Positions 1 through 64,000 of a stretch of 64,000 nucleotides of DNA are shown piece by piece (the first letter of the stretch is position 1; the number at the start of each line of letters is the position of its first letter). The stretch is taken from assembly GCA_017304135.1 (NCBI GenBank), contig JAFLBB010000007.1, positions 7,404-71,403 of the forward strand, given 5' to 3'. The notes below the pieces were generated by a model. That model was not told the origin of the DNA. It saw only the letters and a program-made list of their open reading frames with translations, and did not search any database. Made by a program: the position numbers and the translations under genes. This DNA is from Acidobacteriota bacterium (GTDB lineage Bacteria; Acidobacteriota; Terriglobia; Bryobacterales; Bryobacteraceae).

Positions 1-225
1 CCGGGGCAGTTTCACGATGCACGGTTCCTCGAAGCGCTGCACATGGTGCCGCAAACGGCGCGCAAGCATGGCAAGCTGGCCGGCATTCAGCCGGGGACGC
101 GCGAGCAGGCCGAGGCCTGGATCGCGGCTGGCTACAACGTCATCTCCTACGGCGCCGACGCAGCCGTGTATGGCCGTGCGCTCGGCGAGGGCATCGGCAT
201 GATGCGTTCGCTGGCCCAGCGCTGA
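1..225 (+). CDS. HpcH/HpaI-type aldolase family protein, C-terminal fragment (5' partial at window edge)
   Basis: Frame-1 translation runs from the window start (…FHDARFLEALHMVPQTARKHGKLAGIQPGTREQAEAWIAAGYNVISYGADAAVYGRALGEGIGMMRSLAQR*). This resembles C-termini of 2-keto-3-deoxy-sugar acid aldolases of the HpcH/HpaI family. Call is from motif memory only. Confidence 0.45.
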   Translation, partial: PGQFHDARFLEALHMVPQTARKHGKLAGIQPGTREQAEAWIAAGYNVISYGADAAVYGRALGEGIGMMRSLAQR

Positions 226-291
226 GCGGCGCGCCGGGCGCGGATGAGTATCATAAAAGGTTAGGCCTTACCTGGAAAGGGAATCATCAGC

Positions 292-1023
292 ATGAGTGTG
301 GGAAGCGCGGCACAACCGGCCGCCGGCGCCAAGGCCGCCGGGGACGGGAGCAGACTTTTTCTCTTCTATAACTCGCCTGTGGGCAAGAAGGCGGTGATGG
401 CCGTAACGGGCCTCGTCGGCTTCGGCTTTGTCATCGGCCACATGCTGGGGAATTTGCAAATCTTCCTCGGCCCGGAGGTGATGAACGCCTACGGCATGAA
501 GCTGCATGAAACGCCGCCGCTGCTCTATGGCGCGCGGACGGTGTTGCTCGGCGCCGTGGCGCTGCACATCATCGCCGCCTTGCAGTTGATCAAGATGAAC
601 AGCGACGCGCGGCCCACCAAGTACGCCAAGGTGAGCCCGGTCACCTCGAGCTACGCCTCTCGGACGATGTGGTGGAGCGGACCGATCCTGGGCTTCTTCA
701 TCGTCTACCACCTGCTCCACTTCACCTCCGGAGCGGCCCATCCGAACTTCACCTATCAGGACGCGGCGCGCCACATTCCGGCGCCGTATGAGAACGTGGT
801 GGCGGGCTTTTCCAACCCGCTTGTGTCGCTGTTCTACATCATCGCCATGATTCTGCTCATGCTCCACATCAACCATGGCGCATGGAGCCTGTTTCAATCC
901 CTGGGCCTCAACCATCCGCGCTATACGCCGCTGATCCGCACGGTGGCGCGCACCGCGTCGTACGCGTTGTTGATCGGCAACTGCGCCATCCCGCTGGCCG
1001 TACTGGCGGGCGTTGTGAAATAG
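292..1023 (+). CDS. sdhC: succinate dehydrogenase/fumarate reductase cytochrome b subunit (b558 type)
   Basis: 243 aa polytopic membrane protein with His-bearing helices, sitting immediately upstream of sdhA/sdhB. Its length and hydropathy match the Bacillus-type b558 subunit. Confidence 0.75.
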
Positions 1024-1040
1024 ACGAGGCATCCCTAACC

Positions 1041-2954
1041 ATGAAGCTCGAATCCCGTATCCCGTCAGGCCCCATCGAGAAGAAATGGGACAACTGCCGC
1101 TTCGACATGAAGCTGGTGAATCCGGCCAATAAGAGGAAGTACTCCGTAATTGTGGTCGGCACCGGGCTGGCCGGCGGAGCCGCCGCGGCCACGCTGGGTG
1201 AGCTGGGCTATAACGTCCTCTGCTTCTCCCACCACGACTCGCCGCGCCGCGCGCACTCCATCGCCGCGCAGGGGGGCATCAACGCCGCCAAGAACTACTG
1301 CAACGATGGCGACTCCATCTACCGCCTTTTCTATGACACGGTGAAGGGCGGCGACTTCCGCGCGCGCGAAGCCAATGTCTACCGGTTGGCGCAGATCAGC
1401 GTGGGCATCATCGATCAGTGCGTCGCGCAGGGTGTTCCGTTTGCCCGCGAGTATGGCGGCACGCTGTCCAACCGCAGTTTCGGCGGCGCGCAGGTGTCGC
1501 GCACGTTTTATGCGCGAGGGCAGACGGGGCAGCAGCTTCTGCTGGGCGCCTACCAGGCGCTGGAAAGGCAGATTGACGCCGGTTCGGTGAAGATGTTCAC
1601 GCGCCGCGAGATGCTCGACCTGATCGTCATCGACGGTGTGGCCCGGGGCATCGTGACGCGCGACATGGGCACGGGCAAGCTTGAGGTGACCATCGCCGAC
1701 GCGGTCGTGCTCGGCACGGGCGGCTACGGCAACGTGTTCTATCTTTCGACGAACGCGAAGAACTCCAACGCGACGGCCATCTGGCGGGCCTACAAGCGGG
1801 GGGCGGCATTCGGCAATCCTTGCTTCACGCAGATTCACCCCACCTGCATTCCGGTGTCGGGCGATTACCAGTCGAAGCTGACACTGATGTCGGAATCGCT
1901 GCGCAACGATGGCCGCATTTGGGTGCCTCTCAAGAAAGGCGATGCGCGGGCGGCGGATCAGATTCCCGAAGCCGAGCGCGATTACTTTCTCGAACGCCGC
2001 TACCCGAGCTTCGGTAACCTCGTGCCGCGAGACGTGGCTTCGCGCAACGCCAAGATGGTGTGCGACGAAGGCCGCGGCGTGGGGCCGGGCGGCTACGGCG
2101 TCTATCTCGATTTCGCCGACTCCATTCGCCGCCTCGGCGCAAGCACGATTCGCGAGCGCTACGGCAACCTGTTTGAGATGTACGACCGCATCACGGGCGA
2201 AGATCCGTACAGCGTCCCGATGCGCATCTATCCGGCCGTGCACTACACGATGGGCGGGCTGTGGGTGGATTACCGGTTGCAGTCGACCATTCCCGGCCTG
2301 TTCGTGATCGGCGAGGCGAACTTCTCCGATCACGGCGCCAACCGGCTTGGCGCGAGCGCCCTGATGCAGGGCCTGGCCGATGGCTACTTCGTGCTGCCGT
2401 ATACGATCGGCGACTATCTGGCCAACACCAAGCTTGCCAAGGCCGATGAGTCGCATGTGGCCGCGCGCGAGGCGCTGGGCAATGTCGAGAACCTGACGAA
2501 GAAGATGCTCGGCATCCGCGGCAAGCGCACCGTGGACAGCTTCCACAAGGAGCTGGGCAAGTACATGTGGGAATACTGCGGCATGGCGCGCACGGACAAG
2601 GGCTTGCAGTTTGCCATGGGCAAGATCGCCGAGTTGCGCGAGGAGTATTGGAAGAACGTGAACATCCTCGGCTCGAACGAGGAGATCAACCAATCGCTTG
2701 AACGAGCGGGACGCGTGGCCGACTTCATCGAGTTAGGCGAGCTGATGTGCCGCGACGCGCTGGAACGGCGCGAATCCTGTGGCGGACATTTCCGCGAGGA
2801 GTGGCAGACGCCGGAGGGCGAGGCGCAGCGCGACGACGAGAACTTTTCCCACGCCGCCGCCTGGCTCTACCAGGGCGATGGCAAAACGCCGGAGCGCCTC
2901 GTGGAGCCGCTCGAGTTCGAATACGTCCACCCCAGCCAGCGCAGCTACAAGTAG
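1041..2954 (+). CDS. sdhA: succinate dehydrogenase/fumarate reductase flavoprotein subunit
   Basis: N-terminal FAD dinucleotide fold ([21 protein letters not shown]). The [14 protein letters not shown] covalent-FAD His region and the SdhA/FrdA catalytic motifs (HYTMGG, ANRLGA) are present. Start chosen at ATG 1041 ([10 protein letters not shown]…); the longer ORF from 882 overlaps sdhC. Confidence 0.9.
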
Positions 2955-2971
2955 AGGGAGCCAGAAACGAG

Positions 2972-3745
2972 ATGAAGATCACTTTGCATGTCTGGCGGCA
3001 GAAAGACCGCAACGCGCAGGGCAAGCTGGTGCGCTATGAATGCCCGAATGTGAGCGAGCACATGAGCTTCCTGGAAATGCTCGACGTGCTGAATGAGGAC
3101 CTGACGACAAAGGGCGAGGATCCGGTTGCCTTTGAGCATGATTGCCGCGAGGGCATTTGCGGTTCGTGCGGCATCGTGATCAATGGCGTGGCCCATGGCC
3201 CGATGCCGGGCACTACGGTCTGCCAGCTTCACATGCGCCATTTCAAGGATGGCGATGAACTCTACCTGGAACCGTGGCGCGCCAAGGCGTTTCCCGTGAT
3301 GAAGGACCTGATTGTCGATCGCGGGGCGTTTGACCGCATCATCGCCGCCGGCGGCTACATCAGCGTGCCGGCCGGCTCGGCGCCCGACGGCAACGCCATC
3401 CCCGTGCCCAAAGAGGACTCGGACCGCGCCATGGATGCGGCCCAGTGCATCGGCTGTGGGGCGTGCGTGGCGGCCTGTCCGAACGCCTCGGCATCGCTGT
3501 TTACGTCGGCGAAGATCTCTCACCTCGGCCTGCTGCCGCAAGGCCAGCCCGAGCGGTACGAGCGCGCGCTCAACATGGTCCAGCAGATGACGATCGAGGA
3601 GTTCGGCGCTTGCGGCAACATCGGTGAGTGCGAGGCGGTATGCCCGAAACGCATCTCCATTGAGAACATTGCCCGCATGCATCGCGACTACATGAACGGG
3701 GCCTTCTCGGCCCGGCCCAACGCTGAGGCTGGCAGCGCGGGCTGA
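2972..3745 (+). CDS. sdhB: succinate dehydrogenase/fumarate reductase iron-sulfur subunit
   Basis: N-terminal 2Fe-2S region ([10 protein letters not shown]) and C-terminal ferredoxin-type clusters ([12 protein letters not shown]; [12 protein letters not shown]). GGGAG Shine-Dalgarno upstream of ATG 2972. The ORF-track start at 2747 is an out-of-context extension overlapping sdhA. Confidence 0.9.
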
Positions 3746-3753
3746 GGCCTCAC

Positions 3754-4392
3754 GTGCGCTTGTCCGCCGCACTGATCGCGTTCACTCTCGCAGCCTATGC
3801 CGCGCCCTTGGAGAAAGCGCCGCTGGGCGACGGCTGGTTCCCGATTGTCATCGTTGAGGTGACCGGTCCCGGTCAGGCGCCGGGTTGGACGGCCGTGGAA
3901 GTGGTTGAGGTGGTGCGCGGGGACCGCATTGAGGGCGCATGGCAAGCCTCGCTGGGCGGCTTCCCTGCCCGCCGCGGCGACCGCCTGCTGCTGTTCTACG
4001 CGCGTTCACGCGACAGCGGTCGCATTCTGCTGCCGCTGCATACCTATGAAGCCAACGACGAGAACGTGCGCTATGTGCGAACGAAGATGGCGATGGGGCC
4101 GCGAACGCGCCTGTTGCAGTTTCCCCTGCTGATCATCGCCATCATCGGCGCGCCGCTGGCCGGGCTGACGGCGATCATTTTCCGCAAGCCCTCGATTGGC
4201 GTTTGGGGTGTGCTGGCCGGACTCGCGGCGGGGTTGGCCTACGAGACTGGCGTGCCGAAACACACCAGCATCCGGGCCGATTGGCTGATGATGGCGCCCG
4301 CGCTGGCGGGCACCGCGCTCATGATCGTGATGGCACGCCACCGGGCGCGTGCCGCTACGATGTCACCTTCATCGACACCGGATCCCACGTGA
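3754..4392 (+). CDS. hypothetical membrane protein (signal peptide plus C-terminal TM helices)
   Basis: N-terminal signal-like MRLSAALIAFTLAAYAAPLE and two or three hydrophobic C-terminal helices. No recognisable family; may be real or a GC-driven ORF. Confidence 0.3.
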   Translation: MRLSAALIAFTLAAYAAPLEKAPLGDGWFPIVIVEVTGPGQAPGWTAVEVVEVVRGDRIEGAWQASLGGFPARRGDRLLLFYARSRDSGRILLPLHTYEANDENVRYVRTKMAMGPRTRLLQFPLLIIAIIGAPLAGLTAIIFRKPSIGVWGVLAGLAAGLAYETGVPKHTSIRADWLMMAPALAGTALMIVMARHRARAATMSPSSTPDPT

Positions 4393-5626
4393 GCAGGCGG
4401 TTCTCGTAGAGGCTCTGGTTAGAGAGCAGCGCCGGGGCGGCTGCGCGCATACCAAACACGGCGTCTTCCAAGTGAGGCGTGCGGGTGCGCACGGCGGTCC
4501 AGAACGCGCGGTGATGGTCGTGATGGGCGCTGTAGCCCGAGCCGGCGTTGTAGACGTCTTCCTTGTCTTGCCGCAATCCGGCTGCGCTGGGGGCCGCGGC
4601 GGGATACTTCTTGCGGTAATCGGCGATGTACTTCGCCTGCGTGGCTTTGGTGAAGGTGTCGATGGTGAAGCCCGGCTCGGTTTCGCGCGGGCGGCGGCGC
4701 AGGCTCACGGTCGTGTAGCCAATCTCGATCACGCCTTCGCTGCCGATGAGCCGCGTACCAAAGCTCTCCAGTTGCCCGCCGCTGGCGAAGTTGACCTTGA
4801 GCGTGAGCGTGAACTCGGGATGTGCGTCGGTCTTCGGATAGTCGAGCAGGGCGAGGTTGACGTCGGGCACATCGCGGCCATCCTTCCAGTAGCGCGTGCC
4901 GCCGGTGGAGTAGACCCGCACGGGGCCGAGCGAGTTGACGGCGAAGTGAAGACCGCTGAGCAGGTGGATGTAGAGATCGCCGGCGAGGCCGGTGCCGTAG
5001 TCCTGGTAGTTGCGCCAGCGGAAGAAGCGCATGGCATCGAAGGGGCGCTTGGGGGCGATGTCGCCGAGGTAGCGGTCCCAATCGACGGTCTCGGGCGAGG
5101 CGTCGGGGGGAATCGAATACTGCCAGGCGCCGATGGCGGAGTTGCGGTCGAGCCACGACTCGACCATGTTCAATTCGCCGATGGCGCCGGAGGTAAGAAG
5201 CTGCTTGGCCTTGTGGTAGGTTTGCGAACTCACATACTGGCTGCCGACCATGAAGATGCGCCCGGTCTTCTTCTGCGCGGCGATGACGTCGTAGCCTTGG
5301 GCGATCTTCTGCACCATGGGCTTCTGGCAATAGACGTCCTTACCGGCGTTCATGGCGTCGATGGAGATGCGCGAGTGATAGTGATCCGGCGTGGCAATGA
5401 TGACGGCGTCGACGTCCTTGCGCGCGAGCACTTCGCGGTAGTCGCGCGTGGTGAAGACGTGCGAGCCGAAGCTCTCTTTCATGCGCGTGAGGCGGCCGTT
5501 ATAGAGGTCCGCCGCGGCGACGATCTGAGCCCCGCCGTGATCAATCGCGTTGCGGGCATCGCCCATGCCCATGCCGCCGGAGCCGATGAGGGCGAATTGG
5601 ATTTTGTCGTTTGCTGATTGTGCCAT
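4355..5626 (-). CDS. Gfo/Idh/MocA family oxidoreductase (cytoplasmic paralog)
   Basis: N-terminal Rossmann motif IGSGGMG and DYREVL…VDAVIIATPDHYH…GKDVYCQKP, typical of Gfo/Idh/MocA proteins. About 420 aa. Confidence 0.85.
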   Translation of the reverse strand: MAQSANDKIQFALIGSGGMGMGDARNAIDHGGAQIVAAADLYNGRLTRMKESFGSHVFTTRDYREVLARKDVDAVIIATPDHYHSRISIDAMNAGKDVYCQKPMVQKIAQGYDVIAAQKKTGRIFMVGSQYVSSQTYHKAKQLLTSGAIGELNMVESWLDRNSAIGAWQYSIPPDASPETVDWDRYLGDIAPKRPFDAMRFFRWRNYQDYGTGLAGDLYIHLLSGLHFAVNSLGPVRVYSTGGTRYWKDGRDVPDVNLALLDYPKTDAHPEFTLTLKVNFASGGQLESFGTRLIGSEGVIEIGYTTVSLRRRPRETEPGFTIDTFTKATQAKYIADYRKKYPAAAPSAAGLRQDKEDVYNAGSGYSAHHDHHRAFWTAVRTRTPHLEDAVFGMRAAAPALLSNQSLYENRLLTWDPVSMKVTS

Positions 5627-5635
5627 GGCGCTTCC

Positions 5636-6985
5636 CTACCCCACGATTTCCATCTTCACCGGATCCCAATTGATGATCTTCTTGTCGAAGTAGCTCTGGT
5701 TGCACAGAAGCGCCGGACCGGCGGCGCGGAAGCCGAACATGGCGTCTTCAACGACGGGCGTGCGTGTGCGAACGGCGTTGACAAAGATCTCGTGGTGATG
5801 GCGGTGGTCGCTGTAACCGGGCGGCTGCGGGTAACGCTCCATCTGCTTGGGGCGCATGGCGTCGGCGGTGACGCGCCGCGGCGGATACTGCTTGCGGTAC
5901 TCGGCGAGGAACTTCTCCTGGGTGGCCTCGGCAAAGGTGCCGATCGTGTGGCCGGGCTCGGTCTCTTTCGGTTGGCGGGCGAGCGTGACGTCGCCGGGGT
6001 TCACCGTGAGCACGCCTTCGTCGCCGATAAAGCGGAACGTATGGCTGCCGCCCGAGCCATCGACGAAGTTGACACGCAGGATGAGGTTGAAGGCCGGGTG
6101 GTTCTTCGTTTCGGGATAGTCGAAGAGGCCAACCATGATGTCGGGCACGTCGCGGCCATCTTTCCAATAGCGCAGTCCGCCGGTGGCATAGATGCGCGTG
6201 GGGCCGACAGCGCCGGTGATGGCGTGCATGCCGCTAAACAGGTGGACGAAGAGGTCGCCGGTGACGCCGGTGCCATAGTCGCGGTAGTTGCGCCAGCGGA
6301 AGAGGCGCATGGCCTCGAAGGGGCGCTTGGGTGCCGAGCCGAGGAAGCGATCCCAATCAATGTGGTCCGGCGTGGCGTCGTGCGGGATGGAATATTGCCA
6401 GGCGCCAAGGGCGGAGTTGCGGTCCCACCAGGCTTCGATCATGTTGAACTTGCCGATGGAACCGGCGCGAACGAGTTCACCGGCCTTGGCGTAGACGACG
6501 GAACTGACGCGCTGGCTGCCCACCTGCAGGATGCGCTTTGTGCGCTGCTGGGCTTCGATGAGCGCCTTGCCTTCGCCGATTTGCTGCACCATCGGCTTTT
6601 CGACATAGACATCCTTGCCTGCGTTCATGGCGTCGATGGAGATCTTCTGGTGCCAGTGGTCGGGGGTGCCGACGATGACGAAGTCGACATCGGGGCGGGC
6701 CAGCACCTCACGGTAGTCGCGCGAAGTGAAGACCTGCTGGCCGTACTTCTCTTTCATCGCGTCGAGCCGGCCCTGATAGACGTCGGCGGCGGCGACGATT
6801 TCCACCTGCCCGGTGGCGAGGGTGGATTGCAAGTCAGCATGCCCCATGCCCCCGCAGCCGATGAGGGCGACCTGGAGTTTGTCGTTGGCCGAAGGTGGCC
6901 TTGGGGTTTGGGCGGGAAGGGCGGCGGTGAAGGCCGCACCGGCTGCACTGGATTGCAGAAAACGTCTGCGGGATGCGTGCGTCAT
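5636..6985 (-). CDS. Gfo/Idh/MocA family oxidoreductase with Tat signal (periplasmic paralog)
   Basis: Tat motif SRRRFLQSSAAGAAFTAALPA. Then IGCGGMG … DYREVL … VDFVIVGTPDHWH … GKDVYVEKP, collinear with the downstream paralog. Confidence 0.85.
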   Translation of the reverse strand: MTHASRRRFLQSSAAGAAFTAALPAQTPRPPSANDKLQVALIGCGGMGHADLQSTLATGQVEIVAAADVYQGRLDAMKEKYGQQVFTSRDYREVLARPDVDFVIVGTPDHWHQKISIDAMNAGKDVYVEKPMVQQIGEGKALIEAQQRTKRILQVGSQRVSSVVYAKAGELVRAGSIGKFNMIEAWWDRNSALGAWQYSIPHDATPDHIDWDRFLGSAPKRPFEAMRLFRWRNYRDYGTGVTGDLFVHLFSGMHAITGAVGPTRIYATGGLRYWKDGRDVPDIMVGLFDYPETKNHPAFNLILRVNFVDGSGGSHTFRFIGDEGVLTVNPGDVTLARQPKETEPGHTIGTFAEATQEKFLAEYRKQYPPRRVTADAMRPKQMERYPQPPGYSDHRHHHEIFVNAVRTRTPVVEDAMFGFRAAGPALLCNQSYFDKKIINWDPVKMEIVG

Positions 6986-7094
6986 GGTGTGATTTCATTC
7001 TACCGCCACCGCCGCGCCGGATTGGTCCGCGCAGCCTGATTCTGTTGCGGTTGGTGCATCCGCATGGTATGGTGAAAAGGTTGTCCCTCAGAGC

Positions 7095-7170
<76 letters not shown>

Positions 7171-7568
7171 CTCTTCCCTCCGGCACTACACATCCTCCTG
7201 TTCGATCTTCCTTCGACCGCCGTTCCCGGCTTGTGGCATGCCTGGCCGAGGCCTGTCGCGTGGATCGACCGGGAGTGTTGTGACATGACAACTGGGCCTC
7301 GCGCGTTTGGTGCAGGTCACGGTCGCATGTCCCGGTTGCATGCCAGCGGGAGAGCACTGGCCGAGGTGGGAGGGTAGGTCGAGAGCATACGCTGCTCCGA
7401 CGACCGACTCCAGCGAGACGGGGAGGCTGGAGTGGGGAATGGAGAGCGTGATGGGGCGGGCTCCGGCTAAGGGTGAAGATGGGGGAGACAACGTGCTGAT
7501 TTCCTACATCTCAATACAGGACAAAGTAGACCTGAATCATCCACTTACTCCAATCCTGCTGTGTTTCG

Positions 7569-7599
7569 CCACTGCGTAGCGTTTGCAGTGGTTTATATA
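7569..7599 (+). terminator. hairpin with T/A-rich tail (terminator-like) in the noncoding stretch downstream of tRNA-Lys
   Basis: ccactgc-GTAGCGTTT-gcagtgg followed by TTTATATA. Confidence 0.3.
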
Positions 7600-7767
7600 C
7601 GCCACGCAACGGAAGCATGCCCCACCCCTCTTGGGTGATTACTCTCAGCCCACACGGTGGGGCAGAGGAAACCAAGCGGAACCCCCTAGAAAGGGCATTT
7701 TTTGCGCAGTGGCATACCGATTGCTTCCGAGTGCGAGCGAGTGGAAAGCTCACCAAACTGATCCGGT

Positions 7768-8241
7768 ATGGCAGCCATGCAGCTTACTCGAGCCGCCGAT
7801 TACGCCGTCCGCGTGATGATCACGCTGGCGGGCATGCCGCCGGGTGCGCGCGCCAGCCGCGAGTCGCTTGCTGGAGCGGCCGAGGTTCCCTCGCAGTTCC
7901 TGGGAAAGGTGTTGCAGGCGTTGACGCGCTCGCAGCTGATTGTTTCGCATCGTGGCTCACGGGGCGGCTTCTCGCTGGCCCGTCCCTCTTCCAACATCTC
8001 CATGCTCGACGTGGTGCAGTCCATTGAGGGCCCCATCCAGTTGAATGTCTGCCTGGGACAGGACGACGCTTGCGGCCGCCGCTGGTTCTGCAGTGCGCAT
8101 GAGGTATGGCGGACAGCGCAGGCGGTGTTGAGCGGCGTGCTGCAAAGCGCCAAGTTGGACCGGTTGGCGGCCGACGCCCTGCAGAGAAGAAGGCTGGGCG
8201 AGCCGTGCCCGATCCGCGCCGAGGAGATTGCATGGAGCTGA
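7768..8241 (+). CDS. Rrf2 family transcriptional regulator (three-Cys, IscR/NsrR-like)
   Basis: MQLTRAADYAVRVM… wHTH N-terminus typical of Rrf2. A C-x6-C-x5-C cluster (CLGQDDACGRRWFC) sits where IscR/NsrR ligate an Fe-S cluster. It heads the bc-cbb3 gene string. Confidence 0.85.
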   Translation: MAAMQLTRAADYAVRVMITLAGMPPGARASRESLAGAAEVPSQFLGKVLQALTRSQLIVSHRGSRGGFSLARPSSNISMLDVVQSIEGPIQLNVCLGQDDACGRRWFCSAHEVWRTAQAVLSGVLQSAKLDRLAADALQRRRLGEPCPIRAEEIAWS

Positions 8242-8420
8242 CCTGGGTGACCATCGCCGCCAGCCTGTGCATGGGCCTGGGAGCCGCCATGTTGTTTGTG
8301 TTCGCCGTGAAGAAGGACTGGTTCCGCGACATTGAAGACGCCAAGTACCACATGTTCTGGGCTGAGCTCCAGGACCTGGTGGACCATCCAGACACGAAGC
8401 AGGAGAAGAAATGCCCGTAA
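8232..8420 (+). CDS. ccoS: cbb3-type cytochrome oxidase maturation protein CcoS/FixS-like (62 aa, single TM)
   Basis: ATG 8232 with GAGGAG Shine-Dalgarno. [39 protein letters not shown] resembles the CcoS consensus (TM helix followed by F-x-WA-x-K-x-x-Q-F/Y-DD). Overlaps the end of the Rrf2 gene. Confidence 0.5.
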
Positions 8421-8905
8421 ACCTGAGGAGAAGCAGTGGCGCCAATACCGAACAAGGGGAGGGCGGGCATCGCCGCGCCTTCCTGGGATGGCTCACCAGC
8501 GTGGGTCTGTTCGGCTCGGCGGTGTTGAGCGCATTTTCCAATTTCGTATTCATCAAACCGCGCGCCACCTACGGCGCGCCGCAGCGGTTCAGCATCGGCA
8601 AGCCGGAGGATTTCCCGGCGGGGACGCGCATTGCCATCGAATCGCGCCGCATCTGCGTGGTGCGGGAAGGCGAGAAACTGGCGGCGATCTCCACCACCTG
8701 CACGCACCTGGGCTGCATCATCGGCATCAGCGACACGGGGTTTGCCTGTCCCTGCCATGGTTCGCGTTTCGATCAGGATGGCAATGTGACCGGTGGCCCG
8801 GCGCCGAGGCCGCTGCCCTGGTACAAGGTCTCGCTCGCGCCGAATGGCGAGGTCGAGGTGGACAAGGACGTTGAGATCGAGCCGGGGAGCTACCTGAACG
8901 TATGA
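8411..8905 (+). CDS. Rieske [2Fe-2S] iron-sulfur subunit of a cytochrome bc-type complex
   Basis: Rieske boxes CTHLGC and CPCHGS, a Tat-like N-terminus and one TM helix. AGGAGAAG Shine-Dalgarno upstream. Confidence 0.9.
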
Positions 8906-10224
8906 GCGCCGCAACACCTCCCAAACCCGCGCCGCCGGCGCACAAACCGTCGCTGGTTGGCTCGCTGCTGTCGCTGCCTGCCAACGTCTGGAGCTCGATC
9001 TTCCGCAACCCGCTTCCGGGCAACGACGTGGAGCGCTCAGCCACCAGCTTCACCAACTTCTTCCTGCACATTCATCCGGTCAAGGTGCATCAGAACACGC
9101 TGCGCCCGCTCTACACGCTCGGTCTGGGCCTGATGTCATTCTTCCTGTTCATCATCCTCGTGGTGACCGGCATCCTTCTTATGTTTTACTACGTGCCGTC
9201 CACCACGCAGGCCTACGACCGCATGCTTGACCTGCGCGGCTCAGTCGCGTTTGGCACCTTCCTTCGCAACATGCACCGTTGGGGAGCGCACGGCATGGTG
9301 GCCATCGTCTTTCTTCACATGTGCCGGGTGTTCTTCACGGGGTCATACAAGAAGCCGCGGGAGTTCAACTGGGTGATCGGCGTTCTATTACTGCTGGTGA
9401 CCTTGTTCCTGAGCTTCACGGGATACCTGCTGCCGTGGGATCAGTTGGCCTTCTGGGCCATCACTGTGGGCGCGGCCATTGCCGGCTACGCACCGGTGGT
9501 GGGTAAAGACATGCAGTTCCTGCTGTTGGGTGACGCTAACGTCGGCCAGGAAGCGCTGCTCCGCTTCTATGTGCTGCACGTGGCGGTTCTGCCGGCGGTG
9601 CTGACGCTGCTCATCGCCATTCACTTCTGGCGCATCCGGAAAGACGGCGGCCTGTCGCGCCCTGCCGAAAGCGAGGTCCAACCGGAGATCCTCTCCGCGC
9701 CCGGCGCCGACGTTGTGGTGACCGTAAAGGCGGTCCAACTGGAGCCCAAGAGGACGTACGGACTGCAGGGCCTGGTGCGCGGGCCACTCATCAAAACCGG
9801 CAACGTGCCTGACCGCTCCGTCTTCTCCTGGCCCAACCTGCTCGTCGCCGAACTGTTCACCTTCATTCTGACGCTGTCGGTGATTCTAGTGGTCTCGCTT
9901 CTCTTCGACGCACCGCTTGAAGAGCCGGTAAACGTGATGCATCCGCCCAACCCGGCCAAAGCGCCGTGGTATTTCCTCGGGCTGCAGGAGATGGTCAGCT
10001 ATTCAGCGTTCTGGGGCGGCATCGGCATTCCCACGCTGTTTGTGATCGGCCTGTTGATTGCCCCCTATCTCGACCGCGCCCCCGGCGGCGTGGGCAAGTG
10101 GTTCGCCCGCGAGCGCCTGCTGGCCAACACGACGTTTCTCACCTTTGTCGTCGTGAACGTGATCCTCGTGATCATCGGCACACTGTTCCGAGGCCCCAAC
10201 TGGGCCTTCGTCACCCCCTGGTAA
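8902..10224 (+). CDS. cytochrome b (fused b6/subunit IV type) of the bc complex
   Basis: 440 aa polytopic protein with bis-His helices (…[23 protein letters not shown]…[13 protein letters not shown]…). Start overlaps the Rieske stop (ATGA). Confidence 0.9.
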
Positions 10225-10233
10225 GGAGAGCCC

Positions 10234-12028
10234 ATGAGACTAGCACTAGCCATCGGAAGCTTCCTCATCCTCGTGGTGCACGGACTGGTGTTCTACAAAC
10301 AGTTCTTCCACGCCTGGGAACGCCACCAGAGCGCTTACTTCGACCAGGCCCGCGGGCTGGCCAAGAGCGAAACCGAGCGCGCCGCCGTCACCGGCCGCAG
10401 CCCGCGCATCGAGCAGCTCATCGTCACCAGCTTTGGTGAAACGCGCGTCGATCGCTGCACGACATGCCATATCTCCAGCGACGATCCTCGCTTTGAAAAA
10501 TACGCCCACCCGCTCAAGACCCATCCCTACTCAGCAGCCATGGGCGACGTTCAGAAAAACGGCAAATGGGAGCGCCGCCATAAGTTCTCCGACTTTGGCT
10601 GCACGGTGTGCCACGACGGCCAGGGCCGCGGCCTCAAGCCCGAGTACAGCCACGGCGAGGACCACTACTGGCCCGACCCGCTCCTCGGCTACGTCGCGCA
10701 ACATGGCTGGCGCAAGGAGTTCGTCTCCAAGCTCAAGGGCCGCGAATACATGGAAGCCAACTGCGCCCAATGCCACACGGAGGACAACTTCGCCGGCACG
10801 GCCACGGTGCAGCGCGGCCGCCAGCTTTTCTTCTCCACCAACTGCTATGGCTGTCACCGCATCGAAGGTCTCTCCGACGGCACGCTCGGCCCCGACCTCA
10901 CCGAGGTGGGCAAGAAGTTCAAGGTCGACTATCTATGGGAGTCCATCGCCGATCCGCGCGCCAACTCGGCGACCTCGGTGATGCCGCAGTTCAAGCTTTC
11001 CGAAGCCGACCTGAAAGCGCTGGTCATCTTCCTCAAATCGCGCAAGGGGATGAACTTCTCGGAAACCGAGATCCAGCGCTACCGCGCCAAGCTCACCGGC
11101 GGAGCTGAGCTCATCCAGGCCACCATCAAACCGGTGGAGATCACAGCCAGCCAGATGTTGCAGCAGGGCCAGAAGCTGGTTGAGGACCGCGCCTGCATGG
11201 CCTGCCACAAGCTCAACGCCAGGGACGGCGGCATCGCGCCAGACCTGAGCTATGAGGGTCTGCTGAAAGACGAGTCCTGGATCCAGGAGCACTTCGCCAA
11301 TCCGCGCAGCGTGGTGTCGGACTCCATCATGCCGACGTTCCGCTTCACGGCCGACGAGTTCAAAGCCATGTCGGCGTATCTGGCCAGCCTCAAAACCGCG
11401 CCGGCGCTGGCCAGCGGCGCCGACGCCTACAAGGCGCTTTGCCAGCGCTGCCACGGCGACAAGGGCGACGGCCACGGCGAAATCGCCATCTACCTTGACC
11501 CCTACCCGCGCGACCTCACCAAGGCCGGGTTTATGAACTCGAAGCCGATGGAACGGCTCACACACTCGATTCAGAACGGCGTTGCCGGAACCTCGATGCC
11601 CGCCTGGGGCAAGTTGTTGAACGAGGCGCAGGTGAAGGGCGTGCTGGAGCACGTTCTGACCACGTACACCAAGACGCCACGGCGCGAATTGAAAGCACGC
11701 AAGGTGCCCACGGCGAATCCCGTGGCCATGAGTCCTGCCTCGGTCACGCGCGGCGAAGCAGTGTTCGTGCAACGCTGCGCCGGCTGCCACGGACGCAAGG
11801 CCGACGGCAAGGGACCGAACTCGCTCGACATCCTGCCCCGCCCGCGCAACCTGCGCAACTCAGCGTTCGTGCACAGCGTGAACGATGAGCGGCTTTTTGA
11901 CTCCATCCTCTACGGCGTCCAGGGCACGGCCATGCCGCCCTGGATCGACTATGGTCTCTCCAACAACGACGTTGGCGATCTCGTGAACTTCATCCGCGGC
12001 ATCAATCCGCAATCGAAAGGAAACCAGC

Positions 12029-12054
<26 letters not shown>
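10234..12054 (+). CDS. heptaheme c-type cytochrome subunit of the bc complex, with a CcoP-like diheme C-terminal module
   Basis: Seven CxxCH motifs: [52 protein letters not shown]. The last two carry the CxxCHG..G.G signature typical of CcoP/class-I domains. N-terminal TM anchor. AAGGAGAG Shine-Dalgarno upstream. Confidence 0.85.
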
Positions 12055-13426
<1,372 letters not shown>

Positions 13427-13444
13427 GGCACAAGGAGATTTCCC

Positions 13445-14014
13445 ATGCTGAGAAAAGCAGACAATAGCGCCTCCTGGGCCGTCGCCGCTTCGCTCGTCCT
13501 CTTCTCCATCGGCGGCATCCTCACCACCGTGGTGCCGCCGCTGGTGGACAGCTCGTGGGCCAAGCCCTTCGAGAACTCCGACCCCGCCAAGGGGCCAACG
13601 GGCAAGCTGACGCAACTGAATGAACTCCAGTTGCAGGGCCGCGCCATCTACGTCCGCGAAGGCTGCTGGTATTGCCACACACAACAGACGCGCACGCTGC
13701 TGGCCGACACCAAACGTTCCGGCTGGAAGGGCGTCGATTCGCCCGTCTCCACCCCCGACGAATTCGTCTACGACTCGCCGCACCTGTTCGGCACCAAGCG
13801 CACCGGGCCTGACCTGTCGCGCGTCGGCGGCAAGTACGACGAGCAATGGCACCGCACCCACTTCCGCAACCCGCGCGACCTCGTGCAGGGTTCCATCATG
13901 CCGCCCTACCCGTGGCTGGTGGAGAACCCGCAGGAGTTCAAAGCCATCGTCGCCTACATGCAGTCGCTCGGCCGCGCCAAGAACTGGCGCCCCAACGAAG
14001 ATTACGAACAGTGA
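13445..14014 (+). CDS. ccoO: cbb3-type cytochrome c oxidase subunit II (monoheme)
   Basis: N-terminal TM helix and a single CWYCH heme motif. Length and position are typical of CcoO/FixO. Confidence 0.9.
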   Translation: MLRKADNSASWAVAASLVLFSIGGILTTVVPPLVDSSWAKPFENSDPAKGPTGKLTQLNELQLQGRAIYVREGCWYCHTQQTRTLLADTKRSGWKGVDSPVSTPDEFVYDSPHLFGTKRTGPDLSRVGGKYDEQWHRTHFRNPRDLVQGSIMPPYPWLVENPQEFKAIVAYMQSLGRAKNWRPNEDYEQ

Positions 14015-14022
14015 GGAACGCC

Positions 14023-14202
14023 ATGACTGACTACACCTATCCGAGCGTCTATCTCGCCTACTTCTTCTTCGCCCTCATGGCCGGACTCGCCGTCTACTTC
14101 TGCGTCCGCTCGGCGCGCGACGGCTACTGGGGCGAGCATGCCGAGGATCCCAAGTATACGGTGTTCGACGACGACGAGCATAACGAAAGGAGCGCGTCAT
14201 GA
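14023..14202 (+). CDS. CcoQ-like small single-TM protein (59 aa)
   Basis: MTDYTYPSVYLAYFFFALMAGLAVYFCVRSARDGYWGEHAED…: one TM helix and an acidic tail, at the ccoQ position between ccoO and the ccoP-like gene. Called by position and size only. Confidence 0.4.
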   Translation: MTDYTYPSVYLAYFFFALMAGLAVYFCVRSARDGYWGEHAEDPKYTVFDDDEHNERSAS

Positions 14203-14525
14203 GTGACTCCACCAAGACGCCGCCCGCGGGCGGCCACGAGGAGTTGAAGGAGTACGCCGGCGGCTGGATGACCGAGCGCAAGGGCACCGACGCGCCGGCC
14301 TTCCTCAAACTCGCCTTCCCGATCATCGGGCTGTTCGCGACCGGCTATCTCGTCGTCTACATGTACGGCGAGGTGGCGCATGAGGACCGCGGCGCCCTCG
14401 TGCAGAAGTTCAACGAAGTCACGCAGACCTCGCCCACGCTGATGTATGCCGTGGCCGCCATGGCGCTGGTCTACGTCATCCTGCTTGTGTCGTTCGTCAT
14501 CCGCCAGTTCAAAGAGGAAGAGTAA
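14199..14525 (+). CDS. CcoP N-terminal-domain (FixP_N-like) membrane protein lacking heme-binding domains
   Basis: 108 aa, two TM helices, no CxxCH. GHEELKEYAGGWMTERKGTDAPAFLKLAFPIIGLFATGYLVVY aligns by eye with the conserved G-IEEYDNPLPRWW-(TM) segment at CcoP N-termini. AAAGGAG Shine-Dalgarno upstream. Confidence 0.45.
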   Translation: MSDSTKTPPAGGHEELKEYAGGWMTERKGTDAPAFLKLAFPIIGLFATGYLVVYMYGEVAHEDRGALVQKFNEVTQTSPTLMYAVAAMALVYVILLVSFVIRQFKEEE

Positions 14526-14527
14526 CT

Positions 14528-16462
14528 GTGACCAACGGGTCCTGGCAGCTTCGCGTGTTGGACGACTCGCAGTACTGGGTCGAGATGGTGAAGTGCCGCA
14601 ACGCGTGCCCGGTGAAGACCGACGCCTGCGGCTATGTGAACGCCATTGCCGAGGGGCGCTATGAAGAGGCCTACCGCATTGCGCGCGCCACAAATCCCTT
14701 CGCCTCCATCTGCGGCCGCGTGTGCGGCGCGCCGTGCGAGATGAACTGCCGCCGCGGTTCGCTCGACGAGCCGGTCTCGATTCGCGCACTGAAGCGGTTT
14801 GTCACCACGCAGTACGGCCCCGAGGCCGGCGACTACCGCATCTACCGCGAAGCCTGCGACCAGCGCATGCTGCCGGCCAACCGCGGCGACTACGAGAAGA
14901 TCGCCGTCGTCGGCGGCGGCGTCTCCGGACTCACCGTGGCGCACGACCTGATCCAGCTTGGCTACAAGGTCACCGTCTTTGAAGCGCACTCCGAACCGGG
15001 CGGCATGCTCATGGTGGGTGTGCCCGTGTTTCGCCTGCCGCGCGACCTCGTGCGGCATGAGATCCAGGCCATCCTCTCGATGGGCGTGGAACTGAAGTGC
15101 AACATGCGCCTCGGCCGCGATTTCACCATCGCCAGCCTGCGCGCCGAGGGCTACAAGGCCGTCTTTCTCGGCATCGGCCTGCCCAAGGGGCGCAAGTTGG
15201 CGATTCCGGGCTCTGAAACCGATGGCGTGTACGACGGCATGGAGTTTCTGCGCGCCTTCAACGAAGGCAAGCCCATGCCTCTGGGCCGCCGCATCATCGT
15301 CATCGGCGGCGGAAACGTCGCTTATGACGTCGCGCGCTCCGCCCTGCGCCCGGCCGAAGCCGCCGCCACGCGCGCCGAGACGCTTGAGGAGATGGGGCGC
15401 GGCGAACAGATGGCCTACGATGTGGCCCGCTCGGCGCTGCGCATGAGCGGCGATAAGGAAGTCCACGTGGTCTGCCTCGAGTCGCGCGAGGAGATGCCGG
15501 CCGACGACATCGAAGTTCACGAAGGCGAGGAAGAGGGCATTCATCTGCACAACCGGCGGGGTCCGCACGAGGTTCTCATGGAGAACGGCAAGCTCGCCGG
15601 CCTGCGCACCCGCAAGTGCACCTCCGTCTTCAACGAAGAAGGACGCTTCGATCCGAAATTCGAAGAAGAGGCCTTCGACGACATCCACGCCGACTCGATC
15701 ATCTTTGCCATCGGCCAAAGCTCGGACCTCTCCTTTCTCGCCCCGGAGGATGGCGTGGAGTCGGCGCGCGGGCTGATCAAGGTGAATCCGGAAACCTACC
15801 AGACCACGGCGCCGGACGTCTTTGCCTGCGGCGACATCGCCCACGGCCCGCGCCTGTTCATCGACGCCATCGCCTCGGCCCACACCGCCGCCCGATCCAT
15901 GCACGATTTTCTCCGCGGCACACGCACCGACATCGCCCTGCGCAAACAGTGGCTGCCGGCGGCCTACACGATGGCCGAAGGCTGGCACCGCATGGGCCGC
16001 ACGAATCCGCCCGTGCTGGAAACGCAGCGCCGCGCCGCCTCCATCGAAAACGTCGAAGAGAACTACCCCGAAGAGATGGCCAAGCGCCAGGCCGCCCGCT
16101 GCCTGCGCTGCAACGTGAACACGGTATTTGACACCTCCATTTGCATCGCCTGCAACGGCTGTGTCGATGTGTGCCCGGAAGATCTCATCAAGCTGGTCGG
16201 CCTGAGCCGGCTGTCTGATAACGATGCGTTTTCCAAACTCGCCGCCGCCGGCGCCGACCTGAGCCGCGATGAGTACGCCGCGCTGACGGTGGCCGAAAAG
16301 GACGAGTTGGGTGGTGTGATGCTTAAGGACGAATCCACTTGCATTCGCTGCGCCATGTGCGCCTCGCGTTGCCCGACGCATGCCATCACGATGAAGAAGT
16401 TCGACCACTATCAGGAATGCGTCACCATCCCGTCACCAAATCCCAAGGTTCTGTATCAGTAG
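14528..16462 (+). CDS. NAD(P)H-dependent FAD oxidoreductase, glutamate synthase small-subunit (GltD) family, with two extra C-terminal [4Fe-4S] ferredoxin domains
   Basis: GltD-type N-terminus (CRNACPVKTDACGY…FASICGRVCGAPCEMNCRRG). Two Rossmann motifs (VVGGGVSGL; IVIGGGNVAYD). C-terminal CLRCNVNTVFDTSICIACNGCVDVCPE plus CIRCAMCASRCP. GTG start at 14528. Contains a 31-codon in-frame duplication around AYDVARSALR. Confidence 0.8.
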   Translation: MTNGSWQLRVLDDSQYWVEMVKCRNACPVKTDACGYVNAIAEGRYEEAYRIARATNPFASICGRVCGAPCEMNCRRGSLDEPVSIRALKRFVTTQYGPEAGDYRIYREACDQRMLPANRGDYEKIAVVGGGVSGLTVAHDLIQLGYKVTVFEAHSEPGGMLMVGVPVFRLPRDLVRHEIQAILSMGVELKCNMRLGRDFTIASLRAEGYKAVFLGIGLPKGRKLAIPGSETDGVYDGMEFLRAFNEGKPMPLGRRIIVIGGGNVAYDVARSALRPAEAAATRAETLEEMGRGEQMAYDVARSALRMSGDKEVHVVCLESREEMPADDIEVHEGEEEGIHLHNRRGPHEVLMENGKLAGLRTRKCTSVFNEEGRFDPKFEEEAFDDIHADSIIFAIGQSSDLSFLAPEDGVESARGLIKVNPETYQTTAPDVFACGDIAHGPRLFIDAIASAHTAARSMHDFLRGTRTDIALRKQWLPAAYTMAEGWHRMGRTNPPVLETQRRAASIENVEENYPEEMAKRQAARCLRCNVNTVFDTSICIACNGCVDVCPEDLIKLVGLSRLSDNDAFSKLAAAGADLSRDEYAALTVAEKDELGGVMLKDESTCIRCAMCASRCPTHAITMKKFDHYQECVTIPSPNPKVLYQ

Positions 16463-16469
16463 AACTAGA

Positions 16470-17180
16470 ATGACGGCTCTGGAATTCTCCATTCCGTTCG
16501 GTTTGGGACTGGTTTCCAGTCTCCACTGCACGCAGATGTGCGGTCCGCTCGTGCTTGCCTATAGCACGCCGATCCAGGGCGCGCGTCGAGCCGGGCTCAC
16601 GGCGCATCTTTCCTACAACCTGGGCAGGCTGTTCACCTATTCCCTGCTCGGCGCCGCCGCCGGCTTCGCCGGTGGAGGCATTGCCGCCCTCGGCCGGCTG
16701 GCGGGGGTGGAGAAGACGGCCGCCATCGTTGCAGGCATCGCCATGATCATCGCCGCCATCTTAATGGCCGGCTGGCTGCCGAAGAGTACATTAGTGCAAC
16801 TTGGCTCAGGACCATCCTGGATTTCGCGCACCGCGGGGCGTCTGCTGCGGTCAGCGGAACCTGTGCACAAGTTCGCGCTTGGCCTGGTGCTGGGGCTGCT
16901 GCCCTGCGGACTGATTTACGCCGCGCTGCTGAAGGCCATGGAAACGGGCTCGGCGCTGGACGGCGGTCTCACGATGTTTGCCTTCGGATTGGGCACCTCG
17001 GGCGCGCTGCTCGCGATAGGGCTCTTTTCCACCGCCATCACCGCCCGCCTGGGCCGGTACGCCAACACGTTTGCCGCGGTCAGTGTCGCCCTGATGGGGG
17101 CCTACCTGCTGTGGCACGGTTTGCGCGCCGCCCCCACGGGCGCCGGCACGGGGGCATGCCATCATGGCCACACCTCCTAG
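16470..17180 (+). CDS. TauE/SafE-annotated DsbD_2-like polytopic membrane protein with HCxxMCGP motif
   Basis: 236 aa, about 6 TM helices, N-terminal SLHCTQMCGPL motif, Gly/Ala-rich helices. Start overlaps the preceding stop. Confidence 0.55.
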   Translation: MTALEFSIPFGLGLVSSLHCTQMCGPLVLAYSTPIQGARRAGLTAHLSYNLGRLFTYSLLGAAAGFAGGGIAALGRLAGVEKTAAIVAGIAMIIAAILMAGWLPKSTLVQLGSGPSWISRTAGRLLRSAEPVHKFALGLVLGLLPCGLIYAALLKAMETGSALDGGLTMFAFGLGTSGALLAIGLFSTAITARLGRYANTFAAVSVALMGAYLLWHGLRAAPTGAGTGACHHGHTS

Positions 17181-18519
17181 CGCGCCGCCCAAACCGAAGC
17201 TGGTACGTCTGCCGCCGCTGCCACCCGCCGATACGGTCTACCATCGCATTCGCAAGCGCGTCCACCTGATCTTCTTCCTCATTTTCGTCGCGCTCCCGTT
17301 TTTCAATGTGATGCGCTTCGACATCCCCCGCCAGCGCTTTTACTTCGCCGGCTTCGAGCTGTGGATCAACGAATTCGCCATCATCTTTTTCGCGCTGATG
17401 TTCTTCATGTTCGTCATCGCGGCGTCGGCCATTCTCCACGGGCGCGTCTATTGCAGCTACGCCTGCCCGCAGATGATTTTCAGCGAATGGAGCATCACGG
17501 TGGAGCGCTGGGCCCAACAGCGCATCAACCGCCGTTTCCCCAAGTGGCCCGCCGCGCGGAAGAAGATTGCCCAGCAGTCCATCTTTTACTCCGTGCTGCT
17601 GGTGGCTTCGGTCTTCCTTGCCTTCGTCTTTACGGCCTACTTTGTCGAGCCGCGCGATCTGTTGGCCCGCCTGTTCAGCTTCGATTTGCAAACCGCGGGG
17701 GGCATCACCGGGGCCATTGTGACGGCCATCACGTTTCTCGATTTCACGCTCGTGCGCCTGCGCTTCTGCACCACGGTCTGCCCGTACGGCTACCTGCAAG
17801 GGATGCTCCAGGACAGGAATACGCTGCTGGTGATCTACCGCGACGGCAAGGACGAGCAGAAGGTCTGCATCGAGTGCAAGAAGTGCGTGCGCGTGTGCGA
17901 AATGGGCATCGACATCCGCGAGTCGCCCTACCAGATCGAATGCGTGCATTGCGGCGAGTGCATCGACGCTTGTGAAGACGTGTTGCGCAAGGTGGGCCGC
18001 CCTGGCCTGATCCACTACGCCTGGGGCGAGCAGAGTGCGCCGGCTCCGGCCGCAAAGCAACGCGAGCCCCTGCTTCACCGCCTCGGCCTGCGCGACGCCA
18101 AACGCATCGGCATCGCCCTCATCCTGGTCTTCTATTTGTTCGGACTGATGGCGGTTCTTTCCATGCGCCGCCCGGTGATGGTGCGCGTCATTCCAGACCG
18201 CACAACGCTGTTCCAGGATCTGGGCGATGGGCGCATCGGGAACACCATCCGGCTGCATCTGGTGAATCGCGGCAGCACGCCGACCGAGGTCCGCTTCTGG
18301 GTGGAGAATCTCCCTGGCGCGGAGATCGGCATCACGCCGAACCCGCTCACGCTCGCCCCTGGTGAGGAGATCCAGCGGTCGTTCGAACTGCGCGCCCACC
18401 CCTGGAGCGGGGCGCAAGATGTGAACCGCTTCCGCTTTCTGGCGCAACCCTCCAACGAAACCACACCGGACCAGTTCGACCTCACCTTCATCATGCCCGT
18501 GCCCAAGCCCACGCGATAG
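17164..18519 (+). CDS. ccoG: cytochrome c oxidase accessory protein CcoG/FixG (polyferredoxin)
   Basis: N-terminal TM helices, then CSYACPQ, CTTVCPYG, CIECKKCVRVCEMGIDIRE and CVHCGECIDACE ferredoxin motifs, plus a C-terminal Ig-like region. Typical CcoG architecture. Confidence 0.9.
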   Translation: MATPPSAPPKPKLVRLPPLPPADTVYHRIRKRVHLIFFLIFVALPFFNVMRFDIPRQRFYFAGFELWINEFAIIFFALMFFMFVIAASAILHGRVYCSYACPQMIFSEWSITVERWAQQRINRRFPKWPAARKKIAQQSIFYSVLLVASVFLAFVFTAYFVEPRDLLARLFSFDLQTAGGITGAIVTAITFLDFTLVRLRFCTTVCPYGYLQGMLQDRNTLLVIYRDGKDEQKVCIECKKCVRVCEMGIDIRESPYQIECVHCGECIDACEDVLRKVGRPGLIHYAWGEQSAPAPAAKQREPLLHRLGLRDAKRIGIALILVFYLFGLMAVLSMRRPVMVRVIPDRTTLFQDLGDGRIGNTIRLHLVNRGSTPTEVRFWVENLPGAEIGITPNPLTLAPGEEIQRSFELRAHPWSGAQDVNRFRFLAQPSNETTPDQFDLTFIMPVPKPTR

Positions 18520-18530
18520 GATGAGAACCA

Positions 18531-18701
18531 ATGCCTGATCGAGCCAACGCCAGTTCCGCCAAACCACGCTCTTACTTTCCCCTGTTTCTCAGCGCCATCT
18601 TCGTCCTCTTTCTCGGCCTCCTGGCTTACACCTGGATTGGCGCCGAGAAGGCCAACCCCGTGATCCTGGATGAGCACGGGCAGCCGCGCGACCGTCGATA
18701 A
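18531..18701 (+). CDS. small single-TM membrane protein (56 aa) at the ccoH position
   Basis: ATG 18531: MPDRANASSAKPRSYFPLFLSAIFVLFLGLLAYTWIGAEKANPVILDEHGQPRDRR*. Sits between ccoG and ccoI where ccoH/fixH usually is, but is far shorter than FixH. Not in the ORF track because it is under 60 aa. Confidence 0.3.
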   Translation: MPDRANASSAKPRSYFPLFLSAIFVLFLGLLAYTWIGAEKANPVILDEHGQPRDRR

Positions 18702-18703
18702 CC

Positions 18704-21178
<2,475 letters not shown>

Positions 21179-21208
21179 GCCATCCGGCGTGCGGTTCGCG
21201 CCCACCTG

Positions 21209-22138
21209 TTATTTTGGCGCCAGTCGATGCTGTTGAAACCACTCCACGGCCAGTTGGTCGCGTTTATGGCGGTTGCGCGTCAGGACATGGTCGTCGTGGG
21301 CAAAGATAACCAGTGAGTACGGGCGTCTGTGTACGGTGAGTGCCTCGGCGAGGCGAAGGGACTGCCTGGGCGAAAGCGAGTCGTCGCCGCCATGCAGAAT
21401 CAGGATCGGTGTTCGGATCTTCTCAGGCCAGCGCAGGGCCGACCGGCTTTCGTGGATACCTTCCCGTTCCGCATCGTAGTCCGGCCACAGGAACCGGGCG
21501 AGTTTACGATCCGGGTCCTGCAGATTTAGGGTTTCTTCAAGGTCCGTAGTGGCGCCATACACGGCCGCTGCGCGCACGGGGAAGCCGTCGCGCAGCGCGA
21601 AATAGGTCATCATGCCACCGCGCGACTCCCCATACAGAAACACCTCCCCGGCATTCACCGATGGCAGTGAGTTCACCACTTCGATGGCATTGCGAAGGTC
21701 GGCCAGATCGGCGCCACCCAGCTCATCGTGGCCGGCCGTTCCGTCGCTGCCGCGAAACATCGGGGCGAACACGACAAACCCCTGCCGGGCCAGCCTTCGC
21801 ATCATCGTGACCAGCAGCGGAGCCTGGTTGTGGACGATCAGGCTGCCGCGTGAAAAGACGATCGCGGGCAGTTTGCCCGAGAGCTGCTTCGGACCATAGA
21901 GATAGCCTGACACGACCACGCCATTGCTTCGGTATAAAAGGCGCTCGTAGAGAAAGTTAGGGTCCGCTTTCGCCTCGGCGTATTCTGAGGCGGTCGCGTA
22001 CCGGGCGATCGGCGGCGTGGCTTCGAAGGCGGGCAGGTCAATCGGCATCCGCTCCACGATGAGAGCCCCACCCGGCTGCGCGCCGCGGAGTCCCGTACAG
22101 AGAAGAAGACTCAATAGCGGCAAGAGATTCCGGCGCAT
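21209..22138 (-). CDS. secreted alpha/beta hydrolase (dienelactone hydrolase/S9-like)
   Basis: Signal peptide MRRNLLPLLSLLLCTGLRGAQP. Nucleophile elbow GESRGG and a C-terminal HGGDD…H region. Confidence 0.7.
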   Translation of the reverse strand: MRRNLLPLLSLLLCTGLRGAQPGGALIVERMPIDLPAFEATPPIARYATASEYAEAKADPNFLYERLLYRSNGVVVSGYLYGPKQLSGKLPAIVFSRGSLIVHNQAPLLVTMMRRLARQGFVVFAPMFRGSDGTAGHDELGGADLADLRNAIEVVNSLPSVNAGEVFLYGESRGGMMTYFALRDGFPVRAAAVYGATTDLEETLNLQDPDRKLARFLWPDYDAEREGIHESRSALRWPEKIRTPILILHGGDDSLSPRQSLRLAEALTVHRRPYSLVIFAHDDHVLTRNRHKRDQLAVEWFQQHRLAPK

Positions 22139-22193
22139 GTAACCGCATTACGGATCGCGTGCGAAGGAGGATGCAGGAAATCTCTGCCCGCCG

Positions 22194-22736
22194 CTACTCC
22201 TCCTTCGGCGCCTTGCCGGCGAGGTAGAGGTTGCGCGAATCAACGATGGCGCGGCGGGCTTCGATAGGCCCCTGCCAGCCGTCCATGCGGGTCTTCTTCC
22301 CTTCCAGTTCCTTATAGATTGTGAAGAAGTGCTCGATCTCGCGGCGCACGTGGTGGAACACCTGGTCCATGGTGTGGATCTGGTCGTAGCGCGGATTGCG
22401 GTTGGGGACGGCGAGGATCTTCTGGTCGTGGTCGTCGGAGTCGGTCATATTGAGGATGCCGACGGGGCGGACCTCGATCATGCAACCAGGAAAGCTGGGT
22501 TCCTGGACCAGAGTGAGTACGTCGAGCGGATCGTGGTCTTCGGCGAGCGTGCCGGGGATGAAGCCGTAGTCGCCCGGGTAGTGCATGGGGGAGTAGAGAG
22601 CACGGTCAAGCCGGAAGAGGCCGAGCTTGCCGTCGTACTCGTATTTGTTGGTGGAGTTCTTGGGGATCTCCACAATCATGCGGATGATCTCCGGCGAGTT
22701 GGGGCCGGGATCGAGGTCGTATAAGTTCACAGACAC
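22194..22736 (-). CDS. ppa: inorganic pyrophosphatase
   Basis: Family I PPase signatures (…EIPKNSTNKYEYD…DGDPLDVL…) over 180 aa. Confidence 0.92.
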   Translation of the reverse strand: MSVNLYDLDPGPNSPEIIRMIVEIPKNSTNKYEYDGKLGLFRLDRALYSPMHYPGDYGFIPGTLAEDHDPLDVLTLVQEPSFPGCMIEVRPVGILNMTDSDDHDQKILAVPNRNPRYDQIHTMDQVFHHVRREIEHFFTIYKELEGKKTRMDGWQGPIEARRAIVDSRNLYLAGKAPKEE

Positions 22737-22883
22737 GTTTTCGAGAGTAGCAGACGGCGGGGGAAGGGATTGGCGCGGCGGAGCGGTTTGTGGCCGGATG
22801 GAATCGGTGAGGGGTGAGGCAGGGTTGAGCCGTTCTCAGGTGAATACCTGATTCAACCCGAGGCGGGAACGGCCGATAGTGAG

Positions 22884-25178
22884 ATGATGGCGACACGCAG
22901 TAGCCGGCAGGCGGAGGCGGAGCCTACGCTGCGGCGGGCCGGGCAACGGGAAACAACGCTGGAGCTGTCGCTACGCGGCCGCGAGGCGTTGGGCAAGCGC
23001 GTCGGGCAATATCAACTGGAGCGAGTGCTCGGCCATGGCGGCATGGGGACTGTCTACCTGGCCAGCCGCGCCGACCAGCAGTATGAGAAGCGCGTCGCCA
23101 TCAAGCTGATCAAATCAGGGCTTGCCACAGAGAACCTGATGACGCGGTTCCGGGTGGAGCGTCAGATTCTGGCCAAGCTCGATCATCCGAACATCGCGCG
23201 TATGTTCGACGGGGGCGTGACCGAGGCCGGCGAGCCCTACTTCGTGATGGAGTATGTCGCCGGGGCGCTGCCTCTGGACGAATACTGCGACCAGAATGAG
23301 CTCGACATGCGGCAGCGTCTCGAGGTGTTCCGCCAGGTGTGCGAGGCGGCGCAGTATGCACACCGGTTCCTTGTCGTGCACCGGGACATCAAGCCAGGCA
23401 ATATTCTCGTGTCGCGGCACGGGCTGGTGAAGCTGATGGACTTCGGCATCGCCAAGGACCTCATGGCGGGGGCCAAGGCGGACCAGGCGGTGGATGCGGG
23501 CTATGGGCGTTCCATGACGCCGCGCTATGCGAGCCCGGAACAGATGGGCGGCGGAGCGATTGGAACGGCGAGTGACATCTACTCGCTGGGGGTGATCCTG
23601 TATGAGCTGTTGACCGGCTGCGGTCCCTACCGCGCCGACGATCACGATTTGGATGAGCTGCGGCGCCAGGTGTGCGAAGCCGAGCCAGTGGGCATCCGGC
23701 GGCGGCTGTCGCCGAGGCTTGAGCCGGGCCTGACCGAAGTACAACGGCAGCAGATGCTGCATGTGCGGGGCTGGAAGAGCTTGCGGGCGATGGAGGGGGC
23801 GCTGGAAGGCGATCTGGAGTGGATCGTCCGGAAAGCGATGGCCAAGGACCCGCAGCAGCGCTATGCGAGCGTGGAGCAGTTGAGCGCCGACGTGCAGCGG
23901 CACCTGACGGGCCTGCCGGTGCTGGCCGCGCCCGATCATTTCGCCTACAAGCTGAAGAAGCAGTTGGGGCGGCACAGGGTGGCGGCGACGGTGGCGGCCA
24001 TCCTGCTGGTGGCCATTGTCGGCTTTGGGCTGAGCATGGCGGTGCTGGCCGGGACGTTGACACGCGAGCGCGATCGCATGGCCCGGGAGCGCGAGCGGGC
24101 CGAACAAGTAGCGCAGTTCATGGGACGGATGTTCGAGGTGAGCTATCCGAACGAAGCGCGCGGCAACCGGGCCATGGCGCGCGATGTGTTGCGGCAGGCG
24201 GCGCGCGAGGCGGGTCCGCGGTTTGCGCAGCAGCCAAGGGTGCTGGCCACTGTGTGGTGGACGCTGGGCGAGGCCTATCGCAACCTGGCAATCCCTTCGG
24301 AAGCGATTCCACTGCTGGAACGGGCGCTGGCACTGCAGTTGGAACAGGCCGGGGCGACCAGCCTGGAGGTGGCCGAGGTTTCGGTGTCGTTGGGGCAGTC
24401 GCGGGCGGCGCAGGGGGAGTGGGCGCAGGCGGAACGGCACCTGCGGCAGGCGATATCCATCCGTGCGGCGGCGTTGGGCGAGGATGCCGACGCCACGATC
24501 AAAGCGCGCGTGGAACTGGCGCGCGTGTTGCGCGGCACGGGACAGGAGCGCGAGGCGGAGAAGCTCCTGCGGCAGGCCCTGGATCCGCTGCGCAAACAGG
24601 GAAATGATATCGACCTCGCCGCCGTGCAGGGGGAACTGTCGGGGTTGCTGGCGTCGCGCGGTGTCTTGCGCGAAGCAGAGGACCTGGCGCGCGAGTCGCT
24701 GGCGCTGCGGCGAAAGCTCTACGGCGAGGAACACGTCAGCGTGGCGGCGAGCCTGGAGTTGCTGGGTGAGATTTTGCTGCAGCAGGACAGGGAGTTCATG
24801 GCCGGCCCGCACTTGAAGCAGTCGCTGGCCCTGCGGCGGAGGCTGCTTGGTCAGGATCATGAGCTGACAGCGCGGGTGATGGAGAAGTTGGCGCGGGCCG
24901 AGGAGGCCACCGGGGGCGCCGAGGAAGCGGGCCGCCTGCTGGAAGAGGCGCTGGCGATGGAGCGGCGCATGTGGAGCGAGGGGCACAAGGAGCTGTTGGG
25001 CGTGTTGGAGCAGTACGCGGGGTATCTGTCACGGCATGGGCGGATGAAGGACGCTGAACCGATGTTCGCCGAGGCGGCCGCGGTGGCGGCGCGCCACTAT
25101 CCGCATGACACGGCGCTGATGGAGCGGCTGGCCAAAAAACGCTCAGCGGCGGTGACGGCGGGGGGCGCGGGGCGGTGA
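22884..25178 (+). CDS. serine/threonine protein kinase with TM segment and C-terminal TPR repeats
   Basis: Hanks kinase motifs GHGGMGTVY, VAIK, HRDIKPGNILV, DFGIAK, SPEQ. TM helix VAATVAAILLVAIVGFGL, then about 400 aa of TPR-like repeats. Confidence 0.85.
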   Translation: MMATRSSRQAEAEPTLRRAGQRETTLELSLRGREALGKRVGQYQLERVLGHGGMGTVYLASRADQQYEKRVAIKLIKSGLATENLMTRFRVERQILAKLDHPNIARMFDGGVTEAGEPYFVMEYVAGALPLDEYCDQNELDMRQRLEVFRQVCEAAQYAHRFLVVHRDIKPGNILVSRHGLVKLMDFGIAKDLMAGAKADQAVDAGYGRSMTPRYASPEQMGGGAIGTASDIYSLGVILYELLTGCGPYRADDHDLDELRRQVCEAEPVGIRRRLSPRLEPGLTEVQRQQMLHVRGWKSLRAMEGALEGDLEWIVRKAMAKDPQQRYASVEQLSADVQRHLTGLPVLAAPDHFAYKLKKQLGRHRVAATVAAILLVAIVGFGLSMAVLAGTLTRERDRMARERERAEQVAQFMGRMFEVSYPNEARGNRAMARDVLRQAAREAGPRFAQQPRVLATVWWTLGEAYRNLAIPSEAIPLLERALALQLEQAGATSLEVAEVSVSLGQSRAAQGEWAQAERHLRQAISIRAAALGEDADATIKARVELARVLRGTGQEREAEKLLRQALDPLRKQGNDIDLAAVQGELSGLLASRGVLREAEDLARESLALRRKLYGEEHVSVAASLELLGEILLQQDREFMAGPHLKQSLALRRRLLGQDHELTARVMEKLARAEEATGGAEEAGRLLEEALAMERRMWSEGHKELLGVLEQYAGYLSRHGRMKDAEPMFAEAAAVAARHYPHDTALMERLAKKRSAAVTAGGAGR

Positions 25179-25326
25179 TTTCGGGGGGATTGGGGCGGTA
25201 AAGGTAGCCAATTGTACCGGTACGTTCATTTTGGGCGTGGGCAATCGAGAATTGAGAGTTTCAGTTTACGCTCTGTCAAGCGTGGTGCGCGTGTTGCCAT
25301 CACGAATTCATCGGAGAGGAACTGAA

Positions 25327-25989
25327 ATGCGGAAACTAGGATGGTTGATGGGGCTTCTTGCAGGGGGCGTGTGTTCGGCCGCCATGGTGGGTGTCGAGAC
25401 GTTTGAGACCGGGCTGTCTGGCTTCCAGCAAGGGTCCACTTCCACAGTGGTGGCACATTCGGCCACGGGAGGAAACCCGGATGGCCAGATGCTGTTGCGG
25501 CGTGACCTGCAAAACCCGGGCGAGATGGGCGGGCGCACGACGACAAATGCGATCTTCATCGGCGACTACGCAGCAGCGGGAATTGGGGGCATGACAGTGG
25601 ACCTGAATTTCGGCACTGACAATGTGACGGGCGCGTTCTTCCGCCTGCGGTCCGGAATCTCGGACAACGGTTGGCGCGCGCCGCTCACCAACCAGTTCAC
25701 GCCGACCAACACGTGGTCCACGTACACACTGTTCTTTGACCCTACCTGGACGGATGCGGAGGCGCAGCTGGCCGGTTGGACGCAGGAAGCCGGACCCTCA
25801 CCATCGTTTGCCACCCTGATGGCCTCCGTGGGCTGGGCAGAGATTCGAATCACGGGACTTGAAACGAGCACGATTGTCGGCGTTGACAACTTCGGCCTTA
25901 CCTCGGGTGTGCCGGAGCCATCCACGGCGCTACTGCTGGGGTGCGGGCTTGGCGCGCTCGTTGCCTGGCGACGCCGCCGCTCAGGCTAA
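25327..25989 (+). CDS. PEP-CTERM sorting-domain secreted protein
   Basis: Signal peptide MRKLGWLMGLLAGGVCSAAMVG. C-terminal VPEPSTALLLGCGLGALVAWRRRRSG (PEP motif, TM helix, basic tail). GGAGAGGA Shine-Dalgarno upstream. Confidence 0.7.
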   Translation: MRKLGWLMGLLAGGVCSAAMVGVETFETGLSGFQQGSTSTVVAHSATGGNPDGQMLLRRDLQNPGEMGGRTTTNAIFIGDYAAAGIGGMTVDLNFGTDNVTGAFFRLRSGISDNGWRAPLTNQFTPTNTWSTYTLFFDPTWTDAEAQLAGWTQEAGPSPSFATLMASVGWAEIRITGLETSTIVGVDNFGLTSGVPEPSTALLLGCGLGALVAWRRRRSG

Positions 25990-26085
25990 GACCTGATCGA
26001 CTGTGATGGCCGGGCCGAGTCACGGCGGGGACGTATCTCCCGATCCTGGCCTTGGCTCGAGCAGGGGCTTGTGCCCCCAGCAAGC

Positions 26086-27327
26086 TCAGCGCTCCTGGCG
26101 CACACGGCGGTCGAGGTCGGCGGTGACCTGAGGGAGCGTTTCGAGATTGCGCAGCAGGTTGCGGGCGCCGTCGGCGCCGTAGGCGGTGATCAAGGCGTCG
26201 GCGGCGATGTAGGCTGCGGCATAGGCGACGCGGGCATGCTGCGGGCTGAGCCGCGACCAGGTGCCGCTCAGCCGGCCGAGCGACGGGAGCTGGCTCTGGC
26301 GGGCCATCTGACGGACCAGGGCCAGGTCGGACGGGGGCGGGGCGTCTCCGGAGAGCTTCTGCGCCAGTCCCTCGTGAAGCCAGGCTGGATATTGGCCCAT
26401 GTTGGCCAGACAGGCGTGCACGATCTCGTGGGCGAAAGCGCGGCGTGTCTCCTCGCCCATGCGTCCGCCGTCCAGCAGGGCGACGCGGATGCGACCGTCA
26501 TACTGCCCGCCTGCCCATTCGGCGGCCCCGGTGGTGCGGCGGAAGGCGTCCACCGACTGGACCACGACCACCATCCTCTCCTCGCTCCGGCAACCGAGGG
26601 TCTCTGAAATTCGGCTGAATTCCGAGTCGAGCATGGGGACGATGGTGCGGGCCTGCTCAGGGGTCACCTCGCGGGTGTCGTACCGGAAAACGAAGCGCAT
26701 GCCAAAGAGCTTCTCCGAACTCTGGTCGGCTTCCAGTTCGCGGCGGGCCGCGACGAGCATGCGCTCAATGGCCGGGCTCTTCTTGATTGCAAGCGACTGT
26801 TCCCAATACTGAATGGCGTCCGACGTCCGGTCACTGCGCTGGGCGGCAAGGCCGGCCAGGGCGAGTAGATCCGGCTGGGGACCCTGCTGCCTGATCATCG
26901 CCTCGGCAATGGTGAGCGCCTCAGCAGGCTGGTTGGCGTTGAGCAACTGGGTCGCTTTCAGCAGCCGTGCGTCCGAGGAGCCGGGAATGTGCAGCGACGC
27001 GGCCGCCGTCGCGGCCTTGGGCTCCGGCGGGGCTTCCGGCGTGGGCGTGTTGAACTGCGTGGCCGCGTTGCGGGCTTTCTCGAATTCCTCCAGGTTGGTA
27101 AGCGCCGACGCGGGCAGCCAGCCTTCCCACTGACGCCCACCGGACTCGGCGGCGACCTTGTAACACGGCCCATCCTCGGAGGCCAGGGCGTAGCGGATGG
27201 AGACCGTATCGCCTGGGTTGAGCTGTGCCACCGCCTCGCTCGACCCGTCGCAGGCGGCGCGCAGCGGGGTGGCGTCACGCGAGACGGTATGGGCGGCGGC
27301 AAGGAATAACAAAAGGGGGACCAGCAC
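26086..27327 (-). CDS. putative secreted zinc metallopeptidase (HExxH…E gluzincin-like) with TPR-like N-terminal region
   Basis: HEIVHACL…EGLAQ motif, helical repeat region and a signal-like VLVPLLLFLAAAHT. The ORF-track start at 27492 would overlap the divergent gene at 27447; GTG 27327 is proposed instead. Start is uncertain. Confidence 0.5.
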   Translation of the reverse strand: MLVPLLLFLAAAHTVSRDATPLRAACDGSSEAVAQLNPGDTVSIRYALASEDGPCYKVAAESGGRQWEGWLPASALTNLEEFEKARNAATQFNTPTPEAPPEPKAATAAASLHIPGSSDARLLKATQLLNANQPAEALTIAEAMIRQQGPQPDLLALAGLAAQRSDRTSDAIQYWEQSLAIKKSPAIERMLVAARRELEADQSSEKLFGMRFVFRYDTREVTPEQARTIVPMLDSEFSRISETLGCRSEERMVVVVQSVDAFRRTTGAAEWAGGQYDGRIRVALLDGGRMGEETRRAFAHEIVHACLANMGQYPAWLHEGLAQKLSGDAPPPSDLALVRQMARQSQLPSLGRLSGTWSRLSPQHARVAYAAAYIAADALITAYGADGARNLLRNLETLPQVTADLDRRVRQER

Positions 27328-27446
27328 ATCCGCATTATCGGCCGCCAAGCCGGCCCGCGATAGAGCGACGCCGGCGCCGCGTTTTCTATAATGGGAACAC
27401 TGCTGGGCGTTTGCCGGGCAAACACAACCATTTAGGTAGGAAGACC

Positions 27447-28145
27447 ATGCGATTCGTGCGCACACTGGCCGCGTCGCTCCTGATCGGCCCACTCGCCGTT
27501 GCGAACAATCTCCCCGAGCCGCCGAGGCCCTTTGACTGGGGTTCGGCGCTCAAACAATCGGTCCTGTTTCTGGGTGTTCAGCACGGCTTTCGGATCGCCA
27601 CCGAGCCTGGCACCCGGTTGGCGCTGAAGGGCCCCTTTCTGCGCGACTATGCCCGCTCGGCCAGCGGCGTCCGCGGCTGGGGCGATGGCGACCCGTTCAT
27701 CGTGAACTACGTCGGCCACCCCTTCCAGGGAGCCGTCAGCGGCTACATTCAGGTCCAAAATGACCCCAGCTACCGGCGCGTGGAGTTCGGCGCCTCCGGC
27801 GTCTACTGGAAGAGCCGTATGCGCGCCATGGGGTTCGCCGCCCTCTACAGCGCGCAGTTTGAGCTCGGGCCGGTGAGCGAAGCGTCTCTGGGCAACGTCG
27901 GCTTCGACCGGAAATCGGCAGGCGCCGTGGACCTGGTGGTCTCACCGCTTGGCGGGTTGGGTGTGATCGTCGCCGAGGACGCCATGGACCGCTTTGTCAT
28001 CCGCCGCGCCGAGCGGTTGAGCGGTAATCCGTATTACCGGTTGATTTTGAGGGGTGTACTAAATCCGAACCGTAGCTTCGCCAACATTTTGCGCCGGAAA
28101 GTTCCTTGGCACCGCGACACGCGGGGTGGACTTTGGGAGCCGTAG
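27447..28145 (+). CDS. hypothetical secreted protein
   Basis: ATG 27447 with AGGTAGGAAG Shine-Dalgarno and signal peptide MRFVRTLAASLLIGPLAVA. No family recognised. Confidence 0.5.
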   Translation: MRFVRTLAASLLIGPLAVANNLPEPPRPFDWGSALKQSVLFLGVQHGFRIATEPGTRLALKGPFLRDYARSASGVRGWGDGDPFIVNYVGHPFQGAVSGYIQVQNDPSYRRVEFGASGVYWKSRMRAMGFAALYSAQFELGPVSEASLGNVGFDRKSAGAVDLVVSPLGGLGVIVAEDAMDRFVIRRAERLSGNPYYRLILRGVLNPNRSFANILRRKVPWHRDTRGGLWEP

Positions 28146-28229
28146 ACAAGGTCGACACAAACAAGCAAATCGTTACGAGGCATTATCTTAGGCCATCGAT
28201 TCGAAAGTAAAGGTTAAACCCAGCGCACC

Positions 28230-28709
28230 CTACCAGGCTTCCTTCAGCCGCCGCAAGGTGGTGGACAGCTCCTCAGGAAGGACCCGCGTTTCCCCCACCG
28301 TCGTAATGAAGCCGGCGTCGCCGACCCAGCGTGGCAGCAGGTGCATGTGGATGTGACCCGCCACCCCAGCCCCGGCGCAGGAGCCGATGTTCATGCCGAT
28401 GTTGATGCCCTGCGGGCGGTAGACACGCCGCAACAAGGCCTCGGCGTGGCGGGTGAGGGCGAACAACTCGTCGGCGGTGGACTGGTCGATCTCTTCGAGC
28501 GTGGCCGCATGGGCGTAGGGAGCGACCATCAGGTGGCCGTTGTTGTAAGGAAAGAGGTTCAGCAGCGCGAAGGCGTGCCGGCCGCGGTGCAGGATGAGAT
28601 TGGCCTCATCGTCCTGGGCGGCGGGCTTGGTGCAGAAGATGCAGCCCTCGGGCGGGGCCGGTGCGGAGCTAATGTACTGATAGCGCCAGGGGGTCCAGAG
28701 GCGGTCCAC
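28230..28709 (-). CDS. HIT family protein (histidine triad hydrolase)
   Basis: C-terminal HLHMHLLPR (HxHxHxx) motif. 159 aa. Confidence 0.85.
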   Translation of the reverse strand: MDRLWTPWRYQYISSAPAPPEGCIFCTKPAAQDDEANLILHRGRHAFALLNLFPYNNGHLMVAPYAHAATLEEIDQSTADELFALTRHAEALLRRVYRPQGINIGMNIGSCAGAGVAGHIHMHLLPRWVGDAGFITTVGETRVLPEELSTTLRRLKEAW

Positions 28710-28720
28710 GGTGGTGGGCG

Positions 28721-29035
28721 TTACGCCTGCGGGGTGGCGCCGGCGTCCGGGGCGGCTTCCTCGCCATTGACGAGATCCTTCAACTCCTTGGAAGGCTTGA
28801 AGTAAGGGATGCGCTTGGCGGGCACCTCAACGCGGGCGCCGGTCTTCGGATTGCGCCCAATGCGGGCCTGCCGCTGGCGGGTGCGGAAGGAGCCGAAACC
28901 GCGAATCTCGATCTTGTCGCCGCCGCGCAGGGAGCGGACCACAGAGTCAAAGATCGCCTCGACGATGACCTCGGAGTCTTTCCGGGTCATTTCGACAACG
29001 CGCGATACTTCTTCGATCAGGTCGGCTTTGGTCAT
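28721..29035 (-). CDS. HU/IHF family DNA-binding protein
   Basis: MTKADLIEEV…GFGSFRTRQRQARIGRNPKTGARVEVPAKRIPYFKPSKELK, the classic HU beta-arm signature. Start taken at the internal Met (29035) rather than the 127-aa ORF start. Confidence 0.85.
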   Translation of the reverse strand: MTKADLIEEVSRVVEMTRKDSEVIVEAIFDSVVRSLRGGDKIEIRGFGSFRTRQRQARIGRNPKTGARVEVPAKRIPYFKPSKELKDLVNGEEAAPDAGATPQA

Positions 29036-29150
29036 GGTCGGCTCTCTCCTTGGTGACGGCTGCGCTGGTTGAACTGGTTGACGCCCATGAGTTTGCGTCA
29101 TCAAACCTACATCCTAGCATGGGCGGGGCGGCGCGTTGCTCCCGCCTGGG

Positions 29151-30944
29151 CTATCGATCTTCCTGATTCCCCTTGAGATGGATGACTTCCTCAATGGTCA
29201 TGGTGGCGGCGGCGGCCTGGCGCTGGTAGTCCTCCAGGCGCAGGCGCTCCTCATCGGCGGCGACCGCCCGCAGGCTCAGCCCGATCTTTTTGTCGGCTTC
29301 GATCATCTTGATGATTTTGAAGTCATATTCGCCCCCCGCCGGCAGCGCCGCTTCTTCCTTCAACTGGGGGTTGAAACCGGGGATCTCGGAGTTATGACAC
29401 AGGCCCTCCACGCCAGGGGCCAGTTCCACGAAGACGCCAAAGCTGGCCGCCCGCAGCACTTTGCCGCGCACGGTGTCGCCCGGCATGTGGGCATGGAAGA
29501 ACGACTCCCAGGCATCGGGCTGCAACTGCTTGACTCCGAGCGACAACCGGCGGTCCTTGGCCTCGATGTTGAGAATCACGGCCTGGGCCATCTGTCCCTT
29601 CTTCAGCAGTTCGGAGGGGTGTTTGATGCGCTTGGTCCAGGAGAGGTCGCTGATATGGACGAGACCGTCGATGCCCTCTTCGATTTCCAGGAAAACCCCG
29701 AAATCGGTGAGCTTTCGGACACGGCCTTCAACGACGCTGCCAACCGAGTAGCGCTGCTCGATCGTTGTCCAGGGGTCGGCCTCGAGTTGCTTGATGCCCA
29801 GCGAGATGCGGTGGCTGGAGGGTTTCACCTCGAGGATGACCGCTTCCACTTCATCGCCTTGGCGGCAAACCTTCGTGGGATGCTTCATGCGCCGCGACCA
29901 GGTCATCTCCGAGATGTGGATGAGGCCCTCCACGCCCGGTTCGAGTTCGATGAACGCGCCATAGTCGGTGACGCTGACAACGCGCCCGATCACCTTGGCG
30001 CCCAACGGATAGCGGTCAGGCACGGTCTCCCACGGGTCGGCGCTGATCTGTTTCATGCCGAGTGAGATGCGCTCTTTTCCCTTGTCGAACTTCAGAACGC
30101 GGACGGTAACGCTGTCGCCCACCTGGATCATCTCGGACGGATGGCGGATGCGCCCGTAGCTCATGTCGGAGATGTGCAGCAGGCCGTCGATGCCGCCCAG
30201 GTCGATGAAGGCCCCGTAATCGGTGAGGCTCTTCACGGCGCCGGTTACCACGGCGCCTTCCTGCAGGTGGTCAAGCGTTTCTGACTTCCGGGCGACGATA
30301 TCCTCTTCGATCGCCGCCTTGCGCGACACGACGATGTTGCCGCGGCGGCGGTTGAGCTTGACGATCTTGACCGGGATGTCCTGGCCGATAAAGGCGTCCA
30401 GGTTGTGCGTCGGCCGGACGTCGATTTGCGAACCGGGCATGAAGGCCAGCACGCCCACGTCGACCGTCAGCCCGCCCTTGGTGCGGCTCATCACGCGGCC
30501 GGAAACGATGAGGCCGTCGCGGGCCGCCGTCTCCAGCGTATCCCAGGCATGCAACCGGGAGGCTTTGCGATGGCTGAGCATCACGTAGCCTTCCACCGGC
30601 GCGGCGTGGCGGTCGATCATCACGTCGATGGTGTCGCCGGGGTTCACGGCGACTGTGCCATCGGGCTGCTCGAATTCCGTCAGCGGGATGAGGCCTTCGG
30701 ACTTGTAGCCGAAATCGACGATCACATCCTTCGCGGTGATGGAGAGCACGTGGCCCTGCAACACCTCGCCCTCGGAGGGCGGCGCGAAGTGGCTGTAGTC
30801 TTCGAGCAGGTGCTCGTACTCTTCGAGCGCGGCGGCGAAGCTCTCAGTATCGTCTTGAGGAGTCTCGTTGAGTTCCGACTCCGGCGAGGGGTGCTTAGGT
30901 GCGGGAACGCCGGGGAATTGATTTTCCTGACTAGGCATTTCCAA
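29151..30944 (-). CDS. rpsA: 30S ribosomal protein S1
   Basis: Six tandem S1 domains (repeated G.V.G.V…FGAF/VFVEL motifs). 597 aa. Confidence 0.92.
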   Translation of the reverse strand: MEMPSQENQFPGVPAPKHPSPESELNETPQDDTESFAAALEEYEHLLEDYSHFAPPSEGEVLQGHVLSITAKDVIVDFGYKSEGLIPLTEFEQPDGTVAVNPGDTIDVMIDRHAAPVEGYVMLSHRKASRLHAWDTLETAARDGLIVSGRVMSRTKGGLTVDVGVLAFMPGSQIDVRPTHNLDAFIGQDIPVKIVKLNRRRGNIVVSRKAAIEEDIVARKSETLDHLQEGAVVTGAVKSLTDYGAFIDLGGIDGLLHISDMSYGRIRHPSEMIQVGDSVTVRVLKFDKGKERISLGMKQISADPWETVPDRYPLGAKVIGRVVSVTDYGAFIELEPGVEGLIHISEMTWSRRMKHPTKVCRQGDEVEAVILEVKPSSHRISLGIKQLEADPWTTIEQRYSVGSVVEGRVRKLTDFGVFLEIEEGIDGLVHISDLSWTKRIKHPSELLKKGQMAQAVILNIEAKDRRLSLGVKQLQPDAWESFFHAHMPGDTVRGKVLRAASFGVFVELAPGVEGLCHNSEIPGFNPQLKEEAALPAGGEYDFKIIKMIEADKKIGLSLRAVAADEERLRLEDYQRQAAAATMTIEEVIHLKGNQEDR

Positions 30945-31225
30945 ATCTCCAAACCGATCTGTTGGCCAACGATTCAGTTGGGCCGCCCAGCCCCCGCTCT
31001 AGTCTCGGAACGGAAACGATTTTGAACGACAAATCGTTGATAGATCGGTACTTCAGAACTATAGCGGAGGGTCGTGTTGAAGTCAACAGCGGGTCAGCCA
31101 GGACGGTACGCAGGCCTGGGAGTAGGAATTCGATAGCGTTCAAGTGGGCGAATTGCACAAGGAATGCGTGTCCGGCGTGCGCCCCCTCTCGGCCGTCCCC
31201 TGCGGGGGTGAGAACGACGGGGCGG

Positions 31226-32776
31226 TTACGGCTGCCCGGCGGGCGGCACAGAGCCGTCCGTTTTAGCCTTGCCGCCGAGTTGCTCCATGATGCTGGGCAG
31301 GTCAAGCCCCAGCGCCTGGAGTTGCTGCAAGAGGTTGAAGGCGATGGTCGGCCCGGTGGCGGCCAGCCGCGAGATGCCTGTTTGGCCCTGGCCGTTGCCC
31401 CCGCCCTGGTCGATGACCACAACCTTGTCAATGTTGCCCAGCGGCGCGGCCACGGCTCCAAAGACCCCGGTGGTGGATTCGATGATGGCGGGCAGCTTCT
31501 CAAGGATCGTCTGGAGGCGCGCGGCGTCGTTAAACTCTTTCCACGCCTCGGCTTTTTTCAGAATGGCGGTGGCCTCGGCAACGCCCTGCGCTTCGATCGC
31601 CTTGGCCTGGGCAAGACCGATGGCTTCGATCTTGGCCGCCTCGGCCCTGCCTTCGGCTTCGATGGCCGAGGCGCGGCCGACACCCTCCTTGCGCAGCTTC
31701 TCCTGCTCGGCTTCGGCGAGGGCGATGAGGGCCGAGCGGCGGCCTTCGGCTTCGAGCACGGCGGACATCTTGGCGGCTTCGGCGCGGACAATGGCGGCCT
31801 GGCGTTCGGCATCGGCCGGCTTGATCACGGTACCTTCGAGTTCCTTCTGCTTGCGCATCACCTCCTGCTCCTGGTAGGCGATCATCTCCTGCGCGCGCAC
31901 ACTTTGGATCTTCACCTCTTCGGCCACGACGGCCTGCTTGGCGCGGGCTTCGGCGAGCGGTCCGGCCTGGCCTGCCTTTGCCTTTTCGATTTCGATTTCC
32001 GCCTGATACTGGGCCTGCTTCATGGCGAAATCGCGCTGGCCTTCGGCGATCAGGGCGTCGGCGGCAAAACGGGCGCGTTCGCCATCACGCAGAGCCTCCG
32101 ACGAGCGCATCTTCGAATCGCGCTGGGCATTGGCTTCGCCGATGATGGCGTCGCGCTTCACTTCGGCGGTGCGGCGGCGGCCGAGGGCGTTCAGGTAGTC
32201 CTCGTCGTCGGAGATCTCCTGGATGGTGAGCACATCGACGCCAATGCCCATCTTTTCCAAATCGACCGTGGCCTCCGAGGTGAGCTTTTGGGCGAAGCTC
32301 TGGCGGTCAGAATTCACCTCCTCAACAGTGAGTGTGCCGAGGATCGAGCGCAGGTGGCCCTCGAGGGTCTGGAAGATGACGGCCTGCACTTGGTCGACGC
32401 GCATGCCGAGGAAGCGCTCAGCAGCGGCATGGAGCGAGGTCTCATCGCCGCGGATCTTCACGTTGGCCACGGCCTTCACGCTCACCGGGACGCCCTGCAC
32501 GGTGTAGGCGCGCTTGATCTCCAGCGGAATCGTAAAGACGTTGAGTGAGAGATAGTCGACCTTCTCAAGCAACGGAATGCGCAGCGCCGCCCCGCCACGG
32601 ACCATGCGGTAACCTACCGACTTGCCATCCGGCAGCTTACGCTTGCGTCCGCTCAGGACGGCGACCAGGTTCGGCGGCACCTTGATGTAGTTGCGGCTGA
32701 ACAGTCCAATGGCGATGAAGACCGCAATCAGAATGACAAGGACAAGAACGGGCAGCAGGAGCTGGGAGGGGATCAT
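31226..32776 (-). CDS. flotillin/SPFH (band-7) domain protein
   Basis: N-terminal TM helix, SPFH domain, long Ala/Glu-rich coiled coil (EAEQEKLRKEG…AEAAKIEAIGLAQAKAIEAQG), Gly-rich tail. Confidence 0.85.
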   Translation of the reverse strand: MIPSQLLLPVLVLVILIAVFIAIGLFSRNYIKVPPNLVAVLSGRKRKLPDGKSVGYRMVRGGAALRIPLLEKVDYLSLNVFTIPLEIKRAYTVQGVPVSVKAVANVKIRGDETSLHAAAERFLGMRVDQVQAVIFQTLEGHLRSILGTLTVEEVNSDRQSFAQKLTSEATVDLEKMGIGVDVLTIQEISDDEDYLNALGRRRTAEVKRDAIIGEANAQRDSKMRSSEALRDGERARFAADALIAEGQRDFAMKQAQYQAEIEIEKAKAGQAGPLAEARAKQAVVAEEVKIQSVRAQEMIAYQEQEVMRKQKELEGTVIKPADAERQAAIVRAEAAKMSAVLEAEGRRSALIALAEAEQEKLRKEGVGRASAIEAEGRAEAAKIEAIGLAQAKAIEAQGVAEATAILKKAEAWKEFNDAARLQTILEKLPAIIESTTGVFGAVAAPLGNIDKVVVIDQGGGNGQGQTGISRLAATGPTIAFNLLQQLQALGLDLPSIMEQLGGKAKTDGSVPPAGQP

Positions 32777-32781
32777 GACGT

Positions 32782-33339
32782 TCAGTTCTCCGAAGTGGTT
32801 TTCAATGGCTGGACGATGACGATTTCGCCGAGCACCTGATCGATGGTGACCAGCGAGTTCTCCGTGATGGCATCGCCCGAGCGCGAACGGGCGACCTTAT
32901 CAATGATCTCTTCGCCCGACTGGCATCGCACCTGGCCGACGCCGGAGGCGGGGATGCCGATGATGACACGCGCCGTATGGCCGACGAGATCCGCCGTGGT
33001 CACCATCGTGGTGGCCTGTTGCGAGTAGAGGAAGCGGGCAAACCAGTAGACGACACCGGCGCAGGCGACGCCGCCGGCAAAGCCCATGGCGCTGGAAGCA
33101 GCGATGGACATGCCGGCGTTGACGCCGATTGCGCCAAGCCCGCCAAACGCGGTCACCAGCACGCTCAGGACGCGGCTGGAGAGGAACGACGGTCCGCCGC
33201 CGTGGTCGAAGTCGGTGTCATGAGCCAGGAAGTCAAACAGCTCGCCGAAGATGAGGGAGATGAGCAGCACTCCGAAACCGAGCGCGGACAAGCCGAGGAA
33301 GACGAGGAAGGCGGAGGGTTGCTGAAGAAGTTCGGGCAT
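32782..33339 (-). CDS. NfeD-like membrane protein (SPFH partner)
   Basis: N-terminal polytopic region and C-terminal OB-fold-like soluble domain, immediately downstream of the SPFH gene. This is the conserved NfeD-flotillin arrangement. Confidence 0.65.
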   Translation of the reverse strand: MPELLQQPSAFLVFLGLSALGFGVLLISLIFGELFDFLAHDTDFDHGGGPSFLSSRVLSVLVTAFGGLGAIGVNAGMSIAASSAMGFAGGVACAGVVYWFARFLYSQQATTMVTTADLVGHTARVIIGIPASGVGQVRCQSGEEIIDKVARSRSGDAITENSLVTIDQVLGEIVIVQPLKTTSEN

Positions 33340-33430
33340 AAGGGGACGGCGCCAACACCAGCCAGCGACGAGGATAGCCCTGATGCGTAGAGGGAGTCAA
33401 CGCGCGCAGCGCCGCCACGAATCCGAGAGC

Positions 33431-33838
33431 TCAGAGTCCGGCGGCGCGCAGGTGTTTCTGTGTGTCAATGTAATGGCGAAAGCGGGTAGCCTTGCCCTGC
33501 TCATCAAAGGTCCACAGGTGCATCTCTTCGTCGTGGACATGCGTACCGTTGGGGAGTTCGACGTGGAGGCGGATTTCCGAGGCCACCTGGTTACCGCCGG
33601 CCAGCAGGTTGAGCACCTCGAAGACGTGGAACTTCAGCGGCGCCAGTGCCTGGAAAAAACCCGGCACCTCGGCCACACCGTGGCGTGGAAGCAGGTAGGC
33701 GAGGCCGGCCTGCTGGGCGCTATGGTCCACATTCCAACTCTCCCAGGCGACATTAGGATGCAGGTGGGTCAGGATGGCGGGAATGTCGCCACTGCCGAAG
33801 GCGGCAGAGATCTGTTGGACGATGTCCTTGTGGTTCAT
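33431..33838 (-). CDS. SnoaL-like/NTF2-like (ketosteroid-isomerase fold) protein
   Basis: MNHKDIVQQISAAFGSGDIPAILTHLHPNVAWES… start at ATG 33838 with GAGGAG Shine-Dalgarno. Size and pattern fit SnoaL/DUF4440-like proteins. Confidence 0.55.
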   Translation of the reverse strand: MNHKDIVQQISAAFGSGDIPAILTHLHPNVAWESWNVDHSAQQAGLAYLLPRHGVAEVPGFFQALAPLKFHVFEVLNLLAGGNQVASEIRLHVELPNGTHVHDEEMHLWTFDEQGKATRFRHYIDTQKHLRAAGL

Positions 33839-33916
33839 AGTGAGTCTCCTCTCGCGGCGGATAGTATGTCCGAGGAACATACGAAGACGAGCGGAGACTC
33901 GGATTTCGCCCGCCCG

Positions 33917-35332
33917 CTATTTCTTCCCGAGTCCGTCACCCGGCTTAGGCGGCGGGAACGGGTAGGTATCGGGGACCACTTTGACGCCTGTGGTGAACTT
34001 ATGCGGATACTTCATCCCGGAATCGTAGGTAAGCTCAACAAAGTAAGCCGTGTAACCGGAAGCAGGCTTGGGCGCCGAGGCGACGTACTTATCTTTGACC
34101 GGCGTGAGCGGGGAGGACTGCCAGCAGTTCTTGGTCGTCGTCAGCCGGAAGTCGCGCGCATTGGGGTTGGTGCACTGCCACAGCAGTACCTCCTTTGGCG
34201 AACCTGCCGGGCCTGAGAAGTTGGTCACCTCGATGGCGCCGTTCTTCTTGATCTGGAATTTGAAGTCGGGCCGCGGGCGGTTGCCGGCAATGGAGGCGAG
34301 GAAGGCGGTGAGCGTTTGGGGGACGTCGGAGGGACTCAGGTTGTGGCGCGTGTTGGGAACGTAGCGAAGGTGCTTTTCGCCGGAGAGCTGGTCGAAGTAA
34401 AACTGCGAGCTATCGGGCAGGAAGAAGTCATCACCCGAGGCGTTGATGATGAGCTTGGGCATCGTGAGGCGGTCACGGTATTCGAACGGCTCGACGATCT
34501 TCATGAGGTTCTTGTATTGCGAGGTGCCCATCCAATCCATGATGCGATTGTCGGTGTAGTCCTGAATGGCCGGAGCCCAGAAGCCATAGGCGCGCCAATG
34601 GTGGACGAAGCTGGGGACGATGTTCAGCAGGTCGATCACCAGAGGCGCGATGGCGACTACACGCTTGTCGACGGCGGCGGTGGTCCAGGTGGTCCAGCCG
34701 CGCTTGGAGGCGCCGGAGACGGCGAACTTGTCCACGGTGAGCGCGCCACCCTCGGGCGTTTTTGAGAAGGCGGTGATCGCATCCATGGCGCGGACGGCGG
34801 CCTTGGTCATCGGCAGGCGGGCAGGCCAGCGCTCATCGCCCGTGCGAAGGTACTTGTCCCAGGTGTAGGCGATCAGGGCGTCTTCGGTGCGGTTCCGTGC
34901 GGCCGGGTCGTCCAGGAACCGCAGGGTCTGGTTGGGGACGTTGCGAAGTTCGCCCACCACCATGCCGGTTTCATTGGCGATGGAGAGTAGCATGGCGTCG
35001 GGCCGCTCCGGCGCCGGGCGGCCGTTGGCGCTGCCGGTGATGAACAGCAGCCCGGTGGTGGTCTTCACGTTCTTGGGGCGGATGACGGTGAGCCAGTGCT
35101 TCCACAGAGGGCGGTCCACTTCGGCGGCGGTGAGCCAGGTTTGCGAGGCCATGTCGAGCACGGCGACCTGCGCGCCGCTGACCTCCTTCTTTGACGCGAC
35201 CTCCCATTTGTAGGCGGGGTCGGGCGTTGCGACGTAGCGGTCCAGCGCGGTCTTCGCGGAGGCGGCGTGGAGGGGACGAGGGGCCGCAAGCAGCGTGAGC
35301 GCGGCGAGGCAGGAAAGAAGAATTGAGCGCAT
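33917..35332 (-). CDS. secreted PhoPQ-activated pathogenicity-related (PqaA-type) hydrolase-like protein
   Basis: Signal peptide MRSILLSCLAALTLLAAPRPLHAA. 471 aa with GASKRGWTTW nucleophile-elbow-like segment. Call is from memory only. Confidence 0.45.
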   Translation of the reverse strand: MRSILLSCLAALTLLAAPRPLHAASAKTALDRYVATPDPAYKWEVASKKEVSGAQVAVLDMASQTWLTAAEVDRPLWKHWLTVIRPKNVKTTTGLLFITGSANGRPAPERPDAMLLSIANETGMVVGELRNVPNQTLRFLDDPAARNRTEDALIAYTWDKYLRTGDERWPARLPMTKAAVRAMDAITAFSKTPEGGALTVDKFAVSGASKRGWTTWTTAAVDKRVVAIAPLVIDLLNIVPSFVHHWRAYGFWAPAIQDYTDNRIMDWMGTSQYKNLMKIVEPFEYRDRLTMPKLIINASGDDFFLPDSSQFYFDQLSGEKHLRYVPNTRHNLSPSDVPQTLTAFLASIAGNRPRPDFKFQIKKNGAIEVTNFSGPAGSPKEVLLWQCTNPNARDFRLTTTKNCWQSSPLTPVKDKYVASAPKPASGYTAYFVELTYDSGMKYPHKFTTGVKVVPDTYPFPPPKPGDGLGKK

Positions 35333-35410
35333 GCAGTGACCATTATGCCTGGAGGCGCGCCCGTGGCGGAGGCATGACGCGACAAAACGGGAAGATAACC
35401 GTTGCGAGGG

Positions 35411-35431
35411 TTGTCAATACTTTATTGACAA
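35411..35431. promoter_or_regulatory. perfect palindrome TTGTCAATA-CTT-TATTGACAA in a divergent promoter region
   Basis: 9-bp arms are exact reverse complements. Each arm contains a TTGACA -35-like hexamer. Followed by an A-rich tract; lies between the divergent PqaA-like and PEP-CTERM genes. Confidence 0.4.
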
Positions 35432-35552
35432 GAAAAAAGTACTGGGACTCTCAATCCGCCTGTGGTACGTGACTCTTCCACAAGTAGAGGTTTGAATAAA
35501 ACAGTGAGCATTCTCGGAAGGGGAGTGCCGCCCAAATCGGAGGAGATTAGAA

Positions 35553-36194
35553 ATGAAAAAGTGGATGGTATTGCTGCCCCTGGCCGCGATGTGCGCGCAC
35601 GGGGCAATTATCGGAGTGAGCGGCCCCAACAGCACTCCTGGACAGGGGGTAACGGCCTGCCCGTCTACAGCAGCGTCTATCATCGCCGCGCCGGGGTCGG
35701 TCGTCGACGATGCTCCGGGCGCGACGAACTGTGCCCAGCAGGGCTTTGACGAAAAGCAGGGTGTCCTGCTAGCGGCGAACCTGAACACGGACGCGCCGGG
35801 CGCAAGCAACATTCTGGCGGGAACCTTGGTCAACAGCCACATGATCTTCCTGAACACCAATGGCAACGTGAATGTCCTGCACGACGGCGTGGTCTGGGAG
35901 TTTGATGGCCTCATCCTCGGCGTGATGTCGAACCAAAGCGGCACACTTGAGGCGAATTCCAGTGCTGCGTTGGGTGCCGCGGGCACGACGTATCCGGCCG
36001 CGTTTGGCAGCCGCGGGCTGGAATCACGCGACAGCTATTCGATCAACGGCCGCTTCCTGACAGTCAACATGCAGGTGACCGAACCGGGAGACTGGATTCG
36101 CGTGGTCACATCACCCGTTCCCGAACCCGGCACCTACGCGCTTATGGGCGCTGGCCTCATGGCGCTGGGCTTCCTGCGCCGCAGGAAGGCGTAA
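35553..36194 (+). CDS. PEP-CTERM sorting-domain secreted protein
   Basis: Signal peptide MKKWMVLLPLAAMCAHGA. C-terminal VPEPGTYALMGAGLMALGFLRRRKA. GGAGGAG Shine-Dalgarno upstream. Confidence 0.7.
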   Translation: MKKWMVLLPLAAMCAHGAIIGVSGPNSTPGQGVTACPSTAASIIAAPGSVVDDAPGATNCAQQGFDEKQGVLLAANLNTDAPGASNILAGTLVNSHMIFLNTNGNVNVLHDGVVWEFDGLILGVMSNQSGTLEANSSAALGAAGTTYPAAFGSRGLESRDSYSINGRFLTVNMQVTEPGDWIRVVTSPVPEPGTYALMGAGLMALGFLRRRKA

Positions 36195-36230
36195 GCGAAC
36201 CAACGAACTGAGAATCACGGCGCACCGGGC

Positions 36231-36264
36231 TTCGGCCTGGTGCGCTTTTTTTTGGCGGTAACTG
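36231..36264 (+). terminator. rho-independent terminator
   Basis: gcgcaccgggc-TTCG-gcctggtgcgc stem-loop (one mismatch) followed by TTTTTTTT. Confidence 0.7.
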
Positions 36265-36369
36265 GGTCATCGCCCTGGCTCCCTGACTTCCGCACAGTCC
36301 TCACCACTCCACCCGCGGTATCCTGTGCCCAGCCGGTGGCCACGAACGGTAAACCGGGGAGGTAAGTTC

Positions 36370-38421
36370 ATGCGACTCATGTTGGCGCTGCTGCTGGCGG
36401 CGGCGAGCCTTTCGGCCAAGCGTCCGATCACACACGAAGATGTCTGGACGATGAAGCGAGTCGGCGTCCCGGTCGTAAGTCCCGACGGCCGCTGGGTTGT
36501 GGTGGGAGTTACCGAGCCCAGCTACGACGCGGCGAAGAACACTTCGGATTTGTGGATCGTCCCCTACGACGGCAGTGCGCCAGCCCGACGGTTGACGCAG
36601 AACAAGGGCGGCGAAGGCGACCCAGTGTTCTCTCCTGACTCGCGCACTCTCGCGTTTTCGGCCAAGCGCGAAGGCGATGAGACGGCGCAGATCTACCTGC
36701 TGCCGCTCGATGGCGGCGAGGCACGCCGCCTGACCAGCCTTTCCACCGGAGCTGCTTCACCCAAGTGGCGGCCGGACGGCAAAGCGATTCTCTTCCAGAG
36801 CAGTGTCTATCCTGGCGCCGCCGACGACGAAGCCAACCGCAAGGCGGCCGAAGAACGCAAAGCCCGCAAGTACAACGTGCGGACCTATGACAGCTTCCCC
36901 TTCCGCCACTGGGACCGCTGGCTCACCGATCAACGGCCGCACATCTTTGTGCAAGAGCTGGCCGGAGGCGCGGCGCGCGACCTGCTGGCCGGAACGAAGT
37001 TCATCACCCAGCCCGGCTTCAGCGGCCTCATCGGACCCGGCGGCGAGGATCTGCAACCGGTTTGGTCGCCCGACGGCCGCGAAATCGTCTTCACGGCAGT
37101 CACGGCGCAGGATCGCTCGGTGCGCGAGCGTGTACCTTCGCACCTTTACCGCATCCCCGCCACCGGCGGCGAACCTGTGGCCATTACCTCAGGTGGGGAT
37201 CGCTATTCCGACCCGCAATTCCGGCCCGACGGCAAGGCGCTCTACGCATCGCAGGAGCGTGGCGAGCCGCTGTACAGCCTGACGCGGCTGGCCCGGCTCG
37301 ATTGGCCGCCGGCGGCCGCCGCGGCGCCGAAGCTCATCACGGGATCATGGGACCGCTCCGTGACCAACGTCACCTTTTCCGCCGACAGCCGCACGGCCTA
37401 CATCACGGCCGAGGACGAAGGGCTGGGCAAGATCTTCCAGGTGAATGCCGACGGCGGCACGGTGAGCGTGCTCTCGAAAGCCACCGAGGGCATGTATGGC
37501 GGCGTAGTGTCAGCCAGCGGGCGTGCCGCCCTGGCGGCGCGCTGGGGCGCAATGACGAAGCCCGACAATGTGGCCGCCATCGGGCCCGACGGCCAGCACC
37601 GCTTGCTCACCGACTTCCACAGCGCGCAAACCGCCGACCTCGACTGGGCGCCGCCCAAACACTTCTGGTTCACCGCCAAGAACGGCAAACGCATCCACAG
37701 CCTCGTCATTCTGCCGCCGGGCTTCGACGCCTCGCGCAAGTATCCCGTCGTCATCTTCCCGCACGGAGGCCCGCACAACATGACGGGCGACCAGTTCTTC
37801 TTCCGCTGGAACTACCATCTGCTCACCACGCCTGGCTACGTGCTGCTGATGACCAACTACACCGGCTCCACCGGCTTCGGCGAGAAGTTCGCCGCCGACA
37901 TTCACTCCGACATTCTGCGCGGCCCGGCCGGTGAAATCGAAGAAGCCATCGATGCGGCAGTGAAGGAATTTCCCTTCCTCGACGCCACGCGACAGGCGGC
38001 TGCCGGGGCAAGCTATGGCGGCTACCTGATGAACTGGTTCGAGGGCAACACCAAACGCTTCCGCTGCCTGGTGAACCACGCCGGACTCACCGACAACGCC
38101 ACCATGTGGGGCTCCACCGACGGCGCCTACTATTGGGAACTGCGCAACGGCGGGCCCGTGTGGGAAGGCGGCGGGGCATGGCGCGACCAGAGCCCGGCCA
38201 CCTATGCCGGCAAGTTCTCCACGCCCATGCTGGTGACGCACGGCGAGCGCGACTACCGCGTGCCGGTGAGCCAGGGCTATGAGATCTACAAGCTGCTGCA
38301 GCGCCGCGAGGTGCCGTCGCGGCTGGTCATCTTCCCCGATGAGAACCACTGGGTGCTCAGCGGCGAAAACGCGCGCGTGCACATGAAGGAAGTGCTCGAC
38401 TGGCTGAAGAAATACCTGTAG
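36370..38421 (+). CDS. S9 family serine peptidase (acylaminoacyl-peptidase/prolyl oligopeptidase type) with N-terminal beta-propeller
   Basis: Signal peptide [16 protein letters not shown]. TolB-like propeller repeats ([29 protein letters not shown]). Catalytic GASYGGY nucleophile elbow, plus downstream Asp and His. Confidence 0.85.
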
Positions 38422-38464
38422 CGGGCTGACACGCGGGCTCGCCGCACCGTATCCTGGACGGACG

Positions 38465-39847
38465 ATGCGTTGGCCTCTCTGTCTTCCACTCGCGCTTCTG
38501 CCGCTGTCCGTGATGGCGCAGGACTGGCCCCGGTTTCGCGGTCCCAACGGCTCCGGCGTGCTCGACACGCCTGGTTTGCCCGTTGAGTTCGGACCGGTGA
38601 AAAACCTGGCCTGGAAAGCAGCCGTGCCCTATGGGCAGTCCTCCCCCATTGTCGCCGGCGGGCGCGTCTTCCTCACTGCCAGTGAAGGCGACAAGCTGAT
38701 CACGCTCGCCTTCGACGCCGCCACGGGACGCGAAGCCTGGCGGCGCGAGGTGACGCGTGCACATTCGCACAAGACGTATAAGGCGAACGATCCCGCCTCG
38801 CCCACGCCCGCCGCCGATGCCCGCAACGTCTACGCCTTCTTCCCCGACTTCGGCCTCATCGCCTATTCGCACGACGGCAAGGAACTGTGGCGCCAACCGT
38901 TGGGTCCGTTTGAGAACTTTTATGGCATGTCGTCGTCGCCCATCGTCGCCAGCGGTATGGTCGTGTTGCTCTGCGATCAGGCCAAGGGATCGTATCTGCT
39001 GGCGCTGGACGCGGCGACGGGCAAGCAGCGTTGGAAACGCGAGCGGCCGCAGGCCAACATCGGCTGGGGTGTGCCGATCGTGGCCGGCGACCAGTTGATC
39101 GCCGTGGGTTCGACACGCGTCGACTCCTACCATCTGGCCACCGGCGAGCCGCGCTGGTGGACGCCTGTGGCTTCTCAGGGGTCGATGGGAACCCCGGTGG
39201 CGCAGGGCGAGACGCTGTTTGTGACCACGCTCGGCAACGACGAACCGATGCTGCCGTCGTTTGAGTCCACCGTGGCGCAGTATGACCAGGACAAGGATGG
39301 GCGCCTCTCCGTGCAGGAGTTCGCCAAGGACAAGGACCTCGGCGAGCACTTCGGCTGGGTCGACACAAACAAGGACAACCAGATCGAAGCGGCCGAATGG
39401 AACCTGGCGCGCAGCTACGGCATGGGCGAGCACGGGGCGATGGCGATCCCGCTCAACGGCCGCGGGCGCGTGGAAAGCACGGCCTTCCGCTGGCGCTTCC
39501 GCCGCAACGTGCCCTATGTGCCTTCGCCGGTGCTCTACCAGGGCGTGTTCTACATGGCGAAGTCCGGCGGCATCGTGACGACGCTCGATCCGGCGACAGG
39601 CGCCCTGCGCAAACAGGGCCGTGCCAGTAGCGCGCCGGGCGATTACTACGCCTCTCCCGTGGCCGGCGACGGCAAGGTCTACCTCGTAAGCCAGGAGGGC
39701 AAGGTGAGTGTGCTCAAAGCGGGCGCCGAGTGGGAGGTGCTGGCCGTGAACGATCTGGGCGATGAGTGCTCGGCCACGCCCGCGCTGAGTAACGGGCGGC
39801 TGTTTGTGCGCACGCGCGGGTGGTTGTGGGGGTTCCAGCAGCGCTAA
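38465..39847 (+). CDS. secreted PQQ-like beta-propeller repeat protein with an inserted EF-hand pair
   Basis: Signal peptide. Repeated W-x-…-SSP/TP-V propeller motifs. Two canonical EF-hand loops: [12 protein letters not shown] and [12 protein letters not shown]. Confidence 0.65.
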
Positions 39848-39865
39848 CCGCGCGGCATATGGCGT

Positions 39866-40150
39866 TTACCCGCTCCGTGCAAGACGGTCATACTCTGCGT
39901 GCGTACCGATCCAGACCCACGTTACGGTGTCATCGCTCAGTCGTCCCAGTGCGCGGTGGTGATCGCCAACTCGAATAGTGAACTGGTCTGTCGTGCCCTG
40001 AAGTCGCCGGAAACGAAGCGAGGGATGGAGGTGATTTCGCCTCCAGAGACGGTAATTCTTGATCGCCAGTTCCTGAACAGGTTCCGGCAGCGCGCGAAAC
40101 AGTAGCCAGAATCGCCGCGTAGCGGCCGATCTCATGGCCGCGCGGGCCAC
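39866..40150 (-). CDS. type II toxin-antitoxin system RelE/ParE family toxin
   Basis: About 90 aa and basic. C-terminal FTIRVGDHHRALGRLSDDTVTWVWIGTHAEYDRL matches the RelE/ParE 'YRiiY…vl.ighRkdvY' pattern. Start overlaps the upstream antitoxin gene. Confidence 0.55.
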   Translation of the reverse strand: MARAAMRSAATRRFWLLFRALPEPVQELAIKNYRLWRRNHLHPSLRFRRLQGTTDQFTIRVGDHHRALGRLSDDTVTWVWIGTHAEYDRLARSG

Positions 40151-40344
40151 TCCTTGAGCAGACCTGCGCGCGATTCGGCTTCCGCCTCGGCGAATAGAGC
40201 ATCCAGTTTCCCGGCGGCGGCATCCTTGTCCATCTGCCGGTCCCAGAGTTCCTGGTCACGCTCGCGCACCCATTCGGCAAGGCTGCGGAATTCCTCGGGT
40301 GTGAGACTGTCAATCGCCTGTTCGATTTGCTCGACACGGCTCAT
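40132..40344 (-). CDS. putative antitoxin / addiction-module component
   Basis: MSRVEQIEQAIDSLTPEEFRSLAEWV…, about 70 aa and acidic. Shaped like TIGR02574-type addiction-module antitoxins; overlaps the toxin start. Confidence 0.45.
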   Translation of the reverse strand: MSRVEQIEQAIDSLTPEEFRSLAEWVRERDQELWDRQMDKDAAAGKLDALFAEAEAESRAGLLKEWPARP

Positions 40345-40603
40345 GAGAGCAGTGTACCACCGCCATATCCACCCCACGCCGCGCCCTCCTTACGCGGAGT
40401 GTAGTGATCTACGCTCTCTCTCGGAGGGGCCGAAGCCTCCCCTTCGGCACGGCCCGCGGCCTGCCGCCTGTAGGGCTGGCCACTGCCCAGTCGCTGCCGG
40501 TGTGGTCACCGTTCCAGTACACGGATCTGACTTCGAAAATGGGACCTTGCGCTCCGCATTCGAAATCGCCACAATGATGGATTATTCAGCAGGAAATAGC
40601 ATC

Positions 40604-41110
40604 ATGCTTGGCCATCCATCATACTGGCTCGCCTGCACCGTATTGGTGCAAGCGGTAAGCGCTCAACCCGTCACACCACAAATCAAGACGATCGCAAACG
40701 CCGCAAGCTATGCGGACAGTGTTTCGTCCGGGTCGCTTGTGACCCTCACTGGCCAGAACTTGGCCGCCGCGACCTGCCTTGCCCAGGACGGCCTGTTCCC
40801 CGACGACCTCTGCGGTGTTCAGGTCGAGGTGAACGGCGGGCGGATTCCGCTGCTGTTTGTAAGTTCAGGCCAAATCAATGCTGCCCTGCCCTATGTAACC
40901 GGTCCGGCGCGCCTGAAGGTGGTGAACAACGGCGCTGCGAGCGCGGAGTTCAACACCGAGATCAAACCGGCGGCGCCGGGAATCTTCTTCCAATCGAACC
41001 TCTACGCCGCGGCGTTGCTGGGCGACTACTCGATCCTGCAACCGACATACACGGCCCGCACAAACGGTGCAAAGAGCATCCTCCAGCTCTACGAGCTTGT
41101 TGAAAAATGA
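40604..41110 (+). CDS. secreted Ig-like (TIGR03437-like, Solibacter-type) domain protein, probably a gene fragment
   Basis: Signal peptide MLGHPSYWLACTVLVQAVSA. IKTIANAASYADS…GSLVTLTGQNL…VNGGRIPLLFVSSGQINAALPY pattern recalls the TIGR03437 Ig-like repeat. The ORF ends inside an inverted-repeat element. Confidence 0.4.
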   Translation: MLGHPSYWLACTVLVQAVSAQPVTPQIKTIANAASYADSVSSGSLVTLTGQNLAAATCLAQDGLFPDDLCGVQVEVNGGRIPLLFVSSGQINAALPYVTGPARLKVVNNGAASAEFNTEIKPAAPGIFFQSNLYAAALLGDYSILQPTYTARTNGAKSILQLYELVEK

Positions 41111-41252
41111 TTCTCTGATGTTAGGAGGTGGAATCTGCCTGAAGAACTTCGCACAGAATTGACCTACAACGCGTCGAATCGAACGCGGCAGGCATTTGCT
41201 ATCCCCTGATCAGAGATCATTCTGCGGCGTGTTCGAGTTTTTCAACAAGCTC
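41093..41252. repeat. imperfect inverted repeat (~27/44-bp arms, ~90-bp spacer) forming a large hairpin or MITE-like element
   Basis: Left arm gagcttgttgaaaaa+tgattctctgat (41093-41119). Right arm atcagagatcat+17 nt+tttttcaacaagctc (41209-41252). The 15-bp outer segments are exact reverse complements. Confidence 0.5.
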
Positions 41253-41552
41253 CTAGCCGCGGTGCTTCAACCAACGCTCGCACACGAACTTGGACACGCC
41301 TTGGGCCGCGGACCAACTGGTGCGCACTCGATCTCTGACAAGCACGTTATGTACAGATTCGTTGATGCAGGTCCGAGGGCCACCTCCGCATTCGAGGGCG
41401 CGCATGATCGCTTGATCTATGGCCTCCCATATGGCTACAATCTGTCGAATACGTTTGAGGGAGCAAGTGCGCCTGCGCTGAAAACCGCTGCCGCACCGCA
41501 GATCAAGGCTGTGCAGCCGGATTACTCGCTTGCGCACGGACCCGTTCAGTAG
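41196..41552 (+). pseudogene. metzincin-like zinc-binding/Met-turn fragment (HELGHALGRGPTGAHS…HVMY), probably a remnant of a disrupted metalloprotease gene
   Basis: The ORF starts inside the right arm of the inverted repeat. It carries HExxH and a Met-turn like matrixin C-termini, but lacks any N-terminal catalytic-domain sequence. Confidence 0.3.
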
Positions 41553-41677
41553 AACTGTGCCAGCACGTTCGGGTCCTGTTGCGGCATGGCCTGGTGCAGG
41601 TTGCGCTCGGAACCGTTTCACAACTCCTGGGCAGCCGGGCACCGCCATATCGCCGCCTAACCATCCCTCCCCACGCA

Positions 41678-41697
41678 TAGTGTAATGATTTACACTA
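41678..41697. promoter_or_regulatory. perfect palindrome TAGTGTAA-TGAT-TTACACTA abutting the dnaE2 start codon
   Basis: 8-bp arms are exact reverse complements. Ends 1 nt before GTG 41698. Candidate operator. Confidence 0.4.
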
Positions 41698-44600
41698 GTG
41701 GTCGTGAGCCCCCCCTACATCCCGCTCGTCACCACCAGTTGGCACTCCATCCTCGACTCGACCATGTCCCCGCAGGTCATCGCCGCCGCGGCCGAGGCCT
41801 GCGCCATGCCGGCCGTGGGGCTGGCTGACGTCGATTCGCTCTCCGGCATGGTCGCGTTTCACAAAGCCGCGCGGGCCAAGGGCGTCCATCCCGTGGTCGG
41901 CGCGCGCGTGCGCCTCACCGGGTTCGGCGAGGCGCCGATGCGCTGCGCGTTGCTCGTGCAAAACGCCGCCGGCTACCGCAACCTCTGCCGCCTCCTCACG
42001 CGCGGAGCCTCGCGCGACAACATCGCCACGCTCGCCGAAGGGCTCATCTGCCTCTACCTGCCCGGCAACCCGGCCTCGCAAACCGTGCTCAGCTCCGTGC
42101 GCGAGCTGTTCGAGCGCAGCTTCGCCCTCGCCCTCTCGGTGCACACCGAGGAGGCGCGGCGCTCGGCGAAATCGTACATCGAGGCTGGCCGGCGCATGAT
42201 GGCCCCGCTGGTCACCGTGGCCGAGTCGCACTACCTCACGCCCGAAGACCGCGAACTCTACGACGTGCTCGCCTCCATGCGCACGCTGACGATGCTGAAG
42301 CAACAGCATCCGGACAAGCTCCCCGCCTCGGGCGCGTTTCACTTTCACACGCAGCAGGAGATGCAGCGCGCCTTCGCCCACCTGCCGCAGGCGCTCGCCA
42401 ACACCGAACGCATCGCCGAGCGCTGCCAGTTTGAACCGCCGCTGGGCGACCTCCACTTCCCCGACTTCCCCGCCCCGGCCGGCGCCGACCACATGCTCAT
42501 GCTGCGCCAGTTGTGCGAGGCGGGCATGGCTCGCCGCTACGGCACGCCGAAGCGCGAGGCATGGGAGCGGCTGGAGCGCGAGTTGAAAACGATCGCCGAA
42601 ACCGGCTACCAGGATTACTTCCTCATCTTTTCCGACATCGTGCGCTGGGCCAACGAACACGGCATCGAAACGCTGGCCCGCGGCAGCGCCGCCGGCAGCC
42701 TCGTCTGCTACGCGCTCGGCATCTCCAACGTCTGCCCGTTCCGCTTCGGCCTCTGCTTTGAGCGCTTCCTGAACAAGGAGCGCATGTCGTTCGCCAAGCT
42801 CGCCGACATCGATCTCGACCTGCCGTGGGACAAGCGCGACGAAGTGGTCGCCTATGCCTTCGACAAATACGGCGGCGGCAAAACCCACCCGCTCGGTGGC
42901 CGCGTAGCCATGATCGGCGCGCTGAACACCTTCCAGGGCCGCTCGGCCGTCGCCGACATCGCCAAGGTGTATGGCGTCCCCGAACGCGAGGTGCGGCGCT
43001 TCACCGAATACCTGCCCTCGTTCGTTGGCGATCCGCTGGCCGTACTCGACCGCATTCCCGAATGCAGGGACCTGCCCGTGACGCAGGAGCCCTATGCGTC
43101 GGCCCTCAAAATGGCCTGGCGCGTCGATGGCGTGCCGCGCCACCGCATGATGCACCCCTGCGGTCTCGTAATTTCGCACACGCCCGTCGAAGATCGCATG
43201 CCGCTCTTCCTGAGCGCCAAGGGCCTGCCCACCACGCAGTATGCAATGGACGACGTCGAAGAGCTCGGACTGCTGAAGATGGACCTGCTCGGCCAGGCGG
43301 GCCTCTCCGTGCTGCGCGACGCTGTGGCCAACGTGCGCTCGAGCCGCGGCGTCGAGGTGAAGGTGGAAGACGCCGATTGGGAGGACGGCGAAACCTGGGA
43401 GGCCATTGCCACGGGCAACGCGCGCGGCGTGTTTCACATTGAGTCGCCGGCAATGACCGGCTTGTTAGTCATGAGTAACTGCCGCGATATTGATTGCCTG
43501 ACGGCGGTCGAGTCCATCATCCGCCCTGGCGCGGCCAACGAGGGCAAGAAGCGCGCCTTTGCGCGGCGGCATCAGGGCCTGGAGCCGGTGGACTATGCGC
43601 ATCCGTCGCTCGAACCGCTGCTCGCCGACACCTACGGCCTGATGGCTTACGAGGAGCACATTCTGCTCGTGGCCAATGGCTTCGCCGGTGTGCCCTGGGG
43701 CCGCGCGGATCTGCTGCGGCGCGCGCTCGTGAAGAACAAAGACAAGTCGAAGATCGCCGAATATGGGGCCGAGTTCCGCGCCTGCGCCGCACGCATGGGC
43801 CGCAAACCGGAGGAGATCGAGGCCGTGTGGAAGTTACTCGAAGACTTTGCCGGGTATATGTTCAACAAGGCCCATTCGGCGGCTTATGCCGTGGAGGCGT
43901 TCCAAGGGGCCTGGATGAAGACGCGCTACCCGGTGGAGTTTCTCGCTTCCGTGTTATCGAACCGGCGCGGCTTTTACTCACCCATCTTGTATGCCCTGGA
44001 AACCCTGCGCTGCGGCGGCCGGTTCACCGTGCCGGACGTGCACCTCTCCGGCGAGCGCTGCGTGGTGGCCGGCGGCGCCGTCCGTCTGCCCCTGAGTTTC
44101 GTGAAGGGCCTGCGCGAGGAGACGGTCGAGCGGATTCACGAACGGCGGCCGTTTGAGGACGTGGGCGATTTCTTCCGCCGCGTTGAGCCCACGCGCGCCG
44201 AGTGGGTGGCGCTGCTCAAGGTGGGGGCGATGGGGGCGTTTGAGGAGCCGAGGGCGCGGCTGTTCTGGCGGCTGGCGCGGCTGGAGGCGGTGCACGCGCG
44301 CGCACGCGTGAGCCGGCACGAGGGGCTGCTGCTGAATCCCGAAGAGGCGGCCGAGGAAGCAGCCGGCGTGCGCGAGCACTTAGACGAGATGAGTAACTCG
44401 CCCAACCCGTCCTGGGAGCATGAGTTACTCGGATTTCCGGTAAGCGTGCATCCGCTCGATTACTACGGCCCGGGCGTCGACTGGGCGCGCTATGTTCCGG
44501 CGGCCGAAGCGCAGCGGCGCCTGGATGAGGAGATCGAGGTCTGCGGCCTGATCGTGTGCGACCGCCATCACACCACCGAGCGCGGCCCGATGAAGTTCCT

Positions 44601-44799
44601 CACCCTGGCTGACCGCTCGGGCTTTGTCGAGGTGGCCCTGTTTTCCGACGCCTACCGCCGCTTCGGCCACGCCACCACGCAACCCGTCGTGGCCGTGCGC
44701 GGCCTCGTCGACCCCTTCGACAATCGCAAAGGCGGCGTGATCAACGGCGCCATCGTGCGCGCTCCGGCCAAGGTACGGGCGCTGGGACGGGCCGGCTAA
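41698..44799 (+). CDS. dnaE2: error-prone DNA polymerase (DnaE2-type DNA polymerase III alpha subunit)
   Basis: 1033 aa, which is DnaE2 length (DnaE1 is over 1150 aa). N-terminal PHP domain (YIPLVTTSWHSILDS…) and polymerase core motifs (HPCGLVIS; NKAHSAAYA). GTG start; an in-frame TGA lies 12 nt upstream. Confidence 0.8.
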   Translation: MVVSPPYIPLVTTSWHSILDSTMSPQVIAAAAEACAMPAVGLADVDSLSGMVAFHKAARAKGVHPVVGARVRLTGFGEAPMRCALLVQNAAGYRNLCRLLTRGASRDNIATLAEGLICLYLPGNPASQTVLSSVRELFERSFALALSVHTEEARRSAKSYIEAGRRMMAPLVTVAESHYLTPEDRELYDVLASMRTLTMLKQQHPDKLPASGAFHFHTQQEMQRAFAHLPQALANTERIAERCQFEPPLGDLHFPDFPAPAGADHMLMLRQLCEAGMARRYGTPKREAWERLERELKTIAETGYQDYFLIFSDIVRWANEHGIETLARGSAAGSLVCYALGISNVCPFRFGLCFERFLNKERMSFAKLADIDLDLPWDKRDEVVAYAFDKYGGGKTHPLGGRVAMIGALNTFQGRSAVADIAKVYGVPEREVRRFTEYLPSFVGDPLAVLDRIPECRDLPVTQEPYASALKMAWRVDGVPRHRMMHPCGLVISHTPVEDRMPLFLSAKGLPTTQYAMDDVEELGLLKMDLLGQAGLSVLRDAVANVRSSRGVEVKVEDADWEDGETWEAIATGNARGVFHIESPAMTGLLVMSNCRDIDCLTAVESIIRPGAANEGKKRAFARRHQGLEPVDYAHPSLEPLLADTYGLMAYEEHILLVANGFAGVPWGRADLLRRALVKNKDKSKIAEYGAEFRACAARMGRKPEEIEAVWKLLEDFAGYMFNKAHSAAYAVEAFQGAWMKTRYPVEFLASVLSNRRGFYSPILYALETLRCGGRFTVPDVHLSGERCVVAGGAVRLPLSFVKGLREETVERIHERRPFEDVGDFFRRVEPTRAEWVALLKVGAMGAFEEPRARLFWRLARLEAVHARARVSRHEGLLLNPEEAAEEAAGVREHLDEMSNSPNPSWEHELLGFPVSVHPLDYYGPGVDWARYVPAAEAQRRLDEEIEVCGLIVCDRHHTTERGPMKFLTLADRSGFVEVALFSDAYRRFGHATTQPVVAVRGLVDPFDNRKGGVINGAIVRAPAKVRALGRAG

Positions 44800-44838
44800 A
44801 GCCCGTCCCCCGCCCCCCGCTTGCTATACTCGCTGTTC

Positions 44839-45849
44839 ATGCGAGTTGGCATCATCGGCACGGGCGCGATCTCGAACATGCACGCCCGGGCCTACAAGAA
44901 CATCGGCTTTGAAATTGTCTGCTGCACCGACGTCTATGAGCCCGCCGGGCGGGCCTTCGCCGAGCGCAACCACTGCGAATTCCTGCCCTCTTACGAAGAC
45001 GTCTGCCGCCACCCCGGCATTGATTACGTCGACCTCTGCACCTTCCCCGATTTCCGCATGCAGCCGCTGGAAATCTGCGCTTCAGTGAAGCGGCACATTC
45101 AGGTGCAAAAGCCGCTTTCCACCAACCTCGAAACGGCGCGCAAGATGGTCGACACGGCCAAAGCCGCGGGCATCCAGTTGGGCGTCGTCAGCCAGCACCG
45201 CTTCGACGACTCCACACTCTTCCTCGCCAAGGCACTGCAGGACGGCCGGCTGGGCAAGATTCTGCAGGCTGACGCCTATGTGAAGTGGTACCGCTCAGCC
45301 GAGTATTATTCGCGGCCGATCAAGGGCAGTTGGGCCACCGAAGGCGGCGGCGCGCTGATCAACCAGGCCGTGCACCAGGTGGACGTGTTGCTTTACCTCG
45401 TGGGCGCGGTGAAGGAAGTGTTCGGCATGTGGCAGTTAGGGGCGCTGCACAAGATCGAAAGCGAAGACGTGGTGACGGCCATGCTGCGTTATGCCAACGG
45501 CGCGCAGGGCGTGCTGCAGGCCTCGACGGCGTTCTGGCCCGGTTACTCCGAGCGCATCGAAATCCACGGCACCAAGGGCACGGCGGTGATCACGGGCGAC
45601 AAGCTCACGGCCTGGGATGTGAAGGACGACGAGGGCGATCCGGCCCCCGTGGAGTCGCTCGTCATGTCGGGCTCGTCTGACCCGATGGCGATTCCGGTGA
45701 CTCCGCTCGAACGGCAGTTCACGAACTTCGCCGAAGCGATCAGGACGGGCGGCAAACCGCTGGTGTCGGGCGAAGAAGGCTACCGGGCTTTGGAACTGGT
45801 GCTGAGCGTGTATCGCTCGTGCCGGGAGGGTCAGAAGGTCACGCTGTAA
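44839..45849 (+). CDS. Gfo/Idh/MocA family oxidoreductase
   Basis: MRVGIIGTGAISNMHARAY… Rossmann N-terminus. Also …DLCTFPDFR… and …HQVDVLLYLVG…. Confidence 0.8.
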   Translation: MRVGIIGTGAISNMHARAYKNIGFEIVCCTDVYEPAGRAFAERNHCEFLPSYEDVCRHPGIDYVDLCTFPDFRMQPLEICASVKRHIQVQKPLSTNLETARKMVDTAKAAGIQLGVVSQHRFDDSTLFLAKALQDGRLGKILQADAYVKWYRSAEYYSRPIKGSWATEGGGALINQAVHQVDVLLYLVGAVKEVFGMWQLGALHKIESEDVVTAMLRYANGAQGVLQASTAFWPGYSERIEIHGTKGTAVITGDKLTAWDVKDDEGDPAPVESLVMSGSSDPMAIPVTPLERQFTNFAEAIRTGGKPLVSGEEGYRALELVLSVYRSCREGQKVTL

Positions 45850-45872
45850 TGGCCGCGGGGAAGGCGGGGGCG

Positions 45873-46817
45873 ATGGGCGTGGCATGGTCGGTGCGCGTGC
45901 CGGCATCGAGCGCGAACCTGGGACCTGGATTTGACGCGCTGGGCCTGGCGCTGTCGTCCTATCTCACCTGCCGCTTCCGGCGCGCCAATCGCTTGACGAT
46001 CCGCGTCACTGGCCGTGATGCCGGACAGATCTCCACGGGTGAGGACAATTTGATTTGGCAGACGGCGCTCGATGTGGCGCGCGATACCGGAGCCACGCTG
46101 CCGCCGATCGAACTCGAGGTCGACAACGCCATTCCGCTCGGCAAAGGCATGGGATCGAGCGCCGCCGCCCTCACCGCCGGCGTAGTGATTGCGGATCGCC
46201 TGCTCGAACTCGGCTGGCCAGCGCATCTGATCCTGAACGAAGCGGCGCGCATCGAAGGGCATCCCGACAACGTCGCCGCCTGCGTGCTGGGCAGTGTGGT
46301 GGCCAGCGCCATCGATTCCGGCGGCGTGGCGCGCGCCGTCAGACTGGAACTGCCGGAGAACTTCCTGGTTTCCGTTGTCGTGCCCGATTTTCCGCTGCCG
46401 ACGAAGGAAGCTCGGCGGGCGCTGCCGGAAAGCTATTCCAAAGCCGACACCGTCTTCAACGTACAGCGGGCGGCGCTGCTCACAGCGGCGTTGGCCACGG
46501 GCTCGACCAGTGCCTTCCCGGCGGCCTTCGAAGACCGCCTCCACCAACCCTATCGCGAAGCGCTTGTGCCGGGGCTGGCCGACATCCTGAAGCTGCGCGC
46601 TCCGGGGCTGCTTGGCTGCACGCTCAGCGGAGCCGGCCCGAGCGTGCTCGTCTTCTACGAAAAGGGCCACGAGCAGGTGTGCGATCTTGTGCGGCAGATC
46701 TTTGCCCATCACGGGCGGCAGTCCGAGGTGATCCACGCTGGAATCGACCGGCACGGATATACTCTCGTTGAGGATCACGCCCCTTGGCCCACGCCCACCA
46801 CCGCCGCACGTTTCTAG
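45873..46817 (+). CDS. thrB: homoserine kinase
   Basis: VRVPASSANLGPGFDALGLAL (GHMP kinase motif I) and PLGKGMGSSAA (ATP-binding motif II). Start chosen at ATG 45873 with a GGAAGGCGGGGG Shine-Dalgarno. Confidence 0.85.
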   Translation: MGVAWSVRVPASSANLGPGFDALGLALSSYLTCRFRRANRLTIRVTGRDAGQISTGEDNLIWQTALDVARDTGATLPPIELEVDNAIPLGKGMGSSAAALTAGVVIADRLLELGWPAHLILNEAARIEGHPDNVAACVLGSVVASAIDSGGVARAVRLELPENFLVSVVVPDFPLPTKEARRALPESYSKADTVFNVQRAALLTAALATGSTSAFPAAFEDRLHQPYREALVPGLADILKLRAPGLLGCTLSGAGPSVLVFYEKGHEQVCDLVRQIFAHHGRQSEVIHAGIDRHGYTLVEDHAPWPTPTTAARF

Positions 46818-48088
46818 GATCGCTCGCCGCTCCCTTTGCCGCGCCGTTTGCCCAGCCGCTGACAGCGCAGTCCAACGCGCTCGACGCCTACATCCCGCGT
46901 CTTGAAAAGGCGCTCTACGAAAACGCCAATCCGTTCTGGTTCCCGCGCTCGCTTGACCGCGAGCGGGGCGGCTATGCGATCAACCACAACGCGCAGGGGC
47001 TCCCCAACGGACGGTCGACGAAGATGATCGTGACGCAGGCGCGCATGGTCTGGTATTTCTCGCGGATGGTGCGGGCCGGCATGACCAGGCCCGCCACAAA
47101 GGCGCAGTTCACCGAAGCCGCAGAACACGGGCTGCGGTTCCTGCGCACGAAGATGTGGGACCAGAAGCACGGCGGCTACTACTGGGAGGTGGAGCGCGAC
47201 GGCGCGCCGCGGCGCGACCAGAAGCACCTCTACGGGCAGTCGTTCGCGCTGTATGCGCTGAGCGAGATGGCCATCGCGCTGCGCAGCCGCGAGGCGCTGG
47301 CGGCGGCCACCGAGTTGTTCCACCTGCTCGAAAAACACTCGCACGATGCCCAAAACGGCGGTTACGTGGAATGTTTCGAGGCCGACTGGTCAGAGACACC
47401 GGAGGCCAAGCCGGGCCCCATGGGTCCATCGCGCCTGAAGCTGATGAACACGCACCTCCACCTGATGGAGGCCATGACCACCTTCTACCAGGCGTCGATG
47501 CTGCCCATGGCCCGCGAACGGCTGCTCGAGCTCATGACCATTGAGTCAAACACCGTGGTCCGCAAGGACATCGCCGCCTGCGCCGACAAGTACACACGCG
47601 ATTGGAGGCGCCTCACCGAAGGCGACTACGCGCGCGTGAGCTACGGTCACGATCTCGAAAATGTCTGGCTCCTCATGGAGGCGGCCAAAGCGGCCGGCGT
47701 GTCCGATGCGCCTCTGTATGACCTGTACAGAGTGAACTGGGCCTACTGCCTGAAGCATGGCTGGGACGCGGCGCACGGGGCGTTTTGCGATAGCGGGCTG
47801 CCCGGCCGGACGGCCGACCGCCGCCAAAAGGTCTGGTGGGTACAGGCCGAGGTGCTCGTCTCGGCGCTCAAGATGTACCGGCTCACAGGCGAGGCGGTGT
47901 ACCGCGAAGTCTTCGAGAGGACCTGGGCATTTGTCGAATCGAAGCTGATCGATTGGAAGACTGGCGAGTGGCACTCCGAGGTCACCGCCGAAGGCCAGCC
48001 GCGCGGCGAAAAGGCGCAAATGTGGAAGGCCGGCTACCACAACGGCCGGGCGCTGGTGGAGTGCCTGGCCGAGTTGCGGCGGGCCTAA
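46784..48088 (+). CDS. N-acyl-D-glucosamine 2-epimerase (AGE) superfamily protein with Tat-like N-terminus
   Basis: HRRTFLGSLAAPFA Tat-like motif. (α/α)6-barrel repeats typical of AGE/cellobiose-2-epimerase/YihS proteins (…LYGQSFALYALSE…; …VWWVQAEVLVSALKMYRLTGE…; …AGYHNGRALVE…). Overlaps the thrB end by 34 nt. Confidence 0.65.
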   Translation: MAHAHHRRTFLGSLAAPFAAPFAQPLTAQSNALDAYIPRLEKALYENANPFWFPRSLDRERGGYAINHNAQGLPNGRSTKMIVTQARMVWYFSRMVRAGMTRPATKAQFTEAAEHGLRFLRTKMWDQKHGGYYWEVERDGAPRRDQKHLYGQSFALYALSEMAIALRSREALAAATELFHLLEKHSHDAQNGGYVECFEADWSETPEAKPGPMGPSRLKLMNTHLHLMEAMTTFYQASMLPMARERLLELMTIESNTVVRKDIAACADKYTRDWRRLTEGDYARVSYGHDLENVWLLMEAAKAAGVSDAPLYDLYRVNWAYCLKHGWDAAHGAFCDSGLPGRTADRRQKVWWVQAEVLVSALKMYRLTGEAVYREVFERTWAFVESKLIDWKTGEWHSEVTAEGQPRGEKAQMWKAGYHNGRALVECLAELRRA

Positions 48089-48119
48089 CGCGGCGGGCCC
48101 GAGCCGCGGCGCGTCCACC

Positions 48120-49037
48120 CTACTGCATGAAGGTCTCGAAGAACTTGCGCATCTGCAGGTAGGCCGGACCGAGCGTCACCAGCAGCACCGAGGGGAAGAT
48201 CAGGAAGAAGACCGGCAGCACGAGCTTGACGGTCAGCTTGCGCGCCTTCTCCTGGGCTGCGAAACGCATGTGCGTGCGCAGGTATTTCGAGTGCGTGCGC
48301 AGCGCCGGGCCGAGGCTGGTGCCGAAACGTTCGCCATCGATCAGCAGCGCCGCCAGCTTGGCCAGCTCCGATTCGCCGCTGCGCTGGGCCAGGTGTTCCA
48401 GTGCCTCGTAACGCGATTTTCCGGCGCGCATCTCCAGGTGGCAGAAGAGAAACTCGGCGCACAGGTCAGGGTAGACGCGGCGCAGGCTGCGGGCTGTATC
48501 GAGCATGGCCGAATCGAGCGACTGGCCGGCCTCAATGGCCAGCGTGAGCAGGTCCAGCGCCGGAGCCACGGCGGTGCGGACGCGGGCAGCACGGGCCCTC
48601 ACTAGGAACTCCACCCCGCGCGGCGGCAGCAGGAAACCAAACCCCGCGCCGCACACGGCGGCCAGCAAAGCGTTCGCGGCGCCCCCGCTCACCAGTCCCC
48701 CGGCCCACAGCCCGGCAAAGGCAAGCATGCCGGCGCTGGCGATGCGAAGCCCGGAGAACACGGCGAGCGCCGACGGGTCGCGATAGCCGGCGCGAAAGAG
48801 TTTCTTGCGCAGACGGTCACCTTCGTTGCCCCGGGCCGGCATCAGCGCGCCAAGCGTGCCCAGGAGCGCGGCAAGCGCCGAGCCGGCGGCAAGGGCAGGT
48901 TCGGGATCGCCGATCAGCCTCTCGCGCTCAGGCGGCGCGCCGGCCGTGGCGTCGGCCGTGCGCAGACGCAACACCAGGTAGCCGCCGCCGGTGACGGCAA
49001 GCAGGACGAAGGCGAAGAAGGCGGCAATGATCAACAT
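48120..49037 (-). CDS. type II secretion system F-family protein (TadC-like)
   Basis: 305 aa. N-terminal TM helix, cytoplasmic GspF-like domain, C-terminal TM helices. Tandem with a paralog. Confidence 0.7.
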   Translation of the reverse strand: MLIIAAFFAFVLLAVTGGGYLVLRLRTADATAGAPPERERLIGDPEPALAAGSALAALLGTLGALMPARGNEGDRLRKKLFRAGYRDPSALAVFSGLRIASAGMLAFAGLWAGGLVSGGAANALLAAVCGAGFGFLLPPRGVEFLVRARAARVRTAVAPALDLLTLAIEAGQSLDSAMLDTARSLRRVYPDLCAEFLFCHLEMRAGKSRYEALEHLAQRSGESELAKLAALLIDGERFGTSLGPALRTHSKYLRTHMRFAAQEKARKLTVKLVLPVFFLIFPSVLLVTLGPAYLQMRKFFETFMQ

Positions 49038-49044
49038 GGGGGCC

Positions 49045-50022
49045 TCAAATGCGAATGTCCACCAGTTTGCTGATCACCAGGTGAGCCAGCACCAGGCAAA
49101 CGACCGCGGCAAAGATCAGGTCCTTCCCGATCGGGTGGAACCACAACGTCAGCATGTGCGAGGGATTCACCCACATCATCATGCCGGCGATACCCACCGG
49201 CAGGAAGGTCAGGATCGCCCCCGTCATCCGCCCGTGCGCGGCAATCGACCGGATCTCGCTTTTCAGCGCGTAGGACTCGCGCATCGTCTCGGCCAGCCGC
49301 GACAGCACCTCATGCAGACGCCCACCCGTCCGGCTCTGCAACTGAATCGCAGCGGCAAAGAGGTGAATCTCAGCCACCGGCACGCGTGAGGCGAAGTTCT
49401 CCATCACCTGGTCGAGCGACAGCCCAAGGGCACGTTCATCGGCCACTTTGCGCATCTCCTGCGACAACGGCGCTTTGCACTCCCGGGCCAGCATCTCCAA
49501 CCCCGTCGCAATCGGATTTCCCGCCCTCAGCGAACGCGCCAGGGACTCAAGCGCTTCTGGAAATTGTTCTTCGATCTTATTGAGACGAAGCCTCCTACGC
49601 CTCATGATCATGAGGTAGGGCGCAGCTCCCGCCGCGAGGCCGCCTACGAGGGTCACGTAGCCGGGGATAAAGGTGAACGTTGCCAGGAACGCCCAAAACG
49701 AGGCCGCCGCCAGGAGCATCATGGCCGTTGTCCGGCCCACGCTCCAACGCATGCCGGCTTCGGCGATATGGGCCTGCAGGTTCTGGGTAGCGTTGATGCG
49801 CTCCAGCAGGCCACCCCAGAAGCCGATCGTACTCAACGCTTCATCACGCAGCAGGTTGGAGTCAAGCGCGGGCGACCATTCCACGTGCTCGCCCCCGGGG
49901 GCATCAAGGTCAGGCTGGGACGCGCTCCGTGGCGGCTCCACCATCGGCCTGGCGGCAGCCACGGCGACGATAACCGCCAGAAAGGTTCCGGCGAAGACAG
50001 CGGTGAGAATCAGGGGCAGCAT
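49045..50022 (-). CDS. type II secretion system F-family protein (TadB-like)
   Basis: 325 aa, same architecture as above. The paralogous pair is typical of tadB/tadC. Confidence 0.7.
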   Translation of the reverse strand: MLPLILTAVFAGTFLAVIVAVAAARPMVEPPRSASQPDLDAPGGEHVEWSPALDSNLLRDEALSTIGFWGGLLERINATQNLQAHIAEAGMRWSVGRTTAMMLLAAASFWAFLATFTFIPGYVTLVGGLAAGAAPYLMIMRRRRLRLNKIEEQFPEALESLARSLRAGNPIATGLEMLARECKAPLSQEMRKVADERALGLSLDQVMENFASRVPVAEIHLFAAAIQLQSRTGGRLHEVLSRLAETMRESYALKSEIRSIAAHGRMTGAILTFLPVGIAGMMMWVNPSHMLTLWFHPIGKDLIFAAVVCLVLAHLVISKLVDIRI

Positions 50023-50037
50023 GGCGGGCCTCCAGAA

Positions 50038-51351
50038 CTAGCGGATGGCCGCCGTGCGCAGCGGTTCGGTGACGGCTGGCGTCACCACCACCATCAGGCG
50101 GCGGCCCGCGGCCTGGCCCTTGTGCGAAAACAGGCGCTCCATCACCGCGGGTACCTCTCGTTCCTCGGCGAGTCCCCCGACGAGAATACTCTGCCCGTTA
50201 GCCAGTTCCACGTCAGCCTCGACGCGGCGGATGGCGGTGCCTTCGCCTTTTGGCCAGGCCAACTCGGGGCGCACATGGAGTTTCAGCCCCCCATTCGAAG
50301 TGAGCGTCGGCCGCAATTGCATGCGCAGGGCGTACCCGGCGTGGCGGCCCGAGTCGAGCATCACATCGCGCTCGTGGCCGGCCGTCAAGCGGCTGCTAGA
50401 AACTACTTGAAGTTTATTGCCTTTTTCTAGCATTCCAAAGGCTGTTTCCCAACCTGATCCAGGCGGAAGAATGGCGATCCGGGGAGAATCGCCGGAGAGC
50501 TTCGCGAGCAGGCCCGGATCGAGCCGGCTGAGCGCTTCCTCACCTGCCCCCACGACGCGAATCAGGAAGCTCACCTGCCCCTGGCTGCGAACTGGCAGCG
50601 GCTCTGAAGTGACCTGCGACAGCGAGATGGCGACAGGGCGCCGCGCCGGGGAGCGGCCCGTCATCACGCCGGACAGCGAAGCGGGAGAAAGCGGCGAAGA
50701 GTCTGCATCGAGAGGGTTTCGTAGCGTCAGCCGGACGCGCGCGCCGGAATCGACCGCGGCCACGCGGTCAGCGTCGGCGGGGCGAATGAGCAGGGTCACC
50801 ACCGGAAGCGTCGAGCGTCCCGGCGTAGGTTCAGGCTTGGCATCCACGCGCAGCACCTCGACGTTTTCCAGTATCGTCCGCACATCCACTTCGGCCTGGT
50901 TGCCGCGGATGTGGACGGCTTGCACATCCACCTTATGTCCTCGTTGCAATATTCCCAGCAAACCTGTTGAATCGCTGACCATTACGGAGATGGCTCGCAT
51001 CCCTTTCGGAATCCCCAGTCCGGCGCCGGCACCGGTGTGGGCGGAAGCCACGCGCGGCTTGGTGACGGCCTCGTTGGCGGCAATCGGCTCCAGTGTGGTC
51101 AGCCCGGCAAGCTCCTGCAAGGTGGCGTGCGCCCCCTCTGGCGCGGCGCCCGACCAGTGGATCACCTTGAGGTCTTCCTCGGTCAAGGTGGCCCCCTTGG
51201 CAATGTTGCGGCTGGCAACCACCACGCTGCGGCCTCCGGAAGCGGGTTCTCCGAGTCTGCCCGCCACCAGCCCGTAGAAAATCGCCGTGGACAAGATGGC
51301 CACCACCACCGCTATGCCGAGTAAGGGAACCAGATTCTTTTTCATCACCAT
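50038..51351 (-). CDS. Flp pilus assembly protein CpaB/RcpC (SAF domain) with a secretin-like C-terminal extension
   Basis: Start ATG 51351 (MVMKKNLVPLLGIAVVVAIL; GGAGA Shine-Dalgarno) with an N-terminal TM helix. SAF/CpaB region (…VVVASRNIAKGATLTEEDL…). The C-terminal ~150 aa end in …NGQSILVGGLAEEREVP…RRLMVVVTP…, resembling the secretin C-domain consensus. Confidence 0.6.
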   Translation of the reverse strand: MVMKKNLVPLLGIAVVVAILSTAIFYGLVAGRLGEPASGGRSVVVASRNIAKGATLTEEDLKVIHWSGAAPEGAHATLQELAGLTTLEPIAANEAVTKPRVASAHTGAGAGLGIPKGMRAISVMVSDSTGLLGILQRGHKVDVQAVHIRGNQAEVDVRTILENVEVLRVDAKPEPTPGRSTLPVVTLLIRPADADRVAAVDSGARVRLTLRNPLDADSSPLSPASLSGVMTGRSPARRPVAISLSQVTSEPLPVRSQGQVSFLIRVVGAGEEALSRLDPGLLAKLSGDSPRIAILPPGSGWETAFGMLEKGNKLQVVSSSRLTAGHERDVMLDSGRHAGYALRMQLRPTLTSNGGLKLHVRPELAWPKGEGTAIRRVEADVELANGQSILVGGLAEEREVPAVMERLFSHKGQAAGRRLMVVVTPAVTEPLRTAAIR

Positions 51352-51604
51352 ATGCCGTCTCCAGCCGGCGGATCGCCCCGGGATTCCGGCACACTCCCGG
51401 TGTGCGGAGGGCTTTGGCCCCAGGGTAAGCCTCTTGCCAATATCGGCAGAATCGGGCGAACCCATTAACCGGGCGGGGAAATGGCCGTGGGCGCGGGCGA
51501 TGCAGTCGCGCAGCCCAGGCGCGCCAGAGGTTCGCGCGCACGTGACGGGACACAAGAGGGAAGGGGCGGGCGCGACGGGCAGTCCGCCCCATTTGGACCT
51601 TCGG

Positions 51605-52432
51605 TTACTGCCGTCGGGCCGGCAGGGCGGCGGCTATGCCGGTGGCGGCGGCGCTGCAAACTGGGTGGCCCCAGCCGCTCGCGCTGACGCCCGTGGAGTG
51701 CCCGGGTTCGGTCACGATGTCATGGACGATATTGTCCGGGCGGGCCGCGTCGCCGCTGACGCCGGCCGGGAGGTAGTCCAATTGCAATGCGTTGCGGACG
51801 CGCCAGGCGATGATGTGGTCGGCGCACGAGGTGTCGCCGGAAACCCCCAGCCCGCCGATCAGGTTGCGGCCAAAGGTGTACAGTCCCAGTCCGCCCCCGA
51901 AGATGTTGACGCCGCCAATGCGGCCGCCCACCATCGGATCATTCCCGTCGCCGTTCAGCTTCGGGTTCCCCCGGTAGGCGACCTCCGGGTCCACCGGGTT
52001 GCTGTGCTGCAGTCCGGCCAGCGAGCCGCCAGGCTGCACGGCGCTGTACAGATTGGCCGTGGATAGCGCCAGGGCATTCAAGCTAAACGCATTGGCAGTG
52101 TTCGCCTTCTGCGCGGCGATGACCCGGCTGCCGGGCCACTGGTCCGCACGCGTGGGGCCGGTGTAGGCAACCACGCACACCACGCCGTCGCGGTTCACAA
52201 TGGACGCCCACATGTGGTTGCCCAAGCCGCCGTTGGTCTGGCCGCTGTTCAACCCGCGCGCCGCGATCAGGGCATTGCGCAGTTCGAAATGGGTGGGCAG
52301 CCCCTTGCAGGCTTCGCGTGAATCGCGTCCGTTGTTGTCCGCGTCATCGGTTTGGCCCCAGACCGCTGGGGTGAAGGTGAACAGAGTCGCCGCCATGGCC
52401 AACGTGGCCACGGAGCGTGGAAGTCTGTGCAT
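51605..52432 (-). CDS. secreted GlcG/HbpS-like (DUF336) heme-binding family protein
   Basis: Signal peptide MHRLPRSVATLAMAATLFTFTPAVWGQ. …RIGGVNIFGGGLGLYTFGRNLIGGLGVSGDTSCADHIIA… matches the DUF336 'GG.pi…GaiGVSGg…D..cA' signature. Confidence 0.5.
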   Translation of the reverse strand: MHRLPRSVATLAMAATLFTFTPAVWGQTDDADNNGRDSREACKGLPTHFELRNALIAARGLNSGQTNGGLGNHMWASIVNRDGVVCVVAYTGPTRADQWPGSRVIAAQKANTANAFSLNALALSTANLYSAVQPGGSLAGLQHSNPVDPEVAYRGNPKLNGDGNDPMVGGRIGGVNIFGGGLGLYTFGRNLIGGLGVSGDTSCADHIIAWRVRNALQLDYLPAGVSGDAARPDNIVHDIVTEPGHSTGVSASGWGHPVCSAAATGIAAALPARRQ

Positions 52433-52636
52433 GGCTCGTGATCTCCTTTACATGCCTGGACGGGGCGAGTCCATTCTCACACGGAGGGATGAAAAGGGGA
52501 AGCAGGTGTTCCCCCGAGGTCCTCCAGATTCCGCTGGTGGGGATTGACGCTCAGGCGCGGAAGGAGTAAATTCCGCTGTTTGAAGGTGTTCGAAGGGGTG
52601 CATGACGACAGGGCCTGGGCGGAAGGCGAGTCGACT

Positions 52637-53314
52637 ATGGTTCTCGGTTTTGGCCGGGGCGCACTGCGCCTCACAGGCGTGATGTTCACGGCATGGTGCT
52701 GCTCAGCCATCGCGCTGCCTCAGGATGTGAGCGGAACATGGGAGGTGATCTTCAAGGGCAGCGTGAGGACAAAGTTGGTGCTCCACCAGCAGGGCTCGGC
52801 TGTCACCGGTGTGTTGACCACCACGGACAACTCGCGCGGCGAAGTAAAGGGCACGTTCGCGGGAGGCCGCCTGCGCCTGGAGCGCGATACGGGATTGAAG
52901 ACCGTCCAGCGCTATGAGGTTGACGTCGCGGGCGATGAATTCCGCGGCCACTTCCGCAATGTGGGCGCCTATCCCGACGACGGAACCTTCACCGGCCGGC
53001 GCGTCGCCAGCGGATCCCCCGGCAGCGCCCTCGTGGACGGAGTGTGGGTCGTCTATTTCAAAGAACGCGACAGGACGACTCTCACGCTCAAGCAAAACGG
53101 CGATACGGTGACAGGCACGCTCGTGACCACCGACCGCTCGCGGGGGGAGGTCCGCGGAACCGTGAAACGGAACGTGCTGACGCTCATGCGGGACACTGGG
53201 CTGGCCACCATCCAGCACTACCAGGTGACCATCGAGGGTGACCGGTTCACGGGACGCTTCCGCAACGAAGGCCGCTGGCCGGACGAAGGCAGCTTCACCG
53301 GGCGGCGGGAGTAA
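52637..53314 (+). CDS. secreted protein built from two tandem ~100-aa repeats
   Basis: ATG 52637 with GGAAGG Shine-Dalgarno and a signal peptide. Repeat 1 (SGTWEVIFKGSVRTKLVLHQQGSAVTGVLTTTDNSRGEVKGTF…FTGRR) and repeat 2 (DGVWVVYFKERDRTTLTLKQNGDTVTGTLVTTDRSRGEVRGTV…FTGRRE) are collinear. Confidence 0.5.
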   Translation: MVLGFGRGALRLTGVMFTAWCCSAIALPQDVSGTWEVIFKGSVRTKLVLHQQGSAVTGVLTTTDNSRGEVKGTFAGGRLRLERDTGLKTVQRYEVDVAGDEFRGHFRNVGAYPDDGTFTGRRVASGSPGSALVDGVWVVYFKERDRTTLTLKQNGDTVTGTLVTTDRSRGEVRGTVKRNVLTLMRDTGLATIQHYQVTIEGDRFTGRFRNEGRWPDEGSFTGRRE

Positions 53315-54830
53315 GCCCGTCGCGCAAGCGGCCGGCCTGCGACTGGATCCCGGCCCGCCTGTCGGGGCTTAGACGCACCAGGTTGTTGAGTTGCATTCCC
53401 ATGCGGGGGATGCGCCGGAGCTGTGCCTCGTTGCGCAGCAGGAAGTCCCAATAAAGCGTGGTGAACGGGCAGGCGCCGGGGCCGGTCGCCACGGCCGGGT
53501 CATAGCGGCAACCCTGGCAGTAGTTCGACATGCGCTCGATGTACTTACCCGTTGCGGCATAAGGTTTTGAGGCCATGATGCCGCCATCGGCAAACTGCGA
53601 CATGCCGAGCGTATTCGGCAACTCCACCCATTCCACGGCGTCGGCATAGACGGCCAGATACCACTCATGTACCTGCCGCGGCTCGACGCCCAGAAGCAGC
53701 GCGTAGAGCCCGGTCACCATCAGGCGCTGGATGTGGTGGGCGTAGCCGTGCGCAAGCGTCTGCCCGATGGCCTGGCGCAGGCAGTTCATCTCCGTGTCGG
53801 CGGTCCAGTAGAACGCGGGCAGGGGCTGATGGGCGTCGAGCGCGTTCAGTGTGCCGTGAGCCGGCATCTTCAGCCAGTAGATACCCCGGACATATTCGCG
53901 CCAACCGAGGATCTGACGAATGAACCCCTCCACCGCCGGCAGCGGGGCCGAGCCTTCGCGGTACGCCTGCTCGGCGGCGGCAATCACTTCGCGCGGGTTG
54001 AGCAGCTTCAGGTTCAAGGCAGCCGAGAGCCGCGAATGAAACAGGACCGGCTCTCCCAACCACATCGCGTCCTGGAAGTGTCCGAACAGCGGCAGGCGAT
54101 GGGTGATGAAATCCTCGAGCGCGGCCACGGCCTGGCTGCGGGTGACGGGCCAGTCAAACGTCTGGGTGGAGCCGGGGTTGTCGGGGAACCGCGCGTTCAC
54201 CAGTTCGAGTACCGCACGCGTGGTGGCATCCGGCGGGAACGAGGCGGGGCGGACGTGAAGCGGCGGACCTTGCGCCGGGAACGAGCCACGGTTGTCGGCG
54301 TCGAAATTCCAGGCCCCACCGGCGGGTTGGCCCTCCTCCATCAGCAAGGCGTAGCGCCGCCTGGCTTCGCGGTAGAAGAACTCCATGCGGAGTTGCTTGC
54401 GGCCACGGGCGTGAGCGGCAAACTCCTCGCGCGTGTAGAGGAAGTGGGTGTCGTCCAGATACTCGATCGTGGGGCACACCGCCCGCAACTCTTGCTCCAC
54501 ACGGTACTCGCCCGGCTCGACGCAGAGGACGCGGCGCGGGGCGTGCCGGGCGATGGCACGCCCTAGCGCCTCAGCCAGCGAACCTGGATTCCCCGGCTCA
54601 TCCAAGACGTGGTATTCGACCAGGTAGCCGCGCGCCACAAGCTCGTCGCGAAAATGGCGCATGGCCGAGAGGAATAGCGCGGTGCGGACCTTGTGCGAAG
54701 GCACGTGCGTGGACTCAGCCGCCACTTCAGCCATCAGGATGCGGTCGCATGTGGCGTCGAATGCGGTAAGCGCCGGGGAGTTTGCGTCCAACTGATCGCC
54801 CAGAATCAGCACAAGGTTGCGAAGGCTCAT
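53295..54830 (-). CDS. cryptochrome/photolyase-family protein of the FeS-BCP (PhrB-like, COG3046) type
   Basis: N-terminal MSLRNLVLILGDQL. Four Cys arranged C…(~88 aa)…CQGC-x12-C, as in the [4Fe-4S] ligands of bacterial (6-4) photolyase PhrB/CryB. Confidence 0.7.
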   Translation of the reverse strand: MSLRNLVLILGDQLDANSPALTAFDATCDRILMAEVAAESTHVPSHKVRTALFLSAMRHFRDELVARGYLVEYHVLDEPGNPGSLAEALGRAIARHAPRRVLCVEPGEYRVEQELRAVCPTIEYLDDTHFLYTREEFAAHARGRKQLRMEFFYREARRRYALLMEEGQPAGGAWNFDADNRGSFPAQGPPLHVRPASFPPDATTRAVLELVNARFPDNPGSTQTFDWPVTRSQAVAALEDFITHRLPLFGHFQDAMWLGEPVLFHSRLSAALNLKLLNPREVIAAAEQAYREGSAPLPAVEGFIRQILGWREYVRGIYWLKMPAHGTLNALDAHQPLPAFYWTADTEMNCLRQAIGQTLAHGYAHHIQRLMVTGLYALLLGVEPRQVHEWYLAVYADAVEWVELPNTLGMSQFADGGIMASKPYAATGKYIERMSNYCQGCRYDPAVATGPGACPFTTLYWDFLLRNEAQLRRIPRMGMQLNNLVRLSPDRRAGIQSQAGRLRDGLTPAAR

Positions 54831-54916
54831 TAGTTGAAGATGCCGGCAGGGACTTCGAGGTCGTTCTTTCTCCGTTGTGAAGTAAGATGGAAAACAACCT
54901 TCAGGACGGAGGACTC

Positions 54917-55636
54917 ATGCGGTTGACTTATGGATTCACTCGATTGCTGCCCCTACTCGGGCTTCTTTTAGCACTGGGCGGAGAAGCCCGCGCTGCGCTC
55001 CTGAGCGAAGCGGTGTTTGCCTACTCGGGAGGAGCCACCGGCGGGACCTACCTGGTCATCAACACCTCGCTCGGCGAGACCATCCTCCCCTCGGTGGCAC
55101 GGGGATGGTACGACGAGACCGGCGCGGATAACGGAGCCACCGCAACGAACAACTACATTGCCGGACTGTGCGGCTCCGCCGATGGTTGCGATTCAGTCGA
55201 TCTGAGATTTCGGAACTGGTTCATGTTCAGCCCGACCGAACTGCCGCCCACCATCCTCGGCGCGACCCTCTATCTGGAGGTTCCGGCGGTGAATGGTTTT
55301 GCCAGCCCCCAGGGCGTGGAATCCTACACGCTCTACTCGGTGGAGTACGGACCGCCGGCGATCACGAATGGCGCCGGCCTGCCCGGCTACTATGACCTCG
55401 GCGACGGAACGGTGTACGGCGCGCGTGACTACACACCGGCCGATAGGGGGACGACGCCAGGCATCGTCCTCAACTCGGCCGCCGTGGACGCGCTCAAAGT
55501 GCTGGCCCTGCAGGGCGGCAACTTCATCCTCGGAGGCGCCGTCACAAGCCTCGACGAAACCGCGGTGCCGGAACCGGGCACGGGGGGCCTCCTCGCAGCC
55601 GGGTGTGCCCTGTTCGTCCTGCTGCGCAAACGGTAG
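54917..55636 (+). CDS. PEP-CTERM sorting-domain secreted protein
   Basis: Signal peptide MRLTYGFTRLLPLLGLLLALGGEARA. C-terminal VPEPGTGGLLAAGCALFVLLRKR. Confidence 0.7.
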   Translation: MRLTYGFTRLLPLLGLLLALGGEARAALLSEAVFAYSGGATGGTYLVINTSLGETILPSVARGWYDETGADNGATATNNYIAGLCGSADGCDSVDLRFRNWFMFSPTELPPTILGATLYLEVPAVNGFASPQGVESYTLYSVEYGPPAITNGAGLPGYYDLGDGTVYGARDYTPADRGTTPGIVLNSAAVDALKVLALQGGNFILGGAVTSLDETAVPEPGTGGLLAAGCALFVLLRKR

Positions 55637-55711
55637 GCGAAGCGGAGCCAACGGCGTGCGCTCCTCGCCTGGCTCAGCGCTACAATCGCAAGCGAAGGCG
55701 AGGAATTCACA

Positions 55712-57313
55712 ATGCGATGGTTGGCTGTGCCGGCGATGTTGGCGGCCCTTGTGTCGGTGGCGAGCGCGGCGGACCTTGAGCAATCCGCCGCCCAGCATGA
55801 ACGGGCCCTGGCGGCGTCGCACCGGTTGATGCAAGCCTGGCTGCGCCATGCCGATGCCAAAACCCTCCTGCTGCCTGACCGCACTGGCGACCCCAAGCGC
55901 ACCTACACGCCGCACAACTCCGGGGCCGACCTCTATCCTTACCTGATCCTCACCGCGCGCCTGACCGCGCCGGAGCTCTACGCCGGGCGCATGCGCGACA
56001 TGCTCCGCAACGAGATCCGCTACACCAACGCGCTGAAGGGCGTTCCCGGCAATCTCGAACTCGCCGGCGGAACACTCGGCCCGCCCAGCCTGTTCGGTGC
56101 GGGCGAATACGCCAAGGACGGCTTGATCACCGTCACCGAATATCTCGGCCGCACACCCTGGACCAGCCGGCTCATCGACATGGTGGCCGCGGCCATGGAG
56201 CAGGCCCCCGTGGATTCGCGATTTGGCAAACTCCCGGCGGCCGACAGCGAGTTGAATGGTGACTACCTCCAGGTGTTGCCGCGGCTCTATCTGCTCACGG
56301 GCGACGCGCGCTACCTCGCCTGGGGACGGCGTATCGCCGATGCCTACATCGAGGAGGTGCTGCCCGGCAACTTCGGACTGCCGAGCATGAAATGGGACTA
56401 CGCGGCCCATAGCGGCGACCGCCGCCTGAAACTGCGCGACCACGGCAACGAGGTGATCGTCGGGCTGGTCACGCAATTCGCGCTGGAGCACCAGTTAGGT
56501 TCCGAGCGCGTGGCGAAGATGCGCCCCGTGCTGGCGCGCATGCTCGACCGCGTGCTCGCCTCGGCCAACGCCGACGGTATGCTCTACAACACGATCGATA
56601 CCGAGACGCTGAAGCCTGTGGATGATCGCTTGAGCGACAACTGGGGCTATCTGTACGGAGCGATGTACACGTTCTACCAGGTAACGGGCGAGACGAAGTA
56701 CCGCGATGCAGTGCGCCGCGTGTTGCGCAACCTGCCCAAGTACGCCAACTGGTGCTGGGAGCCGTCGCGCAATGCTCTCGTCAATGCGCGCAAAGATGAG
56801 AAGCTGGGCTCCTTCGATGGCTATGCCGATGCGATCGAAAGCGCGCTCTACCTGGTGAATCGCGAGCCGGTGCCGGAAGCGCTGGCCTGGATCGATTCCG
56901 AGATGGAGGTGATGCTCTCCATGCAGCGCGCCGACGGGCACATTGAGGATTGGTACGGCGAAGGCAATTTCAACCGGACGGCCTTGCTGTGGGCTCTCAT
57001 GAAGTCGCAGGGAGTGCGCGCCGCGCCCTGGCGGCCGGGGCTAAAGCTAGGAGCCCTACGCGAGGGAACGGGGCTGCGTCTGTGGCTCAGCGCGCCGGCA
57101 AAAGTGGAGTTCGACTGCGCCCGGCACGAGCGCGTGCACAACTGGGGGAAGAACTATGTGCGGCTGAACGAATTTCCCGAGTGGTTCACGGTTGATGAAA
57201 ACGCGCTGTACGAAGTGAACGGGCCGCGGGCAGCAGCCCGGGTCGTGGCGGGCTTTGAACTTGTCGAAGGGGTCGGGCTGGAAGCGGGCATCACCACTGT
57301 AACTCCCCGCTAA
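55712..57313 (+). CDS. hypothetical secreted protein, possibly an (α/α)6 six-hairpin glycosidase-like fold
   Basis: Signal peptide MRWLAVPAMLAALVSVASAA. Helical-repeat character (…LLTGDARYLAWGRRIADAYI…). No confident family call. Confidence 0.4.
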   Translation: MRWLAVPAMLAALVSVASAADLEQSAAQHERALAASHRLMQAWLRHADAKTLLLPDRTGDPKRTYTPHNSGADLYPYLILTARLTAPELYAGRMRDMLRNEIRYTNALKGVPGNLELAGGTLGPPSLFGAGEYAKDGLITVTEYLGRTPWTSRLIDMVAAAMEQAPVDSRFGKLPAADSELNGDYLQVLPRLYLLTGDARYLAWGRRIADAYIEEVLPGNFGLPSMKWDYAAHSGDRRLKLRDHGNEVIVGLVTQFALEHQLGSERVAKMRPVLARMLDRVLASANADGMLYNTIDTETLKPVDDRLSDNWGYLYGAMYTFYQVTGETKYRDAVRRVLRNLPKYANWCWEPSRNALVNARKDEKLGSFDGYADAIESALYLVNREPVPEALAWIDSEMEVMLSMQRADGHIEDWYGEGNFNRTALLWALMKSQGVRAAPWRPGLKLGALREGTGLRLWLSAPAKVEFDCARHERVHNWGKNYVRLNEFPEWFTVDENALYEVNGPRAAARVVAGFELVEGVGLEAGITTVTPR

Positions 57314-59502
57314 AGCCGCTCGATGGTCACCTCGGCGTTGTAATCTGGCTCGCCGGAGTGCGGATCGTAATGGCGGGCAATCAGGTGGTTCACCTCGGGC
57401 CAGTGCGCCTGGACACAGCCCTCGGCCAGCGGACCAGTGCGCAGCCTCGCGCGGTATTCGCCATGCGGGGAGCGCAGCAGGACGCGATCGCCGGCGCGCA
57501 AACCGAATGTGGCGGCATCACCCGGCGCCACGATCACCTCGTCGCGGTCGAGCCCCGTGAGCGGGTCATGGTCGTTCCAGAGGATGGAGTTAAACTGCGC
57601 GCCGCGACGCGTCACCAGCAACAGCTTCGCCCGCAGTTGCGGCGGAGCAGTCACGGAAAAGCGGGCTTTTCGATCCTCGAATGCCGGGCAGATGGCGTTC
57701 TCCAGCAGCCGCACGCCACCGTACTGGATGGCGTCGCCTTCAGCCTTCAGTTGCACGATGCCGCGGTAGAGAGGAATGCTGCGGTCCATGTCGGCGCGGA
57801 TGGCGTCCCCAGTTTGAAAGTTGATCGACTCGCGCGCCGGGCCATCGAGCAAGCGCAGCCCGAGGTCACGGAGAATGACCCACTCCGAGCGCGCTTCGCC
57901 CACCGTGTCGCCTTCCTTGCGGCGGCCAATAAAGGGCGTGTAGCGGATGCGGCGCTCAGTGCCGGTTTGCGTGCCGCCGCCCTCCTGCTCATAGCGCGTG
58001 CGCGCGGGCAACAGAACCACAGCCTCTTCGCCGGGGTCCGACAGCATCGAGGTGTTGAAGACGATGTCCTGGTGCACACGCAGCGGAAGGCGGCGCAGCG
58101 AATGGTCCATGCGCTCCGGCTCGGGCATCGTCTCGATAAAGTTCCCGCCGATGATGTAGAGCGCGTCGAGTTCGCCGTTGTAAGCGGCTTCCAGCATGTG
58201 GCCGCAGGAGTGGCCGCGCCAGGTGGGCAGCGGCGCGCCCCAGAGTTGAGAGTAGTACCCGGCGTTGCCGTCGTGAACGAAATCGGGCACTGCGCCCACC
58301 TCGGCTCCGCCCTGCACCCCGGAATGGCCGCGTATGGGCACCAGCCCGCAGCCTTCGCGGCCGAGCATGCCGCGAGACAACGCGAGGTTGATGAGCGCGC
58401 GCACGTTGTCCACACCGTTGGGGTGCTGCGTCAGTCCCATTGACCAGATGAAGATGGCGCGCTGCGAGGCGGCGTAGAGCAAGGCGAAGCGTTCCATCTC
58501 TGAGCGCGGCAACCCGGCCAGCGCTTCGAGGTCGGGAAAGCGCTCGCGGTCGAGTTCGGCTTTTAGCTCCGGCCAGCCGTTTGTGCGCGACTCGATGAAG
58601 GCGCGATCGATGGCATTTCGTTCGTCGAGCACCTTCATCACGCCGTTGAAGAACGCCACGTCGCCGCCAGGCCGCACGGGAAAGAAGTCATCCAGAAAGC
58701 GCGTGCCGAAGATCGCCGACTTCGTGATCGAGGGGATCCAATAGCGCTCCAGGCCGGGCTCGCGGTATGGGTTCACCACGGCAATCCGCGCGCCATTGCG
58801 CTTGGCGTGGTAGAGGTACTTCATCGAGACCGGTTGGTTATTGGCGAGATTCGTGCCGGCAAGCACAAGGAGGTTCGTCTTCAACCAATCGGAGTAGCTC
58901 ACCGTGGACGCCGCTACGCCGAGTGTGGACTTCAGCGCCACCGAGGACGCGGCGTGGCAGAGCCGCGCGGCGTTGTCGATATGGTTCGTCCCATAGAGTC
59001 GCGCCAGCTTCTGGGCGACATAGTAAGTTTCGTTGGTGAGCCCGCGCGAGGTGAGGAAGAAGGCGGCCCGCTCTGGCGCAGTGCGCCGCAGGCGGGCGGT
59101 GATGAGATCGAGCGCATCATCCCAGGAGAGCCGCGAGAAGCCGCGTTCGCCGGGGCGGCGAATCAGCGGATGGGCCAGACGCCCCAATTGGCGCAAAGCC
59201 TTATTGTCGAGCGTGCGCAACCGGGCCACGTCTGAGAAGGCGCCTTCAGGCGCGGCCGGCATTGTGTTCATGCGGAGCAGGCGAAGGCGCGTCAGACAGA
59301 GATGCAGTCCGGGAACGGTGTCGTCCTTGAGCCCGCGCGGCGTCAGCGAGCAGCCATCGCAAACGCCGTGGCGCAGCACGCGCCAGGCGTAGCCGAGGTG
59401 ATCGCGATTCTCCCAGATGAGCCGGAGCGTCTCCAACTGGTGTTGCGGTTTCTGATGACCGAGGCCAAACGGAGCCCAGCCGGCAATACGCATGCGGTCC
59501 AT
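57310..59502 (-). CDS. FdhF/YdeP-family molybdopterin oxidoreductase
   Basis: 730 aa. N-terminal Cys cluster (HGVCDGCSLTPRGLKDDTVPGLHLC). Molybdopterin-oxidoreductase-like body and C-terminal molybdopterin dinucleotide-binding-like region. Overlaps the upstream gene end by 4 nt. Confidence 0.65.
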   Translation of the reverse strand: MDRMRIAGWAPFGLGHQKPQHQLETLRLIWENRDHLGYAWRVLRHGVCDGCSLTPRGLKDDTVPGLHLCLTRLRLLRMNTMPAAPEGAFSDVARLRTLDNKALRQLGRLAHPLIRRPGERGFSRLSWDDALDLITARLRRTAPERAAFFLTSRGLTNETYYVAQKLARLYGTNHIDNAARLCHAASSVALKSTLGVAASTVSYSDWLKTNLLVLAGTNLANNQPVSMKYLYHAKRNGARIAVVNPYREPGLERYWIPSITKSAIFGTRFLDDFFPVRPGGDVAFFNGVMKVLDERNAIDRAFIESRTNGWPELKAELDRERFPDLEALAGLPRSEMERFALLYAASQRAIFIWSMGLTQHPNGVDNVRALINLALSRGMLGREGCGLVPIRGHSGVQGGAEVGAVPDFVHDGNAGYYSQLWGAPLPTWRGHSCGHMLEAAYNGELDALYIIGGNFIETMPEPERMDHSLRRLPLRVHQDIVFNTSMLSDPGEEAVVLLPARTRYEQEGGGTQTGTERRIRYTPFIGRRKEGDTVGEARSEWVILRDLGLRLLDGPARESINFQTGDAIRADMDRSIPLYRGIVQLKAEGDAIQYGGVRLLENAICPAFEDRKARFSVTAPPQLRAKLLLVTRRGAQFNSILWNDHDPLTGLDRDEVIVAPGDAATFGLRAGDRVLLRSPHGEYRARLRTGPLAEGCVQAHWPEVNHLIARHYDPHSGEPDYNAEVTIERL

Positions 59503-59575
59503 GATACACGGGGCAGCGCGTATCGCCGCGCACCGAATTCGGCTAGAGTGGAGCAGGATTCCAGGAGGATCGATA

Positions 59576-60693
59576 TGCGTTTTCTCATCGCCGCGGTTGT
59601 GTTCACGGCAACGGTGTGGGCACAGGCGCCCGCGCCCGTGCCGGCTATCGTTTCACCGGAGGTGCATGCCGATGGCCGTGTCACGTTCCGGCTGCGCGCC
59701 CCCAAGGCCGCTGAAGTGACCGTGCGCGGCGAGTGGATGACGCAGGCCGAGAAGTTAACCAAGGACGAAGCCGGCGTGTGGAGCACGACCGTGGGTCCGG
59801 TGCCCGCAGACATCTACTCCTACACGTTTTCCGTCGACGGCATGACCGTGCTCGACGCCGTGAACAACCGCATCAAGTCCAGTTCGCGCGGCGCGGGCGT
59901 GAGCGTCGTCGAAATTCCCGGCGGCAGGCTGCACGAGGTTCGCGACGTGCCGCATGGAAGCGTGCAGGCGCACTGGTATCAATCGCCTCGGATCGGTGCG
60001 ACGCGGCGCGTCATGGTCTACACGCCGCCAGGCTATGAGAACGGCAAGGAGCGCTACCCCGCTCTCTATCTACTGCACGGCAACGGCGACACCGAGGGCG
60101 AGTGGTCGGCATTCGGCAGGGCCAATTTCATCCTCGACAACCTGATCGCCGAAGGCAAGGTGAAGCCGATGCTCGTGGTGATGCCCTACGGCCACACTGT
60201 GCCCCCCAATGACCTCTCCACGGGCAGCCGCGGCCGCAACACGCAGCTCATGGAAGAGGATGTGACAAAGAACATCATTTCGCTGATCGACAAGCGCTAC
60301 CGCGTCGCGCCCGGTGCGCGCAACCGGGCCATCGCCGGACTCTCCATGGGCGGCGGGCAGTCCATCAACATCGGCCTTCACAATCTCGAACTCTTCAACT
60401 GGGTGGCCGTGTTCAGCGCGGGCGTGGGCGGCGGAGGCGGCGCGGCGGACCGGCAGGCATTCGAGCAGCGCATGTCAGCCGTGCTTGCCGACAAGGAAGG
60501 GACCAATAAGAAGTTGAAGCTCCTCTGGATCGCCTGCGGCAAGGACGACCGCGCCATGGCCGGAGCCGAGCAACTGGCCGAACTCCTGGAGAAAAACGGC
60601 ATCCGCCACACCCTTCGCAAAACCGAAGGGGCGCACACCTGGCGCGTATGGCGGAGCTACCTGGCCGAACTCACGCCGCAGTTGTTCCGCTAA
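59576..60693 (+). CDS. secreted esterase (PF00756-type 'putative esterase') with N-terminal Ig-like/CBM48-like domain
   Basis: ATG 59576 with AGGAGGA Shine-Dalgarno and a signal peptide. N-terminal β-sandwich (VTFRLRAPKAAEVTVRGEWM…WSTTV). Esterase core YPALYLLHGNGDTEGEW … GLSMGGGQS … H. Confidence 0.75.
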
Positions 60694-60697
60694 GCCG

Positions 60698-61360
60698 CTA
60701 TTCAAACTGCTTGCGGAACTCGGCAAACTCCGACCGCAGACCGGCCATCTCCGACTTCAGAGCCTCCACCTCCGATTCGAGGTGAGCCAACCGGTCCTCC
60801 CGAGGCGTGGCAGCGGGCCCATCGGCATGTTCGTGCGCGTGCGCGGGAGGCAGCGCGGCCTCGCCAAACAGCAGGTGCGTATAGCGGGTCTCGCGCATGC
60901 CGGGTTGCCGCGGCAGTTCCACCGCCATCGCCCCGCCTTCATGCTCAGCGAGCTTGTGTACCGCGTTCAGCACGGCGTCATGGTCATCGAAGCTGTACAT
61001 GCGCTCCGTGCGGACCTTCAGTTCGTTCAGTGTATTCGGCCCGCGCAGCAGCATCGGCGTGAGCACGGCAATCTCGCGGCGGCCGAGGTTGAGCGTCTCA
61101 AACACGCGGTGGCCGTACTTCGGCACGCGGTGCTCTCCCCCGCTGAGCACGCTTGCCAGGTGCTTGTGCCGCAACCGCTCAATGGCGTCGAGCACCGTCT
61201 CCTCGTCGTAATTCGTCATCGGGTCGCGGTTCGACTTCTGGTTGCAGGCGTTAACAAGAGCGTTCAGCGAAAGCGGATAATAGTCGGGGGTGGTGAGGTC
61301 CTTCTCCATCATGCTGCCGAGGACACGGGCTTCAATCTCGTCGAGGATCACACTTGCCAT
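60698..61360 (-). CDS. YceH/DUF480 (UPF0502) family protein
   Basis: LDEIEARVLGSMMEKDLTTPDYYPLSLNALVNACNQKSNRDP… is the hallmark N-terminus of DUF480 proteins, with a C-terminal coiled coil. Confidence 0.75.
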   Translation of the reverse strand: MASVILDEIEARVLGSMMEKDLTTPDYYPLSLNALVNACNQKSNRDPMTNYDEETVLDAIERLRHKHLASVLSGGEHRVPKYGHRVFETLNLGRREIAVLTPMLLRGPNTLNELKVRTERMYSFDDHDAVLNAVHKLAEHEGGAMAVELPRQPGMRETRYTHLLFGEAALPPAHAHEHADGPAATPREDRLAHLESEVEALKSEMAGLRSEFAEFRKQFE

Positions 61361-63507
61361 GAGGGGCCTTTCCTTTTCTTCTTACCATGCGGAGGCGCCG
61401 GAGCGAGAATGCCGAACTGCAGCTTGCGGGCAACCGTGTCGATGCGCTCCAGCCTCACCGCCAGGCGCTCGCCAATGCGGAACTCGCGCTTGGTGCGCTG
61501 CCCAATGATGGTGCGCGTCGTTTCGTGGAAGAAGAAGCGGTCGCCAGGGAGCGTATCGATCGGAACAAGCCCTTCCACGAACCACTCATCCAACTCCACG
61601 AAAAAGCCATATTTCGTCGTGCTGATGATGAGGCCGGGAAACTCCTCGCCAACGTGACTGGCCATGAAGCGCAGCTTCTTCCACTCCACCAGTTCCCGTT
61701 CGGCGTCGGCGGCGCGGCGTTCGGTTTCCGACGAGGAGTCGGCCAGCCGCGCCAGTTGGTTGTGCGTATAGGGCGGCCCGGCCTGGTCAAACAGCGCACC
61801 CAGCACGCGATGGACGAGCAGGTCGGGGTAGCGGCGGATGGGCGAGGTGAAATGTGTGTAGGTATCGGCGGCGAGGGCGAAGTGCCCCACGTTGTCGGCC
61901 GAATAGCGCGCCTGTTTGAGCGAACGCAGCATCAGGTAGTGCAGGATGCGCTCCTCCGGACGTCCTTCCAGATGCGCGATCAGCTTCTGATAGTGCTTCG
62001 GCGTGATGGCGAGTTCGGAATCGGGGATGGTGATGTCGCGTTGCGTCTTGCGCCCGTCAGTGTGGCGCGTGGTCACCGGGAAGCGCTTCACCTTAAGGGC
62101 GCCGACGCCGAGCGATAAGCCGAACCGCACGGCGATATCTTCGAACTCCATCACGCGCTTCGGATCGGGCTTCTCGTGGATGCGATAGATCGAAGGCAGC
62201 TCGGCGTGCTCCAGATGCGAAGCCACGGCCTCATTGGCGGCCAGCATGAACTCCTCGATCAACCGGTTCGCAATGTTGCGGGGCCCACGCGAGACGCCGG
62301 TCATCTCGCCCATCTCGTCGAACTCGATGACCGCTTCCGGAAGGTCGAAGTCGATTGAACCGCGCCGCGTGCGCTTCTTGTTCAGGATGAGGGCGAGGTC
62401 GCGCATCTGCTCGAACCGAGGCAAGAGCGCAGCATAGCGCTCGCGCAACGCCGCCACCTCAGGCAAGGCGGCGTCGCCTTCCAGCACGAGGTGGACGTTG
62501 GTGTAAGTCATGCGCTCCGCGCTGCGGATGACGCCCCGGCAGAACTCCTGCGAGAGGATATCGCCGTGGCGGTCGATCTCCAGCAGCACGGAGAGCACAA
62601 GCCGGTCTTCATGCGGCCGCAGCGAACAGATGTTCGTCGAGAGCTCCAGCGGGAGCATCGGCACGGCGCGATCGGGGAAGTACACCGAGGTGCCCCGCAT
62701 AGCGGCTTCGTTGTCAATGGGTGTGCCGGGGCGGACGTAATGCGAGACGTCGGCAATGTGCACCTGGAGCGCGTAATGCCCGTTGGGAAGCCGCTCCACC
62801 CAAACCGCATCGTCGAAGTCGCGCGCCGTTTCCCCGTCGATGGTGACGATGTCGAGTGCGCGGAAGTCTCGCCGCCGCGCCAGTTCGGCATCTGGAATTT
62901 CGGCCGCGATGGCCAGGGCCTGGTCCAGTACCTCGGGCGGGAAACGATGCGGAATATGAAACTTGCGGATCGTGATTTCCACGTCGATGCCGAAATCGTC
63001 GGCCTCGCCCAAAATCTCCGTGATGCGCGCCGAGCCGTCCGACGTGTTCGAGGGGAACTCGATGAGGTCGGCGTTCACCACCAGCCCTTCCAGATCCTCC
63101 ACCGTGCGCACCTCAAGCGCCGGGGCGGCCACACGATTCACATTCACACCGCCTTTGGGCAGCGCGAGCGTGGGCGGCACCTCGATCCAATGCTGAATGC
63201 GGTCGTCGTATGGCTCGATGTAAATTTTGCGCCGCCGCAGCCGCACGCGCCCTACCAGCGACGTGTGCGCGCGCTCGATGATCTTGAGAATCTCGGCTTC
63301 CATCCGCCCAAAGCGCCCGCGCCGTAAAATGCGGACCGCGACGCGGTCGCCATGCATGGCCCGCGCAGCCTGGGCCGGAGGCAGGAAGATATCGCCCTCG
63401 ACGCCGTACTTCGCCGCCTCCTTCGGTTGATCGGGTATAACGAAACCAAAGCCGTCGCGGTGAACCGAGAGGCGTCCGGTGAGCGGGGCTGAGGAGGAAC
63501 GGGCCAC
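61348..63507 (-). CDS. rnr: ribonuclease R
   Basis: Cold-shock-like N-terminus (GRLSVHRDGFGFVIPD), RNB catalytic domain (…DFDDAVWVE…; DRLVLSVLLEID…), C-terminal S1 domain and a basic tail. The ORF-track start at 63642 would overlap the divergent gene at 63577; GTG 63507 is proposed. Start is uncertain. Confidence 0.8.
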   Translation of the reverse strand: MARSSSAPLTGRLSVHRDGFGFVIPDQPKEAAKYGVEGDIFLPPAQAARAMHGDRVAVRILRRGRFGRMEAEILKIIERAHTSLVGRVRLRRRKIYIEPYDDRIQHWIEVPPTLALPKGGVNVNRVAAPALEVRTVEDLEGLVVNADLIEFPSNTSDGSARITEILGEADDFGIDVEITIRKFHIPHRFPPEVLDQALAIAAEIPDAELARRRDFRALDIVTIDGETARDFDDAVWVERLPNGHYALQVHIADVSHYVRPGTPIDNEAAMRGTSVYFPDRAVPMLPLELSTNICSLRPHEDRLVLSVLLEIDRHGDILSQEFCRGVIRSAERMTYTNVHLVLEGDAALPEVAALRERYAALLPRFEQMRDLALILNKKRTRRGSIDFDLPEAVIEFDEMGEMTGVSRGPRNIANRLIEEFMLAANEAVASHLEHAELPSIYRIHEKPDPKRVMEFEDIAVRFGLSLGVGALKVKRFPVTTRHTDGRKTQRDITIPDSELAITPKHYQKLIAHLEGRPEERILHYLMLRSLKQARYSADNVGHFALAADTYTHFTSPIRRYPDLLVHRVLGALFDQAGPPYTHNQLARLADSSSETERRAADAERELVEWKKLRFMASHVGEEFPGLIISTTKYGFFVELDEWFVEGLVPIDTLPGDRFFFHETTRTIIGQRTKREFRIGERLAVRLERIDTVARKLQFGILAPAPPHGKKKRKGPSWQV

Positions 63508-63576
63508 GACTCTCCATGATAGCGAGGGGGTGCACCGGCGGGCCTCCCCGCCTGCGTTTGTTAAGCTGATCGAGTT

Positions 63577-64000
63577 ATGGAACTGAAGAGCGTGAGGCTG
63601 GCCATCCCCGATGGCGCCAACATCATTGTCGGGCAGTCGCACTTCATCAAGACGGTGGAAGACATCTACGAGGCCATCGTGAATACGGTGCCGCAGATGA
63701 AGTTCGGCGTAGCGTTCAGCGAAGCCTCGGGGCCGTGCCTGATTCGCGTCGACGGCAACGATGAAGCGCTTACATCAGCGGCTACCGAAATGGCTCAGGC
63801 CGTCGGCGCGGGTCACACTTTCTATGTCGTCCTGCGCGACGGCTTCCCGCTCAACATCCTGGGCCGCATCAAAGACGTACCGGAAGTGGTGGGCATCTAT
63901 TGCGCCACGGCCAATCCGGTGGAAGTGATTGTGGCCGAGACGGCGCAAGGGCGCGGCATTCTCGGCGTGATCGACGGCGAATCGCCCAAAGGCGTGGAGA
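63577..64000 (+). CDS. adenosine-specific kinase-like (PF04008-type) protein, 3' partial at window edge
   Basis: Manual translation MELKSVRLAIPDGANIIVGQSHFIKTVEDIYEAIVNTVPQMKFGVAFSEASGPCLIRVDGNDE…VPEVVGIYCATANPVEVIVAETAQGRGILGVIDG… matches the family pattern from memory. The ORF runs off the window end. Confidence 0.5.
   Translation, partial: MELKSVRLAIPDGANIIVGQSHFIKTVEDIYEAIVNTVPQMKFGVAFSEASGPCLIRVDGNDEALTSAATEMAQAVGAGHTFYVVLRDGFPLNILGRIKDVPEVVGIYCATANPVEVIVAETAQGRGILGVIDGESPKGVE

Follow-up and report, generated by a model that had tools for sequence, protein, structure and literature searches.

A GltD-like Fe-S flavoprotein of a bc-cbb3 operon in Acidobacteriota is a candidate NAD(H)-handling subunit of the co-encoded Rieske/cytochrome b complex

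Why does a gene for a GltD-like flavoprotein lie within a string of cbb3 oxidase genes in an acidobacterium? We addressed this question in a 64,000-nucleotide stretch of DNA (the window; Acidobacteriota bacterium, assembly GCA_017304135.1, contig JAFLBB010000007.1, positions 7,404 to 71,403), in which an original prediction from the sequence alone had placed an NAD(P)H flavoprotein with four predicted Fe-S sites between the oxidase structural genes and the ccoG/ccoI maturation genes. The observation held: the open reading frame at 14528-16462 (+) has a GTG start, encodes 644 residues and is packed tightly among its neighbors. The gene, called GltDFd here, belongs to the following gene string.

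7768..8241 (+), Rrf2-family transcription regulator directly upstream of the operon
8411..8905 (+), Rieske [2Fe-2S] protein, first gene of the operon
8902..10224 (+), cytochrome b, a fusion of a b6-like part and a subunit-IV-like part (440 aa, about 7 hydrophobic segments)
10234..12054 (+), membrane-anchored heptahaem cytochrome c with CcoP/FixO-like domains
12029..13426 (+), CcoN, catalytic subunit of a cbb3-type (C-family) oxidase
13445..14014 (+), CcoO, monohaem subunit
14023..14202 (+), 59-aa single-helix protein, a divergent CcoS/FixS-like maturation protein
14199..14525 (+), 108-aa protein with two hydrophobic segments, a small subunit in the CcoQ position
14528..16462 (+), GltDFd, a GltD-like FAD/NAD(H) flavoprotein, predicted to be cytoplasmic, with two N-terminal and two C-terminal predicted [4Fe-4S] sites
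16470..17180 (+), DsbD_2-family membrane protein with HCTQMCGP and a C-terminal CHHGH tail
17164..18519 (+), CcoG (FixG), a membrane 2x[4Fe-4S] protein of a family known as a cupric reductase (PMC7558416)
18704..21178 (+), CcoI-type copper-translocating P1B ATPase, last gene of the operon

The ORF upstream of GltDFd stops at 14525, DsbD_2 begins 7 nt after the GltDFd stop, and DsbD_2 and CcoG overlap (17164 versus 17180). However, the gene string is a bc + cbb3 operon and not only a cco string, since it begins with Rieske, cytochrome b and the heptahaem cytochrome c.

The identities of these genes were assigned from profile searches. The Rieske protein matches NCBIfam PetC/Rieske models, carries the motifs CTHLGC...CPCHGSRF and a twin-arginine-like N-terminus RRAFLG, and is present in 62 genome loci with 61-82% identity. 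The cytochrome b matches Pfam Cytochrome_B (E 2.9e-42) and NCBIfam models that are ExtP-like at residues 51-252 and ExtQ-like at 318-439, and its closest solved structures are cytochromes b6 (E 1e-44). The heptahaem cytochrome c has 7 CxxCH motifs, an N-terminal hydrophobic segment, Pfam Cytochrom_C x4, Cytochrome_CBB3 and FixO matches and a partial ccoP match; no separate ccoP gene is present. CcoN matches COX1 (E 4e-92) and TIGR00780 ccoN (E 1.7e-98, 330.6 bits, below the cut-off of 583), and CcoO matches FixO (E 3e-42), ccoO and PRK14487. The 59-aa protein has no Pfam hit on its own, but a profile of its acidobacterial family ranks the three Pfam-annotated FixS ORFs of three non-acidobacterial loci (L094, L081 and L089) as the top 3 of 766 ORFs, with E 2e-4 to 4e-4, the next hit being at 0.08. 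The 108-aa protein likewise has no Pfam hit; its family profile hits the small ORF directly after CcoO in L094 (E 3e-6) and in L089 (E 0.012), and the gene is present in 77 genome loci. DsbD_2 matches its Pfam family at E 1.2e-47, CcoG matches Fer4_18, FixG_C and Fer4_5 as well as TIGR02745 (E 6.9e-76, 255.9 bits, below the cut-off of 316.7), and CcoI matches E1-E2_ATPase, HMA, ATPase-cat_bd and TIGR01511 (E 2e-149).

GltDFd has the domains of the broad class of GltD-like Fe-S flavoproteins. Pfam identified Fer4_20 at residues 22-95 (E 1.1e-18), Pyr_redox_2 (E 4.7e-25) with NAD_binding_8 at 127-160, and two Fer4 motifs at 533-556 and 600-622. The motifs VVGGGVSG and VIGGGNVA mark the FAD and NAD(P) Rossmann folds, and the core aligns to NfnB, GltD and DPD structures. 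C23, C27, C34, C62, C66, C70 and C74 plus E71 give the 7 Cys + Glu pattern expected for two N-terminal clusters, a pattern that we read from the Glu(Cys)3 ligation described in PMC8097209, and CIACNGCVDVCP and CIRCAMCASRCP give two more clusters. All these cysteines are invariant in 74 acidobacterial sequences. Across 12 cross-phylum sequences, C23, C27, C66, C70, C74, E71 and all eight C-terminal Cys are invariant, while C34 and C62 vary outside Acidobacteriota. Thus, the four Fe-S sites are supported by motifs and not by experiment. The protein has no hydrophobic segment. The residues that bind the NADPH 2'-phosphate in relatives (YRR) are replaced by CLE, which is invariant in the 74 acidobacterial sequences. 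An AlphaFold2 model of the single chain, built on a 21-sequence alignment, was poor (mean pLDDT 55.8, with the Fe-S domains below 50) and was judged unsuitable for a fold search, so that all structural comparisons here are by sequence only.

The annotations given by sequence sources, "glutamate synthase beta subunit-like" or "formate dehydrogenase (NADP+) beta subunit", are likely an annotation trap, and we rejected both because there is no partner gene and the scores are far below the family cut-offs: 187.9 versus 447.7 bits for TIGR01317, 199 versus 483 for TIGR01318 and 261 versus 472 for TIGR01316. No GltB-like gene lies in the operon or in any of the 80 loci examined around it, and no NfnA (PyrK-like FAD/[2Fe-2S]) partner gene was found in the window operon or in the related loci, as electron-bifurcating NfnAB would have. 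GltD and NfnB/SudA share the Fer4_20 + FAD + NAD(P)H core with 7 Cys + Glu ligands, to which GltDFd adds a C-terminal 2x[4Fe-4S] domain. Among solved structures, the best sequence matches are the GltD-like subunits of Bfu-type NfnABC and StnABC transhydrogenases (PDB 9bov/9bp5, 9n5u and 8oh5; E 8e-85 to 1e-72), with the N-terminal two-cluster domain, the FAD/NAD(P) domains and a conserved RCLxC segment after the flavoprotein core. Those chains are 960-1180 aa, continue into a formate-dehydrogenase-like domain, are soluble, partner with HydBC-like subunits and keep the Arg-Arg NADPH motif (YRR), whereas GltDFd carries CLE and a 31-aa insertion with a duplicated helix. Dihydropyrimidine dehydrogenase (DPD) also combines a GltD-like module with an 8Fe-ferredoxin-like module, making a linear four-cluster wire from FAD to a distant site (PMC8097209), but DPD has a DHODH-like FMN domain between the two modules and an internal acceptor; here the acceptor must be another protein.

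We next asked whether the linkage to cco genes is conserved, since its absence in relatives had been set as a refuting condition. All 65 genome loci found through GltDFd carry CcoN and CcoG, and all 54 metagenome loci found through CcoN carry GltDFd. The linkage holds in every acidobacterial relative with enough flanking sequence, and this condition thus did not refute the original prediction. GltDFd is 66-82% identical across three acidobacterial classes. Rieske and cytochrome b are always in the same operon in Acidobacteriota (62 genome loci; 46/46 metagenome loci). Mean identity to the window is 72% for GltDFd, close to the structural subunits (cytochrome b 75%, CcoO 79%, CcoN 81%) and above the assembly proteins (CcoG 60%, CcoI 55%, DsbD_2 52%).

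The original interpretation was only partly supported. The protein is a non-canonical member of a cco-containing operon, as proposed, but a dedicated role in electron input or reductive maturation of cbb3, for example reduction of Cu/heme or a disulfide relay via the adjacent HCxxMCGP membrane protein, was not supported, and the prediction did not connect the flavoprotein to the Rieske/cytochrome b complex. The two genes are adjacent in the window, and DsbD_2 recurs in the cbb3-containing operons of L089 and L094. However, DsbD_2 is absent from this position in all Holophagaceae/Geothrix-type loci that keep GltDFd (it was found in 34 of 65 genome loci and 25 of 35 metagenome loci), it is not adjacent to GltDFd in L089 and L094, and Rieske/cytochrome b-only operons with GltDFd have no DsbD_2. 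Moreover, DsbD/CcdA-type relays take electrons from thioredoxin-type dithiols and are not known to take them from Fe-S wires. This reading is already largely refuted by the comparative data and seems very unlikely. Nor does GltDFd belong to the known cbb3 assembly factor families (CcoG, CcoH, CcoI and CcoS): Pfam and NCBIfam give only GltD-like and ferredoxin matches, and CcoG, CcoI and a CcoS-like gene are separate genes in the operon.

The contexts outside Acidobacteriota point to a different partner. Non-acidobacterial full-length homologues share the same architecture at 41-55% identity to the window protein. In eight of ten informative contexts (41-52% identity), Rieske and/or cytochrome b genes are immediately adjacent, often with overlapping stop and start codons: L081, L082/L083 (Nitrospirota), L086, L087 (Nitrospinota), L089, L091 (next to nosZ), L092 and L093 (Dehalococcoidia-type). 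L094, which was taken from a search with the Nitrospirota homologue rather than from the representatives, shows the same adjacency. At least three of these (L082, L087 and L093) show no cbb3, ccoG or DsbD_2 in the flanking sequence examined, and L091 carries nosZ instead. The Rieske/cytochrome b pair is therefore the common denominator. In L094 and L089 the gene set matches the window, but GltDFd is at the operon head next to FixS-Rieske. The cytochromes b linked to GltDFd in different phyla are b6-like, split or fused with subunit IV, and visibly similar, including an N-terminal LHxHPVK segment. Rieske/cytochrome b-linked members share xLE or xVE where P0275, a relative linked to an aldehyde oxidoreductase, keeps YRR. 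A further homologue, P0127, lies on a 2.8-kb contig and was uninformative. A neighbor-joining tree of 123 family members was star-like and could not show whether the Rieske/cytochrome b-linked members form one clade; we draw no conclusion from it.

These data also bear on the possibility that GltDFd is the physiological electron donor of CcoG, in which NAD(P)H electrons would pass through FAD and four Fe-S clusters to the two cytoplasmic [4Fe-4S] clusters of CcoG, which would then reduce Cu(II) to Cu(I) for export by CcoI and insertion into CcoN. In every acidobacterial locus GltDFd lies directly upstream of ccoG, with about 70 nt between them in Holophagaceae or only DsbD_2 between them elsewhere; both are cytoplasm-facing Fe-S proteins, and the physiological donor of CcoG is stated to be unknown (PMC7558416, Fig. 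5 legend). However, at least four Rieske/cytochrome b-linked loci (L082, L087, L091 and L093) show no ccoG in the flanking sequence examined, L089 has cbb3, ccoI and DsbD_2 but no ccoG in the operon, and in L094 ccoG is 7 kb away and separated from GltDFd by ten genes. GltDFd is also much more conserved than CcoG, and classical proteobacterial ccoGHIS clusters are not known to carry such a gene. We regard this role as a weaker and rather unlikely alternative, although it remains a testable idea.

Alternatively, GltDFd could be a free-standing NAD(P)H:acceptor oxidoreductase, for example a ferredoxin or redox-balancing enzyme, co-regulated with microoxic respiration but not part of any membrane complex. 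The lack of a membrane segment and the generic annotation of the family are consistent with this, and two close relatives are not linked to Rieske/cytochrome b: P0275, next to an aldehyde:ferredoxin oxidoreductase, and P0129, an orphan. However, it is unlikely that co-regulation alone would keep translationally coupled adjacency to Rieske/cytochrome b in the several phylum-level lineages seen here (Nitrospirota, Nitrospinota, Chloroflexota-type and others), and it would not explain 100% linkage within Acidobacteriota in both search directions. Even P0275 is fused to a roughly 200-aa multi-helix membrane domain. This alternative therefore has little support.

Taken together, we propose, with a probability of about 0.6, that GltDFd is the cytoplasmic-side NAD(H) oxidoreductase subunit of the Rieske/cytochrome b6-type complex encoded at the head of the same operon, and probably not a cbb3 assembly factor. 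In this view, FAD would exchange a hydride with NAD+/NADH, in keeping with GltD-like modules, which are known to pass NAD(P)H electrons to a partner through low-potential clusters (PMC8097209). The downhill branch would run from Rieske through the heptahaem cytochrome c and CcoO/CcoN to O2, and the whole would act as a quinol-oxidising, O2-reducing assembly with an NAD(H) port. Our analysis establishes the gene content, the domain and ligand motifs, the conserved linkage and the cross-phylum adjacency to Rieske/cytochrome b, while physical docking to the membrane complex, the preference for NADH over NADPH (from the invariant Glu at the end of the NAD beta2 strand in place of Arg-Arg) and the direction of electron flow are inferred. 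Several observations weigh against the proposal. In Acidobacteriota the gene sits about 4.3 kb downstream of the end of the cytochrome b gene and immediately upstream of (DsbD_2-)ccoG, an adjacency that holds in all 65 genome loci with at least 3 kb of sequence downstream of GltDFd. The window cytochrome b lacks the haem cn cysteine of the Kuenenia and Nitrospirota versions, and two close relatives, P0275 and P0129, are not linked to Rieske/cytochrome b. Moreover, cultured relatives are organoheterotrophs, with no obvious need to make NADH from quinol.

The architecture is that proposed for the Kuenenia stuttgartiensis complexes Kuste4569-4574 and Kustd1480-1485 (Kartal et al. 2013; Hauser et al. 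2025, PMC12954380), in which quinol oxidation is thought to bifurcate, one electron running downhill through Rieske and multihaem cytochrome c and the other being pushed through the b haems and the Fe-S wire to reduce NAD(P)+; this mechanism is itself a proposal and not demonstrated biochemistry. The subunits Kuste4570 and Kustd1483 are described as having FAD, four [4/3Fe-4S] clusters and 9bp5 (NfnABC) as the closest structure, and 9bov/9bp5 is the top PDB sequence hit of GltDFd. The Kuenenia subunits and GltDFd are alike predicted to be cytoplasmic, both are encoded in one operon with Rieske, a b6-type cytochrome b, a subunit-IV-like protein and a multihaem cytochrome c (here 8411-12054 plus 14528-16462 on one strand without gaps), and in both the function is inferred. 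Placement of GltDFd in this anammox-type family rests on architecture and context and not on direct alignment: no Kuenenia or Brocadia sequence surfaced in the representative search, two cluster look-ups, a search with the Nitrospirota homologue or a profile search, and the supplement of PMC12954380 holds no sequences. In the window the high-potential partner is a cbb3 oxidase (O2) and not an HAO-like octahaem protein or unknown acceptor, the host is an acidobacterium from lineages known as heterotrophs and not an anammox chemolithoautotroph, cytochrome b is fused to subunit IV, and the gene lies after ccoNO rather than next to Rieske/cytochrome b. The position of the haem cn cysteine of b6, which the Kuenenia and Nitrospirota versions have, is Gly74 in the window cytochrome b. 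Its N-terminal LHIHPVKV segment contains two His, the first shared by all four linked cytochromes b that were read; these are at most possible counterparts of His43/His62 of the Kuenenia proteins, where an N-terminal His would be able to ligate an extra interface haem.

With regard to direction, we lean towards NAD+ reduction, as in the anammox proposal, but NADH feeding the cytoplasmic-side quinone site is equally compatible with the sequence data. In the latter case GltDFd would oxidise NADH and inject electrons into the cytoplasmic-side haem or quinone-reduction site of cytochrome b, and the operon would encode a self-contained NADH-to-O2 chain, that is, an NADH dehydrogenase function built into the bc-cbb3 assembly. 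This variant shares all the structural and contextual evidence, would be thermodynamically downhill, fits organoheterotrophic hosts and agrees with the usual role of GltD-like modules as NAD(P)H-oxidising entry points (PMC8097209); Glu at the end of beta2 suggests NADH. However, it offers no obvious advantage over the NADH dehydrogenases that bacteria normally carry, the published proposal for the homologous system runs the other way (PMC12954380), and the association is specifically with high-potential sinks (O2, N2O; nitrite in Kuenenia), which is what a bifurcating uphill branch would need. We consider it possible but doubtful.

More tentatively than the subunit role itself, the operon may encode a single respiratory machine in which quinol oxidation at the b6-type complex is bifurcated, one branch going through the heptahaem cytochrome c into cbb3 and O2 and the other through the b haems and a four-cluster wire to FAD and NAD+. 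In effect, this would be an O2-driven quinol:NAD+ reductase that makes NADH without spending proton-motive force, present in abundant soil and freshwater Acidobacteriota and, with other terminal modules such as NosZ, in Bacteroidota-type, Nitrospirota, Nitrospinota and Chloroflexota-type lineages (membership in NC10 rests on a sequence name only, without context). If so, an anammox curiosity would become a widespread and experimentally tractable mode of energy coupling. In the actinobacterial cytochrome bcc-aa3 supercomplex, the complex III-type and oxidase genes are likewise organised so that a multihaem cytochrome c bridges the two and no soluble cytochrome c is needed; here the oxidase is C-type cbb3, the cytochrome b is b6-type, an NAD(H) flavoprotein is added, and a supercomplex is only inferred.

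Rieske/cytochrome b complexes with an NAD(P) oxidoreductase subunit have so far been discussed for anammox bacteria, which grow slowly and have no genetics. Literature searches for the present arrangement in Acidobacteria, Chloracidobacterium or Geothrix found nothing relevant in the collection searched, which does not prove that it is unpublished. Here a module of this type is constantly present in a bc-cbb3 operon of Acidobacteriota, with close homologues linked to Rieske/cytochrome b in several other phyla. This offers cultivable hosts (Geothrix sp. PMB-07, Mesoterricola sediminis and Paludibaculum fermentans) and a chemically simple high-potential sink (O2) for testing whether a bc-type complex can exchange electrons with NAD(H).

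A promoter and terminator scan of 7000-21600 found no more sites than in shuffled sequence and thus says nothing about operon boundaries. At the 3' end, ccoI is followed by a convergent gene at 21209-22138. At the 5' end, the regulator gene matches Pfam Rrf2 (E 4.4e-29); the cut ORF upstream in L081 looks Rrf2-like by eye only, and an Rrf2 gene also precedes the GltDFd-headed operon in L094.

A single uninterrupted string of genes runs along the + strand of the window and ends against a convergent gene:

7768-8241 (+), Rrf2 regulator, separate from the string and upstream of it
8411-8905 (+), Rieske protein
8902-10224 (+), cytochrome b of 440 aa, with a b6-like part fused to a subunit-IV-like part
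10234-12054 (+), membrane-anchored cytochrome c with seven CxxCH motifs and CcoP/FixO-like domains
12029-13426 (+), CcoN
13445-14014 (+), CcoO
14023-14202 (+), 59-aa ORF
14199-14525 (+), 108-aa ORF
14528-16462 (+), the Fe-S flavoprotein under study, called GltDFd here
16470-17180 (+), DsbD_2-family protein
17164-18519 (+), CcoG
18704-21178 (+), CcoI-type copper ATPase

GltDFd is 644 aa long and contains a Fer4_20 domain at residues 22-95, FAD and NAD(P) Rossmann folds at about residues 120-460, and two CxxCxxCxxxCP motifs at residues 539-550 and 605-616. It has no hydrophobic segment. The original prediction, which described a GltD-family flavoprotein with extra [4Fe-4S] domains embedded in a cbb3 gene string, is therefore correct as an observation, with the one amendment that the operon is a Rieske/cytochrome b + cbb3 operon and not only a cco string.

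The closest relatives of GltDFd are from Acidobacteriota. One JGI metagenome protein is 98% identical, and proteins from MAGs and isolates of Holophagaceae, Geothrix and Mesoterricola, and of Bryobacterales and Paludibaculum, are 75-82% identical. A genome scan seeded only with GltDFd returned 80 loci from Holophagae, Bryobacterales/Solibacteraceae and Blastocatellia, including Pyrinomonadaceae and Chloracidobacterium. Organism names for several loci come from MAG labels, and some of these are probably wrong: ten loci with this acidobacterial-type operon at 66-78% identity (L006, L031, L033-L035, L041, L043, L044, L074 and L078) are labelled Bacillota, Clostridia, Heliomicrobium or Heliobacteriaceae and are probably mis-binned or mis-classified. 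Mapping of the window's proteins onto the 80 loci showed the same order in every locus with enough flank. CcoN was found in 65/65 loci with at least 3.5 kb upstream and CcoG in 65/65 loci with at least 3 kb downstream, whereas DsbD_2 was found in only 34/65; Holophagaceae-type loci pass from GltDFd to CcoG with about 70 nt between them. In the reciprocal test, with 80 metagenome loci seeded with CcoN at 77-99% identity, GltDFd lies downstream in 54/54 loci with room, Rieske + cytochrome b lie upstream in 46/46, CcoG is present in 35/35 and DsbD_2 in 25/35. Absence of conserved linkage to cco genes in relatives, which had been set beforehand as grounds for rejection, was thus not observed, but linkage to the DsbD_2 protein is facultative.

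An exhaustive search of 1.84 billion representative sequences found many full-length relatives with the same architecture. We read the genomic contexts of eleven of these representatives, one of which (P0127) lies on a contig too short to be informative. The relatives whose contexts were read are 41-55% identical to the window protein. Eight of the ten informative contexts have Rieske and/or cytochrome b genes directly adjacent to GltDFd, commonly with overlapping stop and start codons.

Gene order around GltDFd homologues with directly adjacent Rieske and/or cytochrome b genes (L numbers denote loci)
L081: GltDFd-FixS-Rieske
L082/L083 (Nitrospirota): GltDFd-Rieske-cytochrome b6-274-aa subunit-IV-like-cytochrome c
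L086: GltDFd-Rieske
L087 (Nitrospinota): GltDFd-cytochrome b-Rieske-cytochrome c
L089: GltDFd-144 aa-FixS-Rieske-b6-subunit IV-c-c-CcoN-CcoO-47 aa-CcoI-DsbD_2
L091: MerR-GltDFd-Rieske-cytochrome b-multihaem c-NosZ...NosD
L092: GltDFd-Rieske-cytochrome b-cytochrome c
L093 (Dehalococcoidia-type): CcmE-GltDFd-b6-subunit IV-Rieske

A ninth example, L094, was chosen from the hits of a further search with the Nitrospirota homologue and reads Rrf2-GltDFd-FixS-Rieske-b6-subunit IV-c-DsbD_2-c-CcoN-CcoO-63 aa-CcoG-43 aa-CcoI; its nearest named clusters are Bacteroidota MAGs. In L091 (8001-17959), the GltDFd-Rieske-cytochrome b-multihaem c block is followed by nosZ and nosD; the same NAD(H)-linked bc module seems to be combined with N2O reductase instead of an oxidase. 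The two exceptions among the ten are an orphan and an 820-aa form next to aldehyde:ferredoxin oxidoreductase genes. The latter (P0275, at L088 10001-12463) is the closest non-acidobacterial relative, with 55% identity; it is fused to a roughly 200-aa N-terminal multi-helix membrane domain without a Pfam match, and also neighbours polyferredoxin genes.

Taken together, these contexts indicate that the partner that recurs across phyla is the Rieske/cytochrome b complex, and that cbb3, CcoG and DsbD_2 are optional companions. Where the full gene set recurs (L094 and L089), its order is shuffled and GltDFd sits beside Rieske, not beside CcoG. A role of GltDFd as electron donor to CcoG is attractive because the physiological donor of CcoG is unknown (PMC7558416) and the two genes are neighbours in all Acidobacteriota; however, it explains neither the loci without CcoG nor the gene order in L094 and L089. 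The interpretation given in the original prediction, a dedicated electron-input or reductive-maturation role for cbb3, possibly through the adjacent HCxxMCGP membrane protein, was only partly supported: the linkage to cco genes held, but the relay through DsbD_2 is contradicted by the absence of DsbD_2 in Holophagaceae. The DsbD_2 protein of the window (16470-17180) has HCTQMCGP near its N-terminus and ends in GACHHGHTS, which looks more like a metal-binding tail than a thiol-disulfide relay; the gene is absent from this position in Holophagaceae but recurs in the cbb3-containing operons L089 and L094. Finally, a free-standing soluble enzyme would not explain translationally coupled adjacency to Rieske/cytochrome b in several phyla.

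The arrangement matches a proposal made by Kartal et al. 2013 and summarised by Hauser et al. 2025 (PMC12954380). The Kuenenia complexes Kuste4569-4574 and Kustd1480-1485 are described as each containing Rieske, a b6-type cytochrome b, a subunit-IV-like protein and multihaem cytochromes c, together with a putative cytoplasmic NAD(P) oxidoreductase (Kuste4570 and Kustd1483, respectively) with FAD and four [4/3Fe-4S] clusters. These complexes are proposed to use quinol bifurcation to reduce NAD(P)+, and AlphaFold3 models in that study trace a path from the b haems, through an extra interface haem, to the clusters and FAD. The closest structure reported there for Kuste4570 is NfnABC, PDB 9bp5, and our top PDB sequence hit for GltDFd is the same chain family, 9bov/9bp5, with an E value of 8e-85. 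GltD-like modules are generally understood as devices that connect NAD(P)H to a partner through low-potential clusters, and DPD shows that a GltD-like module plus an 8Fe-ferredoxin module makes a linear four-cluster wire (PMC8097209).

We therefore consider GltDFd to be a putative NAD(H) oxidoreductase subunit of the Rieske/cytochrome b complex, an assignment to which we give a probability of about 0.6. The gene set, the motifs, the linkage and the cross-phylum adjacency to Rieske/cytochrome b rest directly on the sequences analyzed. By contrast, it is inferred, without a structure of a complex and from the published description of the Kuenenia proteins, not from an alignment with them, that GltDFd docks on the cytoplasmic face of cytochrome b, that its four clusters wire FAD to the cytoplasmic-side haem, and that the nucleotide is NAD(H). 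Either direction of electron flow remains possible. In the anammox proposal, electrons run from quinol to NAD+, driven by the high-potential branch, which here would end in O2; this fits the consistent association with very high-potential sinks, namely O2, N2O, and nitrite in Kuenenia. The reverse direction, with NADH feeding the cytoplasmic-side quinone site, is downhill and fits heterotrophic hosts. Within the subunit assignment, we lean modestly towards NAD+ reduction.

Conservation was examined in 74 acidobacterial GltDFd sequences, in which 276 of 644 positions are at least 98% conserved. The mean identity of GltDFd to the window protein (72%) resembles that of the structural subunits (cytochrome b 75%, CcoO 79%, CcoN 81%) and exceeds that of CcoG (60%), CcoI (55%) and DsbD_2 (52%). 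In the NAD(P) domain, an invariant Cys-Leu-Glu (residues 316-318, window 15473-15481) replaces the Tyr-Arg-Arg that binds the NADPH 2'-phosphate in relatives and that is present in NfnABC-type chains and in the aldehyde-oxidoreductase-linked P0275. Other Rieske/cytochrome b-linked homologues also have Glu there. We infer from this a preference for NADH over NADPH, and source annotations as 'NADPH-dependent' are probably wrong on this point.

A 31-aa insertion in the NAD-binding domain (residues about 260-305, window 15290-15445) lies right after the GGGNVAYDVARSALR helix and repeats that helix (AYDVARSALR twice), and both copies are conserved in Acidobacteriota. A comparable insertion is present in nine of the ten Rieske/cytochrome b-linked sequences aligned, and is absent in the Nitrospirota form and in the aldehyde-oxidoreductase-linked form. 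In addition, an extra RCLRC pair (C525 and C528, window 16100-16111) is invariant across the whole family and is shared with the NfnABC-type chain, and a C-terminal Cys631 (window 16418-16420) is invariant in the acidobacterial alignment and is also present in P0275. None of these three cysteines belongs to the eight ferredoxin-motif cysteines.

The window cytochrome b (8902-10224) is closest to b6 and shares an N-terminal LHIHPVKV-type segment with the other GltDFd-linked cytochromes b. The cysteine that binds haem cn covalently in cytochrome b6 is Gly in the window protein (residue 74) but Cys in the Nitrospirota homologue (YTWCMGG, L082 12412-13176), and the cytoplasmic-side cofactor set may therefore differ between lineages that share GltDFd. 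There is no separate ccoP or ccoH gene. The N-terminally anchored heptahaem cytochrome c carries CcoP-like domains, which suggests, by inference only, a direct bc-cbb3 electron bridge, in which this protein may serve both as the cytochrome c1/f equivalent and as CcoP.

Upstream on the same strand (window 882-4392) lie a succinate dehydrogenase/fumarate reductase flavoprotein and Fe-S subunit, plus a likely membrane subunit; they are a quinone-level electron source near the operon, although their position may be coincidental. The Rrf2-family regulator just upstream of the Rieske gene (7768-8241) has a counterpart at the head of the homologous operon in L094, and the cut ORF upstream in L081 looks Rrf2-like by eye only, which hints at Fe-S, NO or redox-responsive control.

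The two small ORFs between ccoO and GltDFd were examined with profiles of their families. The profile of the otherwise unannotatable 59-aa ORF (14023-14202) picks the three Pfam-annotated FixS genes of L094, L081 and L089 as the best 3 of 766 ORFs, identifying it as a divergent CcoS/FixS; no ccoS follows ccoI in this operon. The profile of the 108-aa ORF (14199-14525), which has two hydrophobic segments, hits the small ORFs of 47-63 aa that directly follow CcoO in L089 and L094. It is the CcoQ-position subunit, and the acidobacterial version has an extra C-terminal helix.

What the first reader, a model, noticed from the sequence alone, without database searches (positions are those of the whole stretch)
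40604..41552. Two gene fragments (Ig-like TIGR03437-type domain; metzincin HExxH/Met-turn motif) separated by a ~160-bp inverted-repeat element
- The upstream ORF ends, and the downstream ORF begins, inside opposite arms of an imperfect inverted repeat (41093-41252).
- The outer 15 bp (gagcttgttgaaaaa / tttttcaacaagctc) are perfect reverse complements. The mirrored peptides …LYELVEK and …FEFFNKLL are a by-product of this.
- The downstream ORF has the zinc-binding and Met-turn end of a metzincin but no N-terminal catalytic region.
- This looks like a protease gene disrupted by a MITE-like or hairpin insertion, or a recombination scar.
Basis: seen in the sequence. Interest (0 to 1): 0.5.

Follow-up and report, generated by a model that had tools for sequence, protein, structure and literature searches.

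The report
IS5-type MITE between two gene remnants
The 160-bp inverted repeat is one copy of a small non-coding transposon (a MITE) found in many copies in soil bacteria; here it lies in a patch of decaying, strain-specific DNA and does not split a working protease gene, so the finding is real but ordinary.

Summary
41093-41107 and 41238-41252 are perfect 15-nt reverse complements, found nowhere else in the window. ORF1 stops and ORF2 starts inside the element.

The repeat is a MITE. The same termini, 115-145 nt apart, occur in more than 117 places in 43 assemblies against about 0.1 expected by chance. One genome holds up to 22 copies, with mostly unrelated flanks. Copies of the window's type carry 4-bp direct duplications (CTAG > CTAA > TTAG > TTAA), the Py-T-A-Pu target spectrum of IS5. 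The window copy is full length, flanked by CTAC and CTAG.

The idea of one protease gene split by the insertion is not supported.
- ORF1 is a secreted TIGR03437 protein cut at about position 130-140 of 225.
- ORF2 has no homologue among 1.84 billion proteins. Its metalloprotease matches are below threshold, and the third zinc-binding His is missing.
- Precise excision (160 + 4 nt) leaves the two ORFs in different frames.

Both ORFs and the MITE lie in a 1,223-bp, lower-GC segment flanked by 60-bp imperfect direct repeats. A roughly 90%-identical relative lacks this segment; there the antitoxin gene lies 73 bp from dnaE2.

Verdict: a new member of a known kind, of low to moderate interest.

The parts
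41093..41252 (.). 160-bp non-autonomous transposable element (MITE), full length. It has no coding capacity of its own and an asymmetric interior.
   Evidence: It aligns end to end with 160-163-bp copies from Solibacteraceae, Acidobacteriaceae and Terriglobales MAGs (A4; A6). The family has more than 117 loci in 43 assemblies. There is no Rfam match.
41093..41107 (+). Left terminal inverted repeat, GAGCTTGTTGAAAAA.
   Evidence: It is the perfect reverse complement of 41238-41252. The termini are invariant across the family, although 12 of these nt were fixed by the search pattern.
41238..41252 (+). Right terminal inverted repeat, TTTTTCAACAAGCTC.
41089..41092 (.). Left copy of the 4-bp target-site duplication, CTAC. 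It differs by one base from the right copy. In ORF1's frame the TAC is read as Tyr; a CTAG here would have been ORF1's stop codon.
   Evidence: Family-wide, 81 of 89 GAG/GAA/CAG-class copies have identical flanking 4-mers, mostly CTAG, CTAA or TTAG.
41253..41256 (.). Right copy of the target-site duplication, CTAG. It is the only CTAG in the 1.22-kb segment.
   Evidence: CTAG occurs 21 times in the window against 211 expected.
40604..41110 (+). ORF1: signal peptide followed by a 3'-truncated TIGR03437 / IPT-TIG domain. The HMM match covers aa 30-152 (nt 40691-41059). The last 6 codons and the stop come from the MITE. GenBank annotates it as MBN8729510.1, an IPT/TIG domain-containing protein.
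   Evidence: GC by codon position is 0.61/0.49/0.74, against 0.84-0.87 at the third position in neighbouring genes.
41196..41552 (+). ORF2: its first 19 codons are MITE sequence. The remaining 99 codons are an orphan sequence with HELGH (41283-41297) and a Met at 41349-41351. It may be a decayed remnant of a zinc metalloprotease gene.
   Evidence: Pfam M10 E 0.014, below cutoff. Best PDB hit acutolysin-C at E 0.29. No hits in two very large protein searches. Not called as a gene in any source. AlphaFold pLDDT 53.
40416..41638 (.). 1,223-bp strain-specific segment with lower GC (0.50-0.62, against 0.63-0.72 in the adjacent genes). It holds ORF1, the MITE and ORF2, and is absent from a relative that is about 90% identical.
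   Evidence: Window 30427-40415 and 41639-52000 align to contiguous, overlapping L002 2-9999 and 9940-20322.
40356..40415 (+). Left copy of the 60-bp imperfect direct repeat flanking the segment. It contains a degenerate palindrome, GTGTAGTGATCTACGC (40399-40414).
41639..41698 (+). Right copy of the 60-bp direct repeat. It contains the palindrome GTGTAATGATTTACAC (41680-41695) immediately upstream of the dnaE2-like start.

Best explanation
The inverted repeat at 41093-41252 is a complete copy of a miniature inverted-repeat transposable element (MITE). It is a 160-bp non-coding transposon that cannot move by itself.

**How it works (inferred from the family's anatomy).** A DDE transposase supplied in trans by a full-length insertion sequence of the IS5 type binds the GA(G/A)CTTGTTGAAAAA ends. 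It inserts the element at a Py-T-A-Pu tetranucleotide cut with a 4-bp stagger. Repair of that stagger leaves the 4-bp direct duplication, here CTAC/CTAG with one later substitution.

**Where it sits (shown).** The copy lies inside a 1.22-kb strain-specific segment of lower GC, between a ParE-type toxin-antitoxin pair and the dnaE2-like polymerase gene. That segment holds only remnants.
- ORF1 is the 5' two-thirds of a small secreted TIGR03437 (Ig-like) protein gene.
- ORF2 is an orphan stretch that may be the 3' end of a zinc metalloprotease gene.
- ORF1's last six codons and stop, and ORF2's first 19 codons, are MITE sequence. The mirrored peptides are therefore side effects of translating the two terminal repeats.

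**How the junction arose (inferred).** The two ORFs are not halves of one gene split by the insertion. My preferred history, at about 50%, is that the MITE mediated a deletion. This could be recombination between two copies or a transposase-made adjacent deletion. It would have joined the 5' part of gene A to the 3' part of gene B and left non-matching flanking 4-mers. The alternative, at about 35%, is a plain insertion at the only CTAG available, next to an older breakpoint.
For: **It belongs to a multicopy family.**
My estimate of the chance expectation for 24 fixed bases in 596 Gb is about 0.07-1.
- That is 119 elements in 43 assemblies, up to 22 per assembly, with mostly unrelated flanks.

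**The target duplication matches IS5.**
- The 4-mers just outside the 3+12...12+3 element are identical in 94 of 118 copies, and in 81 of 89 of the GAG/GAA/CAG classes.
- The spectrum is CTAG 53, CTAA 13, TTAG 10, TTAA 3.
- TTAG pairs with TTAG and CTAA with CTAA, so these are direct duplications and not part of the inverted repeat.
- IS5 duplicates Py-T-A-Pu, most often CTAG, then CTAA and TTAG (PMC5493358, read).

**The window copy is a typical, complete member.**
- It aligns end to end with family members and shares an internal core.
- The closest copy is in a Solibacteraceae MAG, L046.
- There it sits between the two halves of a DUF4372 + DDE_Tnp_1 transposase ORF. This looks like an insertion into a gene, although its flanking 4-mers also differ by one base (ACAG/ATAG).

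**There is a hint of further copies in the source sample.** The Logan contig for this sample (L001, 100% identical to the window) ends at window 41122. That is exactly 30 nt (k-1 for k = 31) into the element (the 31-mer construction is from PMC12424806). This is what a repeat boundary at 41093 would produce.

**The locus is a strain-specific patch.** L002 and L003 are about 90% identical in nucleotide sequence, with the same gene order. In them the antitoxin gene lies 73 bp from dnaE2, and the 60-bp interval is duplicated around the window's extra 1,223 bp.

**ORF1 is truncated.** The TIGR03437 match covers model positions 1-130 of 225 and ends at aa 152 of 168. No frame to the right of the MITE matches TIGR03437.
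Against: - No second copy lies in the 64-kb window, and the rest of this genome could not be searched.
- No near-identical copy was found anywhere. The best, L046, scores 186 of a possible 320 in a global alignment. Two exact-pattern scans of JGI metagenomes, built from this subfamily's left end and from its core, found nothing.
- No autonomous IS with these ends was found in the fetched loci. The IS5-type assignment therefore rests on the duplication spectrum alone. From memory, IS701-type elements share that target.
- Logan contigs of this sample are short (for example 2.9 kb), so the contig end is only suggestive.
- The deletion history is inference. The CTAC/CTAG mismatch could be a point mutation; 8 of 89 family copies also mismatch. 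CTAG is so rare here that an insertion had almost no other site to use.
Confidence: 0.85

Rival explanations
1. One gene, encoding an Ig-like domain followed by a metzincin protease, was split by a simple MITE insertion. ORF1 and ORF2 would be its collinear halves.
For: - Both ORFs are on the same strand and abut the element.
- If only the 160 bp are removed and both 4-bp copies kept, the two frames coincide.
- ORF2 has HELGH and a Met at adamalysin-like spacing.
Against: - A real excision removes 164 nt, which puts the ORFs one base out of frame.
- About 85-95 model positions of TIGR03437 are missing and are found in no frame downstream.
- The whole N-terminal catalytic half of a metzincin is also missing.
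- TIGR03437 is described by its own name as a C-terminal domain, so the domain order would be unusual.
- ORF2 has no homologue at E <= 0.001 among 5.8 billion word-filtered sequences or 1.84 billion fully scanned ones.
Confidence: 0.05
2. A plain MITE insertion into DNA that was already non-functional. ORF1 had been truncated earlier and ended at a TAG that formed the only CTAG target in the segment. The MITE landed there, and a later G-to-C change in the left duplication copy extended ORF1 into the element.
For: - CTAG is 10-fold under-represented, and the segment holds just one.
- About 17-20% of Py-T-A-Pu sites, with or without a MITE, are stop codons of ORFs of at least 80 codons.
- A one-base TSD mismatch occurs in about 9% of family copies.
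Against: It requires an unrelated earlier breakpoint to lie within about 30 nt of the insertion site. TIGR03437 homology ends between aa 152 and 162.
Confidence: 0.35
3. The hairpin is a functional structured RNA or a regulatory or terminator element, not a mobile element.
For: The window copy folds well on both strands (z -3.6 and -4.1). Acidobacterial copies share a conserved internal core.
Against: - There is no Rfam match at E <= 1.
- Across subfamilies only the terminal 15-bp stem is kept, with no conserved internal pairing.
- No T-run terminator lies at the element.
- Copies are scattered, multicopy and flanked by 4-bp direct duplications, which a transcribed regulatory motif would not produce.
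Confidence: 0.03
4. The inverted repeat is a chance match or an assembly artefact.
For: Only one copy lies in the window. The Logan contig breaks inside it.
Against: - 0 of 100 shuffles give two matches.
- The first 30 nt of the element are identical in the independent Logan assembly.
- The full element matches a family seen in long-read and short-read MAGs from many studies.
Confidence: 0.01

Closest known systems
MITEs mobilised by IS5-family (IS5-group) insertion sequences
   Same: - Short (about 145-170 bp) and non-coding.
- Terminal inverted repeats of at least 15 bp.
- Many dispersed copies per genome.
- A 4-bp direct target duplication with the Py-T-A-Pu spectrum and the same rank order as IS5 (CTAG, then CTAA and TTAG) (PMC5493358).
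   Different: - No autonomous partner with these ends was found.
- The terminal sequence GA(G/A)CTTGTTGAAAAA is not the IS5 end.
- The exact repeat sequence was not found in the searchable literature in this context.
- The acidobacterial members keep an asymmetric internal core of unknown role.
IS630 / Tc1-mariner-type MITEs (for example Correia- or RUP-like elements), which target CTAG or TA and duplicate TA
   Same: Small foldback elements that prefer TA-containing targets. CTAG is the commonest flank.
   Different: Under a TA duplication, the outer bases of the left and right 4-mers would vary independently. Here they co-vary as direct repeats: TTAG with TTAG (10 copies) and CTAA with CTAA (13 copies). 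The duplication is therefore 4 bp, not 2 bp.
Integron attC sites
   Same: Imperfect inverted repeats of about 60-140 bp lying between gene cassettes.
   Different: - The GTT...AAC order at the ends is the reverse of the attC R''/R' order (RYYYAAC...GTTRRRY, recalled from memory).
- The copies have target duplications and are scattered through chromosomes.
- No integrase is nearby.
Solibacter-type TIGR03437 (Soli_cterm) / IPT-TIG domain proteins
   Same: ORF1 matches the first 130 of 225 model positions at E 1.7e-28 and has a signal peptide.
   Different: ORF1 is truncated. The domain follows the signal peptide directly instead of closing a larger protein. The only sequence at E <= 0.001 in the 5.8-billion-sequence collection is itself.
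Metzincin zinc metalloproteases (Pfam Peptidase_M10; adamalysins)
   Same: ORF2 has HELGHALG and a Met 22 residues after the first His, as in acutolysin-C.
   Different: - All scores are below threshold (15.7 bits against a 24-bit cutoff; PDB E 0.29).
- The third His ligand is replaced by Pro.
- There is no N-terminal catalytic half.
- There are no homologues.

Membership tests
MITE (non-autonomous DNA transposon) | Terminal inverted repeats | tested here: met
   15 of 15 perfect at 41093-41107 and 41238-41252. The same termini occur in all family copies.
MITE (non-autonomous DNA transposon) | Short direct target-site duplication flanking each copy | tested here: met
   Family-wide, 94 of 118 copies have identical 4-mers. 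The window copy has CTAC/CTAG, 3 of 4 identical.
MITE (non-autonomous DNA transposon) | Small size and no transposase gene | tested here: met
   The element is 160 bp. Only ORFs that run through it are present.
MITE (non-autonomous DNA transposon) | Multiple dispersed copies with unrelated flanks | tested here: met
   119 copies in 43 assemblies, up to 22 per assembly. Mean flank identity is 0.35, which is random level.
MITE (non-autonomous DNA transposon) | Multiple copies in this same genome | tested here: inconclusive
The Logan contig ends exactly k-1 = 30 nt into the element, which hints at further copies in the sample.
MITE (non-autonomous DNA transposon) | Insertion polymorphism: filled versus empty site for the element itself | tested here: inconclusive
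   No empty site was found among the fetched loci. The relative L002 lacks the whole 1.22-kb segment, not just the MITE.
IS5-family-derived MITE | 4-bp duplication at Py-T-A-Pu | tested here: met
   CTAG 53, CTAA 13, TTAG 10, TTAA 3, compared with the IS5 table in PMC5493358.
IS5-family-derived MITE | A cognate full-length IS with matching ends that encodes a DDE transposase | tested here: not met
   No pair of ends 0.4-3 kb apart enclosing a transposase occurs in about 0.9 Mb of fetched loci. Whole genomes could not be searched, so absence is not shown.
Metzincin metalloprotease (ORF2) | HExxHxxGxxH zinc site | tested here: not met
   ORF2 reads HELGHALGRGP. The third ligand position is Pro.
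Metzincin metalloprotease (ORF2) | Family HMM match above the curated threshold | tested here: not met
   Peptidase_M10 scores 15.7 bits against a cutoff of 24. Fragilysin scores 11 bits against 190.7.
Metzincin metalloprotease (ORF2) | Met-turn at conserved spacing after the zinc site | tested here: met
   The Met is 22 residues after the first His, as in acutolysin-C. On its own this is weak evidence.
TIGR03437 Soli_cterm domain protein (ORF1) | HMM match above the curated threshold | tested here: met
   99.9 bits against a cutoff of 29.05.
TIGR03437 Soli_cterm domain protein (ORF1) | Complete domain (225 model positions) | tested here: not met
   Only positions 1-130 are matched, and nothing further matches in any downstream frame.
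Structured RNA family | Conserved secondary structure with covariation, or an Rfam match | tested here: not met
   There is no Rfam hit. RNAalifold keeps only the terminal stem.

The most novel reading that the evidence does not exclude
The acidobacterial members of this MITE family carry a functional internal module. Their asymmetric core (CTTCGCnCAGAAATGGCCTACAACGCGnCGATC ... ATACATTTC) is better conserved than the subterminal arms across Solibacteraceae, Acidobacteriaceae and Terriglobales. It could be a promoter, a protein-binding site or a small RNA that the element spreads around genomes.

A second, less likely reading concerns the 60-bp repeats that bracket the 1.22-kb segment. Each contains a copy of the palindrome GTGTA-N6-TACAC that precedes dnaE2, the left copy being degenerate. 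The repeats might mark site-specific capture of foreign DNA at a possible SOS operator.
Probability: 0.12. Interest if true: 0.5.

Novelty: new member of a known kind. Interest (0 to 1): 0.25.

Why it matters
The result mainly helps annotation.
- GenBank's 187-aa IPT/TIG protein at this position is a truncated gene whose C-terminus and stop codon come from a transposon end.
- ORF2 should not be annotated as a protease.

The wider by-product is a MITE family that appears to be undescribed. It has IS5-like target choice and is abundant in Acidobacteriota MAGs. Elements sharing the same 12-nt end occur in Zixibacteria, Ignavibacteria and Gammaproteobacteria. Knowing its ends and duplication rule would help mask repeats, explain contig breaks in soil metagenome assemblies, and trace gene disruption and deletion in these genomes.

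Nothing here changes how transposons are understood to work.

Tried and rejected
- **Homologues of ORF2.** The word-indexed search of 5.8 billion proteins and full phmmer against 1.84 billion representatives found nothing. Exact look-ups of 10 N-terminal variants showed it is not called as a gene anywhere.
- **Homologues of ORF1.** Only itself was found. tblastn of both ORFs against all fetched DNA found no paralogues.
- **Structure of ORF2.** AlphaFold gave pLDDT 53, too low for a fold search.
- **Remainder of TIGR03437.** Other frames to the right of the MITE gave no match.
- **First genome scan.** The left end plus subterminal motif gave 0 hits. The second scan, with both ends, succeeded.
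- **Metagenome scans.** The subfamily's left end and its core both gave 0 hits. A viral scan with the end pair gave 0. blastn against plasmids gave only chance hits at E of 2 or more.
- **Autonomous IS.** No transposase lies between distant end pairs, and single ends are just degenerate MITE copies.
- **Empty sites.** None were found among the fetched loci.
- **Preference for stop codons.** 16 of 79 MITE sites are stop codons of long ORFs, against 17% of control Py-T-A-Pu sites, so there is no enrichment.
- **Coding signal in the conserved core.** Three-base periodicity is weak and the ATG is not conserved, so coding is not claimed.
- **Window minus-strand ORF.** I suspected that 41253-41678 resembled the N-terminal half of the L046 transposase. 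BLASTP gave E 24, so this was rejected.
- **Hybrid attL/attR pattern in the 60-bp repeats.** Identities by half (0.61-0.88) do not separate the models.
- **Outgroups to polarise the 1.22-kb indel.** The next relatives (65-67% DnaE2 identity) have different gene order.
- **Right-hand Logan contig.** The DnaE2 protein and the 141-aa minus-strand ORF are not on record.
- **attC reading.** Rejected on the orientation of the GTT/AAC ends.
Full report
**1. The observation**

The sequence facts are as described.
- GAGCTTGTTGAAAAA (41093-41107) and TTTTTCAACAAGCTC (41238-41252) are perfect reverse complements. Counting the four flanking bases, the match is 19 nt at 95%.
- At up to two mismatches these are the only occurrences in the 64-kb window. 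Dinucleotide shuffles give a mean of 0.05, and none of 100 reaches two matches.
- The whole interval 41085-41260 folds into one long imperfect hairpin on either strand (z -3.6 and -4.1). The right arm carries about 15-17 extra bases.
- ORF1 (40604-41110) ends ...LYELVEK* with its stop just inside the element.
- ORF2 (41196-41552) starts at a TTG inside the element and reads FEFFNKLL through the right arm.

The mirrored peptides are therefore a translation by-product of the terminal repeats. The same readings turn up in ORFs that cross other copies of the element.

**2. What the repeat is**

For 24 fixed bases in 596 Gb, my estimate of the chance expectation is about 0.07 at equal base use and below about 1 even for AT-rich genomes.

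The fetched loci hold 119 elements in 43 assemblies. Single Acidobacteriaceae or Terriglobales MAGs hold up to 22, 16 and 14. The flanks are mostly unrelated to each other, with a mean best flank identity of 0.35.

The bases just outside the element are informative. With the element defined as three bases plus the 12-mer at each end, the adjacent 4-mers are identical in 94 of 118 copies. For the GAG/GAA/CAG classes, to which the window copy belongs, the figure is 81 of 89. The spectrum is CTAG 53, CTAA 13, TTAG 10, TTAA 3.

TTAG pairs with TTAG and CTAA with CTAA, so these are direct duplications. They are not extensions of the inverted repeat, and they are not the TA duplication of IS630-type elements. 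IS5 duplicates Py-T-A-Pu, with CTAG most common, followed by CTAA and TTAG (PMC5493358, read).

The window copy aligns end to end with 160-163-bp members from Solibacteraceae, Acidobacteriaceae, Terriglobales and one Verrucomicrobiota-labelled MAG. It is flanked by CTAC (41089-41092) and CTAG (41253-41256).

Other checks:
- There is no Rfam family match.
- RNAalifold across subfamilies keeps only the terminal stem, so there is no sign of a conserved RNA fold.
- The exact end sequence appears in no relevant paper in the searchable library, and I found no description of MITEs in Acidobacteria.

**3. Limits of the MITE call**

- The window holds a single copy, and I could not search the rest of this genome.
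- The nearest copy found is in a Solibacteraceae MAG (L046) and is only moderately similar.
- Exact scans of JGI metagenomes for this subfamily found nothing.
- No autonomous IS with these ends lies in the roughly 0.9 Mb of fetched loci. The IS5-type label therefore rests on the duplication spectrum alone. From memory, IS701-type elements use a similar target.

One hint of further copies comes from the source sample. The Logan contig SRR13786854_23404 is 100% identical to window 30604-41122. It ends exactly 30 nt into the element. Logan contigs are built so that every 31-mer is unique within an accession (PMC12424806). A contig running into a repeat should therefore stop k-1 = 30 nt inside it. 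Contigs from this sample are short in general, so I treat this as suggestive only.

**4. The two ORFs**

ORF1:
- It is a real gene remnant, with a signal peptide followed by a TIGR03437 (Soli_cterm) match at E 1.7e-28.
- The match covers only model positions 1-130 of 225 and ends at residue 152 of 168. Pfam sees a TIG domain.
- Its only relative at E <= 0.001 is itself. GenBank lists it as MBN8729510.1, an IPT/TIG domain-containing protein from an Acidobacteria MAG.

ORF2:
- It is much weaker. Peptidase_M10 scores E 0.014 at 15.7 bits, below the 24-bit cutoff.
- The best PDB hit is the adamalysin acutolysin-C at E 0.29. The His-to-Met spacing is the same, but a Pro replaces the third His ligand.
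- It has no homologue in two very large protein searches, and no source calls it as a gene.
- The structure model is unusable, at pLDDT 53.
- Its GC by codon position (0.63/0.47/0.61) is compatible with old coding sequence but does not prove it.

I put the chance that ORF2 is a decayed metalloprotease remnant at roughly 40%.

**5. Are they one split gene?**

No.
- A true excision removes the element plus one duplication copy, 164 nt in all. This puts ORF1 and ORF2 one base out of frame. They look in frame only if both 4-bp copies are kept.
- None of the other reading frames to the right of the element matches TIGR03437.
- With a CTAG target, ORF1 would have ended at that TAG.

The point where ORF1 loses homology (between residues 152 and 162) lies within 10 codons of the element. 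The ORF2 motif begins 10 codons after the element. The two flanking 4-mers also differ. Together these facts favour a MITE-associated deletion that joined the 5' part of one gene to the 3' part of another, which I put at about 50%.

The alternative is a plain insertion next to an older breakpoint, at about 35%.
- CTAG is ten-fold under-represented in the window (21 observed, 211 expected), and the segment holds only this one. An insertion therefore had almost nowhere else to go.
- About 9% of family copies also have a one-base mismatch in the duplication.
- I tested whether these MITEs prefer stop codons. They do not: 20% of MITE sites against 17% of control sites.

**6. The wider locus**

A close relative shows that this is a strain-specific patch. 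Contigs L002 and L003 (ENA, PRJEB19935) are about 90% identical in nucleotide sequence and 96% identical in DnaE2 protein. They have the same gene order on both sides: Band_7, SnoaL, PhoPQ-related, PEP-CTERM, Tricorn/S9 peptidase, PQQ, antitoxin, then dnaE2, GFO/IDH/MocA, GHMP kinase and so on. In them the antitoxin gene sits 73 bp from dnaE2.

Window 30427-40415 aligns to L002 2-9999, and window 41639-52000 aligns to L002 9940-20322. The window therefore has an extra 1,223 bp (40416-41638) flanked by two diverged copies of a 60-bp interval.
- The two copies are 68% identical to each other and 75-79% identical to the single L002 copy.
- The extra segment has lower GC, 0.50-0.62 against 0.63-0.72 in the adjacent genes.
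- ORF1's third-position GC is 0.74, against 0.84-0.87 in its neighbours.

These values fit foreign or decaying DNA. I could not decide whether the window lineage gained the segment or the L002 lineage lost it. The next relatives have different gene order.

**7. Comparison with known systems, and verdict**

The element works like an IS5-type MITE. It meets the MITE criteria that I could test:
- terminal inverted repeats;
- a 4-bp duplication;
- no coding capacity;
- multicopy dispersal.

A cognate transposase was not found. It is not an attC site, because the end motifs run in the wrong order and copies are dispersed with duplications. It is not a known RNA family.

The split-protease part is not supported. 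This is a new member of a known kind. The family appears undescribed and is widespread in Acidobacteriota, which gives it some value for annotation and assembly work, but it is not surprising biology.

Noticed in passing
window 41680-41695; L002 9983-9998; L004 about 403-418; L005 about 5983-5998: A palindrome GTGTA-N6-TACAC lies directly upstream of the dnaE2-like (error-prone Pol III alpha) start in four acidobacterial lineages with 65-100% DnaE2 identity. The versions are GTGTAATGATTTACAC, GTGTAAAAATGTACAC and GTGTAAATATTTACAC. It may be an SOS/LexA-type operator. In the window it occurs only here, plus one degenerate copy at 40399-40414.
   Followed up: partly
window 40356-40415 and 41639-41698: A 60-bp imperfect direct repeat brackets a 1,223-bp segment that is absent from the roughly 90%-identical relative L002/L003. 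The mechanism is unresolved, as is whether this was a gain here or a loss there.
   Followed up: partly
window 39866-40377, minus strand: A ParE-like toxin (Pfam ParE_like, E 6.7e-9) overlaps a small antitoxin-like ORF. This looks like a toxin-antitoxin pair immediately left of the variable segment. It is conserved in L002.
   Followed up: no
L046 1982-3318 (Solibacteraceae MAG contig CAYUZM010000579.1): The copy most similar to the window's MITE (2568-2727) sits between the two halves of a DUF4372 + DDE_Tnp_1 transposase ORF. Its flanking 4-mers differ by one base (ACAG/ATAG). A second, degenerate copy lies at about 4312-4470 on the same 4.5-kb contig.
   Followed up: partly
alignment A6 (window 41093-41252 plus 17 family members), core around window 41145-41210: Acidobacterial members share an asymmetric internal core (CTTCGCnCAGAAATGGCCTACAACGCGnCGATC ... 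ATACATTTC) that is more conserved than the subterminal arms. It has no conserved fold and only weak three-base periodicity. Its role is unknown.
   Followed up: partly
loci L007, L011, L012, L023, L028, L033, L034, L037-L039, L043 and others: Elements from Zixibacteria, Ignavibacteria and an unclassified MAG share the 12-nt end core. They start GGG...CCC and have non-Py-T-A-Pu duplications of about 4-5 bp and unrelated interiors. They are probably a separate family using a related end.
   Followed up: no
whole window: CTAG is about ten-fold under-represented, with 21 observed against 211 expected from base composition. All four Py-T-A-Pu tetramers together occur only 70 times in 64 kb, so targets for this element are scarce.
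   Followed up: no
window 41698-44799 and neighbours: The dnaE2-like gene stands alone here and in L002. No adjacent gene carries a Y-family polymerase (imuB-type) Pfam domain. Upstream are the PQQ protein and the toxin-antitoxin pair; downstream is a GFO/IDH/MocA oxidoreductase. The N-terminal PHP motif reads TTSWHS, not the usual HxH.
   Followed up: no

Follow-up and report, generated by a model that had tools for sequence, protein, structure and literature searches.

Two kinds of bacterial mutasome are close enough to the locus described here to serve as points of reference. In the LexA-regulated imuA-imuB-dnaE2 cassette of SOS mutagenesis, an error-prone DnaE-type polymerase works with a catalytically dead Y-family organiser, and a palindromic operator lies on the promoter. 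DnaE2B systems, as defined in PMC12926913, occur without imuA and imuB in genomes that have a separate replicative DnaE1, and their partner is a RecA-binding Y-family protein that can be active or inactive. Among the latter is the predicted iPolY-DnaE2B-RecA mutasome (Timinskas & Venclovas 2019, PMC6511836; NAR 2026, PMC12926913), which the available portions of these papers describe as an accessory Pol III alpha without imuA/imuB, joined to a Y-family partner with a lost catalytic D-E pair and a RecA-NT motif. The same portions hold no description of the regulation or operator of the acidobacterial members. Within the phylum, the Acidobacterium capsulatum LexA box is GTTC-N7-GTTC (Mazon et al. 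2006, as cited in PMC4951493), while the SOS box of Beta- and Gammaproteobacteria is CTGT-N8-ACAG (TACTGTATATATATACAGTA).

The window (the whole 64-kb stretch of DNA analysed) contains a polymerase gene that resembles both kinds of system, directly preceded by a putative operator (Table 1). Like the imuA-imuB-dnaE2 cassette, the present system pairs a DnaE-type polymerase with a dead Y-family protein and has a palindrome on the promoter, but it has no ImuA, its polymerase falls below the DnaE2 HMM cut-off, LexA binding is putative, and its Y-family protein is DinB-like, about 390 aa long and without an ImuB-C domain. It shares with the iPolY-DnaE2B-RecA mutasome all the features listed above, and differs in that the two genes, often adjacent (as in loci L008, L029 and L046), are unlinked in the window, and in that the unit of one subclade includes an SF1 helicase.

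Table 1 Features of the polymerase locus and its upstream region.
Feature	Position in window	Strand	Remarks
DnaE2B-type accessory Pol III alpha gene (class by features)	41698..44799	+	1033 aa; Pfam domains and TIGR00594
Putative operator palindrome TAGTGTAA-TGAT-TTACACTA	41678..41697	.	20 bp
Family consensus of the putative operator			A-TAsTGTAA-N4-TTACAsTA-T
Predicted -10 hexamer AATGAT	41684..41689	+	Palindrome positions 7-12; from 28 non-redundant sites
Insertion between two operator copies	40417..41638	.	1.22 kb; absent from L001 and L087
TIG-domain ORF	40154-41110		Starts upstream of the insertion's left edge; Pfam TIG
HExxH ORF	41196-41552		Within the insertion; no Pfam match
Decayed duplicate of ~60-bp promoter/operator segment	40357..40416	.	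blastn and alignment against L001
Operator remnant GAGTGTAGTGATCTACGCTC	40397-40416		Within the decayed duplicate

All five Pfam domains (PHP, DNA_pol3_alpha, finger, HHH_6 and OB) were found in the polymerase, and the sole curated cut-off that it passed was that of the Pol III alpha superfamily model TIGR00594 (600 bits versus 434). It failed NCBIfam NF004225 (DnaE2, 'error-prone DNA polymerase'; 517 bits versus 939), and its score against NF004226 (DnaE1; 657 bits), though above that of the DnaE2 model, was also below the cut-off (1002). PDB matches were to DnaE1 structures only. Pairwise identity was dropped as a guide to class, being uninformative: identity over the first 400 aa is 27-33% whether the comparison is with DnaE2A, DnaE2B or E. 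coli DnaE1 (reference N-termini only). The alignment covers residues 4-1063 of the 1160 of E. coli DnaE, so that the C-terminal ~100 residues are missing, and the protein has the marks of an accessory Pol III alpha: it lacks the C-terminal tau-binding domain, its PHP metal site is degenerate and its polymerase aspartates are intact. The PHP HxH motif, kept by most relatives, reads VTT in the lineage of the window protein; the DxDxD polymerase motif is kept there and is present in 119 of the best 120 family members listed. Longer DnaE2 homologues (1080-1252 aa) had no match to iPolY, which rules them out as iPolY fusions. In its own right we record a 45%-identical relative (P0120) encoded in an S24 (UmuD-like)-PolY-DnaE operon without an HTH and without the palindrome.

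By tblastn and Pfam scans of the submitted long ORFs, no ImuA, ImuB, Y-family polymerase, RecA or LexA was found in the window, and no orthologue had imuA or imuB adjoining it, the neighbours being DinB-like iPolY genes. PMC12926913 tabulates Paludibaculum fermentans (Bryobacteraceae) with one DnaE1, one DnaE2B and no DnaE2A. The polymerase fits the DnaE2B kind, an assignment by features and this published table rather than by a tree, and its 'orphan' status is therefore normal for such a gene. Where the earlier note had described an orphan dnaE2, the absence of imuA/imuB from the window stands, but canonical DnaE2 identity does not, given the failed NF004225 cut-off. Its premise that DnaE2 normally sits with imuA'-imuB does not apply to a kind that lacks both by definition (PMC12926913).

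Read directly, the letters at 41678-41697 are TAGTGTAATGATTTACACTA, a perfect inverted repeat (8-4-8) with its last base immediately before the GTG start codon (41698-41700; 0 bases between), and a second GTG, at 41704, is in frame as an alternative start. The 20-mer occurs once in the window when up to 3 mismatches are allowed. Because the palindrome directly adjoins the start codon, no space is left for a Shine-Dalgarno sequence.

The distribution of this site was surveyed by searching a genome collection for TAGTGTAA-N4-TTACACTA and metagenomes for an 18-base version of the pattern. Both scans required perfect arms (the latter was complete, with loci of GC >= 0.6 counted) and register only exact-arm sites, so weaker regulon members would go unseen. 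Among the matches listed from the genome collection, at least 13 Acidobacteriota loci carried the site, and all 13 of these sites lay 0-16 nt before the N-terminus of a polymerase (8) or an iPolY (5). High-GC metagenome contigs added 12 loci, 11 of them at one of the same two genes. Altogether, 24 of the 25 high-GC sites listed fall within about 20 nt upstream of a polymerase or iPolY start, and about 30 independent loci carry the same site at the start of a polymerase orthologue or an iPolY gene. Five orthologues retrieved through the protein also carry it (L001, L003, L008, L309 and L310), and these form a sample unbiased for the site because of how they were found; in L008 it precedes an iPolY-dnaE2B operon. 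Natural arm variants (CAGTGTAA, AAGTGTAA, TACTGTAA and GTACAGTA) are non-compensatory. The site is absent from three orthologues at 55-57% identity (L004, L006 and L311), a sister clade with a direct repeat, GCGAA-N6-GCGAA, upstream instead. A position weight matrix found no further sites scoring >= 14 bits in about 300 kb of acidobacterial DNA. Viral contigs gave no high-GC match; matches in Bdellovibrionales (multicopy IS) and in low-GC metagenome sequence (a repeat in one metagenome) were set aside as irrelevant. These comparisons support reading the 20 bases as a conserved repressor-binding-type site, not a chance palindrome.

The protein encoded by the other site-bearing gene has the features of a DnaE2B partner. 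In 106 of the best 120 iPolY homologues listed, xVGA, xVGS or a close variant (x[VIS]G[AS]) stands where Y-family polymerases have the catalytic S-x-D-E; the remainder lacked the search anchor, and DE was seen in none. The iPolY C-terminus carries a RecA-NT-like motif (ID.LR..FG...V.RG), and the protein is 33% identical to published gbDinB2-like iPolYs. A Y-family partner with RecA-NT is thus found in relatives, where its gene adjoins the polymerase gene or lies within 5 kb of it (L003, L008, L029, L046, L122 and L310), but not in the window. One subclade has an SF1 helicase among its site-bearing genes as well: L310 has three sites, before iPolY, the helicase and dnaE2B, and in L312 and L313 a site precedes an iPolY-helicase operon. 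The palindrome therefore appears, on sequence grounds, to outline a small, previously undescribed DNA-damage-type regulon in Acidobacteria.

Several points of the earlier note hold up against these comparisons. The perfect 8-4-8 palindrome abutting the GTG is as described, and its location suits a repressor operator, as had been proposed; the same site is conserved at polymerase and iPolY starts in related genomes. The note's reading would have been refuted by absence of the palindrome from other DNA-damage genes; in related genomes it recurs at damage-tolerance genes for a catalytically dead Y-family polymerase and an SF1 helicase. Occlusion of any Shine-Dalgarno is likewise supported by the contact between palindrome and GTG, and the leaderless initiation raised there, or a very short leader, is what the promoter geometry predicts.

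Promoter elements were assigned from conservation across 28 non-redundant sites. A TTG -35 element is placed at -17 relative to the palindrome in 14 of the 28 and at -18 in 4, and the palindrome's centre holds a directional AAnnAT -10: the spacer reads in the orientation of the gene, with T at position 12 in 23/28 and A at position 11 in 17/28. Since the -35 is at -17 and the -10 is central, the site covers the core promoter. As in SOS boxes, which are dyads or repeats overlapping the promoters of damage-inducible genes, the palindrome spans the predicted -10 and start at the polymerase, iPolY and helicase genes. The distance from the end of the palindrome to the start codon is -1 to +12 nt, except at one site (+22). 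The window copy has no recognisable TTG -35 (CCATCC at 41661-41666), and its predicted transcription start is at about 41696-41698 (palindrome positions 19-21). A sigma-70 consensus scan gave one match only (41412-41441), inside the insertion and unrelated. From this geometry, we predict an mRNA that is leaderless or nearly so, without a Shine-Dalgarno sequence.

The gene-fragment region that the earlier note placed upstream of the polymerase is real. It corresponds to the insertion, with its TIG and HExxH ORFs (TIG was the only Pfam match among ORFs of the region), and L001 and L087, the relatives without it, are 96-97% identical. Positions 5940-5999 of L001 match the window twice by blastn, ending at 40415 and at 41639-41698. 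Compared with the intact operator, the upstream remnant is changed at 5/16 arm positions, keeps the TGAT spacer and scores below the weight-matrix threshold. The copy next to the gene is perfect and the duplicate stranded by the insertion has decayed, which provides a natural control. A near-match to the A. capsulatum box (GAAC-N7-CAAC, 41610-41624) is read as chance because it sits in the insertion and is absent from L001.

A functionless palindrome, or the terminator of the upstream region, is a negligible prospect. Short AT-rich palindromes do occur, and in low-GC genomes the 20-mer pattern is met as chance copies or within mobile repeats; yet none of 100 dinucleotide-preserving shuffles matched the 20-mer, base composition leads one to expect about 5e-5 occurrences per 6-Mb genome at 65% GC, there is no T-run, and a terminator scan had no match. 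The association of the site with the same two genes at 24/25 of the high-GC matches listed already refutes chance across genomes. As an RNA hairpin of the 5' untranslated region that governs translation or the stability of the mRNA, the palindrome would, if transcribed, form a stem of 8 bp immediately ahead of the start codon, and the 81-nt region folds at -19.3 kcal/mol (z-score -4.5). This reading is very improbable all the same: the arms are conserved in sequence while variants break the pairing uncompensated (G-G and A-G mismatches in L003; single-arm changes in L309, L310 and L312), no Rfam match was found, and the -35/-10 geometry puts the start at the palindrome's 3' end, leaving most of it untranscribed. 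An operator of the LacI/GalR family, which would put the polymerase under a sugar or metabolite signal, is suggested by a site conserved in the galP region of Enterobacterales (TAGTGTAA-sCGA-TTACACTA; Shigella, Citrobacter, Buttiauxella, Brenneria and others), which we take to be the GalR/GalS operator and which is identical at 16/16 arm bases and in its 4-bp spacer length. LacI-family operators conserve a central CG step (for hinge-helix binding), present in the galP site but found at positions 10-11 in 0/28 acidobacterial spacers; all the target genes here encode DNA-transaction proteins, and no LacI-type or sugar gene is consistently linked to the sites. We regard this reading as highly improbable, and the galP operator, with its unrelated genes and phylum, only as a warning against naming a repressor from a motif.

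Which protein would bind the operator is the more evenly argued question. The likeness to an SOS box extends to the 20-bp dyad, the half-site spacing and the promoter overlap, and TA-x-TGTA ... TACA-x-TA is common to both; agreement with the Beta/Gammaproteobacterial LexA consensus TACTGTAT-N4-ATACAGTA in half-site, spacing and TA flanks is 6/8 per arm, and natural variants (TACTGTAA and TTACAGTA) reach 7/8. TACTGTA and TACAGTA occur exactly in natural variants. The acidobacterial sites differ in host phylum, in having positions 3/18 mostly G/C-swapped (GTGT...ACAC) and in having A/T rather than T/A at 8/13. Because the arms also equal the galP operator, so that the half-site is not diagnostic of LexA, this likeness is weak evidence and cannot name the binding protein. 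An SOS box is typically present in the autoregulated lexA promoter and usually at recA, and lexA tends to be the LexA target most easily found, but no site lies at lexA, recA or uvrA among the 25 exact-arm high-GC sites listed, and the visible regulon is tiny (iPolY, dnaE2B and the helicase). The known acidobacterial LexA box, which presumably serves a response of the same kind within this phylum, is a direct repeat without sequence similarity to the palindrome, and is nearer, if anything, to the GCGAA repeat of the sister clade. These points would suit the operator and regulon as described with a binder other than LexA, such as an XRE-type HTH-S24 peptidase, a DdrO/IrrE-type pair or a dedicated local regulator, in which case DNA damage need not be the signal, though it may be; Bacteroidetes have rebuilt SOS-type control with non-canonical repressors of the XRE-type HTH-S24 kind (PMC8565304). 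Against it, LexA controls mutasome genes in almost all of the phyla studied (PMC4951493 and PMC6511836), and none of the sites has a linked candidate regulator gene: no such gene recurred among the clustered neighbours of 18 acidobacterial loci or the ORFs upstream of 29 sites. By tblastn of the window and 127 loci, and then of 311 loci, LexA (E. coli, B. subtilis and M. tuberculosis), E. coli RecA and an S24 protein had no match in high-GC loci, and we found no description of the motif or of an SOS regulon in Bryobacterales in the literature. We consider a non-LexA binder unlikely, if a serious contender.

With conservation of the site, its gene association, the promoter geometry and the loss of iPolY catalytic residues as observations, we infer repression, an inducing signal and the transcription start. 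In the model that we favour, and consider reasonably probable as a whole, a dimeric repressor would bind the palindrome directly on the core promoter of the polymerase gene, excluding RNA polymerase (with the -10 central and the -35 lying 17 nt ahead of the palindrome). Once the repressor is released, RNA polymerase would initiate at the palindrome's last bases, producing an mRNA with no leader or one of a few bases, and no Shine-Dalgarno. The window gene would supply the catalytic subunit of a DnaE2B-type error-prone polymerase, and its partner would be a catalytically dead iPolY with a C-terminal RecA-binding motif, encoded outside the window in the source genome. Across Bryobacterales and related Terriglobia, one operator stands before dnaE2B, before iPolY (or an iPolY-dnaE2B operon) and, in one subclade, before the SF1 helicase; a common operator at split genes suggests that the parts of the predicted iPolY-DnaE2B-RecA mutasome are switched together. 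The least secure step is the signal, most likely DNA damage acting through a LexA-type self-cleaving repressor, for and against which we find the case about evenly balanced. More tentatively, and with rather more doubt than confidence, we propose an undescribed damage-type regulon of Bryobacterales and related Terriglobia in which the repressor is either a LexA with gammaproteobacterial-like specificity (lateral or convergent), in contrast to the alpha-like LexA of Acidobacterium, or a non-LexA protein, iPolY and DnaE2B act as one unit, and transcripts are leaderless.

Acidobacteria rank with the most abundant bacteria of soil, and to our knowledge their DNA-damage response is almost unstudied, with one experimentally defined LexA box in one species. 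The operator described here is a previously undescribed variant in a kind of system (DnaE2B/iPolY) that is already known, and the 20-mer offers a ready-made probe for fishing out the repressor. As the sister clade of the same gene has a direct repeat instead, the locus adds another data point on the turnover of SOS-type operators between lineages. Its practical value is modest, though stress-induced mutagenesis in Bryobacterales becomes testable with a reporter. The iPolY-DnaE2B mutasome type has so far been predicted only from gene neighbourhood and AlphaFold models; an operator common to dnaE2B, its dead Y-family partner and a helicase lends it independent regulatory support and, if our model is true, would be the first regulatory evidence that this predicted mutasome acts as one unit.

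The start of the accessory Pol III alpha-type gene dnaE2B carries the palindrome TAGTGTAATGATTTACACTA, which, read directly in the sequence, is a perfect inverted repeat of two 8-nt arms around a 4-nt spacer and directly abuts the GTG start codon, bearing out the arrangement described in an earlier note. Because the window is 61–70% G+C, this AT-rich 20-mer is conspicuous; it is found in none of 100 dinucleotide-preserving shuffles of the window. The orthologous loci compared here were found via the protein, so the presence/absence comparison is unbiased for the site, which recurs as CAGTGTAATGATTTACACTA in L001 and L002 (96% identity), as TAGTGTAAATATGTACAGTA upstream of the polymerase and TAGTGTAACAATTTACACTA upstream of the inactive Y-family polymerase (iPolY) in L003 (64%), before the iPolY–dnaE2B operon in L008, and as AAGTGTAAAAATTTACACTA and TACTGTAAATACTTACACTA in L309 and L310.

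Scanning the genome collection for TAGTGTAA-N4-TTACACTA gave at least 119 stretches, with 13 from Acidobacteriota among the matches listed; all 13 of these sites lie 0–16 nt before the N-terminus of the polymerase (8) or iPolY (5). A complete metagenome scan for the 18-base ATAGTGTAA-N4-TTACACTAT gave 118 stretches, 12 of them with a GC of at least 0.6, and 11 of these 12 are at iPolY (9) or polymerase (2) genes. The exception (L193, GC 0.73, site 9012–9033) lies 36 nt upstream of an ECF-type sigma factor gene (196 aa). From base composition, an estimated ~5e-5 occurrences are expected by chance per 6-Mb genome of 65% GC, and a weight matrix (PWM) built from 17 sites picked out no additional site scoring 14 bits or more across ~300 kb of acidobacterial DNA. 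Two other groups of matches stand apart. Those in three Bdellovibrionales MAGs belong to a multicopy insertion sequence unrelated to the operator; there the same 20-mer, with a TATA spacer, precedes a ~500-aa transposase-like gene by 13–14 nt. The 22-mer ATAGTGTAATCGATTACACTAT and its TTGA-spacer variant fill dozens of short low-GC (0.26–0.42) contigs of metagenome Ga0315911 and look like an abundant repeat of one sample's organism.

The dnaE2B frame has a further in-frame GTG at 41704 and Pfam domains PHP, DNA_pol3_alpha, finger, HHH_6 and, weakly, OB fold. It passes the NCBIfam superfamily model (TIGR00594, 600 bits against a cut-off of 434) and fails those for replicative DnaE1 (NF004226, 657 against 1002) and error-prone DnaE2 (NF004225, 517 against 939); with DnaE1 scoring the higher, the canonical DnaE2 identity assigned previously does not hold. 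In comparison with solved structures its alignment covers E. coli DnaE residues 4–1063 of 1160, and thus it lacks the C-terminal tau-binding part. The DxDxD polymerase motif is kept, and the metal-binding HxH of PHP (residues 8–22, 41698–41760) is VTT in the window lineage only: among the best 120 family members listed, one, representing the window's own cluster, has VTT, and the others mostly HNH or HCH, with HAH too. Homologues are ~1000 aa long and come from Bryobacteraceae, Bryobacterales and other Acidobacteria, the closest named genome among the matches listed (contig JADJOP010000019.1, Bryobacterales bacterium Fred_18-Q3-R57-64_BAT3C.662) sharing 97% protein identity. Over the first 400 aa the protein is 27–33% identical to all reference groups (DnaE2A, DnaE2B and DnaE1), which are not separated; the DnaE2B label fits its features and context and is drawn from these, not from a tree. 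Ten DnaE2 homologues of at least 1075 aa had no match to iPolY and are not iPolY fusions; one iPolY homologue (P0141) bears the NCBI name 'fused DNA polymerase IV/DNA polymerase III subunit alpha, partial'.

A Y-family gene (~390 aa) lies directly upstream of the polymerase gene in L008, L029 and L046, and within 5 kb in L003, L122 and L310. Its product retains the N-terminal HWDGDxFF, while in 106 of the best 120 homologues listed xVGA, xVGS or a close variant (x[VIS]G[AS]) stands where DinB has its catalytic S-x-D-E; the other 14 lacked the search anchor, and DE was seen in none. Since DE is lost and the C-terminus (ID.LR..FG...V.RG) resembles the RecA N-terminal motif, the partner is an inactive Y-family protein with a predicted RecA-binding tail. 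Judged by sequence, polymerase and partner are the iPolY–DnaE2B–RecA module, itself a prediction of Timinskas and Venclovas (PMC6511836; PMC12926913). DnaE2B is found, they emphasize, in genomes lacking imuA or imuB, and their table gives Paludibaculum fermentans (Bryobacteraceae) one DnaE1, one DnaE2B and no DnaE2A; a Paludibaculum MAG (L122) has the operator and an orthologue 59% identical to the window protein. As the earlier note had it, neither imuA nor imuB accompanies the gene: tblastn, and Pfam on the submitted long ORFs, found no Y-family, ImuA, ImuB, RecA or LexA gene in the 64-kb window. A relative with 45% identity (L246, 8263–13210) has an operon of S24 peptidase (157 aa, UmuD-like, without HTH), PolY and DnaE-type polymerase, with no palindrome upstream; by its N-terminal motif FDADAFFASVEQ alone, the DE dyad apart, this PolY looks catalytically intact. 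Some 8.5 kb downstream of dnaE2B is a gene related to photolyases (Pfam DPRP), near which a PWM scan found no operator-like site.

A third target, in one subclade, is an SF1 helicase (~630 aa) of the same predicted regulon. In L310 the site TAGTGTATATAATTACACTA (4009–4028) precedes by 5 nt a helicase gene (636 aa, AAA_11/AAA_12) located between iPolY and dnaE2B, and in the two closest helicase orthologues (L312 and L313, 6803–8004) the gene is second in an iPolY–helicase operon preceded by TAGTGTAAGAATTTACACTG. The known targets are therefore all DNA-transaction proteins.

In a set of 28 non-redundant sites, each read in the direction of the gene it precedes, 14 have a TTG at −17 relative to the palindrome and 4 have it at −18; every other position has it in at most 4. 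The spacer bases favour one direction, with T at position 12 in 23/28 and A at position 11 in 17/28, against A in 15/28 and T in 8/28 at the respective mirror positions. This pattern fits a sigma-70-type promoter, TTGnnn-17 nt-AAnnAT, whose −10 element would be palindrome positions 7–12 and whose transcripts would start at about positions 19–21. Measured from the palindrome end, start codons fall between −1 and +12 nt, apart from one at +22, and the palindrome's last base doubles as the A of ATG at two loci; so near the predicted transcription start, they point to transcripts that are leaderless or have leaders too short for a Shine–Dalgarno sequence. The unusual initiation suggested earlier is thus retained as a prediction from conserved geometry. 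For the window this geometry predicts AATGAT (41684–41689) as the −10 and 41697/41698 as the 5′ end; no TTG −35 is recognizable there or in L001, and a generic promoter consensus scan returned nothing at the palindrome.

Conservation at polymerase, iPolY and helicase promoters suggests that the palindrome is a real, functional-looking operator for a repressor at the promoter of an error-prone polymerase module, as the earlier note proposed, although resemblance cannot name LexA as the binding protein. Action as an RNA stem is argued against, since natural variants change one arm with no compensating change, favouring protein recognition of the DNA. Whether the protein is LexA stands at roughly even odds. 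In favour of LexA, the target genes form the core of classic SOS mutagenesis, and the acidobacterial site (TAsTGTAA-N4-TTACAsTA) shares its architecture, its spacing and most of its bases with an SOS box from another phylum, the Beta/Gammaproteobacterial TACTGTAT-N4-ATACAGTA. However, the arms are just as identical to the enterobacterial galP operator, so resemblance does not identify the repressor; none of 25 exact-arm high-GC sites (genome matches listed plus metagenome) is at lexA or recA; and the sole characterized acidobacterial LexA box, that of Acidobacterium capsulatum, is reported to be GTTC-N7-GTTC (PMC4951493).

The galP site, TAGTGTAA-sCGr-TTACACTA, is conserved in Enterobacterales (galP region in 5426/5426 E. 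coli genomes), and we take it to be a GalR/GalS, LacI-family operator. Despite identical arms, a LacI-type protein is unlikely to bind the acidobacterial operator because none of its spacers has the central CG. Some other, non-LexA repressor is a lesser possibility than LexA.

The region before dnaE2B, previously read as gene fragments, proved to be a 1.22-kb insertion absent from the relatives L001 and L087. Aligned with L001, the window shows a ~60-bp promoter/operator segment of that locus two times, once on either side of the insertion, and the remnant GAGTGTAGTGATCTACGCTC in the decayed copy has 5 of 16 arm positions changed. That the copy without the gene has decayed while the gene-proximal one is perfect is what selection on the operator solely in front of the polymerase would be expected to produce.

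Coordinates of the operator, neighbouring features and other palindrome loci
Feature	Position or loci	Description
Operator palindrome TAGTGTAATGATTTACACTA	41678–41697	Read in sequence; unique in window with up to 3 mismatches
dnaE2B-type polymerase gene	41698–44799	1033-codon frame, GTG start
Intact segment copy	41639–41698	Beside dnaE2B; operator perfect
Decayed segment copy	40357–40416	Adjoins ancestral divergent small gene; operator remnant
1.22-kb insertion	40417–41638	TIG-domain ORF and HExxH ORF; separates the two operator copies
Photolyase-related gene	53295–54830 (−)	
Enterobacterales galP-type loci	L079 2235–2254; L017, L023, L061, L063, L075, L099, L103, L107, L120, L126, L127	
Bdellovibrionales insertion-sequence loci	L014, L026, L030, L037, L052, L076, L109, L115, L124, L028, L040, L070	
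Ga0315911 repeat loci	About 45, e.g. L132, L140, L142, L146	

Three orthologues of 55–57% identity lack the palindrome upstream (L004 and L006, 7950–8000; L311, 2890–2945) and share the element ATrGCGAAsAAAAnrCGAA followed by TGnTAnnnC. This direct repeat, GCGAA-N6-(G/A)CGAA with an 11-bp period, overlies an extended −10-like element (TGCTAyAAC) close to the start codon and loosely recalls the A. capsulatum LexA box; such sequences hint at operator turnover within the polymerase family. As a kind of feature, repressor operators at the promoters of error-prone polymerase modules are already known. In the literature searched we found no description of the operator sequence, its Bryobacterales/Terriglobia distribution, the predicted co-regulation of a split module or the predicted leaderless geometry.

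What the first reader, a model, noticed from the sequence alone, without database searches (positions are those of the whole stretch)
48120..51351. Partial Tad/Flp locus without ATPase, and a CpaB protein with a secretin-like C-terminus
- Only tadB, tadC and a cpaB-like gene are present. No cpaF/tadA ATPase, cpaE, pilin or prepilin peptidase lies adjacent.
- The CpaB-like protein is about 150 aa longer than usual, and its tail (…NGQSILVGGL…RRLMVVVTP) resembles the secretin C-domain signature.
- This suggests a fused inner-membrane/outer-membrane conduit component.
Basis: partly seen in the sequence, partly recalled or inferred. Interest (0 to 1): 0.55.

Follow-up and report, generated by a model that had tools for sequence, protein, structure and literature searches.

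The report
CpaB fused to a mini-secretin
In this soil acidobacterium (order Bryobacterales), a three-gene pilus-machine operon encodes an inner-membrane "alignment" protein joined in one chain to a stripped-down outer-membrane pore domain, a conserved, selected and apparently undescribed variant of the Tad pilus machinery whose motor ATPase must be encoded elsewhere.

Summary
Window 48120-51351 (- strand) is a tight operon of cpaB-like (437 aa), tadB-like and tadC-like genes. No ATPase, CpaE, Flp pilin or prepilin peptidase was detected in the 64-kb window.

The extra ~180 C-terminal residues of the CpaB homologue are a genuine secretin module.
- A family profile matches the Tad secretin RcpA (PDB 8odn) best, E=4e-13.
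- The module is reduced. The Gate 1 tip is gone, and it has two further ~11-residue deletions, no N-terminal pilus domains and no S-domain.

It is not an assembly artefact.
- The same cassette stands alone in at least 80 Bryobacterales species genomes, in unrelated neighbourhoods.
- dN/dS is 0.04-0.19 for the secretin module.

Related systems give context.
- A sister acidobacterial clade has cpaB::secretin-cpaF-tadB-tadC with the gates kept, so the window's cassette looks like a further reduced form that lost cpaF.
- Close relatives have cleanly lost the secretin module.
- Bryobacteraceae also carry complete canonical tad operons and stand-alone cpaE-cpaF pairs, so an ATPase in trans is plausible.
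- Co-occurrence in one genome was not shown.

Verdict: new variant of a known kind. The pore function is inferred, not shown.

The parts
51358..51362 (-). Shine-Dalgarno-like GGAGA, 6 nt upstream of the ATG at 51351
   Evidence: Sequence read. Homologues start at the equivalent MKKN/MKRN.
50038..51351 (-). cpaB::secretin fusion gene (437 aa)
   Evidence: TIGR03177 119.4 bits, SAF and RcpC above cut-off, Secretin sub-threshold. Full-length homologues at 33-94% identity.
51259..51333 (-). N-terminal hydrophobic helix (aa 7-31), the predicted inner-membrane anchor
   Evidence: AlphaFold helix 7-31. Conserved LVPLLGIAxVVAI..FYGL. RcpC has the same anchor (PMC12307814).
51049..51225 (-). SAF domain (aa 43-101), equivalent to CpaB/RcpC domain 1
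   Evidence: Pfam SAF 36.8 bits. Foldseek hit to RcpC 9gzr, E=2e-11.
50719..51012 (-). RcpC beta-clip domain (aa 114-211), equivalent to CpaB/RcpC domain 2
   Evidence: Pfam RcpC 57.9 bits. Foldseek hit to 9gzr.
50581..50706 (-). Pro/Ser/Ala-rich flexible linker (aa 216-257)
   Evidence: pLDDT below 50 for aa 232-254. Poorly conserved. dN/dS 0.1-0.68, higher than the flanking domains.
50422..50577 (-). N3-like ring-building domain (aa 259-310), without the ~29-aa insert of the two canonical CpaC-type secretins aligned
   Evidence: Beta-alpha-beta-alpha elements at pLDDT 84-95. Alignment with canonical CpaC-type secretins.
50068..50412 (-). Reduced secretin core (aa 314-428): barrel strands, a short amphipathic helix (VPAVMERLFSHK) and the last strand (RRLMVVVTP). 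It lacks the Gate 1 tip and two further ~11-aa segments.
50041..50067 (-). C-terminal tail VTEPLRTAAIR. The same P(V/L)RTAxxR motif ends the short-form CpaB of close relatives.
   Evidence: Alignment A3. The 3' ends of the long and short genes align.
49045..50022 (-). tadB-like platform gene (325 aa, one T2SSF domain)
   Evidence: Pfam T2SSF 68.8 bits. dN/dS 0.06 against L010. 42-43% identical to TadB of the four-gene cassette, against 35% to canonical Bryobacteraceae TadB.
48120..49037 (-). tadC-like platform gene (305 aa, one T2SSF domain)
   Evidence: Pfam T2SSF 51.9 bits. dN/dS 0.10 against L010.

Best explanation
The region is a self-contained three-gene operon of a reduced Tad-like (type IVc pilus family) machine, typical of the acidobacterial order Bryobacterales.

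Shown:
- The first gene fuses the inner-membrane alignment protein CpaB/RcpC to the core of a Tad-type secretin. The chain runs: transmembrane helix, SAF domain, RcpC domain, flexible linker, N3-like domain, secretin core.
- The fusion removed the secretin's own N-terminal domains. The short RcpA-type Gate 1 tip and two other ~11-residue loops are also missing.
- The other two genes encode the TadB/TadC platform.

Inferred mechanism:
- About 12-14 copies of the fusion assemble around TadB/TadC.
- Their SAF/RcpC domains form the periplasmic alignment ring.
- Their linkers cross the periplasm.
- Their secretin cores form a small barrel at the outer membrane with little or no gate. This gives a single-polypeptide conduit with fixed 1:1 ring-to-pore stoichiometry.
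- The energy, pilins and peptidase come from genes elsewhere. A sister clade keeps cpaF inside the cassette. Bryobacteraceae have CpaF in canonical tad operons and in stand-alone cpaE-cpaF pairs, so the ATPase is most likely supplied in trans.
For: Fusion and domain identity.

Reduction of the secretin:
- The 17-residue gap falls exactly on the RcpA Gate 1 tip, P241-Y256 (against PMC10499894).
- Three deletions and the missing N3 insert appear in the alignment.

Conservation:
- 274 homologues in the protein search.
- 203 relatives in species-representative genomes. The best 80 are all MAGs labelled Bryobacterales, Bryobacteraceae, Solibacteraceae or, more broadly, Acidobacteria/Terriglobia.
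- 71 clusters at 50% identity with E below 1e-30.
- L010 is collinear with the window at ~90% nucleotide identity.

Selection: dN/dS is 0.04-0.19 for the secretin module, 0.04-0.15 for the CpaB domains, 0.06 for tadB and 0.10 for tadC.

Stand-alone cassette:
- Only tadB and tadC are universally conserved neighbours.
- No CpaF was found in the 89 Bryobacterales cassette loci.
- No Flp pilin was found there, with a positive control.

Origin:
- The four-gene cassette with a gated fused secretin occurs in all four full contexts examined.
- The canonical order cpaB-cpaC-cpaE-cpaF-tadB-tadC explains a fusion of neighbouring genes.
- The window's TadB is closer to the four-gene type.

ATPase in trans:
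- Bryobacteraceae CpaF occurs in full tad operons.
- It also occurs in stand-alone cpaE-cpaF pairs, seen on four independent contigs.
- Ca. Solibacter usitatus Ellin6076 has 4 CpaF and 4 CpaE (PMC3174227).

Known biology: RcpC forms a periplasmic ring that docks on RcpA (PMC12307814). CpaB is bridged to CpaC by CpaI in Caulobacter (PMC13170226).
Against: - No multimer model, localisation data or expression data exist. Outer-membrane insertion and pore formation are inferred from homology alone.
- The window protein alone is below Pfam's Secretin cut-off.
- The gates that normally seal a secretin are missing, so an open pore would need some other seal.
- Close relatives (82% identical in the CpaB half, syntenic on the tadC side) have lost the module cleanly. 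It is therefore dispensable, or redundant with another secretin.
- Bryobacteraceae have canonical CpaC secretins.
- The partner ATPase, pilin and peptidase of this genome were not found. Co-occurrence of the cassette with a cpaF locus in a single genome was not demonstrated.
Confidence: 0.6

Rival explanations
1. The secretin-like module does not form its own outer-membrane pore. It forms a periplasmic ring or adaptor, for example docking under or co-assembling with the separate canonical CpaC secretin encoded elsewhere, or simply stabilising the CpaB ring. The cassette would then be an alternative alignment and platform module for the canonical Tad machine.
For: - Gate 1, the putative Gate 2 and the loop before the amphipathic helix are deleted, and there is no S-domain.
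- Short forms without the module occur in close relatives and repeatedly across the tree.
- Bryobacteraceae carry complete tad operons with a CpaC of ~530 aa.
Against: - The barrel strands, the helix at the position of the amphipathic helical loop and the last strand are kept and are under strong purifying selection.
- In the sister clade, the fused and still gated secretin is the only secretin within 8-10 kb of cpaF-tadB-tadC. This argues that the fused domain began as the working pore.
Confidence: 0.27
2. The cassette is an evolutionary remnant of a Tad locus that lost its ATPase and is decaying, with no function.
For: - There is a reductive series from canonical locus to four-gene, three-gene long-form and three-gene short-form cassettes.
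- No ATPase, pilin or peptidase lies in cis.
Against: - The ORFs are intact in at least 80 species-level genomes that have diverged to 32-40% identity.
- dN/dS is 0.04-0.19 for all three genes and both halves of the fusion.
- The operon spacing is tight and a ribosome-binding site is present.
Confidence: 0.05
3. The long ORF is an assembly or frameshift artefact, or the secretin resemblance is a chance match.
For: Only the sub-threshold single-sequence Pfam score.
Against: - The same architecture appears in independent assemblies from many studies.
Confidence: 0.01

Closest known systems
RcpC / CpaB, the Tad pilus alignment protein (P. aeruginosa RcpC, PDB 9gzr; C. crescentus CpaB)
   Same: - N-terminal transmembrane helix followed by SAF and RcpC (D1, D2) domains.
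- Passes TIGR03177.
- Foldseek E=2e-11 to 9gzr.
- Encoded next to tadB and tadC.
   Different: - RcpC ends in a beta-hairpin that docks non-covalently on the N-domain of the secretin (PMC12307814). In Caulobacter, CpaI bridges CpaB and CpaC (PMC13170226).
- Here the tail is replaced by a covalently attached N3-plus-secretin module.
RcpA / CpaC, the Tad secretin (PDB 8odn)
   Same: - An N3-like domain, barrel strands, a helix at the position of the amphipathic helical loop and the terminal strand are all present.
   Different: - No signal peptide, pilus-N/BON or VirB9-like N-domain, and no S-domain.
- The Gate 1 tip (RcpA P241-Y256) is absent.
- It is ~11 aa shorter in the segment I take to be Gate 2 and ~11 aa shorter before the amphipathic helix.
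- The core is ~115 aa, against ~165 aa in the aligned RcpA core (Pfam Secretin model: 169 positions).
- No TadD-like pilotin gene lies nearby.
Four-gene acidobacterial cassette cpaB::secretin-cpaF-tadB-tadC (L090, L092, L173, L174; proteins P0220, P0298, P0285, P0282)
   Same: - The same fusion architecture and gene order.
- The same loss of the N3 insert and of the loop before the amphipathic helix.
- TadB is 42-43% identical.
- It also stands alone, without Flp (regex, all five loci) or any other Tad-family Pfam domain (four full contexts) within 8-10 kb.
   Different: - It keeps a CpaF-type ATPase between the fusion gene and tadB.
- It keeps Gate-1-length and Gate-2-length segments.
- Four of five members tested pass the Pfam Secretin cut-off, up to 58.5 bits.
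- I found no published description of it either.
VirB10 of type IV secretion systems (functional analogy, from my own knowledge)
   Same: A single polypeptide anchored in the inner membrane that reaches, and contributes to, the outer-membrane channel.
   Different: It is unrelated in sequence and fold. VirB10 inserts helices, not a secretin barrel.
GspC-GspD and PilP-PilQ pairs of type II secretion and type IVa pili (from my own knowledge)
   Same: An inner-membrane-anchored periplasmic protein contacts the secretin to align the two membrane complexes.
   Different: They are separate proteins that interact non-covalently, and their secretins are full-length and gated.

Membership tests
CpaB/RcpC (TIGR03177) | Score above the curated cut-off of the equivalog model, with SAF and RcpC domains | tested here: met
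   TIGR03177 119.4 bits (cut-off 71), SAF 36.8 (21), RcpC 57.9 (28.8).
CpaB/RcpC (TIGR03177) | N-terminal inner-membrane anchor helix | tested here: met
   Hydrophobic aa 7-31 predicted as a helix and conserved in the family. Membrane insertion itself was not tested.
CpaB/RcpC (TIGR03177) | C-terminal beta-hairpin that docks on the secretin N-domain (RcpC) | tested here: not met
   The tail is replaced by a linker plus the N3/secretin module. The hairpin requirement comes from PMC12307814.
Secretin (Pfam PF00263) | Score above the Pfam gathering cut-off (27.5 bits) | tested here: not met
   22.3 bits for the whole protein and 26.0 bits for the C-terminal 183 aa. Other family members match Pfam Secretin (12 of 21 at E<=0.01, best E=9e-14). 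Sister-clade fusions reach 58.5 bits.
Secretin (Pfam PF00263) | Homology to solved secretins by profile and by fold | tested here: met
   [not shown]
Secretin (Pfam PF00263) | Periplasmic gate (Gate 1 and Gate 2 hairpins) | tested here: not met
   The 17-19 residues covering RcpA P241-Y256 are absent. A further ~11 aa are missing in the segment I assign to Gate 2; that assignment is my inference.
Secretin (Pfam PF00263) | Sec signal peptide and own N-terminal periplasmic domains (N0, pilus-N, BON) | tested here: not met
   The module sits at aa 255-437 of an inner-membrane-anchored protein. No pilus-N or BON hit, unlike canonical CpaC P0219 and P0242.
Secretin (Pfam PF00263) | Assembly into a 12-15-mer double barrel in the outer membrane | not testable with these tools
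   Only monomer AlphaFold models could be made.
Tad / Flp (type IVc) pilus system | TadB and TadC platform proteins (single T2SSF domain each) | tested here: met
   T2SSF 68.8 and 51.9 bits. 35-37% identical to TadB/TadC of a canonical Bryobacteraceae tad operon.
Tad / Flp (type IVc) pilus system | CpaF/TadA ATPase encoded with the system | tested here: not met
   None in the window or in the 89 related cassette loci. It is present in the sister four-gene cassette. Elsewhere in this genome was not testable.
Tad / Flp (type IVc) pilus system | Flp pilin, prepilin peptidase (CpaA/TadV) and CpaE/TadZ | tested here: not met
   No Pfam hits in the window. The Flp pattern is absent, with a positive control. 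The rest of the genome was not available.

The most novel reading that the evidence does not exclude
The fusion protein is a self-sufficient, pilotin-independent trans-envelope channel with no gate. It would be the smallest natural secretin (~115-residue core), locked 1:1 to its alignment ring. The ATPase-less cassette would be an alternative conduit and platform that borrows the CpaF/CpaE motor and pilins of another locus, so one motor would serve two different envelope machines. The stand-alone cpaE-cpaF pairs seen in Bryobacteraceae would be the complementary half of such a split system.
Probability: 0.25. Interest if true: 0.78.

Novelty: new variant of a known kind. Interest (0 to 1): 0.6.

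Why it matters
- How the inner-membrane platform of Tad pili is aligned with the outer-membrane secretin is only now being worked out. RcpC docks on RcpA through a beta-hairpin. In Caulobacter, CpaI acts as a bridge.
- A natural covalent CpaB-secretin fusion is independent evolutionary evidence for that contact. It also removes the symmetry mismatch between the 12-mer ring and the 13-14-mer pore.
- The module is a minimal secretin core without the usual gates, S-domain or pilotin. That makes it attractive for asking what is the least needed to build a secretin barrel and how such a pore is kept closed.
- The graded series found here is a natural deletion experiment, carried out in one of the most abundant soil bacterial groups. 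The series runs: canonical operon, four-gene fused and gated, three-gene fused and gateless, three-gene without secretin.
- The cassette lacks its own ATPase, which raises the testable idea of motor sharing between machines.

Tried and rejected
- The promoter/terminator scan of 47900-51800 was uninformative: one promoter-like site on the wrong strand and one weak terminator-like site inside tadC.
- The word-indexed protein search with the C-terminal profile returned only four hits, mostly fragments. The exhaustive representative search replaced it.
- The afdb50 fold library was not available, so no UniProt entries from cultured strains were identified.
- An exact look-up of the window's own fusion protein found nothing on record.
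- I could not place the cassette and a cpaF locus in the same genome. The WGS prefixes of the cpaE-cpaF MAG (JBEKIM01) and of the cassette loci do not coincide, and loci are limited to +/-10 kb.
- The DNA alignment of long and short alleles shows that the two 3' ends align, but it gives no clean junction or microhomology. Loss is the more parsimonious reading of the tree, but deletion versus insertion is not proven.
- Six literature searches found no description of a CpaB-secretin fusion or of acidobacterial Tad cassettes. The library is not exhaustive.
- I considered that shorter hits of 150-300 aa might be stand-alone mini-secretins. The two I checked lie on contigs of about 1 kb, so they are probably gene fragments. 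I did not count any of these hits as evidence.
Full report
**What is there.**
- On the - strand of window 48120-51351 lie three tightly spaced genes.
  - A CpaB-like gene at 50038-51351 (437 aa).
  - A tadB-like gene at 49045-50022 (325 aa).
  - A tadC-like gene at 48120-49037 (305 aa).
  - The gaps between them are 15 and 7 nt.
- The ATG at 51351 is preceded by GGAGA. It corresponds to the start of the homologues.
- TadB and TadC each carry one T2SSF domain.
- The first protein passes the curated CpaB model and the Pfam SAF and RcpC models.
- The flanking genes are unrelated.
  - On one side are a GlcNAc-2-epimerase-like gene, thrB, a GFO oxidoreductase and dnaE.
  - On the other are an HbpS-like gene, a repeat protein, a photolyase-related gene and a PEP-CTERM protein.
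- Pfam scans of the 48 ORFs that a GC3-based caller picked in the 64-kb window found no T2SSE ATPase, CpaE-type ATPase, prepilin peptidase or separate secretin.
  - tblastn with an acidobacterial CpaF was negative.
  - A Flp-pilin pattern was negative. The same pattern recovers Flp genes in 27 of 80 canonical tad loci.

**The C-terminal extension is a secretin module.**
- On the single sequence, Pfam Secretin is just below threshold (22.3 and 26.0 bits against 27.5).
- I aligned 39 full-length homologues (A1) and cut out 21 C-terminal regions (A2).
- A profile of A2 against all PDB sequences returns almost only secretins (18 of 21 matches listed up to E=10).
  - The P. aeruginosa Tad secretin RcpA (8odn) is first at E=4.3e-13.
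  - GspD, PilQ and phage pIV follow.
- Twelve of the 21 members hit Pfam Secretin on their own, best E=9e-14.
- AlphaFold models are confident for this part.
  - Full length: pLDDT 77, with 80-95 in the C-terminal domain.
  - Domain alone: pLDDT 88, pTM 0.85.
- Foldseek matches the N-terminal half to RcpC (9gzr, E=2e-11) and the rest to secretins. For the domain model, the top 38 PDB hits are all secretins.

**It is a reduced secretin.**
- In the HMMER alignment, a 17-residue gap falls on RcpA residues ~239-256. The RcpA paper defines P241-Y256 as the flexible tip of Gate 1 (PMC10499894).
- An alignment with RcpA, two canonical CpaC-type secretins and other fusions shows further differences.
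  - About 11 residues are missing after the PE(L/I)S strand. I take this segment to be Gate 2; that assignment is my inference.
  - About 11 residues are missing before the helix at the position of the amphipathic helical loop.
  - A ~29-residue insert of the N3 domain, present in the two canonical CpaC-type secretins aligned, is missing.
- There is no pilus-N/BON N-domain and no S-domain.
- What remains is an N3-like domain, the barrel strands, a short amphipathic helix (VPAVMERLFSHK) and the last strand (RRLMVVVTP).

**It is real, conserved and selected.**
- The protein search found 274 homologues, many full-length at 33-94% identity. Several are named as coming from Bryobacteraceae MAGs.
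- A scan of one genome per species found 203 relatives.
  - The best 80 loci are all MAGs labelled Bryobacterales, Bryobacteraceae, Solibacteraceae or, more broadly, Acidobacteria/Terriglobia.
  - L010 is collinear with the window at ~90% nucleotide identity over 21 kb.
- An exhaustive profile search found 71 clusters (50% identity) at E below 1e-30, mostly 420-470 aa with the module at about residues 250-440.
- Nei-Gojobori dN/dS over 20 pairs gave the following.
  - Secretin module: 0.04-0.19.
  - CpaB domains: 0.04-0.15.
  - Linker: 0.10-0.68.
- For tadB and tadC against L010, dN/dS is 0.06 and 0.10.
- A frameshift or assembly artefact and a decaying remnant are both excluded.

**The cassette stands alone.**
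- In contigs from unrelated neighbourhoods, the order cpaB-tadB-tadC is the same.
- Clustering of all ORFs in 89 related loci shows that tadB and tadC are the only neighbours conserved throughout. The next family is in 27 loci.
- None of these loci has a CpaF-like gene or an Flp-like gene within +/-10 kb.

**Where it came from.**
- More distant hits of the profile are a second group of SAF-RcpC-Secretin fusions of 483-516 aa.
  - They keep Gate-1-length and Gate-2-length segments.
  - Four of five pass the Pfam Secretin cut-off, up to 58.5 bits.
  - One member is labelled Acidobacteria.
- In all four full contexts examined, their operon is cpaB::secretin - T2SSE ATPase (413-453 aa) - tadB - tadC. 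It again stands alone.
- Canonical loci recovered with that ATPase have the order flp-...-cpaB-cpaC-cpaE-cpaF-tadB-tadC. The fusion therefore joins two neighbouring genes.
- The window's TadB is 42-43% identical to the four-gene type, against 35% to canonical Bryobacteraceae TadB. TadC and CpaB are less decisive.
- The simplest reading is a reductive series with four stages.
  - Canonical operon.
  - Four-gene cassette: fusion, with cpaE lost.
  - Three-gene cassette: cpaF lost and gates trimmed.
  - Short form.

**Loss of the module.**
- Short CpaB proteins (240-307 aa) occur in the same three-gene cassette.
- In a tree of the CpaB half, long and short forms are interleaved. A short clade (P0005-P0011, 80-84% identical to the window) is nested inside the window's long clade.
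- L004/L012 is syntenic with the window on the tadC side.
- The short proteins end in P(A/T)PVRTA(T/N)LR and the long ones in EPLRTAAIR. The 3' ends of the genes align. The difference is therefore an internal in-frame module indel.
- The module is dispensable in some lineages.

**Where the motor may be.**
- Exact look-up shows that the CpaF of metagenome contig L105 is NCBI MGD0363358.1, a 'CpaF family protein [Bryobacteraceae bacterium]', in a 229-member cluster.
- One member lies in a complete canonical operon: Flp, CpaB 297 aa, CpaC 527 aa with pilus-N and Secretin, CpaE, CpaF, TadB and TadC (L175-L177).
- L105, L178, L179 (GCA_050011755.1) and L180 carry a stand-alone cpaE-cpaF pair. It sits between a LuxR-type regulator and a TonB-dependent-receptor-like gene, without cpaB, cpaC, tadB or tadC.
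- Ca. Solibacter usitatus Ellin6076 is reported to have 4 CpaF and 4 CpaE (PMC3174227).
- ATPases are thus available in the family. I could not show that a cassette and a cpaF locus share one genome.

**Mechanism.**
- Shown:
  - the domain order of the fusion;
  - homology to RcpC and RcpA;
  - loss of the gates;
  - operon structure with TadB/TadC;
  - conservation and purifying selection.
- Inferred:
  - the fusion oligomerises like RcpC, a dodecameric periplasmic ring (PMC12307814), and like RcpA, a 13-14-mer (PMC10499894);
  - the ~40-residue linker spans the periplasm;
  - the reduced core forms an outer-membrane barrel;
  - a CpaF encoded elsewhere drives TadB/TadC.
- The main rival is that the module is a periplasmic ring or adaptor for a separate CpaC. 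The missing gates, the repeated loss of the module and the presence of canonical CpaC in the family all keep this rival alive.

**Comparison and novelty.**
- The parts are known families. CpaB membership is met except for the C-terminal hairpin.
- Secretin homology is met by profile and by fold. The protein fails the single-sequence Pfam cut-off and lacks gates, N-domains and an S-domain.
- The Tad system as a whole is not complete in cis.
- The domain combination is visible in precomputed Pfam annotations of public proteins. Six full-text searches found no description of it, nor of the three-gene and four-gene cassettes.
- I rate it a new variant of a known kind, of moderate to high interest for people who study secretins and type IV filaments.

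Noticed in passing
window 52544-53314 (+): A 256-aa protein with no Pfam hit. It is built of two ~95-aa internal repeats, each ending ...RDTGLxTxQxYxVxxxGDxFxGxFRNxGxxPDxGxFTGRR.
   Followed up: no
window 8411-21178 (+): One gene string joins a Rieske protein, cytochrome b, a 606-aa multihaem cytochrome c, a CcoN-like oxidase subunit, FixO, a Fer4/pyridine-nucleotide oxidoreductase, DsbD_2, a FixG-like protein and a P-type ATPase. It looks like a bc-type complex clustered with a cbb3-type oxidase and its assembly genes.
   Followed up: no
window 35553-36194 (+) and 54887-55636 (+): Two PEP-CTERM-type secreted proteins. The first is a Pfam hit. The second ends in VPEPGTGGLLAAGCALFVLLRKR but has no Pfam hit.
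   Followed up: no
L009 14389-15788; L007 716-1078, 5900-6307, 21068-21296; ORF clusters 4, 18 and 19: In 12-23 of the related three-gene loci, a response regulator, CheX and CheW lie just downstream of tadC, and PilZ genes lie nearby in L007. This could be subclade synteny or a regulatory link to the cassette.
   Followed up: partly
L112 7816-12206: A Bryobacteraceae contig (its CpaF is HUI54041.1) carries yet another reduced cassette: cpaB (322 aa, no secretin)-cpaF-tadB-tadC, without cpaC or cpaE.
   Followed up: partly
L105 3442-6079; L178, L179, L180: A stand-alone cpaE-cpaF pair in a Bryobacteraceae lineage. It is 86-92% identical to the pair in the canonical operon but lacks cpaB, cpaC, tadB and tadC around it. 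It may be the complementary half of a split system.
   Followed up: partly
window 51605-52432 (-): An HbpS-like (haem-degrading family) protein with an apparent signal peptide sits 253 bp upstream of the cassette on the same strand. It is not conserved next to the cassette in other genomes, apart from the collinear L010.
   Followed up: partly
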